From Prorocentrum cordatum (Eukaryota), in NCBI GenBank assembly GCA_963575745.1, contig CAUYUJ010000048.1:124001-188000 (forward strand): a DNA stretch of 64,000 bases, read 5' to 3'. Shown one piece after another: positions 1-64,000 of the stretch. The translations under genes were made by a program, and so were the position numbers. The notes under the pieces are model-generated. The model worked only from the letters and a program-made list of their open reading frames with translations. It made no database searches and was not told the DNA's origin. Each line of letters starts with the position of its first letter. Positions within the stretch are counted from its first letter, which is position 1.

Positions 1-1159
1 CTGCATTCTGATGTTCTAGTTATATGCGATCAACCAAGGTTGACCTTCCTCACCGGGTGCCCTGAGGGCACCTACGTGGTCAATCTGGTCCGCTCCCGTT
101 CCTGCGGGCACCGTTGCGGCAGCCGTTTGGGGACCCCCTTACTTCCTTCCATCCGCCAATAGGGAGGGGTCCTGAGAGAAAGGGATCTCAAGTTTTTTGC
201 TGCTTTCGGCCTCCCTGGGGCCCTGTATGGATCGCCGGGGCAGTCAGGAGACGACTCGGGACGAAGAGCCCACCTTGGGGAAGACCCTGGGGTCAGGAGC
301 AGGCACGCCCACGAAGAAGGAGACCCGCGGAAGAAACATAAGCGCTCCAGAGCCTTCCCGAACGAGCGTTCCGGAACGCTCTCGGATGGCCCTGGAGCGC
401 TCTGGAGGAGCCGCGGCGCCCGAGGTGCACGCTCTGGACCCGCTGGTGCCTCAGAGCCTCCCGACCTGCCCCGCCCTGCAGTGCTGTGCCCCTTCTTGCC
501 TCCGTGCCGTGCTGCCGGGCCCGGTGCCCCCGAGTGCCCCCTCGCCCTCGAGGGCCCCTCCCCAGGTCTGCCTGTCTCCGCCGGCCTCTCCGCGCGGCTG
601 CCCGCGCGCTGCGTCCCGCGGGCTGTGCCCGAGAGACGCCACGCCCGTGCGGGCCCGCCCGTCGCACGCGGCGTCGCGTGCGCGCCGCCCGCGGAAGCAT
701 GTCGGTGGGCTGTTCGCTCGCCTCGGCCGCCCCCCAGGCTGCCCCCGCCGCGCCCCGCCCTGCTGCCCCTCGCCCCCCCTTCCCCTCGCCAGGAGCCGAG
801 AGCTCGAGCAGGGGATCGGCGGCAGAATGGAGGCTCACCCCAGAAAATGGAACCTCTCTCCGAACCCACCGAACAAAAATGTGCAGAGCATGGCCGCCGA
901 GTCCGAGAAAAGAGGACGCCTGCGTTGCAGACTCGATGAACACTCTAATTGGGGGTTGCATCCATCGGGAGGGAAAAAAATACACAGGCACGATGAATCG
1001 TCGATTCCCCAGAAAACATGCGGAAAATATGGGATTTGGGGGGGAAGACGAAAATCCCCCAAATATTGAATCTTATGAGGGATTCTGACAGTTGTGTGTG
1101 TATTGGAGAGGCCTGACGGCCGGTGCCGCCGACCCTGATCGAAAGGGCTAGGAGCGGGG

Positions 1160-1730
1160 GGAGGAAGCGGAGGAGGAGCAGTGAGGAGGAGGAGGAGGAG
1201 GAGGAGGGAGGAGGAGGAGAAGGAGGAGGGGGAGGAGGACGGAGGAGGAGGAGGAGAGAGGAGGAGGAGGAGGAGGAGGAGGAGGAGGAGGAGGAGGAGG
1301 AGGAGGAGGAGGAGGAGGAAGAGGAGGAGGAGGAGGAGGAGGAGGAGAGGAGGAGGAGAAGAGGAGGAGGAGGAGGAGGAGGAGGAGGGGAGAAGGAGGA
1401 GGGGGAGGGGGAGGGGGAGGGGAGGGGGAGGAGGAGGAGGAGGAGGGGGAGGAGGAGGAGGAGGAGGAGGAGGAGGAGGAGGAGGAGGGAGGAGGAGGAG
1501 GAGGAGGAGGAGGAGGAGGGGAGGAGGAGGAAGAGGAGGAGGAGGAGGAGGGAGGAGGAGGAGGAGGAGGAGAGGAGGAGGAGGAGGAGGAGGAGGAGGG
1601 GGAGGAGGACGGAGGAGGAGGAGGGGGAGGAGGATGGAGGAGGAGGAGGAGGAGGAGGACGGAGGAGGACGGAGGAGGCGGAGGAGGAGGAGGAGGAGGA
1701 GGAGGAGGAGGAGGAGGGGGAGGAGGAGGA
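1160..1730. repeat. (GGA)n microsatellite. Further GGA/TCC tracts at ~3065-3335, 22200-22580, 36825-36900, 45300-45410, 53330-53450, 54185-54270, 59305-59575
   Basis: Visible trinucleotide runs. Confidence 0.95.
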
Positions 1731-2137
1731 CAGTCGACGTCCTGCCCGCGGAGCGGCAGGCTGCGCGCCGCGCACGGCGCGGCGGTGGCCCCCCTGCGCG
1801 GGCGATCGCGGCCTGGAGCACGGCCGGCGTGGCCAGGCTCGGCCAGCCTCGGACGGCCTCGTCGTCCTCGCGCGGAGGGGCACCGATTCAGCGTCGATTC
1901 AGCTTAGGAGGGGCAAAAACACACAGACATAATCAATCGTCGATCCCCAGGAAAATGTCGCCGTTTCTGTCGCCGTGTTTGCCGCCGGTTCCGGCCAGTT
2001 CCAGAGCAGTTTTTTGGTGCCGTTTCTGGTCGCCGTTTTGTTTTACTTGGGTTCCACATTCAAAAGAAGTTTCTTCGAAAACGGTGGAAACACGGCCCTG
2101 CCGTCGGCGTCACCCCAACATAACTATACTATATTCA

Positions 2138-2292
2138 GGAGGGAAAAACACACAGACACAATTAATCGTCGACCCCCAGGAAAATATGGGAAAATATGGG
2201 AAGTGGGGGGGAAGACAGAAACCCAGAAAATATGGGAGAATATGGGGATTATCTTTATTTGTGTGTATTTATTTGTGTGTCCTGGGGCCCCT
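2138..2292 (+). mobile_element. ~155-bp TCA-flanked dispersed element, representative copy. Others: 967-1104 (diverged), 1906-1957 (5' part), 3510-3640 (diverged), 5030-5188, 22017-22180, 23469-23624, 27048-27201, 38077-38231, 54618-54772
   Basis: Consensus GGAGGGGAAAAAACACACAGACACAATTAATCGTCGAT..GAAAATATGGGAAGTGGGGGGAAGACA..TTTGTGTGTATTTATTTGTGTGTCCYRGGGCCCCT, with TCA on both flanks. Confidence 0.85.
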
Positions 2293-2929
2293 TCACGATT
2301 CAGCGTCGATTCAGCGTCGATGCAGCGTCTATTCAGCGCGGATCCAGCGTCGACTCGCAGGAGCCGGCAGGATGGTGCGGGAGGCTCCCGCAGCTGCACC
2401 CGAACAGGGGGGAGGGGGGACGGTTTCTGAGAAGCACCCCTGCTCACGTTGCACCTTCGGGGGGCCTCGCCTGTCCCCAGAATGGGTGTCTTCTCTTGTG
2501 CCCCACGCGGGCTCGATGCGGACTCGGCGCGCATTGGGCGTGGATTCGACGCGGATTCGACACGGATTCGACGCGGATGCGACGAGTCCGACATGGATTC
2601 GACACGGATTCGACGCGGATAGTGGCGCGGGGGAGGGAGGGAGGTTCGGTATTGCGCGCTGTCTTGCTTGCCATCCGCATCTCAACCATCACCGTCACGC
2701 CCGCCTCGTGTCCCATGCTTGCACGCCCTGACACCACGCACATCAGTACCACCAGCCAGGATGCGCCTGACCTATCACACCACGCCTATGGAGGGTCAAC
2801 CTTGGCAGAAGCTTGCCCCTGCCGCCTGCGAGCTACACCCCGCACTGCACCTCGTGCAGCTGCCTCCGCCGCTTCGAGAAGCGGCAGTCACTCGAGGAGC
2901 GCGCGTGGGGGTGCAGCTCACCCGGCCAG

Positions 2930-3001
2930 GTGGAGTTTCATCCCCGGCTGGTGCAGACGGAGCTCCTGGACTTCTGTGCGAAGCACGGCATCCAAGTCCA
3001 G
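2930..3001 (+). CDS. Aldo/keto reductase exon (first visible; upstream exons not found, probably before the window)
   Basis: cag|GTG...CAG|gc encodes VEFHPRLVQTELLDFCAKHGIQVQ. This matches the AKR (N)QVExHP..QxELLxFCxxHGIxVxAY segment. Phase 0 to 0, GC donor. Confidence 0.85.
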
Positions 3002-6000
3002 GCGCGTGCCGCGCGGCGCGCCCGCCTGCCTCGCTGGCGTCCACGGGGGCTCTGGGGCACATCCCCCCTCCTCCTCCCCCTCCTCCTCGTCCTCCACCCT
3101 CCTCCCCCTCCTCCGCCGTCCTCCTCCTCCTCCTCCTCCTCCTCTTCCTCCCCTCCTGGTCCTCCTCCCCCCCCTCCCTCCTTCCCTCCTCCTCCTCCGT
3201 TCCTCCTCCCCCCCCTCTCCTCCTCCTCCTCCTCCCTCTTCTTGCTTCTCCTCCTCCTCCTCCTCCTCCTCCTCCTCCTCCTCCTCATCGTTCGCCTCCT
3301 CCTCCTCCTTCCTCCTCCTCTTCCTCCTCCTTCCCCTTGTCTCAGCAGCGCGTCGTAATCCAGCAGTCTAGTATACCTTCACCGCCCTGGGTCAGCGCGC
3401 AGGCGGCAAAGGAGTGACACCACCGCCAGGCACGCCGCCATCACCCGCGTCCTTTCCCTCCGCCGGGCATGCTTCCACCAGCGTTTTCGTATCTGACGTT
3501 CTCTTGCCAGGAAGGGAAAACCCCACAGACGCACCTCATCGTTGATCCCCAGGGAACTATGACGAAAGTCCAGAAACTATGGAGCAATACGGGGAATCCG
3601 GGGCTTTGTGTATATTTATTTGTTTGTCCCTGGGCTCCTGTATCTTGCGCGCATCTCATCCGGCGTCCCCACTGCATTTTCTCGTCTGCCCCGTCTCTGA
3701 CACGGGCGCCTCGTGTGTCTCTGCACCCGCGCCGGGCACATGAATTGCGCTTCTATACATGTCGCCAGCGGCCTTTGCGCCACATTCCTATCCACACTTC
3801 CCGGGACAGCTCAACACCGTACTTCCGCTCTTCTCCCCTCCTCCTCGTCCCCTCCCACTGTTCCCGCGCCTCCCCCTCGCCTCCCGCCCCCCTCGCTGTT
3901 CCCCCCCCCTGTCAGCCCCTCGCCAGGGGACGCCGCCTCATTCTCCGCGTCCACCGACCCTGACCAGGCCCATCCTGGGTCCAGCATTAGGTCAGGCCTG
4001 TCCCCCTGCAGGGGGATTCGGCGCGACAACATGCAGAACACTCCACAAATACGCCCCTGAATGCCCGAACATACTAAAAGCAAATCCTGCCCAGACTGCT
4101 TTTTGACCATTTCCGAATACCCCCTCCTGCAGAGGGACAGGCCCGACCTGCGCCCAGCATCGGCGTGCCGCTTTCCCCCTCCCTGGCCAGGCCCGGGGGG
4201 GGCCTGGCCTGAGACCCGACGTTACGAAACACACGCAACACCGCACAAACAAAAACTCGATCCGAGCCCCGGGGCCCGAAGCATATCAGGAGCGAAAGAA
4301 GGACGTGCATGTACATGAGTCCACGCTGGTTTCGAGAGCACGCATTGCACAAATGTTCGTATCACGCGGCCGGTCTCGCGAATCGAGGGGCCGTGTTCAT
4401 GTACATAGCTGGGCGCGTACGTCCTTTGTGGGCTCCCTAGCATAGCGAAATCGCCCATCGTCAAAAGACTGCGACGCCGGGGTCTCATGGGTCCCGGCGG
4501 CGATGGCTCGGGCGTATAGCTCGCGTCCCTGCCGGCCGATCGGGGCGCTCCAGGCACCCCGCGAATGCCCCAGGCCAGGCCAGGACGGGACCGGCCGGCC
4601 CAGGCCCTGCGCCTCCTCCTCCTCCTCCTCCTCCTCCTCCTCCCCTTCCTGGCCAGGCCCGGGGGGGCCAGGACGGGACCGGCCGGCCAGGCCCTGCGCC
4701 GGCGGGTGCCAGCCGAGGCTAAAACGACGCGAAGATCGGGACAACGTCGGATCGGGATGACTCGAAATCTCTGAGAATCGGCGGGTTTGGAGGATGTGTT
4801 GGGCGCCGCGGCCGCTCCAGAGCGTTCCGGAACGCTCTGAGAGCGCTCCGGAACGCTCTGGAGCGATTTATCCCCATCGTAGCCCTGTTTTAGAGGCCGA
4901 GGCACCGGCCGCACGCCAGAGCGCGGCCCGCCCCGCCGGAGGGGGCCGCCATGGTGCGGAGGTCCGCAAGGGGGCCTCCGCTCGCCGGGCGCGGCGCGAC
5001 GGCGTGGCGTCTCGCGCGCTCGTGCTTGAGGAGGGGAAAAACACACAGAGGCAATTCATCGTCGACTCCCAGGAAAATATGCGAAAATATGGGGATTGGG
5101 GGGGAAGACAAAAACCCAGAAAAGATAAGGAAAATATGGGGAATCCTGTTATTTGTGTGTATTTATTTGTGTGTGTCCCAGGGCCCCTTCAGTGCTGGGG
5201 TTCCCCGCGGTCCCCCAGAGGCCGCGCACGCCATAGGACACTCTTGCCCAGGGGTCGCTCCTGCGTGCAGCCGAAGGCGCTGGTAGATTTCCACTACAAG
5301 GCGGGGAGTGCCGTGGTCAGTGTTGGAGGAGCGCGAGGGTTCCAGCCAGAGCTGGTGCGCGGGGTGGGTGGGGTGGGGGCGGGGGGGCAGACCCTTGTGC
5401 CCCTCGCCCTTGCATTTTTCTCTGCGCCGCCGGCACCGAACACCTGCTCCTGCGCGGAGGGAAGCAGCTGATGTCCTCCCGGCCTTCCACTCTCTCGCAT
5501 TCGCCTCATCCCTTTGGTAGCTTGGCTCTCCGCCCTCTCCCTCGCCACACCCCCTCTCCTTCGGCTTCGGCTTCGGCTTCGGCTGCGGGCGTGCCGCGGA
5601 GCGCTGTTGGGCTGGCCCACTCGAAGCGGTTCTCTGCTCGCATGGGTGCCTCCTTGCCTCCTTCATCCCCCTGGCTTTATGATGCTCCAACCTGCATTCG
5701 TCTTGACCACCAGACAGAATTTCGAGCACCAAGAAAGCACCGAAATAGAAGGGATGCCACGCGTCGGGCCCTGGGAGGCGATGCTCGCTCGACACTGTTT
5801 CGATACTTTTCTCTTCGGGTGCTCGAAATGATTCCTGGGATGTGGTCCTGAAGGACGATGGGAGCAACATCCCCCTGGCTGGACATTTCTACTCAGGAGC
5901 CCGGGGGGGGGGCCCTCGCGCCCGGCGCACCTCGCGCCGCAGCCCGAGCCACCGGGGGCCGCGCCAGGCGTCGGCGCCTGGGTCGGCTTCGGGCGGCGCG

Positions 6001-6728
6001 CCTCGATCATGCCCTCTCGACATCCGGAGGTGGCGTCTTGGCACACTGAAGCAGATGAGGTGCTCAACATTGTCATTGCTGGCCTTTGGCTCTGGCCGCT
6101 GTGCCACTGGGGAGGTGGCGCGGCATTCACCATCTGATCGTGGCCCACGGACACTGTGCGGCCAAAACCAAAGCCCTCGCAGCATCTGGTTCTGGAGCTG
6201 TGGGGGTGGCGGTTGAGGCCCCGTGGCTAGTGACGCATTGGAGCGGAGACGAAATGGCGACAAGGCAAAAACAATAAGCACTCTGGGGATTGTTACTCTC
6301 ATGCTCTTTTGCTTATTTGTGAACCTGTCTTGTCTATCTTGCACGCTTCTCTCAAGATCCACCCGTGGGAGGACACGCCCGATGTGAGCTCAGCGATGTT
6401 CTGAGCCTTTGGGCCGCCTTCGGGTCCTGAGGTCGAACGCCGACTCGGGACGAAGAGCCAGTCCCTGGACAGGGGACCGAGGAGATTTCAGGGGCCCGCG
6501 GACTTTCCAGAATCACGACGTCGAGTTTTTCGAGCGCAGAATCGCCCAGTTCGGGTTCCCCTTGCTCGGTAATATCCGCCGAGTATGTCAGAACCTTGTC
6601 GGCCCTCAGCGCACCGAGCTCCACATGCCGAAGGGCCTCTGTGGACAAAAATACGTCTGCGTTAGCACGCACGCCTTCTGAATGATCGGCCCTCCTCCCG
6701 CTCCTTCTGTCCCCCCATGCTTCGCCAG

Positions 6729-6804
6729 GCGTATGCCTCCCTGGGCTCTGGGGACGCGCGACAGACCGAGAGCTTCTTCGCCTTCCCGGAGGTGCAGGCA
6801 GCAG
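6729..6804 (+). CDS. Aldo/keto reductase exon
   Basis: cag|GCG TAT GCC TCC CTG GGC encodes AYASLGSGDARQTESFFAFPEVQAA (AKR AYSPLG-like motif). Ends G|ga (GA donor), phase 1. Confidence 0.8.
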
Positions 6805-7340
6805 GAGCCCGCCTTCACGGTCGTCGCGGCCGGCATCGGCGTCGCCGCCGTCGGCGTCGCCGTCGTCGTCGCCGTCGTCGTTCTCAGAGTCGTCGGCGTC
6901 GTCATGGTCGTTGCCGTCATCGTCGTTTCCGCCGTCATCGACGCCCGACTGCGTGTGTCTGCGTGGAGCATTCGCACACGACTTGCAGGCGGAGCGTTCG
7001 CGCACTCTCCCAGATCCGTCTGCCGCCAGGCGGGAGCGTTGAGGTGCAAGATGAGACGGAGGCGAGCCAAACAGCACCCGAGGCGAGCAGCACGCCCGCC
7101 CTGGTTAGATCGATAGAGCGTGAGACTTGAGTCCGCCGACGTTTGACATGCCCGTCCTCAACTCCGACGGTCCAGGTTTCGCGGAAGTTCTCTAGCGGGA
7201 GCTCGCGCCAGATTCTCGATTGGGTTTCGTCTTTTTTCTTGATGGCCCCGTCAGGCCAACCCTCGTCCCCCGAATCCGAGCCTTGTGTCTCCCCGATTGG
7301 CCCCCCCCCCCCCCCCCGCAAAAGAGACGCCGGCCTTCAG

Positions 7341-7434
7341 CTGCTGCGCACGGCGTGACTCCGGCGCAGGTCCTGCTGCGGTGGGCCACGCAGAAGGGCT
7401 GCCATGTGGTGCCCAAGTCCTCCAATCCGCAGAG
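7341..7434 (+). CDS. Aldo/keto reductase exon
   Basis: ttcag|CT GCT GCG CAC encodes [30 protein letters not shown](R), with the AKR TPAQVxLRW and xPKS NADPH-binding motifs. Ends AG|ga, phase 2. Confidence 0.9.
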
Positions 7435-7889
7435 GACCCGCTTCGCAGATGGCCGCCCGCGTGGCGGGTGACCTGTGTCGGGATACCCCCGGCATCGGCA
7501 TTGGTATTGGCCCGGCCATTCGCAAGCTCACCCTGTCACGGCTGGATTTGGTTCCAGATGGGGTCATTTCAGAAGGGGCTTCGCCTCAGAAGGATCGAAA
7601 GAATTGGCCTTCTCTTCCCCTGCGGAAGGTGACGGACGGCCGGCGGAAGCAACATGGGGGCGGTGACGCCAGGGGAAGGCTAGCGGAAGGCGGCAGAAGT
7701 AACAGATGCCCTCTTCCAAAAAACGTAAATGTTATGTTTCCGGAGTTTCTGGAGCGTCTCAGATGTTCGGACCGCAACGAGGGTAAACAAAACAAGTTGA
7801 GCAGACTCAAGGGTCCCATGCTACGAAGGCGTCGACGACAACGGCCGCGGCGGCGGCGACGACGCTGACGTGGGGGTCAGAGTCCTCAT

Positions 7890-8470
7890 GGATGCTTCTT
7901 GGGGTCTCTTGGGGGCGCTCTCGGGGGCCTCTGGGGGACAGTTTAGGGGCCTCTTGGGAGCCTCTTGGGGGCCTCTTGGGAGTCTCTTGGGGGCCTCTCG
8001 GGGCTTCCTGGGGGCCTCTTGGGGGCCTCTTAGAGCATCTTGGGGGCCTCTTGGGGGTCTCGTTGTTCCTCCTAGGAGCCTCTCGGGGCCGAGGGCTCGA
8101 AGTGTTCGTTCTGGTCCCTCGTATGGGCACCCTTTCGGAGCCGACTGGTGGGCTTCTTGTGCCTCTTGGAAACGTCTTGGGCCGTCTTGGGGCCCTCCTG
8201 GGCCGTCTTGGGGCGATCTGGGGGGCCTCTGGGGCCGTCTTGGAGCGTCGGGAAGCGGCAGATGCGAGAACGCCGAAATGCTCCAAAAACCAATGGGAAA
8301 TCAGTGATTGGAGTCTCCTGGAGGCCTCTTGGGGCGTCTTGCAGGGCTCTTGGGCCGTCTGGAGGCCGTCAAAACGTCTTGGACAGATCGTTCGGCGATT
8401 CGGGGCCCTCCTGGACCGTCTTGGGGGCCTCTTGGGGCACTCTTGACCCGTCTTGGAGCTTTTTGGGGCC
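7890..8470 (+). repeat. GGGGCCTCTTGG-rich dispersed repeat; inverted copy at ~14520-15200, direct copy at ~28200-28710
   Basis: Shared anchor GCCGTCTTGGAGCGTCGGGAA..GCGAGAAC in addition to the low-complexity units. Confidence 0.8.
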
Positions 8471-9808
8471 CCGGGACTCCCCTGGGGGGGGTCGTATCTG
8501 ACCTGGGACCCCCCCCGTGGGAGGGATCAAAGGGAAGGGACCTCCCTTGGAGTCAATTGCGACGTTGCTCGATTTCGCCTTGGCTGGCGCGCTCGAGGAG
8601 GAGGGCACAGGGAAGCGTGGGGGGGGAGCGGCGACGGGCCCGGTGCTTGAGGAGGAAGGCCCCGGGGAGGGGGAGGGGAGCGGCGACGGGCCCTGGGAAA
8701 GGGGCGACGACAGAGACGACGACGAACAAAGGACGGAGAGGACGACTCGAACGGACCAGCCCCTCACACACGCCAGCAGGGTCGGCGGATTTCCGATGGC
8801 TCGGCTTCGGAACTAGTCGCTGGCCCATCCAGTCCTCGCCACCTCCACAGAGGGGGCCTTCGTGCCGTCGATTTTGTTGACGGTCCTGGTGCCCCGGAGA
8901 GCAGCGGCATCGCCATAGGAGCGACGCAACACAAAACTGGGTCGTCTTCGCCGACGTTGGCGCGTAAGCCGCCCGCGTCAGGTCGCGCGTAAGCGCCCTC
9001 GTCTCCGCTGCAGCGTGCCGCGCCGGCGGCCCGCGTAAGCCACCGCGTGAGGTCGCCGTGGCATCTCGCGTAAGACCCGTTTGTGATCGCCGCGCATCTG
9101 ATTGTCCACCCCGTTTTTCTCTGAGCAGTTTGGGGGGGCGCGTCGGGGCCCCAGAGGTGCCCTACGGTTCGGTAGCAAATCATGGGGGCCTGGCGTGCCC
9201 TGTGAATTTTGTCTTCAGCGTCGATGAGCGTCGATTAGCGTCTGGGAGTCGATGGAATAGCGCCAATGTGGGGTCTTCTAGCGTCGATGTAGCGTCGATT
9301 TAGCGTCGATGAGCGTCGATACGCAAGAGCCGACAAGATGGTATGGGAGGACCCCAGCAGTGGCCACCGAGGAGTCAAGATTGGCACCGGGGGTCGAGGC
9401 CCACCCTGCGCCCTTCTGCCTCCCAAGAGGACGCCCAGAGGAGGGAGAGGCAGACACAGGCGCAAGCCGTCGCCGATGCCCGAGAAGATGGCGTTGAGTG
9501 GCTCCCACGGGTTGCCACCCGTCTGCGAGCCCCTTCGGCGCCCGCCCCCGCTCGGTCGCCCACGCGGGACTGCCAGCGGCCTCGGGCCCGCGCGGCTCCC
9601 GCCCACCGGGGGAAGAGCACACGCTCGGCGCCCTCCCGCGGGGGAGTTTGCGAGCGTGGCCCCCTCGGCGGAGCACGCCCCCGGTGGCGGCCGACGGGGA
9701 GCAGACGCCGGGCCGGGCTCGGAAGTAGAGGCAAGCAAGGAGCGGCCCCGGGCGGAGCACCTCCGAGGTGGTGGGGGGCGGGATCTCCCCCACCCCCTGG
9801 GAGCGGTT

Positions 9809-10005
9809 GCGAGCGAGGTGGGGAAGACGAGAAGGAGAGGGCCTTCTCAGAAGGCGGCGGGGCTGCTCAGAAGCCCTCGCGCCTTTCGAGAATTTGTTGT
9901 TCGTCTTCGCGGGAGGCTCAGAATACTTCCCGGAAGGCCGAGGGGACTTCTTAGCCTTCTGAGAAGGCCTTCGCCTTCACCTTCTCACTTCCCCCCCTCG
10001 CTCGC
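9809..10005. mobile_element. MITE-like inverted-repeat element
   Basis: GCGAGCGAGG..GGGGAAG..GGCCTTCTCAGAAGGC versus GCCTTCTGAGAAGGCC..CTTCCCCCCCTCGCTCGC. Confidence 0.55.
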
Positions 10006-11568
10006 CGCCGACTGGAGGCCCCCCACCTCAGGCTCGAGGGGCCCTGCATGTACACGCAGCGCCCAGGAGTTCCTGGAATGCGGCCCATAAGCTAGCTGGT
10101 CGAGAACCCAGAAGCGTCACAGATATGAACTTTCGGAGGTCCGCGCAGATTTCTTGGCTTGTCGCTGGACCCCCGCTTCACACCGGTTCCACTTTGTGTT
10201 TATGTTTCTCTGTTTCTTGGCTCACCAGTTGGAGGACTCGAGATCCACACCGTTTGTTTCCAGGCTGTTCAAGATGTTTTATGTATGTTTTTTTGATGTT
10301 CTTTTATGAGTAGCGCTAGCCATCTCAGTCACTCGGGACTGCCCAAGGGGGCGGGGGCATGCCCTTGCGATTGAAGCTGAAGCCTTTTGCGTTTCAGGTT
10401 CAAGCCTGCTCCCACAAGGTAGACGTAATGATCCGGCTGGTGTTCATTCGTAACGGCAAGACGGAATTTTGGAGTGGTGGGCCCCTCTTTGTTGACGACA
10501 AGTTGGCATTTAGAGGAGTGCGAAGCCGCGGCAGCTCTTTCTCAGAAGTTGCGTCCTGTCGTGGCTTCCAACCACGAAATGCAAAAGAATGCGAAGCGCC
10601 ACTGCGGACGCCAGGTCACGGCGCTGCGACCCGTCTTTGCAGAGCTGTGGCTCGACTGGCGATGGATAGCGCTGGAGCCCGCCGAGCGGTGCTGGCCCGA
10701 GCTCTCAGGTGATGTCAGAGATACTTTCCTCCTCCTCCTCCTCCTCCTCCTCCTCCTCCTCCTTTCTGGCGCATCACAGCGTGGAACGCATGCTGCGGGC
10801 ATAAAAAGGCCTCACGGCCGGTACCGCCGACCCTGGAGAAGACGACGACGACGAGGACGAGGAGGAGGGGGCGGAGGAGGAAGAGCAGGAGGACCCTCCA
10901 GGGTCCTCTGGAGAGCTTCCCCGCAAGTGACCTCCAAGACACTCCGGAGGGGAGTCGCATCCGACCTGGGACCCCTGGCCCCCCAGGATCCCCCACCCGG
11001 GACCTCCCCTGGGACCCCCCCGCCCGGGACCGGACCGGGAACCTCCCCTCCTCTCGGCGGTAATCCCTTCGAGTCATTCTACTACGACGTTGCTCAATTA
11101 CGCGTTGGCTGGCGCGCTTGCGGACGAGGGCCCAGGCATGCAGGGAGGCCTGGCGACGGGAACAGGGAAAAGGAGAGCGCAAGGAAAGAGGACGACAGCG
11201 ACGGCGAGTAACGAATGACGGCGACGACGACTTGAACGCAAAAAAATAACCCACACGCCGACGGGGTCGGCGGATGACGGGAAGCGCCTTCTCGGAACGA
11301 GAAGGTGATGGGAGTTATCTAGCATTTCTAAGTGAGGTATCAATACAGAACAAACTCGCGAGGGACAACTGACTCCCGATTGTAAATGTTGATACGTTGG
11401 CGGATGACGGGAAGCGCCTCCGGCGTGCACCGTTGGTTCAGGGGCTTACTTTTCTCTAACTAAGGGGTACCGATCGCATCCCGCACCTCGCTGGCGGATT
11501 CCGGGAAATGACGGGAAGCGTCTTCGAGGTACGAGAAGCAAGCGGGACGTTCTGGCTGAATCCTTGAG

Positions 11569-11603
<35 letters not shown>

Positions 11604-11923
11604 TTATATCTATGGGTTGCGCGGCCGCACGGGATCATTCGTTGGCGGATTCCCCAACATGGCCATTTCGCTCGAGACATCCTCGAAAAATCGAGGTGTT
11701 GGAGGCTATCGTTTAAGACGTCTTATGTTAAAAATGACGGTTTCGCTCGAGACATCCTCAAAAAATCGGGATGTTGAAAAATATCAAAAATTTTTGTTAT
11801 GCATGAAAAATGAGCGTTTCGCTCGAGACATCCTCGAACAAATGAGATGCCGACAGAGGTGTTTTACAACCTCTTATGTTAAAAATGACGTTTTCGCTCG
11901 GGACGTCCTCAGAAAATGAGCAG

Positions 11924-12912
11924 GTGGTCTGCCGTGCTCCTGTGTGGAGCACGGCAGACCACGAGCATTTCGCTGGGGACATCCTCCTAAAATCGAGGTG
12001 TGGTCTGCCGTGCTCCTGTGTGGTCTGCCGTGCTCCTGTGGTCTGCCGTGCTCCCCACAGGAGCACGGCAGACCGCGCGCAGGAACCGAGAGGAGCACGG
12101 CAGACCAAGACGAGGAGCACGGCAGACCAGGCACCAAGAGCGCCCTCAAGACGACGGAAAGGATGACCAAGACGAGGAGCACGGCAGACCAAGACGAGGA
12201 GCACGGCAGACTATGCCCTAAGAGTGCCCTCAAGACGGCCGAACAATATCCTCGAAAAAATGAGATGCCGACAGAGGTGTTTTACAACCTCTTATGTTAA
12301 CAATGACGTTTTCGCTAGGGACGTCCTCAGAAAATGAGCAGGAGCACGGCAGGCGGAAAAAAAGGAGCACGGCAGACCCCATAGGAGCACGGCAAACCAC
12401 AGAAGAGCACGGCAGACCAACAGGAGCACGGCAGACCACACAAGAGCACGGCAGGCCACACAGGAGCACGGCAGACCACACAGGAGCACGGCAGACCACA
12501 AAGGAGCACGGCAGACCACACAAGAGCACGGCAGACCCCACAAGAGCACGGCAGACCCCACAGGAGCACGGCAGACCCCACAGGAGCACGGCAGAGCAGA
12601 CCCAAAAGGAGCACGGCAGACCACACAGGAGCAAGGCAAACCACAGGAGCACGGCAGACCACACAGGAGCACGGCAGACCCCACACAGAAGCACGGCAAT
12701 CCCCACAGGAGCACGGCAGACCGCGCGCAGGTACAACATAAACGCGCCTTTTGTTGTACCCCGAACGCCGCTGGCGTTTCCCCCACAGGAGCACGGCAGA
12801 CCCCACAAGCTCGCGGGAAACCCCAAATGAGCACGGCAGACCACAGGAGCACGGCAGACCACACAGGAGCACGGCAGACGCCACAGGAGCACGGCAGACC
12901 GCGCAGGAGCAC
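11924..12912. repeat. ~20-bp minisatellite GGAGCACGGCAGACCACACA; second block at ~14005-14385
   Basis: Dozens of copies. Mostly reverse orientation before ~12055 and forward after. Confidence 0.95.
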
Positions 12913-12914
12913 GG

Positions 12915-13800
12915 CCGGCGCCGGAAAATTGAATTCCGAGGCGGTGCCGAAAAAAGGCCACTCCAAGACATATTTTTCTTTCGAAAATATTGATTTTCTC
13001 CTCCCGGCGCCCTGGAACCCCTTCCGGGCCGATTCCGGCACCCGGGCCGGCGCTCGAGCCAAACGCCCGGGCCGGCACCCGGGCCAGCGCCCGGGCCGGT
13101 TCCGGCGCCGGCCGGCGCCGGAAAATTGAATTCCGAGGCGGTGCCGAAAAAAGGCCACTCCAAGACACATTTTTCTTTCGAAAATATTGATTTTCTGCTC
13201 CCGGCGCCCGGGAACCCCTTCCGGGCCGCTTCTGGCACCCGGGCCGGCGCTCGAGCCAAACGCCCGGGCCAGCACCCGGGCCAGCGCCCGGGCCGGTTCC
13301 GGCGCCGGCCGGCGCCGGAAAATTGAATTCCGAGGCGGTGCCGAAAAAAGGCCACTCCAAGACATATTTTTCTTTCGAAAATATTGATTTTCTGCTCCCG
13401 GCGCCCGGGAACCCCTTCCGGGCCGCTTCCGGCACCCGGGCCGGCGCTCGAGCCGAACGCCTGGGCCAGCACCCGGGCCAGCGCCCGGGCCGGTTCCGGC
13501 GCCGGCCGGCGCCGGAAAATTGAATTCCGAGGCGGTGCGGAAAAAAGGCCACTCCAAGACATATTTTTCTTTCGAAAATATTGATTTTCTGCTCCCGGCG
13601 CCCTGGAACCCCTTCCGGGCCGATTCCGGCACCCAGGCCGGCGCTCGAACCGAACGCCCGGGCCGGCACCTGGGCTGGCGGCCGAGCCGGATCCAGCGCT
13701 GGCGTCGGCTCTGGCCGTCGCCGGAAAAATTGAATTCCGAGGCCGCGCTAACAAAACTCATCCAAACAGATTTTTCGAAAGTGCATCATTTCTGCTCCCG
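12915..13800. repeat. 197-bp tandem satellite, ~4.5 copies
   Basis: GGAAAATTGAATTCCGAGGCGGTGC..TTCGAAAATATTGATTTT recurs with period 197 (e.g. 12990, 13187, 13384). Confidence 0.95.
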
Positions 13801-16800
13801 GCGCTCGGAGGCTTCTGCGTCTCAAGGAGAGGTGGAGCAGACATTAAAGGAGGTAAAAGCAAGCACACGAACGCTATGGACGCGCGATGCGCTGCCACAA
13901 GCCAGCTTCCCGCAAGATCGGTCCAGAGTGGGAGGGGACGGAGCTGGGCGGGTGAAGGACCACCAGAGCACTGCTCCAGCCTTCCCTCAGCCCTGGGTCT
14001 GCTGACCACACAGGAGCACGGCAGACCACACAGGAGCGCGGCAAACCACAAAGGAGCAAGGCAGACCCCAAATGAGCACGGCAGTCCACACGTTCGCACG
14101 GCAGACCGCACAGGAGCACGGCAGACCGCACATGAGCACGGCAGACCAAGAAGGAGCACGGCAGACCACACAGGAGCACGGCAGACCACACAGGAGCACG
14201 GCAGACCACACAGGACACGGCAGACCCCACGGGAGCACGGCAGACCACACAGGAGCACGGCAAACCACACAAGAGCACGGCAGACCATACAGGAGCACGC
14301 CAGACCACACAGGAGCACGGCAGATCACACGTTCGCACGGCAAACTCCACAGGAGCACGGCAGACCCCAAAGGAGCACGGCAGTGGTACGTGGCACTGCT
14401 GTGGTATGCCGTACTAAAAACGTGGAATATCTTATAAGCCCAGGGGACAAAAGGACGCTTCCCGTTCTTGTCCGGTCAGGTTGCAGAAAAATTGTCACCC
14501 CGCTCAAAAAATCTGACCAAGACGCGCCGACGACAGCCACCAGGGCTCCAAGACGGCCCAAGAGCGCTCCAAGACCGCCCTAGAGCGTTCCAAGATGCCC
14601 TAAGATGGCTTCCAGACGGTCCAAGAGAGCTCCAAGACGGCCCAGGAGGCCCTCAAGAGGCCTCCAAGACGCCTCAAGAGGCTTCGAAGAGGCCTCACAA
14701 GAGAGCCGAGGAGGCACAAATCTATGATTTTTGAATAGTTTTTGAAGGTTTTTGGGGTTCTCGCCTTTTCCGTTTCCCGACGCTCCAAGACGGCCCAAGA
14801 GGCCCCCAAGATCGCCCCAAGACGGCCCAAGAGGCTCCCAAGATCGCCTCAAGACGGCCCAAGAGGCCCCCAAGACGGCCTCAAGAAGGCACCAGAAGGC
14901 CCCAAGGTGGCCCCAAGACGGCCTCAAGAGGCTTCGCGGCGGCCCAAGAGGCCGTCAATATGGCTCCTAGAGGGGGCCCAGACGAGGTACACGAACGGAC
15001 TTTTCGGGTCCTCGGCCCCAAGTGCCCCCCCGGAGGGTCCAGGAGGCCCCCGGGAGCCCCCCAAGACGCTCCAAGAGGCCCCCAAGAGGCCCCAAAAAGG
15101 CCCCCAAGATGCCTCCAAGACGGCCCCCAAAAAACGGCCCCCAAGAGGCTTCAGAATTGCTTCCAAGAGGCCTACGAAAGACCGACCACGACATCCCAAG
15201 GCTCCATTACGAACGATGACGTGGGCAGCTTCGAACGCCAGAGCTCCCAGTACGAACGCTGGCGTCCAGAGCTTTGACGACAAACACTGCTATGAGCAAA
15301 AACGGCGCTACCCGTTCTTGTGCGGCCAGGTTCCGCTCAAAATGGCCGTTTCGCCTGAGACATCCTCGAAACAGTGAGATGTTGAAACCGTGTAGTTGAG
15401 ACGTCGTTTGTTAAAGATGAAGCCTTCGCTCGATACATCCTCGGAAAACGAGCTATTGAGCTCGCTCGCGAAATTGAGCGAATCATTGAAATTGTTTTTC
15501 GCCTGAGACATCTTCGAAACAGGTAGATGTGGAAGCTGCTTGATTAAGGCGTGTTTCGTTAAACATGGGGCTCTCGCTAGAGACATCCTCGGAAAAAGGT
15601 CCTGTCTCGTTTCGCCTGAGACATCCTCGAAAAAGTGAGATGTTGAAGCCGTGTAGTTGAGGCGTAGTTGGTTAAAAATGGGGTTCCCGCTCGGGACATG
15701 TTGTCTCCTCCGTCTCTGAGGTCTCATCCGTCTCTGAGGTCTCCTCCGTCTCTCCTCCGTCTCCTCCGCCATCCGCCTCCTTCTCCTCGTCCCCCGTTCT
15801 ACTCCTCCTCCTCCTCCTCCTCCTCCTCCTCCTCCTCCTCCTCCTCCTCCTCGTCCTCTTCACTACCTTCCTCCTTCGTCACGCACGCACGCCACGCAAT
15901 GACATCGTATGTTTGAGACGCTTTTCGTTGAACATGACACTCTCGCTCGCCTGTCCTTCACAGAACCCGTCCCGCACACGCACTTCATGTTTCAAGACTG
16001 CCCTTCACACTGCCCAAGAATGCTCATCGTCACTGTCACCGTCACCGTTCACTTCGCAACGCTTGCAATACAACGCAGACATAACGACATCTACCGCATT
16101 CCAATGCTAGAGTGCAGCTTGGACAAGCAACCGCAGGCACTCACCAAGTTCTGAGAAGCTCGGAGAAGTAACAAGAGCAACCACAGGCAACTACTAAGCT
16201 GAGAGAGGCAACCACTAACCTTGGAGAAGCAGCCACTGGCAACCACTAAGCTCGGAGAGGTTCCGAGAAGTAACGAGTAACCAGAGCAACCGCTGGCAAC
16301 CACTAAGCTCGGAGGAGGAGAAGGATGGGGAGGAGGCAGGGCCAGCGCGGCAGACCAGCACGGCAGACGAGCGCGGCACGCCAGCGCGGAGATCTTTCGT
16401 GTACTCAATCAGACGTTCTCGGACAAGCCCTTGGGACAAAGCGGCGCTTCCCGTTCTTGTCCGGAGAGGTTCCTGCGTGGGCAGAGAATTGATGCAATTG
16501 TGGCCGTAGTGGAGCACGAAGACGGGTTTGGTGCCTTCGAGGTGCCGCGCTGCATGCCCATAGAGGCATCTCTGCGCGGTGTTTCGGAGCTCGGCTTCAA
16601 GGATGTCGCCTTCCATTTCAGCGGCGGCAAGGAGGGGCCGCGAAGGGGCACTCGTTGGTCTGGTGGCATCTCCAAGCGACGAGGGTGGCGAAGACGGCGG
16701 AGATGCAAGCGCTGTTGCCAGCGCTAATGTCGGGCGCAATGCTGTAGTGCTGGGTTGTTCGTCTTACGTTGTGTTCGAGGCGCGCGAGCACGACGGGTCG

Positions 16801-18074
16801 CGCAGGTTGCAGGGCGCGCGATGCCCATCGCGTTAGTTTGAGCTGGCAAGCGGAAGGGCTTTGCAAAAGTCCATTGCGCGGTTGCTGCTTACATTTGTGC
16901 CCTGCGCCCGGCACGAACCGTACGCATCACAACGGATTTGAGTTCGATGGTTACGGAATACAATCGGCGTCACCCCAGCATGCTACTACTATATGTGCGT
17001 CGCCCCTCAAGGGAGACGCGCGCACCGATAAATCTCATTGTATATGCGTCGTGGCGGGCGGTTTGTGGGCACGCCGCTCGGGAAATGACATACTAGACGA
17101 TGGGTATACTATAGCTTCGGGTCGGACGCACGCTTCCAAGGGTAACATATCGTACTAGTACATATGTCTTCGCGAGTCCCATGCAGCGCTGACCCCTCCA
17201 TAGCTCATCTTGCGCAGTGCGCCGTGCCGCGGGCAAGCCGCATGGTCCACGTCGCAACGCGCGACTGGCACGCGAGCCTCAGGGTCATTGCGTGCGAGCG
17301 GCAGTTCCCGGCCCTCGGGTGCGCAGTTGTGAAAAGGTGAAAGAGATCGTTCCAGGGGAAATGGGGACGACGCTGAAAGAGCCCTGGAGTTACATTCCCA
17401 CTACAGGAGTAATATTGAAGAGTGATAAACAAATCTGGCGGCGATTTCGTTTTTGGTTTTCAGTGTGAAGCATTTTTTCCAAAATCCGCCTGGAGGAATA
17501 CATGCCCGACCTGAAGCTACAAAGTCCCTGAGCCCACTTTGCAGCAGGGTTGGACATGCGCCGGCAGGGCCATTGCATACCTGGCAGACTGGACACGCGC
17601 GGCTCCTCTTCGCGCCAGAGACATTTTCGCGATCGGTGGATTCGTATCCACTAAGGCCAGTCCGCGTGAGTTCGTCACTGTCGGTCCTGACGCAGCGGCG
17701 CTCAAGGATATGATTTGCCAGGGGGACGACCTCAACCGAAAAACATTGCACGTGCTGGCCAAGAAGTCGTTCCAGTCGGGATTCGTTGTGACGTTGGCGC
17801 CGCTGCGCGAGAACGACAGTCAAGCTTTACAGTTTGCAGCCTAATACGGCTGCGCCGCGCTGGCACACGATTTGGTAGGTGTTCCCGACCAGTTTGTGGT
17901 GTTGGGTCCTCGTTTTGCAGAGACAGCACCCCGCGTCTCCTTCCTCCCGCTGCGCTCTCCTCCTCCTCCTCCTCCTCCTCCTCCTCCTTCTCCTCCTCCT
18001 CCTCCTCCTCCTCCTCCTCCTCCCATCCGCCTCTCCTCCTCTCCATCCTCCCTTTCCTCCCATCTGTTGCACCA

Positions 18075-18870
18075 CTCACACGTTTCATGGCTCAATTGGG
18101 AGCTCCACCGAAGGCCCCAATGGCAGCAGCGCCCGCATGCAGTTTCACCCTCCATTTTGGCACACCCCTCACAAGCTTCGTGGTCCTACAGGAAGCTCCA
18201 CCGAATGCTCCAATGGCAGCGCCCGCATTCAGCTCCGCCTTCCATTTCGGCACAATCCCTCACACGTTTCAGAGCCCCATCGGCAGCTCCACCGCAGGCC
18301 CAAGTGGCAGCGCCCGCATGCAGTTCCACCCTACATGTCGGCACAACCCTTTACACGTTTCTTGACCCATAGGGAGCTCTGTCGAATGCCCGAATGGCCC
18401 GTATTCAGCTCCACCTTCCATTTCGGCACAATCCCTCACACGTTTCATGGCCCCATGGGGGGAGCTCCACCACAGGCCCAAGTGGCAACGCCAGCATGCA
18501 GTTCCACCCTCCATTTCGGCACAACCCCTCACACGCTTCGTAGCCCCATATGGAGTCCTACCGAAGGCCCCGGCGGCAGCGCCCGCATGCGGTTCCACCC
18601 TTATTTTGGTGCACTTCTCACACATGTCATGGCCCCATACGTGAGGGGACTCCACCGAAGGCTCCAGTGGCAGAGCCCGCATGCGGTTCCACTGCTCATG
18701 TCCGCGAACCCCTCACACGTGCCGTGGCCCCATGGGGAGCTCCATCTAAGACCCCAGTGGCAGCGCCCGCATGGTGGCCCCGCCACATTTCGGCGCACCC
18801 TTCACGCGCTTCGTGGCCCCATACAGAGATCCACCAACGGCGAGACTCACAACCACGGTACCCACAATTG
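18075..18870. repeat. ~90-bp tandem repeat, ~9 diverged copies
   Basis: CACACGTTTC..GGAGCTCCACCGAAGGCCCCAGTGGCAGCGCCCGCATGCAGTTCCACC. Confidence 0.9.
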
Positions 18871-19639
18871 CATATGGTTGGGGCTCGTGCCAGGCTAAGT
18901 TTGATGGGTGCCGCCCAAAAGATTCGAACAGCAATGGTGTAGATGCGTTGCATTACGCGCTTCAGGCTTGAACGGCGAGCGCGAAGCGCAACAAGACGCT
19001 TAGCGACGCATCGCCTGTTCTGGCGCGCTGCTACTGGACAGGAAAGCGATGTTGTCGGGGCTGTGCGCGGCGTGCTGCCTTTGCGGTAGCACTTTCGGGA
19101 AGCACGATCAAGTGTCACAGCGCAGGCCATTGCAAGCCTGCTTGCGAGACGGCTTGCGTACCCCCTGGTTCGCTAGCGCCATGGTTATTTGCATCAAGAG
19201 ATGACCGCCTGGATCCGTCCTGAGATGCGTTAGCACACGAATTTTGAGGCGAATGCAGCCGTGGCGACCAGCGCCCTCCAGGAGGTCCAGCAACGCTCCA
19301 GCACATCGATCCTCGGTCCTCTCCTCCTCCTCCTCCTCCTCCTCCTCCTCCTCCTCCTCCTCCTCCTCCTTGTCCTCTCCTCCTCCTCCTTGTCCTCCCT
19401 CCCCCTCGTCGAAGATAAGGGGTGGGGCACCGAAGTGGGTAAGAATATCAGCGGCGTGTTGGCGGTCTATCAGCTGGGAGCAATGCACGGTGGCAATGGC
19501 GGTCCCATGCCCGGCAGCGCGAACAGAACGCAGCGCCGCGCAGGGTCACGACAGGTGACGGGCTCTCTCGGGCTGGGCCTGGCACCTTACGGGAGGGCAA
19601 TGGGGCCAGGCGTCGGGCAGATACGCTCGTCGTGCGCGT

Positions 19640-20830
19640 GTTTTAGCGCCGCGCACATTCTTGTTAAACAATTGTAAGAGGTTCACGGTGTCTCATCATC
19701 GACGTAGCAGAGATGGTGTTTTGGAGGGATTCACGTTCATGAGGGCACAACAGTTACGATGCTTCGCAATGTTGAAGTCCCAGGAATGGCGCTCTGGCAC
19801 GATTCAGTATCGTCAAGACGCAACGGTCAGGTTTATCCGTGGCGCTGGAATCCCGAGAACGATGTTTTGGCATGCTTCAGGATCTTCAATCGGTTGTCTT
19901 CCAACGAGGCAGGTCCTTCTGTGAAAATGAACAGATGCACAGGCCTATGAAGAGGAAGTTTTGCGGGAGGGCTTATTCCAACATCGTTTGTGACCTTTGG
20001 GTTTGCATTGGTTGTTCTTCCTCCTCCTCCTCCTTCTCCCCCTCCTGCTACATTCCTTTCCCTAACCAATCGCTTCTCCCTGTCGCACCCCGAGGCCAGT
20101 CGGCAAGGCGGGCTGGGAGTGTCGCTTGGGACTTCCATACAAGCTTGCAATAACACAGCTGGGAACAGTTTCACCGATGGAGGGCGGGCCGCTGCCAAAA
20201 TGTGGCTCTCGCCTCAGCGCCGCGCACATTCTTTCTATTTGGACATTTCCAGGGCTTCGCAGATTGAGGGCGCGTGGTTTTCAAATTGTGGTTCTCTCCT
20301 CAGCGCCGCGCACATTCGCTGTAAGAAATTTGCTCGGGTTTTACGTATTGAGGGCGGGTGGTTTTCAAATTGTGGTGTTCGCTTTAGCGCCGCGCACACT
20401 CGTTGCAAACAGTTGCAAGAGCTTCAATGATCGAGGGTGGGTGGTTGTCAAAATGTGGTTCTCGTTTTTAGTGCCGCGCACAGTCGTTCCAAAAGTGTGC
20501 AAGAGCTTCACGGATTGAGGGCAGCTCCTTGTCAAGATGTGGTTTTCGCCTTAGCGCCGCGCACACACTTTTCAAAACATGTAATGCTTTTCGTCGGTTC
20601 TAATTGTGAACGAACCAGACTTGGTGAGCTGGAACGAATTAGGATTGACAGGGCGCAGCAGTCGCGGTGTTGAAGTCCAAGACTGGTGTTCTGGCGCGAT
20701 TCAGGATCGTCAAGACGCAGCAGTTTGGTTGACTCGCGGCGCTGAGGTCCTGAGAATGCTGTTTTGGCACGCTTCGGGTTTTTCATACTGTTGTCCCCCA
20801 GTGGGGCCCTTCCGTTAGTGGAAGTGAACC
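19640..20830. repeat. TTAGCGCCGCGCACA ~60-bp repeats, plus a duplicated segment (19700-19930 vs 20640-20830)
   Basis: Recurring motif. GAAGTCCA.GA.TGG..TCTGGC.CGATTCAG.ATCGTCAAGACGCA occurs twice. Confidence 0.75.
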
Positions 20831-23049
20831 CTTCTAAGGGCCTCTGCAGAGGGAGCGTGGAGGGAGAGTGTATTTCAATAGCGTTGATGAGTCTAGGGTT
20901 TACACTGGTCCGCCTCCTCCTCCTCCTCCTCATCCTCCTCCTGTTCCTCTCGTTTTATTTTGGAACCATCTCAGGGACCTCCTAAGTGCCTTTCAGGGTT
21001 CTGCCAGTGCCTTCTCAAGAGCCTCTCAAGAGCCTCTCACGGCCCTCCTGGGGTCCCATGTCGGTACCCTCCCTGGACGTCTGCAGCAACTTGCTGTTGG
21101 TGCGCTTTGTTGGGATCGCAGCATTTTTCCGTGACGTCAGGGGGGGAGCCCAGAGCCCAGACGTCCAGCTTTCCCCCAGCTTGGGCCCCACAGGCTGGTT
21201 CTCCGGGCCCTGCCGCCGTCGAAAGACGACCTGGGATGCGAGACCAGCGCCTTGGGGAAGGTCGAAGGGGCCCCTTCCGCCGCCTTGGGGCCTCGGAGGC
21301 CAGTCTTTAGGCCCCGCCGCCGTCGAAAATCCGACCCAGGACGATGGACCAGCCCCTGGGGAGACGATTGACGCGTCTTCAGGACGCGTCTTATGGTCGG
21401 ACCGGGCTATAAGATCGAGGTCGGTTCGGGGCGGGTGCACTGACGTTCTTCGTGACTGTTGGATGTTCTTGCGCATTCTGGGGGAGGGCACCCTCGAACG
21501 TTTTTCAGTTTGGCCGGCGGAGGGTCTCGCGTTCTTGAAGTATTTTTTTTTGTCTTTGATCCGGCGGTAGCCCAACGTGTGTCTGCCCCACTCGGCTCCA
21601 CCGATGGCACCCAGCGTGTGGGTTGGAGGCCCGAAGTTTTGGAGCCGTCGGAGCACTAGGGTTGAGTCGGGCGTGTCCCTCAACAGGAGGAATATCCAAA
21701 CATTGTCAAAACATATTCCGGATGTCATAAGAAGCGTGGGGGGTGGATCGCGTGGGCCAGTTTTCGATCATTTCTCAGTTTTCGATGTTCGCTTCTTCGG
21801 GACGGTGTCTCAAAAGCAGTCTGGGGGCGATCTCCACCCTTTCTCAAGACTGACTTCTGCATCTTGCTGATGCCTCCTTGGGCATCCTCCAGATACAGCC
21901 TGCCCGTGGAGGGGCATGCCCGACCTGGCACTGGGGCCCTCTGCCGGGCCTCGGCCGGCGGCGGCGGCCGCCCGGGCGGGGCGAGGCTCCGGAGACGAGG
22001 GGCGTCAGTGCACTCAAGAGGGACAAAAAACACACAGACATCATTAATCCTCGATTCCTCAGAAAATATTTGGGAAACTATGGGAAGTGTGGGGGGGAAG
22101 AATGAGAAACCCAGAAGATATGGCAACATATGGGGCATCTCTTTATTTGTGTGCATTTGTTTGTGTGTCCTGGGGCCTCTTCAGGCTCCCGGAGGACGAG
22201 GAGGTGTAGGAGGAGGAGGAGGAGGAGGAGGAGGAGGAGGAGGAGGAGGAGGAGGGGGTCCGTCAGGGCGTGGAGAGCGTGCACCCCACAGCGTGCCGCC
22301 GGCGGGCGCTCTGCGGGGGCTCGCCGCCGGTCTGCCCGCAAGGGTGCATCGACGATTTGCCAGATCGGCGCTTCTTCCCCCCCCCCGCCTGTGGCTGCAC
22401 AGTGTTCCCCCCTCCTCCTCCTCCTCCTCCTCCTCCTCCTCCTCCTCCTCCTCCTCTTCCTCCACCTCCCTCCTCCTCCTCTCTTCCTCCTCCTCCTCCT
22501 CCTCCTCCTCCTCCTCCTCCTCCTCCTCCTCTCTTCCTCCTCCTCCTCCTCCTCCTCCTCCTGTTCCTCCTCCTCTCCTGAGCCGCCCCTCCCCTCTTGC
22601 GCGGGGGTCCGTCAGGTCGGGCGTGTCCCTCTACAGGCGGATTCTGGACGACAAGTAAACAGTACCCAAACATATGCAAACCATATCCGAAGATGATAGA
22701 GAATCGTCCCCACATTATGTTTTGACCGTTTGTGAAAAGTCCCCCTGTAGAGGGACAGGCCCGACTTAAAGCTTGCAGGCCCCTGCAGAGCCTGGGGTGC
22801 ATTGACCCAGGCTTGCGTGCAGGATTCTGCAGGATCTTGCTTTGGCATCGTTCGGGCGCGTGCATTTTTTCTCGACGAGGACGATCGAAGAGAGTCTCGG
22901 CGCATCCTGCGAACAAGTAAGCGCACGACATCGGACAGTGCACCAGGAAGCGGACGTCCCAGCGATGGTGAGCTGCAGGATCCTGCAGATCCCGACCGAC
23001 CCGGGCTTGGATGGGGAATCCGGGGGATGTGCCAGGTGTGTGTGTGTGT

Positions 23050-23097
<48 letters not shown>

Positions 23098-26000
23098 GGT
23101 TCTTGCACCGAACCGCCCCAAGCAGATGCCCGCCCGCCGCAGGCAGCTCCCGAATAGCTGCGGGCAGGCGGGGCACGCGCGGGGCACCCGCTCGCGGCAG
23201 CTCGGTGCACCAGCGGATCGAACTCATGGCCCCCCTCGGGGTCCCCCCCCCTCTGGTGGATCCCGATTCGATTGCCCCGAATCGGTCCCCAGACCCCGAC
23301 GTCACGATTTTTTCGTGGCGGCGACCCCCAGAGGTCTGGACCCATTCCGACCGGCTCTTCTCACCCTGCGTCGTTTTGTTGACGCTCCCGAGGCCCGGGG
23401 TAAGGGCCCCCCCCCCCAGAGGCCGAACATAGCGACAACAAAAACACCTCAGGTCCCAGTTTTTTTCAGGAGGGGAAAAACACACAGACACGATGAATCG
23501 GCGATTTCCAGAGAATATGGGAAAATATGGGAAGTGGGGGGGAAGACAGAAACCCCGAAAATATGGGAAAAGATTGGGAATCTTTTTTATGTGTGTGTAT
23601 TTCTTTGTGTGTCCCAGGGCCCCTTCATTTTTGCGCGACTCGAGGGATTCTTTGGGTATTTGGCGGATCCCGAGCGGGCTGCCCGGGGGTCGGCTTGGAG
23701 AGCCCTGCGCGGGGGCGACCTCGGCTTCCTGGATGGGGTCGGAGCAGGGGGAGTCGGAGGATCGCGCCGCGTCGCCGACGCATCGCCGAGGCGACTCGAT
23801 GCGGAGCCCGACGTGCTTCGCGTCGACGTCGCCGATGCATCGCCCACGTCGACGATGCATTGCCATGATGCATCGCCGAAGTAGCCATTGGCGATGCGGC
23901 GCGATCCTCCGACCCTATCTGGGAGGCGTCTGGGCGAGCCGGGCTGGGCTGGCGAAGGCTCTCCCCGCCGCGGACGCGTGCCTCGCTGCGGCGGGGGCGG
24001 GCGCCTCGCGGGCACCAGCCGGGGAGGGAGCCCCCTGCAGGCGCCGCGACAGGGGGGTCTCCGAGGCTCTCCGGCGGGCGGGCAGCAGCGGTCGGAGCCC
24101 CGCATCGTCAGTCAGAGGAGGAACAGGCACCCACACCGCTATAGCCTCCCCTGAGATCCTGGCGACTCAATGTTTTCCAAGCCCGGCGTTTGTGCTCCGG
24201 TTCGGGCTCTGGGACCCTCACAGATCGGTCGGGATCGAAAAGTGACGCAGAAAGATACGGTCCGGGGGTCCAGTTGTGATTTTTTACGATGCTGTGAGCT
24301 TTCTGCAACGTCGGATCTCAGGGTCCGCCCGCTTTCCTTTAGGGGGCCTCCTCGGAGGCCCTCGTCGCCACCGCTGGAGTCGCCTCGAAATTCGGGTCAG
24401 GACGCACCCCGGGAGAGGTCGGGGGAGCAGCGGTATCGGTGCCTCTTGACTTCCCCAGTCAGGGGCTGGGGGCGGCCATGGGGTACAGACGGGGCGCTGA
24501 AGAAGGAACCCTTTTCGTTGGGGAGGGGCTCGGTGTTCCTTGATTGCTCTACAGCTTGCCTTAGGTTTTCATGAGGTTTTCCATGGGAGGTCGAAGTGTA
24601 ACTCATGGGAAAAAGGGGCCTCGTTCCTTATTTAGGGTTCCTTAGGTCAACGCCCCGGCTGTGCCCTGGGATCCCGGCGCCTCGATTTCTTTGGAGCCGG
24701 GCGTCTGCGCTCCACCTCGGGCCGCAGGGCCCTCACGGAGCGATCCGGCTGGACAACGGACATCCAGAAATAGATGGGGTCCGGGGGTCGGGGCGTGATT
24801 TTTCGCGACGTTGCCTTGTTTTCGCAATGTCGGATCTTAGGGTAATCGGCTGCAGATTCGATGATCGGGGGCCCTAGCCGGAGTTATCCCGGACCGCGGC
24901 TATCCCAGATGATTCGGGCGTCGGACCCTTCCAAATCGTCAGGATTGGGGGGGCGGTCAGGGGGGTAGCTGCAGAGTCCCGCTTCGGGGGCCCGTAGCGG
25001 AGTTGCCCTGGACCGCAGTTATTCCGGGGAATTCGGGCGTCCGAAACGGTGGGGCGGGTTGCAGATATTTCGTAGGTTGATAGACCTCCTACCTTGACAC
25101 ACGTCGATTAACGCATTGGCCGTTTTCAGTTCGCGAGAGGGCGCCGCGGCCATCATTTTTACGGGTCCAGGTCAGTCGGTTTCGGTCGTAGGCCGCTTTC
25201 ATTAAATGGCGGTTTAAATTAAAGGGAGGCTTGTCCACCGCCGAAAATATCCGACGCTCCGAACAGAAGTCGGGCCGGCGGGTTTTTGGCGGTGTCTCTT
25301 CGTGCGGTGAGTGCCCTCCCCCCCTATTCGCCCTCGCTCCGCGGCCGCTCCCGTGCTGCCGGACAAGTAGCGTGCTGCGCCCCAGCTGCCGGAGCGCGCG
25401 AGCGGACGCTGCCGCTGCCGCGCCGCGGCGCTTTTGGCCGCCTGCGGCCTCCAGAATCACAAAGTCAAAACAGATGCCCAATCCCAAAAACGCGAGGGCC
25501 AAGACAAAATGCAGGCTCCTCGAGACTTCGGGGAGGGAGATTTTGGGGTAGGGTTTTTCCAGGGCGACGACGACGAACGCAAGGCATACCCCGAAATCTT
25601 TGGCCGATCTTCGAATCCTCGGTGAATCCGCGATTTTGGGATTGGGGATGTGTTTTTTCGTGGTCACAGAAGGCCCTCGATGGATGCGTCTCGGGGCCGT
25701 CGAGAGACGACGCAGGACGGAACGCCGCCCCTGGCGAAGTGGTCCAGGCCGCCAGGGCCCACGCGTCGAGCAGACTGGAGCGGCCAGAGCTTCGGGGCCC
25801 TGAAACAGCCTCTCGCATCGGCGCCACCCCAGCGTCCTGATGTTCTGGGTGAGTCGCCCCCCCAGGGGCGTCGCGCGCGCCAGGATATCTTGAGTATAAG
25901 CTCCGTGGCGAGCCAAACCGCTCGGGAAGCGATGTACTACAATATACTTGTACTCTATGTTCGGATCGGACGCACGCCTCCAAGGAGAGCACATTGTACT

Positions 26001-28905
26001 AGTATGTCCACGTGCGTCAAACAACATGCTGTTGAATAAAACAACTTGAAACAAGCGTGGAGGACTATTGAACACGCGTTCCTGGAAAAGCGTGGCCGGG
26101 AAGCGCTAACCCAATATCTCGACCTCAAACATTTATCAATGTCAAGGCCAGGGGTTGGCGGAGGGAATGTGCTTCTGTATAGTGCGGGCTTTGTTGCGGA
26201 TTGTTTCTGACCGCACCACCGCGGCCCCAAAATGTACACATAAGGTTAATGTAGGCGACTGATGAAAGAATGAACAACTGCGGGAACGACAAGGAACGAC
26301 CGCGAGTAGAATTCCAGGGAGAATTTGTTTGCATACTTGCGTCGTCGTCCTCGTCTTAGTCTCGTCTCTTCCATCGTCGTCGTCGTCGTCGTCGTCGTCC
26401 ACGACAGCCCCGCGCAGCCTACCCCACATCCCCTCCATCTCCCCATGGGGCATCCGAATCGCGTCGTCGTATGTTGTCCGTCGTCGCCCCGTCGACATCG
26501 TCGTCGACTACAGCGGGCCTACGCAGCACTCCCTCCACAAGGGGTATCCGTCGTCTGTGTCGTCGTGGTCGTCGTCGTCGTCGCCTTTGCCTGACGGAAG
26601 GGAAACGGGGCGGAAGAACGCGTGGACGAGGAGGAGGAGGGAGTGGGAGGACAGGAGGAGGGCGAGAAGGAGGGCAACATGACGGAGGCGCAGGTCTGCG
26701 CCGAACGCAGGCCTGCGCGCCGCGCAGGGGAGGCACGGCATCCCCTGCGGGGGGCGGTCTATCTGTTGCCAGGCCGCCGCGGCTCAAGAGCTTGGCTTTC
26801 AGTCGTGGGCGGCATGCTGCTTTCATTGCCACCTGCCCATCTCCCCCGTCAACCTCGCCCCGTGAGTGAGCACCCGACGAGGCGGGGACTCGTCAAATCC
26901 ATCACTGCCTGGGGGGAAGCGATCTTCGGGGGCCTCGGCAGGCGGTGGATGCGGACAGGTTCGGGCCACGGGGTGGCCACACGCGTCCACATCCATCGCC
27001 CGCCGAGGTCCACGAAGCTCGATCCTCCGGGCGGCGGTCATTGATCAGGAGGGGAAAAAGCACACAGACACAATTGATCGCCGATTCTCAGGCAAATATG
27101 CAAGAATATGGGAAGTGGGGGGAAGACAAAACCTACAAATGTAAGAAAATATGGGGAATCTTTTTATTTGTGTGTATTTATTTGTGTGTCCTGGGGCCCC
27201 TTCAATGGATGAATCCCCACTGTGCAGGACTGGCGCCCGCGGGTCCTGGGCCGGGGCGGCGTCCTCAGCCGGGGGGAGATCTCGGGTGGAGTCTGCCCGC
27301 GCCGCGGGGACGTACAATGAGCGGCTTGAATAAGGAACACTTGCTTTTCAAAAGGGGCTCGGTCGTTCCTTAGGCTTGCATGCGTTATGTATCGTTCCCT
27401 ATGCGTTGTGTATTGTTTGTTCATCGTTCCCTATGCGTTACTCCTTGGAAGAAAGGGGCTTCGTTCCTTATTTATCGTTCCTTAGGTCAGGCCGATGACT
27501 GTACACTGGTTGCTCTTCGCGCTGGCGCGGTGGCCGGCCTCGCACCGCAGGTCTGGAAGTGTGTTTGTTCAGAGAGGAGTGGCTGCTGGACGCGGAGTGG
27601 CGAGTGGGCGCAGGAGCCGAGGTCTGGGGCTCGAGGCCTCGAGGGTCTGGCTTCTGCTGACGTTGTGTTGCTTCTTTGGGCTTCCCATGGCGCCCTGAGT
27701 GCACCGCCTCTCGAGGCGTTGGGCGCCACCGCGCGGCGCCACGACCGCCCAGCGCGCGCGTCGCAAGCAAAAAGAAACAACCGAACGCTTCCCAGGGCGC
27801 CCTCGTTTGCGGGTCGCTTGGGGGTCTTGCCGCAGCATTCGGAGAGGGAGGGTCACTGCCACCACCGTTAGCTGGAGAGGGGCAGCCGTGGGGCTGGGGG
27901 GCAGCGGTGGTGCTCACCTTTCCTGGCACGTTCGCTGGGCACTCTGCGCATCGATGTCCAGGTAATCGGAGCCGCCTACGGCGAATCACCGCTGCCCCCG
28001 GCCCTGTGGAAGCGCACGCGTGGCCGAGGGTTGTGGCCAGCGCTCTGCCAGGCTATCGGGCCATGTGTTCCCCCAGCCGTTGTGGAAGCCCTTCGGCGAA
28101 CACTTGGGGGAGGATGGCGGTTCCTGGCCCGTTCGCTGGGCACCCTGCTCATCGTTGCCCATGTAATCTGGTGGCCTTCGGCCCATCCCGCGTGCCTGGG
28201 TGGGGGCTTCTTGGGGGCCGTTTTGAAGCGTCTGGGGGGGCGTTCGGGGGCCTCTTCGGGGCGTCTTCGGAGCCTCTTGGGGGTCTTTGGGGGCCTCTTG
28301 GGGCCTGTTGGAGCTTCGTTGGGGCCTCCTGGGGGCCCCATGGGGCGGATAACTCGGATTTTCGGTTCGCGTTCCCTCTGTTGGGCCCTTTTGGGGGCTG
28401 TCTTCGGGCCCTCTTGGGCCGTCTTGGGCGCCTCTGGATCCTTCTTGGGGCCCTCTTGGGCCGTGTTGTAGCCTTTTTGGGGCGGTCCTGGGAGCCTGTT
28501 AGGCCGTCTAGGAGCGTCGGGAGTTCAAATAGTCGAGGGTTCAAAGACCATTGAAACACGTATGAAACATACATGATTCGAACCTCTGGGTGCCCTCCTG
28601 GGAAGGCTCTTGGGGCTCTCTTTGGGCGTCTCGGATGCCTCTTTGGCTGTCTCGGGGCCATCTTGGGCGTCGTGGTGCGCTCGTGGGGCGTCTCGGAGCC
28701 CTCTTGGGCTCAAAAAACAAGTAACGCGTCGAGCCGCTGGGAATCCACTTTCTGCACCCACCCCTCGGGATTGAGGACCGAAGCTCGGGGGATGCAGGAC
28801 TGAGGCTCGGGGGATGGAGCAGGGGACCCGTGGACACTCCAACTCGTGCGCGGCCTCGAGGCACGGCGACGGCCAAGCAGTTCGTGTGCTCCGGGGGTCC
28901 GGGCA

Positions 28906-29084
28906 CTCCAGATTTCGTAATAAAAGGGAGGGGGTCTGGACCCTCCGAGACAAGCCATTTCAGACCTCCCCCGTGGGAGAACCCTCCAAAACATCGTCCC
29001 CAGACCCACCAGGCCCTCCAAGATAGCCTGGAAGAGACCCCCCCCCGAAATGAGACCCCCCTCCCTTCATTACGAAATCTGGAG
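28906..29084. mobile_element. MITE with TIR CTCCAGATTTCGTAATRAAGGGAGGGGG. Other copies: ~32055-32206 (partial), ~37764-37950 (inverted)
   Basis: ~28-bp inverted termini. TA lies next to most intact ends. Internal sequence is near-identical in three copies. Confidence 0.8.
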
Positions 29085-29138
29085 TAGTGATGGGGCGTTG
29101 CATAGTGCCTGCCGCCGGCCGCAAAGTCGGCCTCTCAG

Positions 29139-29178
29139 GATCGCGGAGAACGCCGAGATGTTCAGCGCCACGCCGGAG
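29139..29178 (+). CDS. Aldo/keto reductase exon (3' boundary uncertain, could extend to 29195)
   Basis: ctctcag|G ATC GCG GAG AAC GCC GAG ATG TTC encodes (R)IAENAEMF. It continues the PKS..RIxEN motif in the phase required by the 7341-7434 exon. Confidence 0.75.
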
Positions 29179-29799
29179 GGCTTCGCCTATGCCCGGTCGG
29201 CGTCGGTGTCTCGAGCCAGTTGTCTCTTGGGGGCCCGTTGTGGGGCACAGCCGCAGGGCGCGGCGTCGGGTGCCGACCTCCCCCGCGCAAGGGGGGTGGG
29301 GGGCGCGTGATGGGTCGAGCCCGCTGGCTTCCGAACAGGAGCTTCGGAGAGCCTCCGAAAGGGCTTTCCCAGACCCTTCTCCGGGGGCGCTCCAGCACGG
29401 CAGTGGCAGGGAGAAGGTGAAGGTGGGGGAGGAGGACGTCGACGACAAGGACGGAGAGATGAAAAGGAAGAGTCGTGCCGTGGGACGTCCTGGAAGACTC
29501 GATCGGTTGAACAAGCTCATTGGAAATGACCAAGATGTCTCATGGGGTTTTCGACGCCGATCTTGGTCATTGTTCATGCCGGCCGTCGCCGAGTTGGGAG
29601 GATGATCCACGAATTGACGCTCACCAAGACGGACGGAGCACAAGATCGACACGAGGTTTCCGCGTTCGGTCTTGGTCATTATCCCCGTTCTCTTCCCCTC
29701 CTCTGGATCCCTTGAAAGAAATCCTTACCCGTCGTAGCGCACGGCGGGGCGCCACGCTTCAAAAGAGCAAGATTCAAGCTTGAGACTTAAGCTTCACCT

Positions 29800-31525
29800 G
29801 AGGTGCTCGAGCTTGAGCTTCGAATTCCATGTGAGAGCCAAGCGTGGTTCGGAGAGGTTCAGGGAAGGTTGAAGCGCACACGTCGGCGACCACCAAGCGA
29901 AAACATTTGTTCATTGCATCGCAGTTGTTCTGCACTGCGATGTTTCTGCGTTGCAGTTTTTGTCGCCGTAGTCGCGCTGCTCGAACTTGAGCTTGAGATG
30001 CCGCGTGGGAGCCAAGCGTGGTTTGGGGAGGTTCCGGGAGGGTCGAAGCGCGCTCATCGGCGGCCACCACACGAGAACAGTTTTTGTTTGCACTGCCGTT
30101 TTTTCTGTGCACCTGCAGCTCTTGTCCGGATTGCAGTTCTCTTGCGCTGTGGCGGCGCTGCTGGAGCTTGGGCTCAGGATTCCGCGCGGGAGCCGAGCGT
30201 GGCTCGGGGGATGCTCCGGGAGGGCCGGAGCGCACACGTCGGCGACGGCCGCACGACAATAGCTGCTTGATGCACTGCATGCTGTTTCCATTTTGTGATC
30301 GTTCTCTTGCTCCCTGTTTTGCCGAGTGGCGCGACGCCCTGGCCCCCCCCCATTCCGCCCAGTGTCGAAACGCCGGATAAAAAATTTGACGTATTGTATG
30401 TTGTTTCCATTGTGATCGTTCTCTTGTTCCTTGTTTTGCCGATTGACGCGACGCGGGCCCCGGCCCCCCTTCTCCCCCCCCTGGAGTGGATCTTGGGTGT
30501 TTCTGTTGGCGCCTGTTTCGAGCAGGCGGAGAGTCTCCCCCGTGGGAAACTGCTGCAAGCAGTCGCACTAAGCAGAGGTCCAGAGCCAGACCCCCTCCCC
30601 TCCCCCCCCTTTCCGCCCAATGTCGAAACGCCGAATCAAAAAACGTTCACATTCCAGTTTTTGCTGCATTGCAGTTTTGTTGCGCTGTAGTGGCTGGCGC
30701 TGCACGGGAGCCTCGGACTCCGCGTGCGAGCCCATTGCGGTTTAGGGAGGTCCGGGGAGGGCTGAAGCGCCCACATCGTCGACGACCACACGGCACAGCT
30801 GGTGTCGTATTGCAGTGATGCGTGCATTGCAGTTCTTGCTTGCACTGCAGCGTTTCAGCGTTGCAGATTTTTCTACGCCGTCGTGGCGCTGCGCGTGGGA
30901 GCCAAGCGTGGTTTAGGGAGGTTCGGGGAGGGTTGAAGCGCACAAGTCGGCGGCGACGACGATCTGAAAACAGCCCTGTTCGTGTTGCAGTTGTTTCGCA
31001 ATGCACTTTTGCTGCATTGCAGTTTATTTTTGCGCTGTGGTGGCGCTGCTGGGGCTTGAGCTTAGGAGTCCGCGTGGGAGCCAAGCGTGGTTTGGGGCGG
31101 TTCACGGAGGATAGAAGTGCACATGTCGGCGACGAAGACGCGAAGCTATGTTTTTTGCATTGTTGTTTGTTTTTGTATGGTTATTTGTTTTGCAGTGCTG
31201 ATTTGTTTCGCTGCAGTGGCGCCTAACTGGCTGGTCTGGCTGGCTGGTCTGACTGCTCTGGCTGGCTGGTCTGGCTGGTCTGACTGGCTGCTCTGGCTAG
31301 TCTGCTTGGTCCGGTCAGGTTGATCTGCGTAGTCTGGTCCTGGCTTGTTTGTTTGGTCCGGGCAGGTTGACCTGAGTCTGGTCCGGATTTCTCTGGTCTG
31401 AATGGCTAGTTGGTTTGGTTGGTCTGGTTGGTCTACATGCCTGATCTAGTTAGTTTACCTGGCTGTTCTGACTGGCTGGTCGGGCCAGTCTGCTGGGTGG
31501 TCTGGGTGGCAGGTCTGGTCTGTCT
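29800..31525. repeat. ~180-bp diverged tandem repeat followed by a CTGGT-type microsatellite (31225-31525)
   Basis: GAGCCAAGCGTGGTT..GGAGGTTC..GAAGCGCACA.GTCGGCGAC recurs about six times. Confidence 0.8.
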
Positions 31526-32458
31526 AGTCGATGTACTTGCGGCCCATCCACTGTAAAACAATGTTTGGTGCATCGCAGTTCTGGTCTGCTTGGTCAGGTA
31601 CAGACCGCCCCGAGGCCGCGGACATTTCCCACGAGCCGGGCCTGGGGCTCAAAGTGGGACCGAACGCGCTGCTCGAGTCAAGTCCTGCTGCGGCGGAAAG
31701 GGAGGTCATGGGGGGGGAGGGAACACTGGCAGCCATGTCAGCTTTTGTGCTTCAAGGCATGGTAAGGCGCCGGGGGGCATCAGAACTGTTCGCCTCGAGC
31801 GGAGTAGAACAAGTCGGCTACACCTCGATGTTTCGGTGCTCGCGGTAGGAGTTTTTGGGACGCTGTCGTCGGCCCCTGGAGGTTTCTCTTGCCTCGGGAT
31901 GCGCTCCAGCAGCTGCGCCTCGCAGAGGGCGCTGCGGGGGGGGGGGGCCCTCTCGTCCCGAAGGTCCGCCAGAGGCCCGAGTGATGACCTGGAGGCGGCG
32001 TGACTCCTCGCCGGGGTGTCCGCCCCTCGGAGGTCGAGCGCGCACGAACGACATGGGTCTGGACCCTCCAAGACAAGCCATTTCAGACCTCCCCCGTGGG
32101 AGAACCCTCCAAAACATCGTCCCCAGACCCCCCAGGCCCTCCAAGATCGCCTGGAAGAGACCCCCCCCGAAATGAGACCCCCCTCCCTTTATTACGAAAT
32201 CTGGAGTAGGAGCTCGAGGTTCGAGGTTTTCGGACGTTTTCTCAGGTTCTCGGCTGCTGTGCGGCCTGAGGATGCTCTCCAGTGGCTGCGCATCGGCGAG
32301 GGCGTTCCCGGGGTGCGTGCGTGTCGTTCCGGGCGGCCGCTGGAGAGCCGAGCTAGGGCCCGAGAGCCAGACGCAGGACGCAGAAGCTCGAGGCGGGAAG
32401 AGCCACAGCGGCTGCACCAGTCCGTTTGCCAATTCATTTTGGCCGAGTGCATGCCGTC

Positions 32459-32685
32459 AGAGCCCCGAATCATCAGGGGTAACTCGGGTCAGGGATAACT
32501 CGGGTTCGTTTTTCGGGAATCCGAACCCGAGTTACCCCGGACCCGAGTTACCCCGGATAGCTCGGGCGCCCAGAGCCCCACATCATCAGGGGTAACTCGG
32601 GTCAGGGCTAACTCGGGTTCTTTTTTCGGGAATCCAAACCCGAGTTACCCCGGACCCGAGTTACCCCATATAACTCGGGCGCCCA
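32459..32685. repeat. Tandem dimer of a ~113-bp hairpin element; monomer at ~36614-36727; related pieces at ~24875-25040
   Basis: GGGGTAACTCGGGTCAGGGNTAACTCGGGTTC..AACCCGAGTTACCCCGGACCCGAGTTACCCC folds on itself. Confidence 0.8.
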
Positions 32686-32696
32686 ATACCGACGAG

Positions 32697-32776
32697 GTTC
32701 GATTGCCCCATCGTGGGTTCGCGGAACTTACTGAGAGCGAGATGAACGCCATCGACGCCTTGCACAAGGGAATCAG
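32697..32776 (+). CDS. Aldo/keto reductase exon (5' boundary uncertain)
   Basis: Encodes ..GFAELTESEMNAIDALHKGI(R), the AKR C-terminal FxLxxEEMxxIDxL motif. Ends AG|gc, phase 2. Confidence 0.75.
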
Positions 32777-33239
32777 GCGCCGATCTGCTGCCATGAGTGC
32801 CGAAGAGAATTTGGGAGAGGTGGTCACGGGCAAATGGACGAATCAGCGATCAGTCCCCTACCGCCAGGCTTGCTACATGGCCAGTCGTGCCGTGCACGGG
32901 CACATGTGTCCGCTGTCTTTGAGATAAGTGAGGGGCGAGTGACCAGCACCATATCGAGAGATCGGTGCGACATAGATATTACGTGTGCGTATACATACAT
33001 AATTATGCATATCAGGTTGAGGGGGCCGAACGGTTACTCATTGTCCTTGGGCGCGTGGCAGAAGTTGCGTTCCGTCTGGCGGATTATGTTTGTTGTTGTG
33101 GTTGTTTTTGTTTGAATTTCCCGTTCTAAATAATGATTATCGTTGATCCCCCCTCCGATGACCATTGCATCTTTCAATTGAAATGCTCCTCCCGGGTGTC
33201 GCATCTTTTTTTTTTCAAGGGAAAGCGGTGGTCTCCAAA

Positions 33240-35045
33240 CGGGGCCGCTGGCCCCCGAGTTTCAACAACAACGGCCCGGGCCTGATACATCCTCACAATT
33301 TACTGAGACATCGCGGTTTCGCGCGGGATCTCCTCACAAGTTTTGCAGGTATCGCGCTCTCGCGTAGGATTTCTTTTGCATGTATTCACTTACCGCGCCA
33401 TCCACACTCAGGAATCACGCTCTCGTTTTGGCTTCTCGCGCGATTTACTTGGGAATCGCGCTATCGCTCGAGACGTCTTCGCGATTCATGCAGGACGCAC
33501 GTTTCAGCAACCCGCCTGCTCGACCTGGCCGCCTGGACCCGCCTTTCCGGCCCGCCCGCTAGGATCTACCAGCCCAGTCTGCCCGCCTGGTTTTGCCACG
33601 TCCTTTTTGTTCCTTGCCACCCTCCTGCTACCGTCCCCCATCGCATTTTTCAATTCAAATGCTTCCCCCAGGACTCGTACAAGGGAAAGCGAGGGGTCAC
33701 CACACCGCGTTGTTGACCCCCAGATGAGAACAACGATGCCCGCCTGATTTTTATTCACAATGTATTCCCAAATCGCGCTCGCGCGCTGAACTTCTTCACA
33801 ATGTATGCAGGAATCGCGCTTTCGCGTGGGACGTCCTTGCAATTTATGCAGATGCCCCCTCGACACTCGGGAATTACGCTCTCGCGGTAGATTTTCCCGA
33901 TGATTCATTTGGGAGTCGCGTCATCGCTCGAGACGTCTTCGCGATTCATGCATGACGCACGCTTCAGCAACCCGCCTGCTCGACCTGGCCGCCTGGGTCC
34001 GGCTTCCCGACTCGCCTGGTAAAGTCTACCCGCCTTGTTTGCCCGTTTGGTTTTGCCGCGTGTTTTTTGTTCCTGGCCACCCTCCTGCTACTCTCCCTCT
34101 CGTGCTCCATCCTTCTCCCTCCCCCTTGTTCCTTCCTTCCATCCGTCCGCTTTTCCCTGCCTAAAGGCTGCGCGAAATACACGTTGCAGGTAGGGACGAT
34201 ATACCCCCAAGGGGGTACGATCGAAGACGACGAGGGCGGGTATCGAGGGTTTGGGATATACGTGTTGAATGTCACGCTGGCAGATACGAGCGAACAGTCT
34301 TAAAATGATTGTTGTTCTTGGTCATCTTTTGTTTCTGAAGAACAAGTATTGTTGATCCCCCCCGCCCGGTGCACGTTGTATTTTTCAATTGAATTGCCAT
34401 CTGGGGTATACACCGAGTTGTTTGTCAGCGAAAGTCTTGAGCGTCATACTGCGCCCCCAGCCCCGGAGTTACAACAACAGCGGCTCCCGCCTGGCTGTTC
34501 TGCACAATGTATTGAGAAATCAAGCTCTCGCGCGGAACGTTTTCCCACTTTATATAGGAATCGCGCTCTCTCGTGGGACTTCTCGCCATTTATTCAAACG
34601 CCGCGCCCTCGACACTCAGGAATCACGCTCTCGCTATGGATTTCCTGGCGATTTATTTGGGAATCGCGCTATCGCTCGAGACTTCCTCGCGATTCATGCA
34701 GGACGCACGCATCAGCAACCCGCCTGCTCGACCTGGCCGCCTGGGCCCACCGCCGTTAGGGTCTGACCGCCCGATCTGCCCGTCTGGTTCTGCCACGTGT
34801 TTCCTGTTCCGAGCCCCCTTCCTGCTACTCTCTCTCTCTCTTGTGCTCCATCCTCTTCCCCTGTGTTCCTTGCGTCCATCCGTCCTCTCTTCCCGTCTTT
34901 TGGGTTGCACGACATACACTTTGCAGGTCGGAAAATTCTATCCCCCCTAAGGGGGGTTCGATTGAAGACGAAGAGGGCGGGTATCGAGGATTTGGGATAT
35001 CCGTGTTGACTGGCGCGCGAGCAGGTAAGAGCGAGCAGTCTTAAC
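33240..35045. repeat. Triplicated several-hundred-bp unit
   Basis: CGCGATTCATGCA.GACGCACG..TCAGCAACCCGCCTGCTCGACCTGGCCGCCTGG at ~33480, ~33940 and ~34688. Confidence 0.85.
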
Positions 35046-35835
35046 ATGACTATTGACGTTGTTGTTGTCGTTGCTGTTGCTGTTGCTGCTGCTGTTGCCG
35101 TTGCGTTGTCGTCGCCCTCGCCCGCGACGCGCCCGCGACCCACCCGCGACCCACCCCGCAACCCACCCGCGACCCACCCCAGGCCCGCCTTCTCGCTCCT
35201 ATCCGCGTTTGCGGGGCGCGACGTACGCGTACAACGCAAGCTGTGTGGTGTGAGGCTGGAGGTGGCAGCTGTCCAGCTGTGCTGTTGAAGCTATATGCGG
35301 TGCAAGCTAGGTCGTCCAAGCTCAAGCCATGTCGAGCAAGCCACGTGGTGTAAGCTCCGCGCACGGGGCGCCCACGAGGGCGCACGAGGTGGCCCGGGCG
35401 GCAATGTCGCGCAACCTCTGCAGACCCCGCGAACGCACGGGGGCGCCCACGAGCGCCCACGAGGCGGCACGGGCGGCAGCGTGGCGCAATCTCGGCAGCC
35501 CTTCCCCAGCCGACAGGGCGTCCACGAGCGCCCACGAGGCCACGTGGCGCAACCGCGGCAGCCCCTCCCAGCGCACGGGGCGCCCACGAGGAGCCCACGA
35601 GGCGGCATGGTCGAAAATCGTGACGAAAACCCGGAGTACCCAACCGATTGCTGGGGAAAGCCAAATCAGATCCCCGAGTTAAGTGCAAGCACTGTTTTGG
35701 GGACAGCAGCGAGAAGAGAGCGAGAGAGAGAGAGAGAGAAAGAGAGAGGGAGAGAGGAAGAGAGAGAAAGCGAGAGATGAAGAAAGAGAGAGAGAGAGAG
35801 AGGAAGAGAAAGGGAGAGAGGGAGGGGCGACCGAG

Positions 35836-35875
35836 GTATGCCTGGAAGGGCGTAGACCCCGACACCGTGGAGTGA
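35836..35875 (+). CDS. Aldo/keto reductase terminal exon
   Basis: gag|G TAT GCC TGG AAG GGC GTA GAC CCC GAC ACC GTG GAG TGA encodes (R)YAWKGVDPDTVE*. Phase matches the previous exon and resembles the AKR R..W..DP tail. Confidence 0.7.
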
Positions 35876-36309
35876 CGGCCGTGTGAGGTGCGCGGCCTGC
35901 CCGGGGGCCTTGCCTGACGGCTGGTGCCTCCCGCGGCCGCTGGCACTTTTTCCCGGGGAGCCTCGAGGATCGAGAAGGCGCTTGGCAGCAGCCGGCCTCC
36001 CAATCCCCCTTGCTCGCTTCAACCGCCTATGGAGTTCTCCTGCTCCCCACTTCTCGCTGCGCCTCCTCCGCCCCGCCCCACACATCCTGCACTCCATGTC
36101 CATGCAGCTATCCCCCTCCTTGTCCCTCTCCACCTGCTCCTCCTCTCCCGTGCATCCTTCTGCGCACCCTTCCCCTCCTCATCCGCCGATCCCTCTTCTC
36201 CCCCTTCCCCATCACTACTGCCCACCGGCGGATGATGGGGATGCGGGCTGGCGCTCCCCACCAGGCTCCTGAGGTCATCTTTCGCACTGACCCCGCCGCG
36301 TCCGTGGTG

Positions 36310-36512
36310 TGCGGGCAATAGTTATATTCATATCCAGTGCGTCTTGGACTTTCTTGGAAGGGGCGCCGCAAGGCCGAGGCGCACTGGATATGGACAAAGA
36401 TCGAACCTGTTGGAGGCAGATTATCATCCATAATCCAGTGCGCCTCATGTTTCTTGGGAAGAGAGCCCGAAACTCCAAGACGCACTGGATGTGGATATAG
36501 ACATTGCCCGCA
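36310..36512. mobile_element. TIR/palindromic element with a long flanking direct repeat
   Basis: TGCGGGCAAT..ATCCAGTGCGTCTTGGA / TCCAAGACGCACTGGAT..ATTGCCCGCA. Flanked by TGACCCCGCCGCGTCCG at 36288 and 36513. Confidence 0.7.
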
Positions 36513-37541
36513 TGACCCCGCCGCGTCCGCTGTGAGCTGCCGGCCTCCAGGGCCTGAGACGGACCTCGGGAGGCCCCTGGCCCGGCGCAGGGCTCGCCGG
36601 CTCGACTGCTCTCAGAGCCCCGAATCATCAGGGGTAACTCGGGTCAGGGCTAACTCGGGTTCGTTTTTCGGGAACCCAAACCCGAGTTACCCCGGACCCG
36701 AGTTACCCCGGATATTTCGGGCGTCCAATGCTCTTGGCTCCTTGGCGCCTGGCCGCTCGGGCGGCCCCCGCGCGGCCCGCAGTGTTCGCGGCGGCGCGCC
36801 GGCGGGTGGGCAGGGAGGGAAGGGGGCTCCTCCTCCTCCTCCTCCTCCTCCTCCTCCTCCTCCTCCTCCTCCTCCTCCTCCTCCTCCTCCTCCTCCTCCT
36901 CCAAGCGGGCGGGGGCCTTCCCAGGAGGGATGGGGCCCTTGGGAGGCCCAACCTTTCCGGCCTTCGAATAGGCGGCGGGGGGGGGATGGTGCCTCGTCGT
37001 CCGCCGTCGCGACGTGGCACGCCACGTCACCACGGAGATCCCCCACTGCGGGAAGCCTCGGCGCCTTTCTCATGGCGCCAACTTCGCAGAACGGATCTCG
37101 TTTGACAAACTGTGGAATGGGCCCGGAGTGTCCTGGAGAATTCCGTTCCGGATTTCGAAGTGAATTTCGTGCGGATTTTGTTTTGGGCCAGGAATGAAGA
37201 TTGAACAACATCCACGCGAAATTCACTTCGTTTTTCGCTCGCCATTTCGGGGCTTTGAATTTACAGAAATCCACGCACAAATCCGCTGCATCGCGTCTGC
37301 AAGGTCGGTGTAGTGACATTTTTTTTCCCCGCTCCGCTTCTCTCGGGCCGGGCGGGCCCGGACCTGAGAGGCTCCGAGAGGCCAGACGCTTCCGAGATCC
37401 GAGAGGATCCCGGTGCTTTCTCTCGCCACGGCGACCAGACTTGAAGATCAGACGGCCGCACCCCTCCCCCTCCCTCGTGCGCGCCGCCAGTGTTCTCTGC
37501 CCCGTTAGGAGGGCGTTGCGCGCGGGGTGCGCAGCGCGAGC

Positions 37542-40500
37542 ATGCTGAGCCGCATGCCCGCAGAAATGGGGCGCGGGCGGGCCCCGCGCCCACGGGAATC
37601 TGCAGCGCTCCCGCCTGCGAGCCTCAGGCCGTGTGCTGGCCCCGTTCAGGAGCGAAAGAGGGGCGTGCGCGTATACGAGTCCGTGCTGGTCTTGAGAGCT
37701 CGCATTGCGCGGATGCTCGTAGCACGCGGCTGGTCTCGCGGGTCAAGGGGCCGTGCTCATGTACTCCAGATTCCGTAATAAAGGGAGGGGGGGTCTCATT
37801 TCGGGGGGGGGTCTCTTCCAGGCTATCTTGGAAGGCCTGGGGGGTCTGGGGACGATGTTTTGGAGGGTTCTCCCACGGTGGAGGTCTGAAATGGCTTGTC
37901 TTGGAGGGTCCAGACCCCCTCCCTTTCATTACGAATTTTATCGCGAAATTTGTACATCGCTGGGCGCGTGCGTCCTTTTCGTGGGCTCCCTGCCAGCGTG
38001 CTTGCTCCGGCCAGCAGCACCGGCAGCACGCGGCCCGTGTCGGCCCTCCCTGCACCGCCTGCGGCGTATCATATCAGGAGGAGAAAAAACACACAGACAC
38101 AATTAATCGTCGATCCCCAATAAAATATGGAAAAATATAGGAATTGGGCGGGAAGACAAAAACCCAGAAAATATATGAAAATATAGGAAACCATTTTTTG
38201 TGTGTATTTATTTGTGTGTCCCAGGGCCCCTTCAGTATCGGAGGGCTTCGGTGGACAAGCGCACGTTGGCGCCGACCCGCGTTCCAAGGATGATCGACCA
38301 GCATCTGCTCATGAAGCCCAGGCCTGCATGCTGCGATACGGGGCGTGAAAACGACCACAGCCACTGCTTTTCTTTTGTTGCCGCCTTCCAGCTAGCAGAA
38401 ACAAAGCAGTGGTTGTGGTCATTTTCGTTCAGCTTGGCACCAGGGAAATGACCACAACCACTGCTTCTTTTTCGGCCGGCTGGAAGGCAGCGCAAACAAG
38501 AAGCAGTGGTTGTGGTAATTTTCCCGTCCCGCATGCGAGTCACGGCGCTGTGATTCGATTACGGGTGAGCCCGAACCAGGGTGAAGCTCTGCAGTGTTGC
38601 CGCGCCAGTTCGGTTGGGATTTGGCAGACGTTTGGTGAGAGGCAGTGGGGTCGAGGACGAGGACTGTGCAGTCGTGGACGCCGGAGCGTCAGCAGCAGCA
38701 GTCACCAGATTCTATCGTACTACGTAGCGATGCTTTCAGTGAAGAGTTTTGACTCCGCTGCCTGCCGCCACTCAGCTTCCGAGTTTTATTCTTTTGTCCG
38801 ACCGAGCTCTTCCCACACTTGCGCTTCAGATGCCCTACCTTTCCTTTACCAAGCACGCTCGCCGCCTGGTGCGAGGACGGCAGGAAGTTCGGACACGATT
38901 CGGACAACCACGCCGAAGGCCCCACTGTCTTGACTTTCCCTTGCTAGCAAGACGCATTCTGCGGTCTGGGCAGCAGAGTTGACATTATTGCAAAAGTGTT
39001 TGTGTTTTTGTTGCTGATGGTTGTGCAGTTTGGGCCTACGGTGGTCTCTCTCGAGGCCCTGGACCATCACACAACGAGGGGGGCATTGGGGCAAAACTCT
39101 GGGAGCCATCGTCGCGAACATGATGTCGTTGGAGGCCTAGGACTCGTGTTGGATTATGAGACGCTGGGGATTGAGAGGGAGTAGGGCGCACAAGCCCGTT
39201 GCCTCGGCCAGGCGTGAATACCCACATAGCAGCACTCATGCCCGTGGGGCAGGAGGGGCCAGCGGGGAAGGCAAGACATGAGGGGGAGGGCGTGGGTCCG
39301 TGAAAGGCACCGCTGCAAACGGACCTCTCGGCCCCACCTCCGCGGCAGGCCTAAGTCGCGAGGACCCTGAGCAAGAGCAGGGCTCGCGCTGGGCTCTACG
39401 CTTAAGTCGGGCCTGTCCCTCTGCAGCAGGAATCTTTAAGAACAGTCAATTAACAGTCTGGGGACGATTTTTCGAGCATTTTTATTCGGCTGATAGGTTT
39501 CTAGTGGTCTCAAAAGAAAGCATCTTGACGCCCCAGGGGGGTCTGGGCGGGATCCGGACAGATCCGGACAGCCCCAGGAATCCTTAGGAATGTTTGAAAA
39601 TTCTTAGGAATCCTTGGGAATCCATTCCCAGAACAGCATTCCCAGTCCACATTTTGAATGCCCGGAGCCAACTGTAGGCCACTTCGTGTTCTTCGTGTTC
39701 CCAGAACACCATTCCCAGGCCACATTTTGAATGCCCGGAGCCAGCTGTAGGCCACTTCGTGTTCTTCGTGTTCCCAGAACACCATTCCCAGGCCACATCT
39801 TGAATGCCCGGAGCCAACTGTAGGCCACTTCGTGTTCTTCGTGTTCCCAGAACACCATTCCCAGGCCACATTTTGAATGCCTGGAGCCAACTGTAAGCCA
39901 CTTCGTGTTCTTCGTGTTCCCAGAACACCATTCCCAGGCCACATATTGAATGCCCGGAGCCAACTGTAGGCCGCTTCGTGTTCTTCGTGTTCCCGGAACA
40001 CAATTCTTGCACCATATTTTGATTGCCCAGAGCCAACTGTGGGCCACTTCGTGTTCTTCGTGTTCCCAAAGCTCCATTCCCAGGCCATATTTTGAATGCC
40101 CGAGCTGAGGCAGGCTGCGGCCGAGGCAGGCTGAGGCCGAGGCAGGCTGAGGCTGAGGCTGAGGCACGCCGAGGCAGGCTGAGGCTGAGGCTGAGGCAGG
40201 CTGAGGCTGAGGCAGGCTGAGGCTGAGGAGGCAGGCTGAGGCTGAGGCAGGCTGAGGCTGAGGCTGAGGCAGGCTGAGGCTGAGGCTGACTGAGGCTGAG
40301 GCTGAGGCTGCAGGCTGAGGCTGAGGCTGAGGCTGAGGCAGGCTGAGGCTGAGGCCGAGGCTGAAGGCAGACTGAGGCTGAGGCTGAAGCAGGCTGAGGC
40401 TGAAGCTGAGGCAGGCTGAGGCTGAGGCTGAGGCTGAGGCAGGCTGCGGCTGAGGCAGGCTGAGGCTGAGGCTGAGGCTGATGCAGGCTGAGGCTGAGGC

Positions 40501-43500
40501 AGGCTGAGGCTGAGGCAGGCTGAGGCTGAGGGCTGAGGCTGAGGCGAGGCGAGGCTGAGGCTGAGGCAGGCTGAGGCTGAGGCAGGCTGAGGCTGAGGCA
40601 GGCTGACTGAGGCTGAGGCTGCAGGCTGAGGCTGAGGCTGAGGCTGAGGCTGAGGCTGAGGGCTGAGGCTGCAGGCTGAGGCTGAGGCTGATGCAGGCTG
40701 AGGGCTGGCTGAGGCAGCTGAGGCTGAGGCTGCTGAGGCTGCTGAGGCTGAGGCTGAGGCTGAGGCTGAGGCTGAGGCTGAGGCTGAGGCTGATGCTGAG
40801 GCTGCTGAGGCTGATGCAGGCTGAGGCTGAGAGGCTGACGCTGAGGAGGCTGAGGCCGAGGCAGGCTGAGGCTGAGGCTGCGGCAAGCCGAGGCAGGCTG
40901 AGGCTGGGGCTGAGGCTGAGGCAGGCTGAGGCTGAGGCTGTGGCTGAGGCTGAGGCAAGCTGCGGCTGAGGCAGGCTGAGGCTGAGGCTGATGCAGGCTG
41001 AGGCTGAGGCAGGCTGAGGCTGAGGTTGAGGCAGGCTGAGGCTGAGGCCGAGGCAGGCGAATCCTTCGGAATCCGTAGGATTCCCTAGGAATCCTTAGGA
41101 ATCCATAGGAATCCCTAGGAATCAGGATTCCTAAGGAAACCCTAGGAATCAGGATTCCTAAGGTTTCCTAAGGATCCCCATGGATTCTTAAGGATGCCTA
41201 AGGATGCCTTAGGAATCCCTAGGAATCCTTAGGATTCCATTGGATCCTAAGGCCGTTGCCACTGCGACTGTCTTTGCGAATGCGACTGCGACTGCGAGAA
41301 CAGCAGAATTCTACAACTGGATTCTCACCTGAATCTTAAGGGGAATGCTTCCAGATATGCTTATACACATCGCTGTTAGGTTGCCTTGCCGTTTTTTATT
41401 TTTATTTTTCCGCCAACATCCGCCTGTAGGGGGACACGCCCGCCCTAGCTCTGCGCTCTGTGCCCTGGCTCGCTGCTCGATGCCTTGACAATCGCAAGGG
41501 GGGCGCACGGCACACGCCGGCCCTCGGCGGAGTTCGGGGGCCGGGGGCGCTCGGTGCCCGGGCAGCCGCGCCGCCAGTTGCAGCGTCGTCGGTCTGGAGT
41601 TAAGGCGGGCATGTCCCTGTACAGGAGGAGTAGTTATTCGGAGCATAACCGATGCTGGTCATCCGATTGGCATGTGGCCACTGTGCATAGGCACGCGTGT
41701 TCGGTTGACGGTGAAGATGCCGGCGGAGGATAAGATCGTGCAGGACGCCACCGGGACATTCCGGGGCGTGAAGTTCCACCTCAACGAGTTCCCAACGCAG
41801 GATGCTAGATCGGATTGGCGCCGAAGTAACGATCACGAAGCCCGCAGGCGCGGATATTATGGATGTAACTCGTTGCCACGTTGTGTCCTCGCCAAGTATG
41901 ACGGCTTGGACATCGATTCTGGGGATTTGTTGGAGTATGTCTGACGGTTTGGTTATTTTGAACATGTTGCATTATTCCGTCAAGAATCCGCCTGTAGGAG
42001 AACATGCCCGACCCAAGCTTGGACTCCCGCCCAAAAGGAACCGATCACCCGGCATCTTGGGAGGCGATCTCCGCCTAATGCCTTCGGGGCTCCCTGTGGC
42101 CCGAGTGGATCTGTATCCGTCTACCCGCTGGGGTAATTGCTGCGAGATCGGGCCCCCAGGCCCCAGGCGGTAGACCGGCTCAGGGCACCCCACGCTTCGG
42201 CGCGACGTGCGATTAGGATCCCTGAGGAATTTCTGGAGATCTGCGCGAGATCCCTGGGATTCTGAAGGAATTTCTAGGGACCTGGGCGAGATCCCTGGGA
42301 TTCTTAAGGAATTTCTAGGGATCCTTCTAAGGGTCTGGGCGAGATCCCTGGGATCCCTGAGGAATTTCGGGGGATCTGAGCGAGATCCCTAGGATCCCTG
42401 AGGAATTTCTAGGGATCTGCGCGAGATCTTCCGGATTCCTGAAGAATCTGTAGAGGAATCTCTGAGCGAGCTCCCTGGCCACGCCCCAGATCCCAGGCGT
42501 CAGTGCCCCGAGCCTGCCCCGGCCCTCCCGCCCCGCGCAGCGGAGCGACGCGCGATCCGCTCTCCGGCAGACGTGTGCAGGCTCGGGCCTCGCAGTTCTT
42601 ATGGTCGGGAGCCCTGGCCCAGCGCGTCGCGCCGCCTGCTCTGGCCCACCACGCCTTCGCCGCGACGGGCTGACCACTTCCCAAGTGCCGAGCGCCCACG
42701 TCCCGAGCCTTGTCCGAGCTCCCCGCCCAGAGGAGCGGAGCGACACGCTGTCCGCTCGGTGGCGCGTCGCTGGGGCCGCCGCCGCGACACGCTGGGCGAA
42801 AGTTACGTTTCTGACTGTCGTATTCTTGTCCTGGACTCCTTAGGTCTTGGATAGGAAACGTTCGGAGCCCGAGCCGCTCGTCGTCGGGCCGGCGGCCGCG
42901 GCGACAGGCGGCGACCACGGCGCACTGGTCCAGCTCGAGGAGTCGCTGGCAAAGAGCATCATGATGCTGCCGCTCGCCACCAGGCCAACCGCCTGCGCAG
43001 TCTGGCAGCGTGCTAGAAGCTGGAGGGATAAGACGCGACACCACAACCTCAGAGGATGAAACGGTATTGAAATCGACCCTTGCCTCGTCTTCATCGTTTT
43101 GGACCGCTTGGGACGCCCTCGTCCCCATGGCTGGATTCGCATCGAAATTCTTATCAGAACGCACCCCAGGAGAAGTCTGGGGAGTAGCGGTATCGGCATC
43201 TTTCGGTTTTACCTCAACCTCCAGCGTGCAATGGTCCCGCTAGATCCACCGCCCTGCTTGTGCATATGATGCTGTTTTCTTTCTCTGTGATGGATGCCAG
43301 CCTCTCTGTCCTGATTTGATGCTCATCGATGTCGGCGGGCCAGTGGGAGTGCGATGCCGATCGCTCGAAGGTGATACACAGGGCTGTTTATCGGTTGGCC
43401 AGCTCGCTGCCCTGCGTCCCATGATAGCACACCAGAAGTCCTGCGCCGCTGTGGCGCAGGCAAGGCTTGAGCCAGAATCGTTGAGAATGGGACCGTTCTG

Positions 43501-43935
43501 TTCATGTAAGATTCCTGCATCGTGATACGGACATCCGTGTCTTAACACGGACGGGGCCTGCTAAGCAAGGCGTAGCTGAATTTCTTCCATCGGCGGCGAG
43601 GCAGAGGCAGTCCGCTCCAGCGTGTGGCTAATCGGAGCAGCCGAATTGCGAATTGTCCGGTGTGCAAGAGGAAGGAAACATACGAGGGCGGCCGCGCGGG
43701 GGGAGGAGGGGGGAGCGTTCAGACGAGGAAGAGTACCGCGTAAGGCGTAGCTGAAACACGAAGTAACAGGGAGCCCGGAACGCCGAGGAGCGCAGATGAT
43801 TCTTGCAGACGGGGCTCCTCCAGAGCTCGGGGCCCTGTGAGGCCCTGCGCGGCTCTGGAGGGGACGGCTCCAGGCTGCGAGTGGCACGGCGGGCCACCTC
43901 CAGCGAGGAGGTCCACGATGCTTTCCCGAGCTGGA
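37542..43935 (+). CDS. Candidate multi-exon gene of unknown function (putative exons 37542-37627, 38289-38321, ~42855-42983, ~43873-43935)
   Basis: Four short GC3-rich open segments are bounded by AG|G acceptors and AG|GC or AG|GT donors, and all join in phase 2: MLSRMPAEMG..PASLR|MIDQHLLMKPR|KRSEPEPLVVGP..LEESLAKSIMMLPLATR|LRVARRATSSEEVHDAFPSW. No recognisable domain. Confidence 0.3.
38345..38525. repeat. Double-palindrome element
   Basis: GACCACARCCACTGCTT / AAGCAGTGGTTGTGGT occurs twice as an inverted pair. Confidence 0.6.
39627..40100. repeat. 73-bp tandem satellite, ~6.5 copies
   Basis: CCCGGAGCCAACTGTAGGCCACTTCGTGTTCTTCGTGTTCCCAGAACACCATTCCCAGGCCACATTTTGAATG at 39661, 39734 and onward. 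Confidence 0.95.
40104..41250. repeat. (GGCTGA)n/GGCA microsatellite followed by GGAATCCYTA repeats
   Basis: Visible. GGAATCC/GGATCC-type repeats also at ~39577-39625 and ~42210-42460. Confidence 0.95.
41672..41944 (+). pseudogene. PIF1-like (Helitron-type) helicase fragment inside a MITE
   Basis: WPLCIGTRVRLTVKMPAEDKIVQDATGTFRGVKFH..GYYGCNSLPRCVLAKYDG resembles the PIF1 2B subdomain LxLxxGxxVxL..LxxGxxGxV. Recognised by eye only. Confidence 0.45.
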
Positions 43936-45429
43936 GGTCGGAGCTGCCTCGAGCGATGGGGCCGGAAAAAGGGGGGTCCACACCACCAGGAGGGCCCTGC
44001 CTGGCTTGTGGTGCTGGTGGTGGTGGTTAGTGGAATGGTCACTACCCACCAAACCACCCCAACCCAACCCGAAGGCCTCAAGTAGCCCTCCGTTTCCAGT
44101 GGGGGGGTGGCGGGGAACATTGAAAAAACACATGGAACCCATACCCCCACCCAGCCCGAAATGAGGGTCAAATTCGGGTCTTCGTGTTGGGTTGGGGTTG
44201 TCTGGTAGGCACTCAAATGGGGGGGGACGTCCCCTGTTACACGTCATTAAACCAGGTCTCACGAAACCAAGTGCTTCCAACGCCCGACAAGACACGGCAT
44301 GCACACAATTTCTCGGAGGTCCGCGCGGATTTCTTCACGGGACCCGCGGGCGACGGGCAGGCTGCCGGGCCATCTTCTGGACGAGTAGGAAGCGACGTTG
44401 CCAGCACCTTCCAGTAATCATTTGGCGTCGCCAAAGCACACGTCGGTCTGTCAGCATCGCGGCCATGATGACCCATTCACTTTGGCTCCCCATTCGAACT
44501 TGCTTATGACAGAGAAGAGATACAGGCGCCGCGGAAACAGCAGCGGGAACACAATGATTTCGTCATGTGGACGCGACGGCAACGACAACAGTGCCGAGTA
44601 TGCAAATTAGACTGCCGAAGCCCACGTTGACTGAGCAGAAGGTATAGTAGAACGGGTGGTCTTCGTAGAAGACCGCGCCATCCGGGGGCCGCAACACCAC
44701 CTCCGCCACCGCTCTACCTAGTCGCCCTCGCCCTCCTCACCCTCCTCTGTCTCCCCCTAGCTTGTCGCCCGTCCCTTGCGCCTCAACCTGTTTCCCTGTC
44801 GCCCTCGCCCTCCTCACCCTCCTCTGCCTCGCCCTAGCGTGTCGCCCGTCCCTTGCACCTCAACCTGCCTCCTCGTCGCCCTTGCCCCCCTCGCCAAGAA
44901 GGGGTCTGGAGGCTGGGTCTGAACGTATTTGTGGCGACGCTTCTTGGGGTCACCCGTGGGCGGAGGAGGGGCAGGGGGAGGGAGGAGGGGGTGGTGGTCT
45001 GAGGGATCGACAAGCGGCAAGGGGAACAGAGGGGGGGGGGGTGAAAGGGGGATGGGGCGACAGGGAGGGGGAGACGGGGAGCGGGGAAAGGAGGGGGGGA
45101 AGGGGGGCGAAAGGGAGGGGGAGACTCGCCCGACGCGGCCTCCTCGCCCGCTCGGCGGCCGCGGCGTCCAGAGCCGTGGCGACCCGGGCGTGCAGGCTGC
45201 CGCTGCTGGCCAGGTGGAGCCCCGCGGCCATCGCGGCGGAAGGCCCGCCGGCCCTCGCCGCGCCCGAGCCCCGGAGGGGCGGCAACGAGAGGGGATGGGG
45301 CCAGGAGGAGGAGGAGGAGGAGGAGGAGGAGGAGGAGGAGAGAGGAGGAGGGAGGAGGAGGAGGAGGAGGAGGGAGGAGGAGGAGGAGGGAGGAGGAGGA
45401 GGAGGAGGAGGACGAAGGGGAAGAAGAGG

Positions 45430-45482
45430 TCCGTGGCCACTTTTGGCTCGAGCCGTTCTGGCTCAAGCCAGTTAGGCTCAGG
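45430..45482 (+). other. Three tandem relict dinoflagellate spliced-leader sequences
   Basis: TCCGTGGCCACTTTTGGCTCGAG + CCGTTCTGGCTCAAG + CCAGTTAGGCTCAGG, compared with DinoSL DCCGTAGCCATTTTGGCTCAAG: one near-full copy followed by two 15-nt 3' portions. Confidence 0.8.
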
Positions 45483-45587
45483 GCTCGCTCGAGCGATTGA
45501 GGCGTGCTGTTCTGAACCCCCTGAGACTTACCGGCCTGGAGTTCGGGACTCCACCCGCTGACGAATCTCGATCCCCAGTCAGGCGCC

Positions 45588-46985
45588 ATGTTCCAGCATG
45601 GCTCTAAGAAGCATGGATACCAGATCACCGGAGTTACGTGCACCCTCTGTGGTTGCAAAAAGAATCCTCCTTGATATGCTACTTGCTACCACTGTCATGC
45701 CGATCTTCGCTTGTTCGGGATTGAAAACTCCGTCCCACAAGACATCCCCCCACCACCCTCCGAGGGCTGGGGCAAGGGGGGAGTCTCAGGGTTCGGTAAG
45801 ACCTCTAAGGGCGGGCCGAAAGGAACCCTTTCAGGAGGCAAAGGAGGTCAAGGAAGAAGAGGAGGACGTAAAGGCCCAGGTGATCTTGCAGGCGGCCTCC
45901 CTTCAGTGCCAGGTTTCGGCAAGGGCGGCAAATCCAACAACTACTACCACTACCAGACCTACGGCTACGGCAAGAAGCACGGCATGGGCTGGGGAGGGTG
46001 GGCAGGTCAGCAGTATTTCGAAGATCGTAACACCCGCAAGCACCACCATACCTGTGCCAGTCTGTTCCACGAGCTACTCCAGAAGGCCAAATCCAAGTAC
46101 AGCGACGTGGACCCGGAGCTGGTCCCTCAGATGGAGGCCCTCTACGGGGCCCTCAAAGGATCCGAAGATGCACAGATACCTCTCTCCTAAGTCTTCCAAA
46201 AGCAGGAAAAGAAGCTTAGGAATAGGGGAACTCAATTGGAGGGCGTCTGGGAGCAGATCCATTACTGTGACGAAGCTATTGCAGGCATTCAGAGGCAAAA
46301 GGAGCACCTCGAAGGAAATGCCCAGGAACTTGAGCAGGAAATCGCAGACCTACAGGAGGGGGCATCAGGAACACCACTGGCCAGGAGTGGAGCCCAGGCT
46401 CCTGATTCGACTGCTCAGAGGTCGCGAAAGATGAATTATACCAAAGGTGGCACGAAGACATGGCCCAGGCAGAACCTCCAAAGCAACCCAATGCGGGTTT
46501 CGCTATGCCTGTGGATGAAGACGGGGCGGAACCCAAAGGAGAGTGGTACGACAGGGACCTGGAAGATTTCACCCCAGTCAAGAACAAAACCAAGGCAGGC
46601 AAAGACAAGGGAGGACGAGGAAAAGGCAAATCGGCGTCCCAACCGAATGCCAAGCGCCCTTCGGAGTTGGACCTGGGGAGCCTCATCGCCAAACTCCAGG
46701 AAAGTCCTTCGTTTCGGAGCGTCATGGGGGACCAGGAGGAGCAGGTTTGGGAGGCTTTCCAGGACGTCCGGGGGTATGGGAAGATGCTCAAAAGGACATG
46801 GAGCTGCAGGCTACGAAAAGGAAGGGACTCGAAAGGGGCCGCCAGACGCAACCAAAGCAGCGGTCACAGCAGCAGCAGCGGCAGATTCAGCAGCCAACGG
46901 AAGCAGCGCAGCAGGAGCAGCAGCCAACGCAGGTGCAGCACTTGCAGGATCAGAGGCTTCTGTTCCCGGAGCTGCAAAGTAATAA
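45588..46985 (+). pseudogene. LINE ORF1-like region with RanBP2-like C4 zinc finger, Gly/Lys-rich tract and coiled-coil
   Basis: MFQHGSKKHGYQITGVTCTLCGCKKNPP*YATCYHCHAD (CxxC..CxxC, with an in-frame TGA), then GKGG repeats and a coiled-coil (AIAGIQRQKEHLEGNAQELEQEIADLQE). Disrupted by stops and frameshifts. Confidence 0.6.
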
Positions 46986-46989
46986 GACA

Positions 46990-47779
46990 ATGCGAGGCTT
47001 CACCATTGCCACGGCCAACGTCAACAGCTGGGGGGCGGGGGCCGACATCATCGATGCAGCGAAAGCAGATGTTATCCTGGTGCAGGAGCACAGGCTGCAA
47101 ACCAAGAAATACTTAGCTGCAGTCAGTGCATGGTGCGCCTGGCCTCAAGGAGCCCAAAGGGGGCGCATCAAGTGGAGTCTTCATATTTGTCAAGGGCCAC
47201 CTTGACTCGTTTACGGGAGTTTGCAAAGAAGTTCTTGTTCCAGGGCGGCTATGCAGATGTTTTCTCAGGTTACGGGGGCATGGGGGCATTGCAATTTTCA
47301 GCGTGTACTTGCACACAGGCAAAGGGCTGAACCCTGCCAACTTGAGCATTATCCGCGCCACGGGGGAGGACATGTTGAACCATGGGTACCAGAGCATAGC
47401 AGGAGGAGGTTGGAACATAAAAGCAGACATTTTCACAGAGCATGTCGAGCTTGATGTGTTGAACTCGGTTGTAAAATGCCCGTTAGAGCCCGCGTGTTGC
47501 ATTCCAACCAGAAAATCGCATGTCGTTTACTTTGCTAACGCATCCCTTATGGCGAACGCCATGGATTCAGTTTGCATTCAAGACGACATAGAGCTGTCCC
47601 CCCACAGAGTAGTCCAATTAAGGTTCAAAAGGGGCTTGGAGACCATCCTGGTGGAAGCACCCGGTCTCTATCGGAAGATTCGCAGCTCCCCGGCCATCGG
47701 GCCCAGACAACGGCCACCAGACTACGGGGGCCTGATTCAGGACTTGACGGCTTGCCTGCAAGATAGGAAAGATAGCTAA
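46990..47779 (+). pseudogene. LINE apurinic-type endonuclease (EEP) domain
   Basis: MRGFTIATANVNSW..ADVILVQEHRL; after a frameshift, SSGVFIFVK, SVYLHTG, IAGGGWN (degenerate GDxN) and SPHRVV (SDH-like). Confidence 0.85.
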
Positions 47780-48579
47780 GGAGCAGTCTGGAGTGCCGCA
47801 GGGGGCAGCGAAGACCATGTTAAGGGAATCGCGCTTTCTGACAACATTTATGGTAGGTGGCTCCCGCTTGTCCGGCAAGAGCTCTACTTGGCTACCCAGA
47901 CGAGCCCGAGAGTCCCAGGCAAGGAGATTGGCACGGCGATGGCTACGTCTTTCATGCCACTCGCGCAGCTCCTCAAATGCAAGTACTACCCCCAGAAGTT
48001 CCAGAAAGGGCCATGTTGTGGGTAGTGCATAGGTTCCGGGAGCTTGCATCGCGCTACGATGGGGGCAAGGGCTATAGCAAGCCAGCGGGTCAGTTGCGCC
48101 AGCAGCGGCATCGTTTTAGGAGTATGTCCAAAAGGGGTGGGCCATTCAGGGCCCGCTGGAAGGCAGGAGGCGACCTCTTCCATGACTACGTTGCTGACGT
48201 AGCCCAGACGCTCATCACCAGTTGTTTCATGGATGGGAGGTTGCCTGTTACGCATGCATTGCAAGCGTTGAAGCATGTCTGCATGGGTTACAAGGTAAGG
48301 AGAATAATGATGAAAGGGGGCGTGGCACGCATGGGTAGACAAGGCATGCGAAGGGCCATGCTCGGACATCTACCGACATCTTAAAGGAAAAAACTGCTGG
48401 GAGGCGGAAGAGGTATGGTCTGAAGAAGGCTTCTCCACCTCGCTGCCTACCTGCAGCACCAACTGTCAGCCTGGGGGGACAAGTGGGCAGCGACAGATGA
48501 CCCCGACCCTGTCCCGGACGACGCGGCGAGCTATCCACCATTCCCTGTCCCAGAGCTCAGCGACGCCAGCGACCTTCAG

Positions 48580-50700
48580 CGCGTCGCCAAGAAATTCAAG
48601 GGTTTCACGTGCCGGCTCGATGGCTTCCACCCCAGACACTTCAGCATGACCAGTGAAGAGCGCATGGGGGCAGCAGCGCTCATAACCGCATGCCGATGAT
48701 AATAAAGGGACCCCCCCCCCCCTCAGTGTTTAGAGTTGATTATCGTCGCCCTATACAAAATTCAAATTGGGCGGCGAGCGCCGAGGCCGAACTTCATTAT
48801 CACCTCGAAACGCTATGTTGAGATAGCAACATCAAACGATGTTGCTATCCCCGCGCGCGCCTGAACTTTTCTATCTCTGGGGTTGATTATCCATGGAAAG
48901 GGGGGCACATGAGCTACCCTACATGAGCACTTAAAAAAATCATTTTTAATGAAGCGCTTGTGAATTAAAATTGATAGATATGGAACTTTCCATTTTTTCC
49001 GTTCTTCTTCTCATATTCTTCTTATCTTCTTCTTCTCTTCTTATGATTCTTCTATTTTGCTCTTCTTCTTTTATATTACTATATGTCCTCACGCTCGCCT
49101 GAACTGTTTTATCCCTGGGCTTGATTATCCATGGAAAATGAAGCACATGAGCTACCCTACACGAGCACTTTACAACATCAATGTTCATAAAGCGCTTGTA
49201 AATTAAAATTGATAGATTTGGAACTTTCCATTTTTCCGTTCTTCGTCCTCTTCTTATTATCCTCTTCTTCTTCTTTCTTATTTTTCTTCTACTGTATTCT
49301 TCTTCTTTTAATTTTTCTCTCTGTCCCCGCGCTCACCTGAACTTTTTTATCTCTGGGGTTGATTATCCATGGAAATTGAGGCGCATGAGCTACCCTACAC
49401 GAGCACTTGCAAAAAACAATTTTCATAAAGCGCTTGTAAATAAAATCTAATAGATTTGAAACTCGAGATTTTTTCTTCTCTTCGTCCTTCTCCTCCTCCT
49501 ATCGTTTCTTTTTATGTTATTCTTCATTCTTTTTTTATTTTTCTTTCTTATATATAGCTTCCTCCATTCCAGCGAGATAAGCCATTGTGGAGGATACTTC
49601 TGTGAAAACTAAACGCCAAGGATGTCTCAAAACGTGCTCGGCTTGGTCTCCTCTTGATCATCTCTCACTTCGAGATTATGCTGAGGTCTGCTGGGCTACT
49701 TTTATTATCTCTCCCTGAACCCCGAACTTTATTATCCCCTAGTGTTTATTCTCACGGGCATGAGGTTAGTTCAGCTCATGGAAGTCACTTGTTCGACGCC
49801 GCGGGTCACGCAAAGCGTGGACATGCCATTGGCACGGATGCGCAAAGGCCCTGGGAGACGGTGCACTGCCTTCTTCCCAGGGCTATTGAGTGTGAAAAGG
49901 GGAAGTTGTGGGCAGAGAGTGCAAGCAGTGGGAGGCAGAGTACGGCATGGGGCCCCAGTTCTCAGCGACGCAGAAAAGGTTTCCCGAGGACACCGCATGG
50001 CGACAGGCCATGCGAAGCGCGAGTTAGTGGCTGGAAAAAAGGCGACCATTGTCTCAAGTTGTTGTGGGATTTGGAGTCGTATTATGAGACTATTGATCGC
50101 AGTCTCATGGGCAAGCAGTTGGATTACACGAAGTACCCAGCCCACATATTGACGCTGAACATACACATACAGGCGGCCGCGCAGGTTGCTGCAATATGGA
50201 AGCGAGTCCAAAGCCAAGTACCCGCAGAGAGGGATTACGGCAGGGGGCTCTAGTGTCACGTACGAGGCGAAAGCTTCTCAAACCTGGTCTAGAGCAGCCT
50301 GCAGATATTGTAGACGATACTGGTAGCATAGCGCACATAGATGACTTAACCTTGGTCTCTGGGGGCCGGAGCCTGAACTACGTCATCGGCCAGATGAGCA
50401 CCTTCGCGGCGATCCTACACCAGGCGGTAGGCAAGCTGCACCTCTCTCTGGCCGCCCCCAAGCTTTGCATGGTGGCCAGTTCTTCTAAGGTTCTTACTTT
50501 GGCAGTAAAGCGCCCGGGGAAACTTGGAGGGGAAGCGGGGATAGATGGCACTCGAGGGAAGCACCAGCGACGCCCCAGGGCCCGCCATATGCGGAGAAAG
50601 CGATGGTTGAAAGTGCGTTCCAGGCGCGCAAGAAGGCGCGCGACCTCCCGGGGAACGAAGCCAAGCAGCTGAAGAGCAGGTTCTTTGCAGTGGGGGCCAA
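48580..50700 (+). pseudogene. LINE reverse transcriptase domain, interrupted by an insertion
   Basis: DGFHPRHF (48618); GRRCTAFFP; LLWDLESYYETIDR (50059); RGITAG (50227); SIAHIDDLTL (YxDD-equivalent at 50334-50345); LSLAAPK. Confidence 0.8.
48697..49737. mobile_element. AT-rich insertion with a ~238-bp tandem array inside the LINE RT
   Basis: Sharp GC drop. Unit CCTGAAC..GATTATCCATGGAAA..CATGAGCTACCCTAC at ~48860, ~49098 and ~49336. Ends GATAATAAAG / CTTTATTATC are inverted. Confidence 0.6.
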
Positions 50701-51624
50701 GTCCGTCCTTGCACACGGTGCTTACAGTCAAGGGTTTACACCTAAAGAAATTGACAAAGTCCGTGCACTTGGAGGCTCCGCTTCCAGTAGCAGGGTGAAA
50801 GCAGCCAAGTTAGATTTATGATGGCGCACTGTCAAGGACGAGGATCCGATCGCATGGTCGGTGTCAGGTCTTGAACGATGCGCCATGGAATGGTGGAGCA
50901 GCAGCTCGACCAGGAAGGAGCTACAGACTCATGCCGGCGCCCTGTCGGTCAAGGAGCTACGGGATGCGTCCGAGCATGCAGTCCACGATTTAACAGCAGT
51001 AAGAAAACATGGCACGGTAAAGTGCGAGGTCCAATGACTTTTCCATTTTTGTGGGTAGACCATGTTGGCTGGAAGTTTAGGGCAGCAACGAAGCTGGAAG
51101 ATAGAGAAGCCAGGGTGTGGAATTTATCAGAGACAGCGCCGACAAGGATTAGCACAGAGTTCCACGGGCAGTTCAAAGACAGCTTGGTCCAGAGCTATGC
51201 TGAGAAAAAGCGATCTGCTGACGCTGATGTTGCAATCTCTGGCTGGTGGTGGGATCTGTTTCAGAGGCAGCTCCCTCTAGCAGGGCTGAGCTTCAGGGGG
51301 CAGCAGCTGGTCCGGAAGGTATTCTGCGACGCTCTGGTCACAGGTGAGAAGCTTAAAGAATGGGGGTATTCAGGCAATAGAAATTGCCCATATTGCGGCT
51401 GCCCTAATACGTGCTTTCATCGAATGTGGGAGCGCCCGCATGGGCAAAGTATACGTTCGGAAGTCTTTGGGCACATCTTGGCAGAGGCAATCGCACACCC
51501 CACCCATCCGCTACTCTCCAGGCTGTGGGCTGCGAAACTTGAGATCCCCAGGCCAGCGCAGGACTGGGGCATCGAAATGCTAGATCGGCATGGGCCGTGC
51601 CGGGGAAAAACGTGTGACCCCGAC

Positions 51625-52150
51625 ATCCCTGTTTTTGTTGACGGGTTCATCATAGACCCATCGCACCTCGAAATCAGCAGGGGGGCTTGGCAGCGGTTCA
51701 GTTGAATGCCGCAGGCGAGCTTTTGGCAGTAAGATCCCCTCTGCCTGCTGACTTTCCTCAGACCCCTGCCCATAGCGAAAATGCAGGGCTTGCCATAGCC
51801 CATGTCCATTCGACATTTCCTAGGTCAGCACCTTTTGCGGTGGATTGCGCAGCCCTTCTTAAAGGTGCCCGCTCCCCAGGCGCCGCACTAGCAGGCTACT
51901 GCTTCTTTGGAGAGTTCTGGCGAAATATTGGGCTCCACCTTCTGCCTGACCAGTGGGCGCAGCTGCGGAAGACCAAGGCGCACATCGATAGGACCAACGT
52001 CGAGGACAGTGAGTTAGGCGAATGGTTGGGCAAAAAGGCAGCGGATTGGCATGCTGGCGAGGCTGCCCGAAAGCATGCCTTACCCAGGCCAGATGCGGAG
52101 GCCCATATGGAGGCTGTCCAGGCCTACGCTGCCTTGCTCAACGGGGTTGG
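51625..52150 (+). pseudogene. RNase H-like domain of the LINE
   Basis: VFVDG..AAVQL..QTPAHSENAGL..AVDC..KTKAH..GKKAADWHAGEAA matches the RNase H D..E..D..KxxAH..GNxxAD pattern. Frameshift near 51690. Confidence 0.7.
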
Positions 52151-53723
52151 TCGGATCCTAAGGGAGTGGCCCAGGGCCACGGACACGTGGCCCGAAGCGC
52201 AGCCCCGGCCCCCCAGGGGCAGAGACCGCCCATTTTCAACCTGCCACACACCCATCTGGGCAGGGTCAGGGTTTCGCTGTTCCACTTGCTTAAAAAGGAT
52301 CAGCCCAGGCACCCGGCAAGGGTGCCAACAGGTAGCGACTCATATCCAAGAAGCCGTAGATAACGAACCAAGGCTCCACCATGCCCTCATGGTGGGGTGG
52401 GCCGACAAGTCAAAATTGCCTATAGTTTTCTGCAATCTGTGCGGGGGGGGGGGTCCTGCGCAGTGAAACGGCTGAAGTTGCTGAAGCTTTGTCTCAACAC
52501 CGTCTCGTCTGAGATGCGGAAACTCAGACGGGGCAGGGTACCAGGCACATCTGATTATTTTTCGAATCCAGCGCCAATTGAACATTTTCGCGCAACGAAT
52601 GCGAGAGCCGAAATTCGTGACATTTTCGTTGCGTCAACATGGGTACACGAGGCAGGTAACAGACACCTGCTACACCACGCATTCCTCCTCCCTTCTCTTG
52701 TCCCTGTCAGCGCAGCTGTATTTCCAGCAGCTGGGAACTCCAGCAGCTGAGGATAGGATAATATGGGGCGGGGGTGGGTGGGTAGGTGGGGTATTTCTGG
52801 GGTCGCATGCTCAAAATGTTACTTAAGACCAGACTTTCCTGCTGTGCTATTCGCTACACAACAGCAGAGGGGCAGATATGCTGCACTCTGCACAGATCTG
52901 GCATTTTGGGTGCATCGGTTCATCCGTGAAAACGGAACCGCTGCACACACACACACACACACCCGGACAGCACGCGACGGGCAGGGTTGTCCAACGTGGC
53001 CGAGGGCACCGGATACTTTGTGCACGCGCTCAGAGTTCTCCTCCACGGGAGACGCCTCCCCACTTCAATATTAACTCTGCTCTTCCCCCTCTTCCTTCCT
53101 CTCCGATCCTTTGCATGAGTTGCTGTGCACCAGCGCAGCAAGGCCATCAAGGGTAGGGGGAAGGTCTGGGGGGCAGATGGTGGGCAAGGGATGGGGCTCT
53201 CTGGAGCAGACATGCGACGAGTAAGTTCGTCCGTGCCGCCTTCGACCCCTTGCCGACTGGCGATGATTGGGCTCTCGTTGTGCTTTTTACGACTTGCGTA
53301 TTTTCTATCACCGAGTATCACCGAGTATGAGGAGGAGGAGGAGGAGGAGGAGGAGGAGGAGGAGGAGGAGGAACAGGAGGAGGAGGAGGAGGAGGAGGGG
53401 AGGAGGAGGAGGAGGGGGAAGGAGGAGGAAGAGGAGGAGGAGGAGGAGGAGCCCTTAGCGGGCCCTGGAAACGACGGGGCCGTTTTTGTTACCGGTTCCG
53501 TCTTGCCGCTTCTTTGCTGCCGGTTACGATGTCCTGTTTTTGTCTGCTCCGTCATTGTTTTTGTTTAATGTTTCCGATTCTGGCTCTGGTTACGGTCACC
53601 GGAGCCGTTCTGTTGCCGTTTCCAGTCGCCGTTTTTGCTGTCGTTTCCGTGTTTTGTTTTGGGTGGGGGAGATTGTGGAAAAGCGGTTTTGTTGTTTCCG
53701 GGACCCATTAGGGGCCAGGATAG

Positions 53724-53912
53724 TCAGTATCGTTTAACCGATCCTTATCCCCATTCCCATCCCCATCCCGATCCCCACCATCCCACCACCCCAGTTGATG
53801 ATATGCCCCTCGAAGCCCCAAGGGAGCCGCCTATATTCCCATCTCGGGGGTAAATCTGCCAGTGGGGCCCAGGCCACGCCAGAGGGGGTAGGGATCGGTT
53901 AAACGATGCTCT
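53724..53912. mobile_element. MITE with 5-bp direct flank GATAG
   Basis: ATCGTTTAACCGATCC / GGATCGGTTAAACGAT are inverted. GATAG at 53719-53723 and 53913-53917. Confidence 0.7.
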
Positions 53913-53959
53913 GATAGGGGAGGGAATTCATCTCCTGCTGATCGCCCATCGGGGCATCG

Positions 53960-54107
53960 TTGCCCACACCGCCCAGGAACGTCCGGATTCGCCGACGGGG
54001 GCCTCTCGCCGATCTATCGGCGATGCATGACGGTTGCCCACACCGCCCAGGAACGTCCGGATTCGCCGACGGGGGCCTCTCGCCGATCTATCGGCGATGC
54101 ATGACGG
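53960..54107. repeat. Near-perfect 74-bp tandem duplication
   Basis: TTGCCC(C)ACACCGCCCAGGAACGTCCGGATTCGCCGACGGGGGCCTCTCGCCGATCTATCGGCGATGCATGACGG twice. Confidence 0.9.
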
Positions 54108-56742
54108 ATTCAAGCTCCAAGTTTCCCCACCCCTGGGCTGGTCCCCCCTTTCGTCCCCCCTCGTCGGAGGGGGGGACGGGGGGCAGGAGGAGGAGGAGGA
54201 GGAGGAGGAGGAGGAGGAGGAGGAGGAGGAGGAGGAGGAGGAGAAGGAGGATGGGGAGGAGGGGGAGGAGGAGGCCGACGGCGCCGACGTTCGCCCGCAG
54301 CGCCAGCTGCCCAGCGTCCCCGGGCGCCTGCCCGGAGGAGGGCGTCCCCCTGGATCGGCCTCCTCCTCCTCCTCCTCCCCCTCCTCCTCAGCAGCAGCAG
54401 CAGCAGCAGTAGCATCAGCGTCAGCGTCAGCAGCAGGGGGACGGGGGGCAGCCCAGACCTCGGCGGCCCTCCGTGGGGCCTCCCGCGGAGGCGCCCAGTC
54501 GCCGCGGCGGGGCCCGCGTCGGCAAAAACGCGTCGGGGCGGAGCTCGGGAGGGGGTCCCGGGGACAGGTGTTGCGCTGCGTCGGGCGTGCCTTTCTGCAG
54601 GAGGCAGACACATGTCAGGAGGGAAAGAAACACACAGACACAATTAATCGTCGATTCCCCAGAACATATGGGAGAATATGGGAAGTGGGGGGAAGACAAA
54701 AACCAGAAAATATGCGAAAATATTGGGAATTATTTTATTTGTGTGTATTTATTTGTGTGTCCTTGGGCCCCGTCAACATGGTTCATTTCTAATTCTTCGA
54801 GAGTTCTTTTATTTTTAAGGGGGCCAGGATCCTCTCCTTTCTAACTGTGCTAGCCTGGGCCTCTTCCTGGCCACTAGGGGGTCGGAACAGTTAGAAACGA
54901 GCACAATTGGAAATGAGCACGATGAGAAAGGAGCGACGTGTATTCTAACATTGTCGATGAATAGTCTGGGGACGATCTTTTCAGATATTTTCGAGCATCG
55001 GTGATTACTTTCTGGCTATTTTCATTGTTCTTCGAAACCCGCCTGCAGGAGGACATGCCCGACCCAAATGTTCCGTAGACGCGCCCACGGTGTTTTAGCT
55101 AATGGCGAAGTAGGACAACCAATTGTAGGACGGCGTACTTCGTGGTCAAACCAATTGTAGGAGCGCGTGGTTCGTGTTTTCCTACAACTCGCTTTGCCGT
55201 TTTCGTTCGATAAATTCGCATATTCGGAATGTGGGAAAAGGTGTTCCGTGATTCCTACATGTTGTTTTGCGTGAGTTCGGTGTCACAAAAAAAAACATGA
55301 TTCCCAACCGCACCGTTAACCAACAACCCCGTCAGCGTTGCCTTGGATGCTGCGAAGGTTTGGACCAGAAGGGCGAGCCACGGTTGCCTCAGTCGGCCCT
55401 CAGAGGGTCGAGCCAGGGGCTTCCCAACCGAGGCGATCCTCGATGGTCGATCGTTCCTGGACCCTCGGCACGCGATCGTCGACCGTCGGTCGTTCCTCGA
55501 ACCCTCGATCCTCGATCGTTCCGTTAGGTCGGGCATGTCCTCTACAGGTGGCGCTTGGACGAAAAGTCCCAAAAGGTCAAACCATACTCCAGCACAGTAA
55601 AGAAGCATCGTCCCCAGGATCTTCTTCCTGCAGAGGGACAGGCCCGACTTGGTCGTTCCTCCCAAAGCCCTCGGCCCTCGCTCGTGACGGCACCCTGCGC
55701 ACATGGCGGCCGTCTGCCGACGCAGACGCGCCCAGCGCGCCAGCGGCGGGCACAGCGCGGCACTGCACGCCTGCCTTCTCTGGTGCAGGAGGAGGAGGAG
55801 GAGGAGGAGGAGGAGGAGGAGGAGGAGCACTGCACTGCTTGCGTCGGTGGCCTCGAAGTCGAGCGGCCAGCGATGGCCTCCTCCTCGGGGGCGCCCTCCC
55901 GGGGAGAGCCGACCTTTCTGCCACCCTTCCTTCTGCGCCTATTGCCTGCTGCCTTCGGCCTCGCGCCAGGCAGTTCGGTCATTCCTTTATGATTATCCGT
56001 GCTTCTCGGCTTTGTCTTTCCTCGTCCCACCCCTTCCATCCTCCACCGACGCGCATGCTACCTAAGTCGCTCATCCGTGTCAGAGGACTTCGCCACCGCC
56101 TAGGATCCTGAATCTTGGCATGAGCTGTCGCTGCGCTCGCACCATCGGGCCGAGCACAGTCGTGTCAAACGCTCAAAAGAGCTATCCTGATGCAGGGCGG
56201 CCCGTTTTCAACGAGTGATTCTCGTTTTATCGCCCGCACGTTCGCACGTTCGTTTTCGAAATTAGTTGCCTTTGCGCTAGGCAGGTGGAGGGCGAGTTGT
56301 CTTCAACATGAGTTTCTAGCCGAAGCGCTCGCACGTTCTTTAGTAAGCGGCCCGCATTTGCACAGGTGGGGGGCGGTTCGTTGTCAGCATGTGGTTCTCG
56401 CAGCAGTGCCGCGCTCATTCTGAAAACGCTAGAAGGGATTTACAATGGCGAGGTGTTCTCTGTTCTCAAACCTCTAACTCTCCCCGTGGTTCCGTGCATA
56501 TTCGCCTCAAAAGGCTTCCACCAGCTGTACAGATCAAGTTGATTTTCTTGTTCAGACGTGCTTATCGCTTCAGCGTCCTGCACAGTTCTTGTTACAACAT
56601 GCAGCGGCTGCACGGTTGAAGACGAGGGGTTACGTGTGTGATCTAACCTTTGTATGTTCATGCATTGAGGTTTCCATCACATCAAGCTTGGATTGCCCAA
56701 CAGCTGCAGCGACGGAAAGAGATGCCTTTCTGCCAATGGCGC

Positions 56743-56902
56743 TTGCGTTGGGGTCCTCCGAGCATTCTGCAACAACTCCAGAACGGCGGCCTCGCATGCC
56801 CCTTCAGTTCAAGATCCCAACCTTGCGTTGGGGTCCTCCGAGCATTCTGCAACAACTCCAGAACGGCGGCCTCGCATGCCCCTTCAGTTCAAGATCCCAA
56901 CC
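56743..56902. repeat. Perfect ~80-bp tandem duplication
   Basis: TTGCGTTGGGGTCCTCCGAGCATTCTGCAACAACTCCAGAACGG..AAGATCCCAACC twice. Confidence 0.9.
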
Positions 56903-57564
56903 AAGTATATGGATGGAGGAGGTGTGTGTGTGTGTGTGTTGAGGGGCCTGTTTTCCACGTAAGTTGGAGAGGGGAAGGAGGAGGATGAGGAGGAGAGGGA
57001 CGAAGAGGAGGAGGAGGAGGAGGAGGACCCCTTCCCTCCTCCAACGTGTGGTGGTGGTGGTGGAGAGCAGGCCCATCATGTGTGTGTGTTCTGTGGAGTG
57101 GCCCGGCAGCCGCCCGGATGGAGGGCGCCTCCCTGTAAGCAGCACGCCTTCGGCCCGGGCAGCGCGCAGCATCTTCCCGACAGCTCTTGCTGCAGTCGGG
57201 GGGGGACAGACCTCCTACCCTGACGCGTCGGTAGAGGGAAACAATTACTGAACACTCCCCCTCCCCCCCAAACTCAATGTTGGCACGCGCGGGGGAGACT
57301 GCGGTCGAAGTGCACCTCATCAGACCCACCGCCAACTTTGAACATTTGGGGGAGGGGGAGGCGTTGACGGATGAATGTGGCATGTGTGTGCTAATTTGAT
57401 CCGAGGCCTGGTCGATTAGCGAATTGGCCGTTTTCGTTTTGCGAGGGGGCGCCGCGGCCGTCATTTTTGCGGGTCTAGGTCCGTCGGTGTCGGTCCCGGG
57501 CCGTTTTCATTAATTAAAGGGAGGTTTGCTAAAGAGAGGTCTGTCCACCGCCGAACCAGCCTTA

Positions 57565-57722
57565 AGTCGGGCATGTCCCTCTGCAGGAGGAATCTTCCAA
57601 AACAGTTAGAACAATAGTCTGGGGACGAATTTTGTTGATTATGTTTGGCTAGTTTCGAAGATGTTTGGGGGTATTGTTTTATTTGTCGTCCAAAATCCGC
57701 CTGTAAGGGGACACGCCCGACC
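57565..57722. mobile_element. MITE family with TIR (A/G)GTCGGGCNTGTCCCTCTRCAGG, representative copy. Others: ~3990-4148, ~21668-21926, ~22615-22767, 39405-41445, 41603-42013, ~55527-55649; right ends only at ~6360-6385 and ~55040-55065
   Basis: Inverted ~24-bp termini. This copy is flanked by TA on both sides (Tc1/mariner-like). Confidence 0.8.
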
Positions 57723-58029
57723 TAATACCAGCCTCGAGGGGGGAGGGCGATCGCCTCCTAGGCCCCTCCTGCTTGAAGCGGTCGGACCGTCGTCCGAGGG
57801 TGGATGCGCAATGCCAAGCGCGCAAGGACCTCTCCTCACCAAGCGCGTTCCGCTGCTCGCAAAGTGCCTACTCGCAAACGTCCGAAAACCAGATGCTTGC
57901 TTGCTTCGATGAGATTCATCGTAGAACCCCCGCGGCGGATTCAGGCCATTTGCGTGCAGTTGCTCTGCGAGTAGCGGAACGCGCTCGTCTATTTCCTTTC
58001 TTTTCCGCTCGGGCGTGCTGCAAACCACG

Positions 58030-59020
58030 GACGAACCACAGCGTAACGTCGATGCTTCCTGTTCGGGACACGCCACTGCAGTTACAGCCATGCTTCGCTG
58101 TAATGTTGGCCAAGCCAATACGGGGCGTGCCGACATGACTAAACAACCTGCGAGCCAACATAACGTCAAACGCGTCACACAAATACAACTCACCGAAGCG
58201 CACAAATGACGCAGACGAGCAGCGCGAGGAACACCGTAATGATCATGAGTACCGTACGTGAAGGAGTCGACAAATTATCGACCAGCGCAGCTTCCAGCTC
58301 AGTCGTACTAGTGGTTACCAAGATGAGGAAAATTACAGTGAACACTGCAGCGGGACTTTGGAACGCAGAACTAGGGATTGAAGAGCCAGATCAGGTATAG
58401 ACCGTTTCGATGACCCTGTTGATCGACGAACCATAACGTAACGTTAATGCTTCCTTTTCAGGGCACGCCATTGCAGTAACGGTCATGCGCCAGCGTATTG
58501 GTGGCAAAACCAATACGGTGCGTGTCGACATGACAGCATCCGGCGAGCCAGCAGACCAATCAACATTGCATTGGGTATTGAAATGCAACCGGGGATTGAA
58601 GAACCGAGGCAGGCATAGACAAGATCGATGACCCCCGTGGAAAGACGAACCACAACGTAATGTGAATGCTTCCTTTTCAGGACACGCCACTGCAGTTACG
58701 GCCACGCTTCGCTGTATTGGTGGCCAAACCAATACGTGGCCAGGCGACGTGATATCACAACCAGCGAGCAAGCAGAACGTCAAATGCATCACACAGATGC
58801 AACACACCGAAGCACACACATGACGCAGACGAGCAGCGCGAGGAACACCATAATGATGATCGTGAGTACGTGCGTGAAGACGTCGCCAAATTATCAACCA
58901 GCAAAGCTTTCAGTTCAGTCGCATTCGCGACGACACAGATGCCCAGAATGCTGCCAATGAGCACTGCAGCGGGAAATTCAGAAGCAACTCGAGATTGAAG
59001 AGCCAGCGTAGGTATAGACC
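58030..59020. repeat. Diverged triplicated/duplicated segment
   Basis: ATGCTTCCT.TTC.GG.CACGCCA.TGCAGT.AC..CCAATACG at ~58052, ~58448 and ~58666. ATGACGCAGACGAGCAGCGCGAGGAACACC at 58207 and 58820. Confidence 0.85.
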
Positions 59021-59963
59021 TCTGGTGTCATCCCCTTTCCCTTCCTCCTCTTCCTCCGCCTCTTCCCCCCCCCTTCCTTCTCCCGTCATCCCCTTTTCCG
59101 TTCCTTCTTGCTCCGTCCTTTCTCCGTCCCCTTCCCTCCCTCCTGCTGCCGCGGCCCTGGCACCAGGCCCGTCCTGGGTCTAAAAGCAGTGCCCACAGGG
59201 GCCAGTGGCCCCGAGCCCGCGGGGTGTGTGCACATCGGGAGGGTTTCTCTGAGCACCCAGCTGGGGGGGCGACTGGAGGGTTTCTCCGAGGGGCTTAGGC
59301 GACCCGTCCTCCTCCTCTCTCCTCCTCCTCCTCCTCCTCCTCCTCCGCCTCCTCCGCCTCCGCCTCCTCCTCCTCCTCCTCCACCTCCTCCTATCTCTCC
59401 TCCATCTCCTCCTCCTCCTCCTCCTCCTCCTCCTCCTCCTCCTCCTCCTCCTCCCCCTGCTCCACCTCCTCCTCCTCCCCCTCCCCCTCCTCCATCTCCT
59501 CCAACTCCTCCTCCTCCTCCTCCTCCTCCTCCTCCTCCTCCTCCTCTTCCTCCTCCTCCTCCTCCCCCTCCATCCTCTCGGTTCGCCTACGGCCCAAGGG
59601 GAAATCGTGCAGCGGGGGGGCGGCAGCCCTTTGGTGCATACAGGCGGGGGGCGCAGGCCCCTGGGGTCCGAGGCGCTCAGGCCAGGCCGGCAGCCCGGCG
59701 GCGCTGCAGGGCAAGCTTCACTTGCACGGCGCAGCTGACCACTTCCCAGACCCCCTCGAGTCACGAAAAATCACGACGGGAGTTTTCTCCCTATTTTCGG
59801 CCTCTGAGGGCCCCTGCTGGGCCTCGGGACCGTCAAAAAACGACTCAGGATGAAGAGCCGGTCCCGGGGAAGGGGTCCAGACCTTTGGGGGTCGACGTCA
59901 TGAAAAAATCATTACGTCAGGGGTCTGGGCCCTTTGTAGGCTCTGACCAGCTCGCCAGGCTTA

Positions 59964-60098
59964 GGGGGCCACATGCGAACCCTACCCCTACCCCCCACGA
60001 TTTCTGAGGGGGAGGGTGGAATTTCTGAGGGCGATGTGAACCCCACCTTCCCCCTTCGAAATCGTGGGGGGTAGGGGTAGGGTTCGCATGTGGCCCCC
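59964..60098. mobile_element. Young MITE with perfect 41-bp TIRs and TA target duplication
   Basis: GGGGGCCACATGCGAACCCTACCCCTACCCCCCACGATTTC (59964-60004) is the exact reverse complement of 60058-60098. TA on both sides. Confidence 0.9.
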
Positions 60099-62034
60099 TA
60101 AGGCTGCCTGTCAGCCGGCTGCCGTCGAAGAAGAGAAACCGACGTAAACATAAGCGGTTGGCGCTCTGCGCGGATTTCTTGGATCCGCGCTGGAAAGTTT
60201 ATATTCGTGCTGTTTGTTCTTCTCCTATGCCGGTGAGCTGGCTAACGCGCTGCCGTGCTCACCACCTAGGCGACCTGGGGTCTCTCCACCGCAAAGGGCC
60301 TCGGACTGTCCAGCGGGTATACCTGCCGTGCAGCGGGTCTCTCCGCCCCGCGGGCGGCCGCGCCTGCGCGGCGCGCCGCCACGGCTGCCACCTCCGCGGC
60401 CGCCAGCTAGCCCTTTCGTGGCATTCCACGTCTGGAACCGCTCGCTCCAGCAGGTCCGCGTCGGGCGGGTCCGCTGGCCGCCGCCGGCGCACGCGGCCCC
60501 GGGTTCGGCACGCGCTGCTCCGTGAGCGGTCCTCGGCGCAGCCGGCGCCGGACCAGGCCGGCGCCACCCTGTTGTCGAGGCCGCCGTGGCTGCGCTCGGC
60601 GCCGCTGCCCAGCGTGCAGGTCGTTGCGTGCACGGCCTCCGCGTCCAGCGGCTGCCCGCATGTCGCAGGCCCAGAGGTTGACACCAACACCAAGATCGGC
60701 GGTGTGCCTCCACCGAGGGAAGACGAGCCCGATGTCGGTGATGGCGGTAATATTCTGGCTGCCAAGGTGACCGAAATATCGCCACCAACACCGAAATCCA
60801 GGATCCTTTTCCCCCTGTGGAGGCAACCCCCTGTGTTGGTGCTGGTGCCAATTTCCAGACCTCCAAGCATGGCGCGCCGCGGGCCCCCCTTTGAGCGGCT
60901 GGGCGGTTCCTGGTGCGTCCGCGCCGCTGCCAGGGGCTGGTCTGCGTGCACGCGGCCCTCGGCAGGCGCACCGCTCGCCAGAGGGGCTCCTCGGGCAGCG
61001 CTGCCCGAGGCGCGGGCCCGCGGGTCGGCGCGGAGGGCGGCGGCGGAGAGCGGGCGGGGGCGTGGGGGGGGCAGGGGAGCAAGGCCCTCGAGGAATGGCT
61101 CCGCGGGCAGGGCCGGCGCGTTCCACTCTCGGGGGCCAGCCGCGCTGACGACGAGGTCGCCGACGGCGACGACGGCGACGACGACGATGGCGACGAGATC
61201 GCCGACGACGGCGGCGGGGGCGGCGGCGGCGGAGGCGAAGACGACGACGGCGACGACGAGATCGACGACGACGACGCCGACGACGAGGACCACGACCACG
61301 ACCACGACCACGACGATGACCGATGCCCTCCTGGAATCGAGGAAGGCGGAGGAATGGGCGAGACGCGCGCAGACACGTCCCCTCACTGCCTCTGCACGGC
61401 CGCGCCCGCAGCTCTCTGCAGCGCCCGAGGGCCCAGAGGGCTCTGGGGACCCGGGCCTGCACCGGAACGGGGACCATCTGCAGCTCCCGCGGGAGCTCTG
61501 CGGAGCCCCGTGCGCCAGGCCCGCGCCCTGGTCGGCCTGGCGGTGCTCCCGTGCGCGGGCCTTCCATTTTTGGAGAGCGGCTCCAGTGGCCGGGCCGCGA
61601 CCGCCACCGGCGACAGCTCCACGCGGGGTCAGAGACCGACTGACAGGTCGTCGGGGGAGGGACGATGCGTTTCGGTGCGAGTCGATGCGATTCGTCAGCC
61701 GCCTGCGATCCGATCCGGTGCGATTCGGTACGCCAGTTGGGGCCGTGATTCCGATTCGAGTCGATTCGGTTGAATTCACCAGCATCGGCCGGGGGCAGCA
61801 GGCGTCCGACGCGGCGATCCGAGTTCGATTGGATTCGGGACGATTCATTGGCGATCCGATCCATTTCCGATCCGACCCGGTTTCGCGAGTCGATCTGGCT
61901 CAGGCCTGCGAACTTGCCGCATTGCTTGGCAGGGGAGGCAAGCAGGCAGACCAGGGCTGTACCTAAACGCTGTTTTGCTGGACTTCGGCCGTGTTTTGTT
62001 CTTCGTTCTGGGAGGGAGGCACAGGAAAACAGAT

Positions 62035-62045
62035 CACGATGATGG

Positions 62046-62080
<35 letters not shown>

Positions 62081-62226
62081 GTGATAATGATGACGATTTT
62101 GATGATGCTGGTGATGGGGATGGTAATTGTTGTGGGACGAGGATGCGAATGAGGACAAGGATGATGAGGATCATGAGGATGATTTCGATTAGGATGGTGA
62201 TGATGCCGACGACGATGATGATTGTG

Positions 62227-62275
<49 letters not shown>

Positions 62276-62909
62276 CGGTGATGATGCTGAAGATGATGAT
62301 GAACATGATCAGGATTATGATCATGATGATGATGGTGGTGGTGGTGGTAACGGTGATGATGAGGACGACGATGATGGTGTTGATGACGGTGACGCTGATT
62401 GTGGCGATGATGATGGTTGTGATCATGATGATGAGGATGAGGCCGAGGACGAGGATAATGATGAGGATGACGAGGATGACGATGAGGATGAATAGCATGA
62501 TGATGATGGTGATTTGATGGTGATGCCGATGATGAGGACAATGCTGATGATGACGATGATGATGGTGGTGGTGGTGATGGTGGTGGTGATGTTGATGGTG
62601 GTGGTGGTGATGATGATGAGAATGAGGACGCGGATGAGGATTATTATGAGGATGGTGGGGATGATGATCATGATGATGATCAAGATCATGATGGTGATGA
62701 TGATGATGATGATGATGTTGATTGAGTTGGTGCTGGTGATGATGAGGATGAGGATGAGGATGATGATGATTGTTGTGGTTGTGATGGTGATGATGATGAT
62801 GACAAGGGTGGTAAAGGTAATGTTGCTGGTGAGGATGAGAATGAGGATGAGGATGACGACGATAAGGATGATGAGAATGACTATCACGATGATGATGATA
62901 ATGCAAATA

Positions 62910-62999
<90 letters not shown>

Positions 63000-63005
63000 A
63001 TGATT

Positions 63006-63044
<39 letters not shown>

Positions 63045-63156
63045 GTGACGGTGGCGGTGTTGGCGATGATGAGTTTGACGAGTATGACGATGGTGATGAT
63101 TGTGGAGGAGGTAGTAGTGGTGATGGTGATCGTGATGATAATGATCATGATGCTGG

Positions 63157-63208
<52 letters not shown>

Positions 63209-63307
63209 GGTGACGATGATGATGATGGTGGTGGTGGTGGTGATCATGATGATGAGGGTGGAGATTAGGACGAGGATGAGGATGATGATGAGGATGATCA
63301 GGATACG

Positions 63308-63344
<37 letters not shown>

Positions 63345-63941
63345 GTGATGGTGATGGTGGTGATGATGACGGCGATGATAATGATATTAGTTATGATGAT
63401 GGTGATGATGATGATGGTGGTGGTGATAATAATGACGAGGATGATGATGAGTATGATGATGTTGTCAGTGATGAGGATGAGGATGAGGATGAGGAAGACG
63501 ATGGTAATGATGATGATGTTGCTGATGCTGATGTTAGTGCTGATGCTGAGTCGGGGAAACGTAAGACTCGAGTGCGCCGGAACTCGGGTTTGACGTTGCT
63601 CTTCGACGAGCCAATTTTAACGGTCCAGTTTTCGTGGGATGCTCTCAGCGGGAGTTGGCGTCAAATTTCAGATTTGGTCGCGTCATGTTCATGATGGCTC
63701 CGCCAAATCAATCCGAGTCCCCCGAACCCGCCGAGCCTCACGTCTACCCGGCTTACGATGATGATGGTGGTGAGGTTGATGATGTTGCTGATGATGATGG
63801 TGGTGGTGGTGAGATGGTAATGCTGATGACGATGATAAGGATGAGGATGCTGATGATGGTGATATGCATGAGGATGAGGAGAAATTGGGTCAGGATGCGG
63901 ATGCGGATGCGGATGCGGATGCAGATACGGATGATGATGGG

Positions 63942-63989
<48 letters not shown>

Positions 63990-64000
63990 CGATGACGATG
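62035..64000. repeat. Degenerate (GAT)n microsatellite
   Basis: Visible trinucleotide run to the window end. Confidence 0.95.
63549..63753. mobile_element. MITE-like insertion inside the GAT microsatellite
   Basis: Unique sequence interrupts (GAT)n. Ends AGTCGGGGAAACGTAAGACTCG / CGAGCCTCACGTCTACCCGGCT are imperfectly inverted. Confidence 0.55.

Follow-up and report, generated by a model that had tools for sequence, protein, structure and literature searches.

RESULTS

Spliced-leader units at the 5′ end of a LINE

The window analyzed here, a 64,000-nucleotide stretch of Prorocentrum cordatum DNA, holds at positions 45430 to 53322 what is probably an old, dead, 5′-complete LINE copy, set in a (GGA)n microsatellite and derived from an RNA that was repeatedly trans-spliced and reverse transcribed at full length. 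Our account concerns this one copy of a leader-headed element. At its head, on the plus strand, lie three contiguous units (45430 to 45482) that resemble the dinoflagellate spliced leader, DinoSL. The first, TCCGTGGCCACTTTTGGCTCGAG, is a near-full DNA-encoded DinoSL of 23 nt (45430 to 45452) and forms the 5′ boundary of the element; it is followed by two 15-nt relic leaders, CCGTTCTGGCTCAAG (45453 to 45467), with two mismatches, and CCAGTTAGGCTCAGG (45468 to 45482), with three mismatches and presumably the oldest. For these comparisons the DinoSL (DCCGTAGCCATTTTGGCTCAAG) and relic (CCATTTTGGCTCAAG) references were taken as printed in the literature excerpts. Unit 1 differs from DinoSL by two substitutions and a 1-nt insertion, an edit distance of 3 over the 21-mer, and its internal AG acceptor now reads GG. 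The insertion is the only reason why an ungapped search of the window for the 21-mer, exact or with up to three mismatches, returned no match.

The first-pass annotation had reported three leader motifs directly after a GGA tract, had read their 15-nt spacing as the pattern of relic leaders, and had raised the question of whether triple matches as good as these are common in shuffled sequence. The motifs are real, and their exact 15-nt register is precisely that of the relic leaders described in the published excerpts. In a chance control of 1,000 dinucleotide-preserving shuffles of the window, neither an in-register pair nor an in-register triple occurred (0/1,000 for each); the best summed mismatch over three in-register units was 8 as observed and 16 in the shuffles, and single 15-mer matches with up to three mismatches numbered 8, against a mean of 2.1 per shuffle. 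Further weak 15-mer matches in the window fall within a tandem repeat at 18152 to 18525, and a relic-like 15-mer on the minus strand (43466 to 43480) has neither a recognizable ORF nor a second unit behind it.

Each unit is followed by the next relic or by the untranslated region, and the GTAC... intron of leader genes is absent. The three units have no derived change in common, which makes recent DNA slippage from one unit less likely. They have decayed by about 15% (8 changes in 52 positions), which is not clearly less than the LINE body; the most recent leader may therefore be older than the last jump.

Boundaries and flanks of the element

The stack lies exactly between a microsatellite flank and the 5′ untranslated region. 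The upstream flank, a (GGA)n microsatellite at about 45289 to 45429 (TRF, 45303 to 45412, period 3), is the probable target site, and the 105 nt between the stack and the first ATG (45483 to 45587, plus strand) are by position the likely 5′ untranslated region. At the other end, the putative 3′ untranslated region (52467 to 53322, plus strand) ends in ...CACCGAGTATCACCGAGTATG; we place its boundary where an (AGG)n microsatellite starts, the downstream flank found by TRF at 53323 to 53451. Both flanks are thus of the (GGA)n type, and no target-site duplication is definable within such a repeat. There is no poly(A) at the 3′ end of the element. The placement of the stack, together with the same microsatellite type on both sides, gives the appearance expected of a full-length cDNA inserted into (GGA)n.

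A broken ORF1-like frame follows the leader stack

A broken ORF1-like frame, with a C-x2-C...C-x2-C motif at its N terminus and with Gly-rich and coiled-coil-like stretches, runs from 45588 to 46397 on the plus strand. The ORF1 start proposed earlier at 45588 stands insofar as there is an ATG at that position, 105 nt after the stack; the frame that it opens, however, stops after 28 codons at a TGA (45672 to 45674), and a TAA follows at 46188 to 46190. Because of these two in-frame stops we regard ORF1 as broken. The only domain matches were weak Prefoldin-like ones (E = 0.014), and a word-based protein search, with stops read through as X, found no ORF1 homologue. The Cys motif could be aligned weakly (E = 0.4) with the RanBP2-type finger in ORF1 of the LINE L133, described below.

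The body of the element is a decayed APE-RT-RNase H LINE

None of the window's own ORFs gave a significant Pfam match, and neither Exo_endo_phos nor RVT_1 was hit directly; domain identity was therefore taken through relatives. By this route all three domains of the APE-RT-RNase H element that had been proposed downstream of the stack were recovered, in colinear order on the plus strand. The APE domain (47005 to 47953; phmmer, tblastn) is frameshifted near 47127 and carries a stop at 47777 to 47779. A piece of it (47117 to 47776) gave 264 phmmer matches at E ≤ 1e-3, 21 of them at E ≤ 1e-10, and Pfam Exo_endo_phos was present in 9 of the 18 relatives scanned; a word-based search of the same piece against longer proteins returned no match. 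The family's GGDWN box reads GGGWN in this copy (alignment A1). Elsewhere in the window, tblastn with the window's own pieces gave a weak APE-like match at 21373 to 21621 (E = 0.006).

The linker and the N-terminal part of the reverse transcriptase occupy 47995 to 48684 (tblastn to P0087, P0041, and P0006). The rest of the reverse transcriptase, at 49821 to 50670, was traced through several frameshifts with P0041, P0087, and P0107, which match it by tblastn in short pieces spread over three frames. These last three proteins bear RVT_1 and are colinear with the window on 47995 to 48693 and 49923 to 50272. The motif DGFHPRHF agrees with the family consensus DGxHPRHF, and the YxDD-type box is HIDD here versus FVDD in the consensus; DGFHPRHF, LWDLESYYE, and HIDD were found by eye in the translation. 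The C-terminal region of the reverse transcriptase lies at 50965 to 51690 (tblastn to P0121, P0088, P0041, P0087, and P0107) and contains a Cys/His motif resembling zf-RVT; the Pfam match to zf-RVT in the window is weak (E = 0.022).

An RNase H domain, a C-terminal Cys-rich domain and a stop codon complete the coding part (51657 to 52466; tblastn to P0004, P0121, and P0032). Residues 1297 to 1556 of P0004 (E = 6e-14), 1229 to 1394 of P0121, and 1221 to 1385 of P0032 align to 51657 to 52445, and Pfam places RNase_H on P0121, P0087, P0107, and P0072 at the aligned residues. Long relatives carry Exo_endo_phos, RVT_1, zf-RVT, and RNase_H and are colinear with the window on 47005 to 52445 by tblastn. 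This homology identifies the sequence that follows the leaders as a LINE of the APE-RT-zinc finger-RNase H type. In EukProt, the closest protein fragments, P0003 (86% identity) and P0002, are listed under the name of a green alga.

The copy has no intact coding capacity, given two stops in ORF1, the stop at 47777 to 47779, homology spread over three frames and an insertion in the reverse transcriptase, and it is dead. The insertion, which is not part of the LINE, comprises 1,136 bp of AT-rich sequence in 238-bp tandem units (48685 to 49820; TRF).

Sequencing contigs hint at a multicopy LINE family

Contigs of the DNA sequencing run X1 (share 0.22) were compared with the window. One of them joins 48684 to 49821, that is, without the 1,136-bp insertion, and removal of the insertion restores the reading frame. 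The X1 depth is about 900 to 2,200 over 48685 to 49820 versus 1 to 10 in the LINE body; the insertion is a high-copy repeat separate from the LINE. X1 contigs match the LINE body with 0 to 14% differences. These differences, and the contig without the insertion, suggest that the LINE family has multiple copies. At the 5′ end, X1 contigs span 45451 to 46418 at a depth similar to that of the LINE body. A 329-nt contig of X3 matches 45441 to 45480 with its last 40 nt, with three differences, where by our own count five would be expected between a canonical stack and this stretch; its first 289 nt lie off the window, and the microsatellite was skipped in mapping.

The window itself contains no second copy detectable by blastn, and tblastn with 35 long relatives gave 56 matches, none of which fell outside the element. 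At E ≤ 0.001, none of 48 long ORFs in the window matched a Pfam family, and no host gene could be recognized.

An intact, unrelated LINE carries an exact leader

A search of public contigs for the leader identified L133, a locus on a GC-rich contig filed in a bacterial metagenome-assembled genome, in which an (AG)n repeat is followed by an exact 21-nt DinoSL, then ORF1, then ORF2. ORF1 contains a RanBP2-type zinc finger (E = 1.6e-7), and ORF2, of more than 2,260 amino acids, contains Exo_endo_phos (E = 5e-9) and RVT_1 (E = 4.5e-11). L133 is an intact LINE, unrelated to the element in the window; as it was found by the leader search itself, it shows that such elements exist and gives no frequency. 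A LINE was present at 1 of the 19 loci from this search in genome_contigs and at none of the 119 in viral_contigs, where the 136 distinct leader sites lie nearly all on AT-rich contigs of the giant-virus type. A microsatellite-then-leader junction was seen at the element described here, at L133, and at L121, L124, and L135, the last three of which are not LINEs. Genuine leader genes (L126, L127, L132, L138, and L139) have a GTAC... intron directly after the leader.

Relatives of the element itself were sought separately. The search of metagenome_contigs with alignment A3 yielded a single locus, L120. This distant relative is intact, stands behind a (GGT)n repeat, and is the sole metagenome relative whose 5′ region is included. 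No significant leader was found in it: the best edit distance was 7, which was reached in 140 of 500 shuffles. No match was found in metagenome_contigs with P0003, in viral_contigs with the RNase H piece, A3, P0041, or P0004, or in genome_contigs with A3. On whether other full-length copies lack leader motifs, a point raised by the first-pass annotation, the contigs thus answer both ways: the unrelated L133 has an exact leader, whereas the distant relative L120 has no recognizable one. The positions of this copy, L133, and L120, the only three at hand, would fit a preference for microsatellite targets.

DISCUSSION

How the stack may have formed

The simplest reading of the stack, as the first-pass annotation had also proposed, is that the lineage passed through at least three rounds of leader trans-splicing and full-length retrotransposition. 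The LINE RNA template would be processed like a host mRNA: it would receive a DinoSL by trans-splicing, and reverse transcription would then turn the capped RNA into DNA over its whole length. In the RNA of the next copy, the DNA-encoded leader would provide its own internal AG (CCGTAG|CC) as the acceptor, such that the new leader would land 7 nt inside the old one and leave a 15-nt relic; at least two further repeats would give one leader and two relics. A DNA-encoded leader may be a portable acceptor for trans-splicing. Any read-through transcript could then be recapped at the head of the element with no loss of element sequence, and for this reason the lineage may need no precise promoter of its own. 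If each cycle added a relic, long stacks would be expected; a stack of three would mean few cycles or the use of other acceptors.

We put forward more tentatively a wider proposal, in which dinoflagellate LINEs as a class may replicate from host-capped leader RNA, with the 5′ end rebuilt in each generation and a promoter unneeded, and may also make DinoSL-tagged retrogenes by means of the same microsatellite-seeking machinery.

Alternative origins of the stack

A somewhat unlikely alternative is that the stack is an inherited fossil: an ancestor was trans-spliced a few times long ago, and the stack is now plain 5′ untranslated region. The element would be transcribed, like other LINEs, from an internal promoter of its own with a start at the first base or close to it, and the leader would not be renewed. 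That the units number only three, and have decayed as much as the body or more (8 of 52 positions versus 5 to 14% between copies), would agree with this, as would the trypanosomatid LINEs, which use an internal promoter and remain unspliced according to the excerpted text of PMC1874656. The X3 contig, with its three differences rather than five, hints at shared derived changes, but a 40-nt match is too short to weigh. Even a fossil stack, however, requires at least three successive rounds, so that the process must have operated repeatedly in the LINE lineage, and the exact, undecayed leader on the intact L133 points to recent capping.

Far less probable is a chimera, in which the stack and the 105-nt untranslated region are the head of a host retrogene and the LINE either inserted behind it or acquired it when the reverse transcriptase, on finishing the cDNA, switched templates to a host mRNA capped with a leader. 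Mammalian L1 elements are known to switch templates at the 5′ end of their cDNAs, and the search with the ORF1 region yielded no homologue linking it to the LINE body. The sequence nevertheless runs on one strand from the ATG at 45588 through the ORF1-like region into APE with no composition break or visible junction, the X1 depth over 45451 to 46418 resembles that of the body, and the microsatellite stands at both ends of the whole unit; the intact L133, moreover, has an equal layout, from the leader through a zinc-finger ORF1 to APE-RT.

The stack can hardly be put down to chance, to slippage of a simple repeat, or to what is left of an array of spliced-leader RNA genes. It does adjoin a microsatellite, and weak 15-mer matches occur in the tandem repeat at 18152 to 18525, but no shuffle gave an in-register pair, the units have no derived change in common, no intron follows any unit, and the first 7 nt are missing from units 2 and 3, exactly as in relics.

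Relation to known systems

SLACS, CZAR, and CRE are site-specific LINEs that insert into leader RNA genes, and the R1 and R4 groups include LINEs that target microsatellites. The element described here is like the former in being a LINE associated with a leader sequence and like R1/R4-group LINEs in its simple-repeat insertion; unlike SLACS, CZAR, and CRE, it bears the leader as its own 5′ terminus, the intron of a leader gene does not follow, and (GGA)n lies on either side of the element. We considered a SLACS/CZAR-type LINE in a leader RNA gene and rejected it on the same grounds, the missing GTAC... intron after the units and the (GGA)n flanks.

The recycling of retrogenes with DinoSL relics is said to have been brought to light by Slamovits and Keeling in 2008. 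In the excerpted literature, such retrogenes arise by recycling of processed cDNAs and carry a full leader plus 15-nt relics on host genes (PMC7245778, PMC12014239, PMC3942190, PMC6050394). Our element has the same arrangement, a DNA copy headed by a full leader with 15-nt relics in tandem, read there as successive rounds of trans-splicing, at the internal AG, and reverse transcription. It departs from the retrogenes in these published passages in its cargo, which is the retrotransposon itself; the published cargo consists of host genes, with retrotransposons cited only as the source of reverse transcriptase.

The order endonuclease, reverse transcriptase, RNase H and the lack of poly(A) are also found in SymbioLINE and other LINEs of Symbiodinium, for which the excerpted text of PMC5890265 reports conserved untranslated regions and no poly(A) tail. 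The same text mentions no leader, and the term "spliced leader" occurs nowhere in it. By its description there, SymbioLINE-Dnmt is set apart by an ORF1 that is a DNA methyltransferase, versus the Cys-motif and coiled-coil-like ORF1 here (PMC5890265).

L1Tc, ingi, and RIME of trypanosomatids are likewise LINEs in hosts that trans-splice a leader onto their mRNAs. As given in the excerpts of PMC1874656, their internal promoter, Pr77, starts at +1, and their transcripts are unspliced, which the authors read as keeping the RNA full-length. The solution here is the opposite one, in that the leader is part of the element. The dinoRNAV of Symbiodiniaceae resembles our element as a selfish element with the host DinoSL at its 5′ end, a feature discussed in the excerpted text as mimicry of host mRNA (PMC9651163). 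It is, however, an RNA virus or endogenous viral element rather than a LINE, and that part of the text reports no relic stack near the viral genes (PMC9651163).

Implications for mRNA recycling in dinoflagellates

The accepted sign that dinoflagellate mRNAs are recycled is the relic leader, and the reverse transcriptase that carries out the recycling is still an open question. A passage of a review favors Ty1/copia for this role, and a passage of a preprint keeps retroposition separate from retrotransposition. Our search of full-text papers turned up no description of a leader-headed LINE.

The added value of the dead copy itself is modest. A LINE that bears the relic mark three deep and sits in a microsatellite would nonetheless mean that LINE RNA passes through the same recycling cycle as host mRNAs, and the recycling machinery would then have a concrete candidate in target-primed insertion of the LINE type. 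Such an element would also reverse the trypanosome solution, in which, as set out in the excerpted text of PMC1874656, LINEs avoid trans-splicing in order to stay full-length. For annotation, it means that leader relics upstream of an ORF are no proof of a host retrogene. If the wider proposal, which we hold tentatively, is true, such LINEs would be the long-sought source of DinoSL-tagged retrogenes, which number in the thousands.

Three leader-like units at the head of a LINE

A (GGA)n tract ends at 45429 and directly abuts, with no gap, three contiguous units related to the dinoflagellate spliced leader (DinoSL). Unit 1, at 45430-45452, is a near-full leader, TCCGTGGCCACTTTTGGCTCGAG, with two substitutions and a 1-nt insertion (edit distance 3); it is followed by two 15-nt relics, the remnants left when a new leader is spliced at an internal AG, CCGTTCTGGCTCAAG at 45453-45467 and CCAGTTAGGCTCAGG at 45468-45482, which carry two and three mismatches, respectively. 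The references were the DinoSL and 15-nt relic sequences as printed in the literature. One substitution has changed the internal AG of unit 1 to GG, and no derived change is common to all three units. Three such units upstream of an ORF1 ATG had been claimed in the first-pass annotation, and they are confirmed, in 15-nt register. The ATG itself is present at 45588, 105 nt past the stack, but two stops, TGA at 45672 and TAA at 46188, interrupt the frame that it opens.

Chance resemblance is an unlikely explanation: among 1,000 dinucleotide-preserving shuffles of the window, not one contained even two matches in 15-nt register, and the best summed mismatch for three in-register units was 8 in the window versus 16 in the shuffles. 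Single 15-mer matches with up to three mismatches numbered 8, against a mean of 2.1 per shuffle. Four of these eight weak matches come from a tandem repeat (∼90 to 180 bp) at 18100-18600 containing CCATTTCGGCACAA; they were rejected as leader sequence, the repeat being unrelated to the leader. A lone relic-like 15-mer, CGATTCTGGCTCAAG, with two mismatches lies at 43466-43480 on the minus strand; a decayed unit may precede it, and what follows shows neither a recognisable ORF nor similarity to a LINE.

The body of the element

A Pfam search of the window's own ORFs gave nothing significant. A HMMER search using the stop-free piece 47117-47776 retrieved 264 proteins at E ≤ 1e-3, the long matches among which (1,546 to 1,841 aa) contain Exo_endo_phos, RVT_1, zf-RVT, and RNase_H. 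Mapped by tblastn, these relatives are colinear on 47005-52445, switching among all three frames, and place the endonuclease at 47005-47953, the reverse transcriptase at 47995-48684 and 49821-50670, a Cys/His region at 50965-51690, and RNase H with a C-terminal Cys-rich domain at 51657-52463. The DGxHPRHF, LWDLxxxYE, and FVDD (here HIDD) motifs, from the consensus of eight full-length relatives, are readable in the window translation; the endonuclease box GGDWN reads GGGWN. The domain-bearing relatives thus bear out the proposed APE-RT-RNase H element behind the stack.

The reverse transcriptase is split by a later insertion of 1,136 bp at 48685-49820, an AT-rich, very high-copy repeat with ∼2.6 tandem units of 238 bp. 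Depth in the DNA sequencing run X1 is ∼900 to 2,200 over the insertion, versus 1 to 10 over the LINE body; one X1 contig joins 48684 straight to 49821, and removal of the insertion restores the reading frame. With its stops, frameshifts, insertion, and changed catalytic box, the window copy is dead. Its 3′ end, ...CACCGAGTATCACCGAGTATG, is placed at 53322, where an (AGG)n tract begins. Because the same kind of microsatellite stands at both ends, as expected for insertion into (GGA)n, a target-site duplication is not definable there.

Going by the leader, the DNA would be of dinoflagellate type. The nearest protein fragments, P0003 (86% identity) and P0002 (37%), bear the EukProt name Pyramimonas sp. 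CCMP1952, a green alga, a filing at odds with dinoflagellate leader relics in the genome.

The window is conspicuously rich in (GGA)n/(TCC)n microsatellites (1150-1730, 3064-3337, 15734-15862, 17937-18061, 22406-22604, 36824-36902, 53323-53451, 54166-54274, 55787-55827, and 59303-59582), and none other than the element's own flanks adjoins sequence resembling the LINE. A dispersed ∼160-bp repeat, of SINE or MITE size, lies at 54611-54776, with copies near 2135, 5029, 22014, 23466, 27045, and 38070 (79 to 89% identity among copies). A 74-bp perfect tandem duplication (2.0 copies, 100% match) is found just downstream of the element at 53959-54107, and a 77-bp tandem repeat (2.2 copies) upstream at 44721-44892, in a stretch where X1 depth is ∼130.

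Other copies and leader-bearing loci

No second copy was found within the 64-kb window. X1 contigs match the LINE body with 0 to 14% differences, so other copies probably exist. In a 329-nt contig from run X3, the first 289 nt are not on the window and the last 40 nt match 45441-45480 with three differences, against the five that separate the window from a canonical stack over these 40 positions; this contig may be a sister head sharing the decay, and 40 nt give only a hint.

Protein-guided scans of public contigs yielded one locus, the metagenomic L120, an intact single-ORF relative behind a (GGT)n tract whose endonuclease is 25% identical. In the 330 nt upstream of it, the best leader match has an edit distance of 7, which 140 of 500 shuffles also reached and which is therefore not significant.

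Searching prokaryote genome contigs for the leader itself turned up 19 loci, several of which are leader genes, since the leader runs on into GTAC... intron sequence. One, L133 (GC 0.70, filed in a bacterial metagenome-assembled genome [MAG]), is arranged as (AG)n, an exact 21-nt leader at 117-137, ORF1 at 123-1343 with a RanBP2-type zinc finger (E = 1.6e-7), and an open ORF2 of >2,260 aa with Exo_endo_phos (5e-9) and RVT_1 (4.5e-11). Pairwise BLASTP detected no similarity between L133 and the endonuclease of the window (E = 0.18); L133 matches the window LINE's set of relatives, e.g., the protein P0072 at 6.5e-22. Judged by its sequence, L133 is an independent, intact LINE with a leader at its head; having been picked up via the leader, it establishes existence, not frequency. 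LINEs were held by 1 of the 19 leader loci in prokaryote genome contigs and by none of the 119 in viral contigs.

Exact DinoSL directly follows a microsatellite in four GC-rich bacterial-MAG contigs, L121 [1-59, (GT)n], L124 [1-52, (CAT)n], L135 [1-55, (GACA)n], and L133 [1-137, (AG)n], the first three without a LINE. Simple repeats are apparently the landing sites of leader-capped cDNAs, unless they are the points at which assemblies break.

AT-rich giant-virus-type MAG contigs (IMG/VR loci L001-L119, e.g., L011-L013, L051-L057, and L024) encode the exact 21-nt DinoSL in their DNA many times per contig. A conserved AT-rich motif immediately precedes each copy, and an ATG lies 30 to 80 nt beyond it, as if the host leader were carried in DNA by viral genes. 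DinoSL also stands at the start of the IMG/VR contig L067 (5,319 nt), whose 788-aa ORF contains viral RdRP_1 (E = 4.9e-7), in line with the Symbiodiniaceae RNA virus discussed as bearing the leader as mimicry (PMC9651163).

Inherited or renewed leader

Relic leaders have been published for host genes: in recycled cDNAs, a new leader is spliced at the AG inside the retrocopy's DNA-encoded leader, and retrotransposons figure, in the portions at hand, solely as a potential source of reverse transcriptase (PMC7245778, PMC12014239, PMC3942190, PMC6050394). The stack has the register described there, but its cargo is a LINE rather than a host gene. Symbiodinium LINEs have the same domain order as ours, the leader going unmentioned in the accessible part of that account (PMC5890265). 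A full-text literature search, covering main texts, found no description of a leader-headed LINE.

The main rival explanation treats the stack as an inherited 5′ untranslated region ahead of an ordinary internal promoter. Trypanosomatid LINE transcripts are described as starting at an internal promoter and being unspliced (PMC1874656). With 8 changes in 52 positions, the units have decayed no less than copies have diverged from one another, and the window copy alone therefore cannot decide between an inherited and a renewed leader. The first-pass proposal of a LINE possibly propagating through spliced-leader trans-splicing is supported in part, for the stack, its 15-nt register, and the LINE behind it. 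The stack is unlikely to have arisen by slippage, as the remnant of a leader gene, or through a chimera in which a host retrogene supplied the head.

One full leader and two relics imply that a leader was added three times or more, with a full-length reverse transcription fixing each addition; three is a minimum, as splicing at the AG ending a unit would reset the stack. The DNA-encoded leader would serve as a portable acceptor at the element's very head, and transcripts entering from upstream could be re-capped at a cost of just 7 nt, made good by the new leader.
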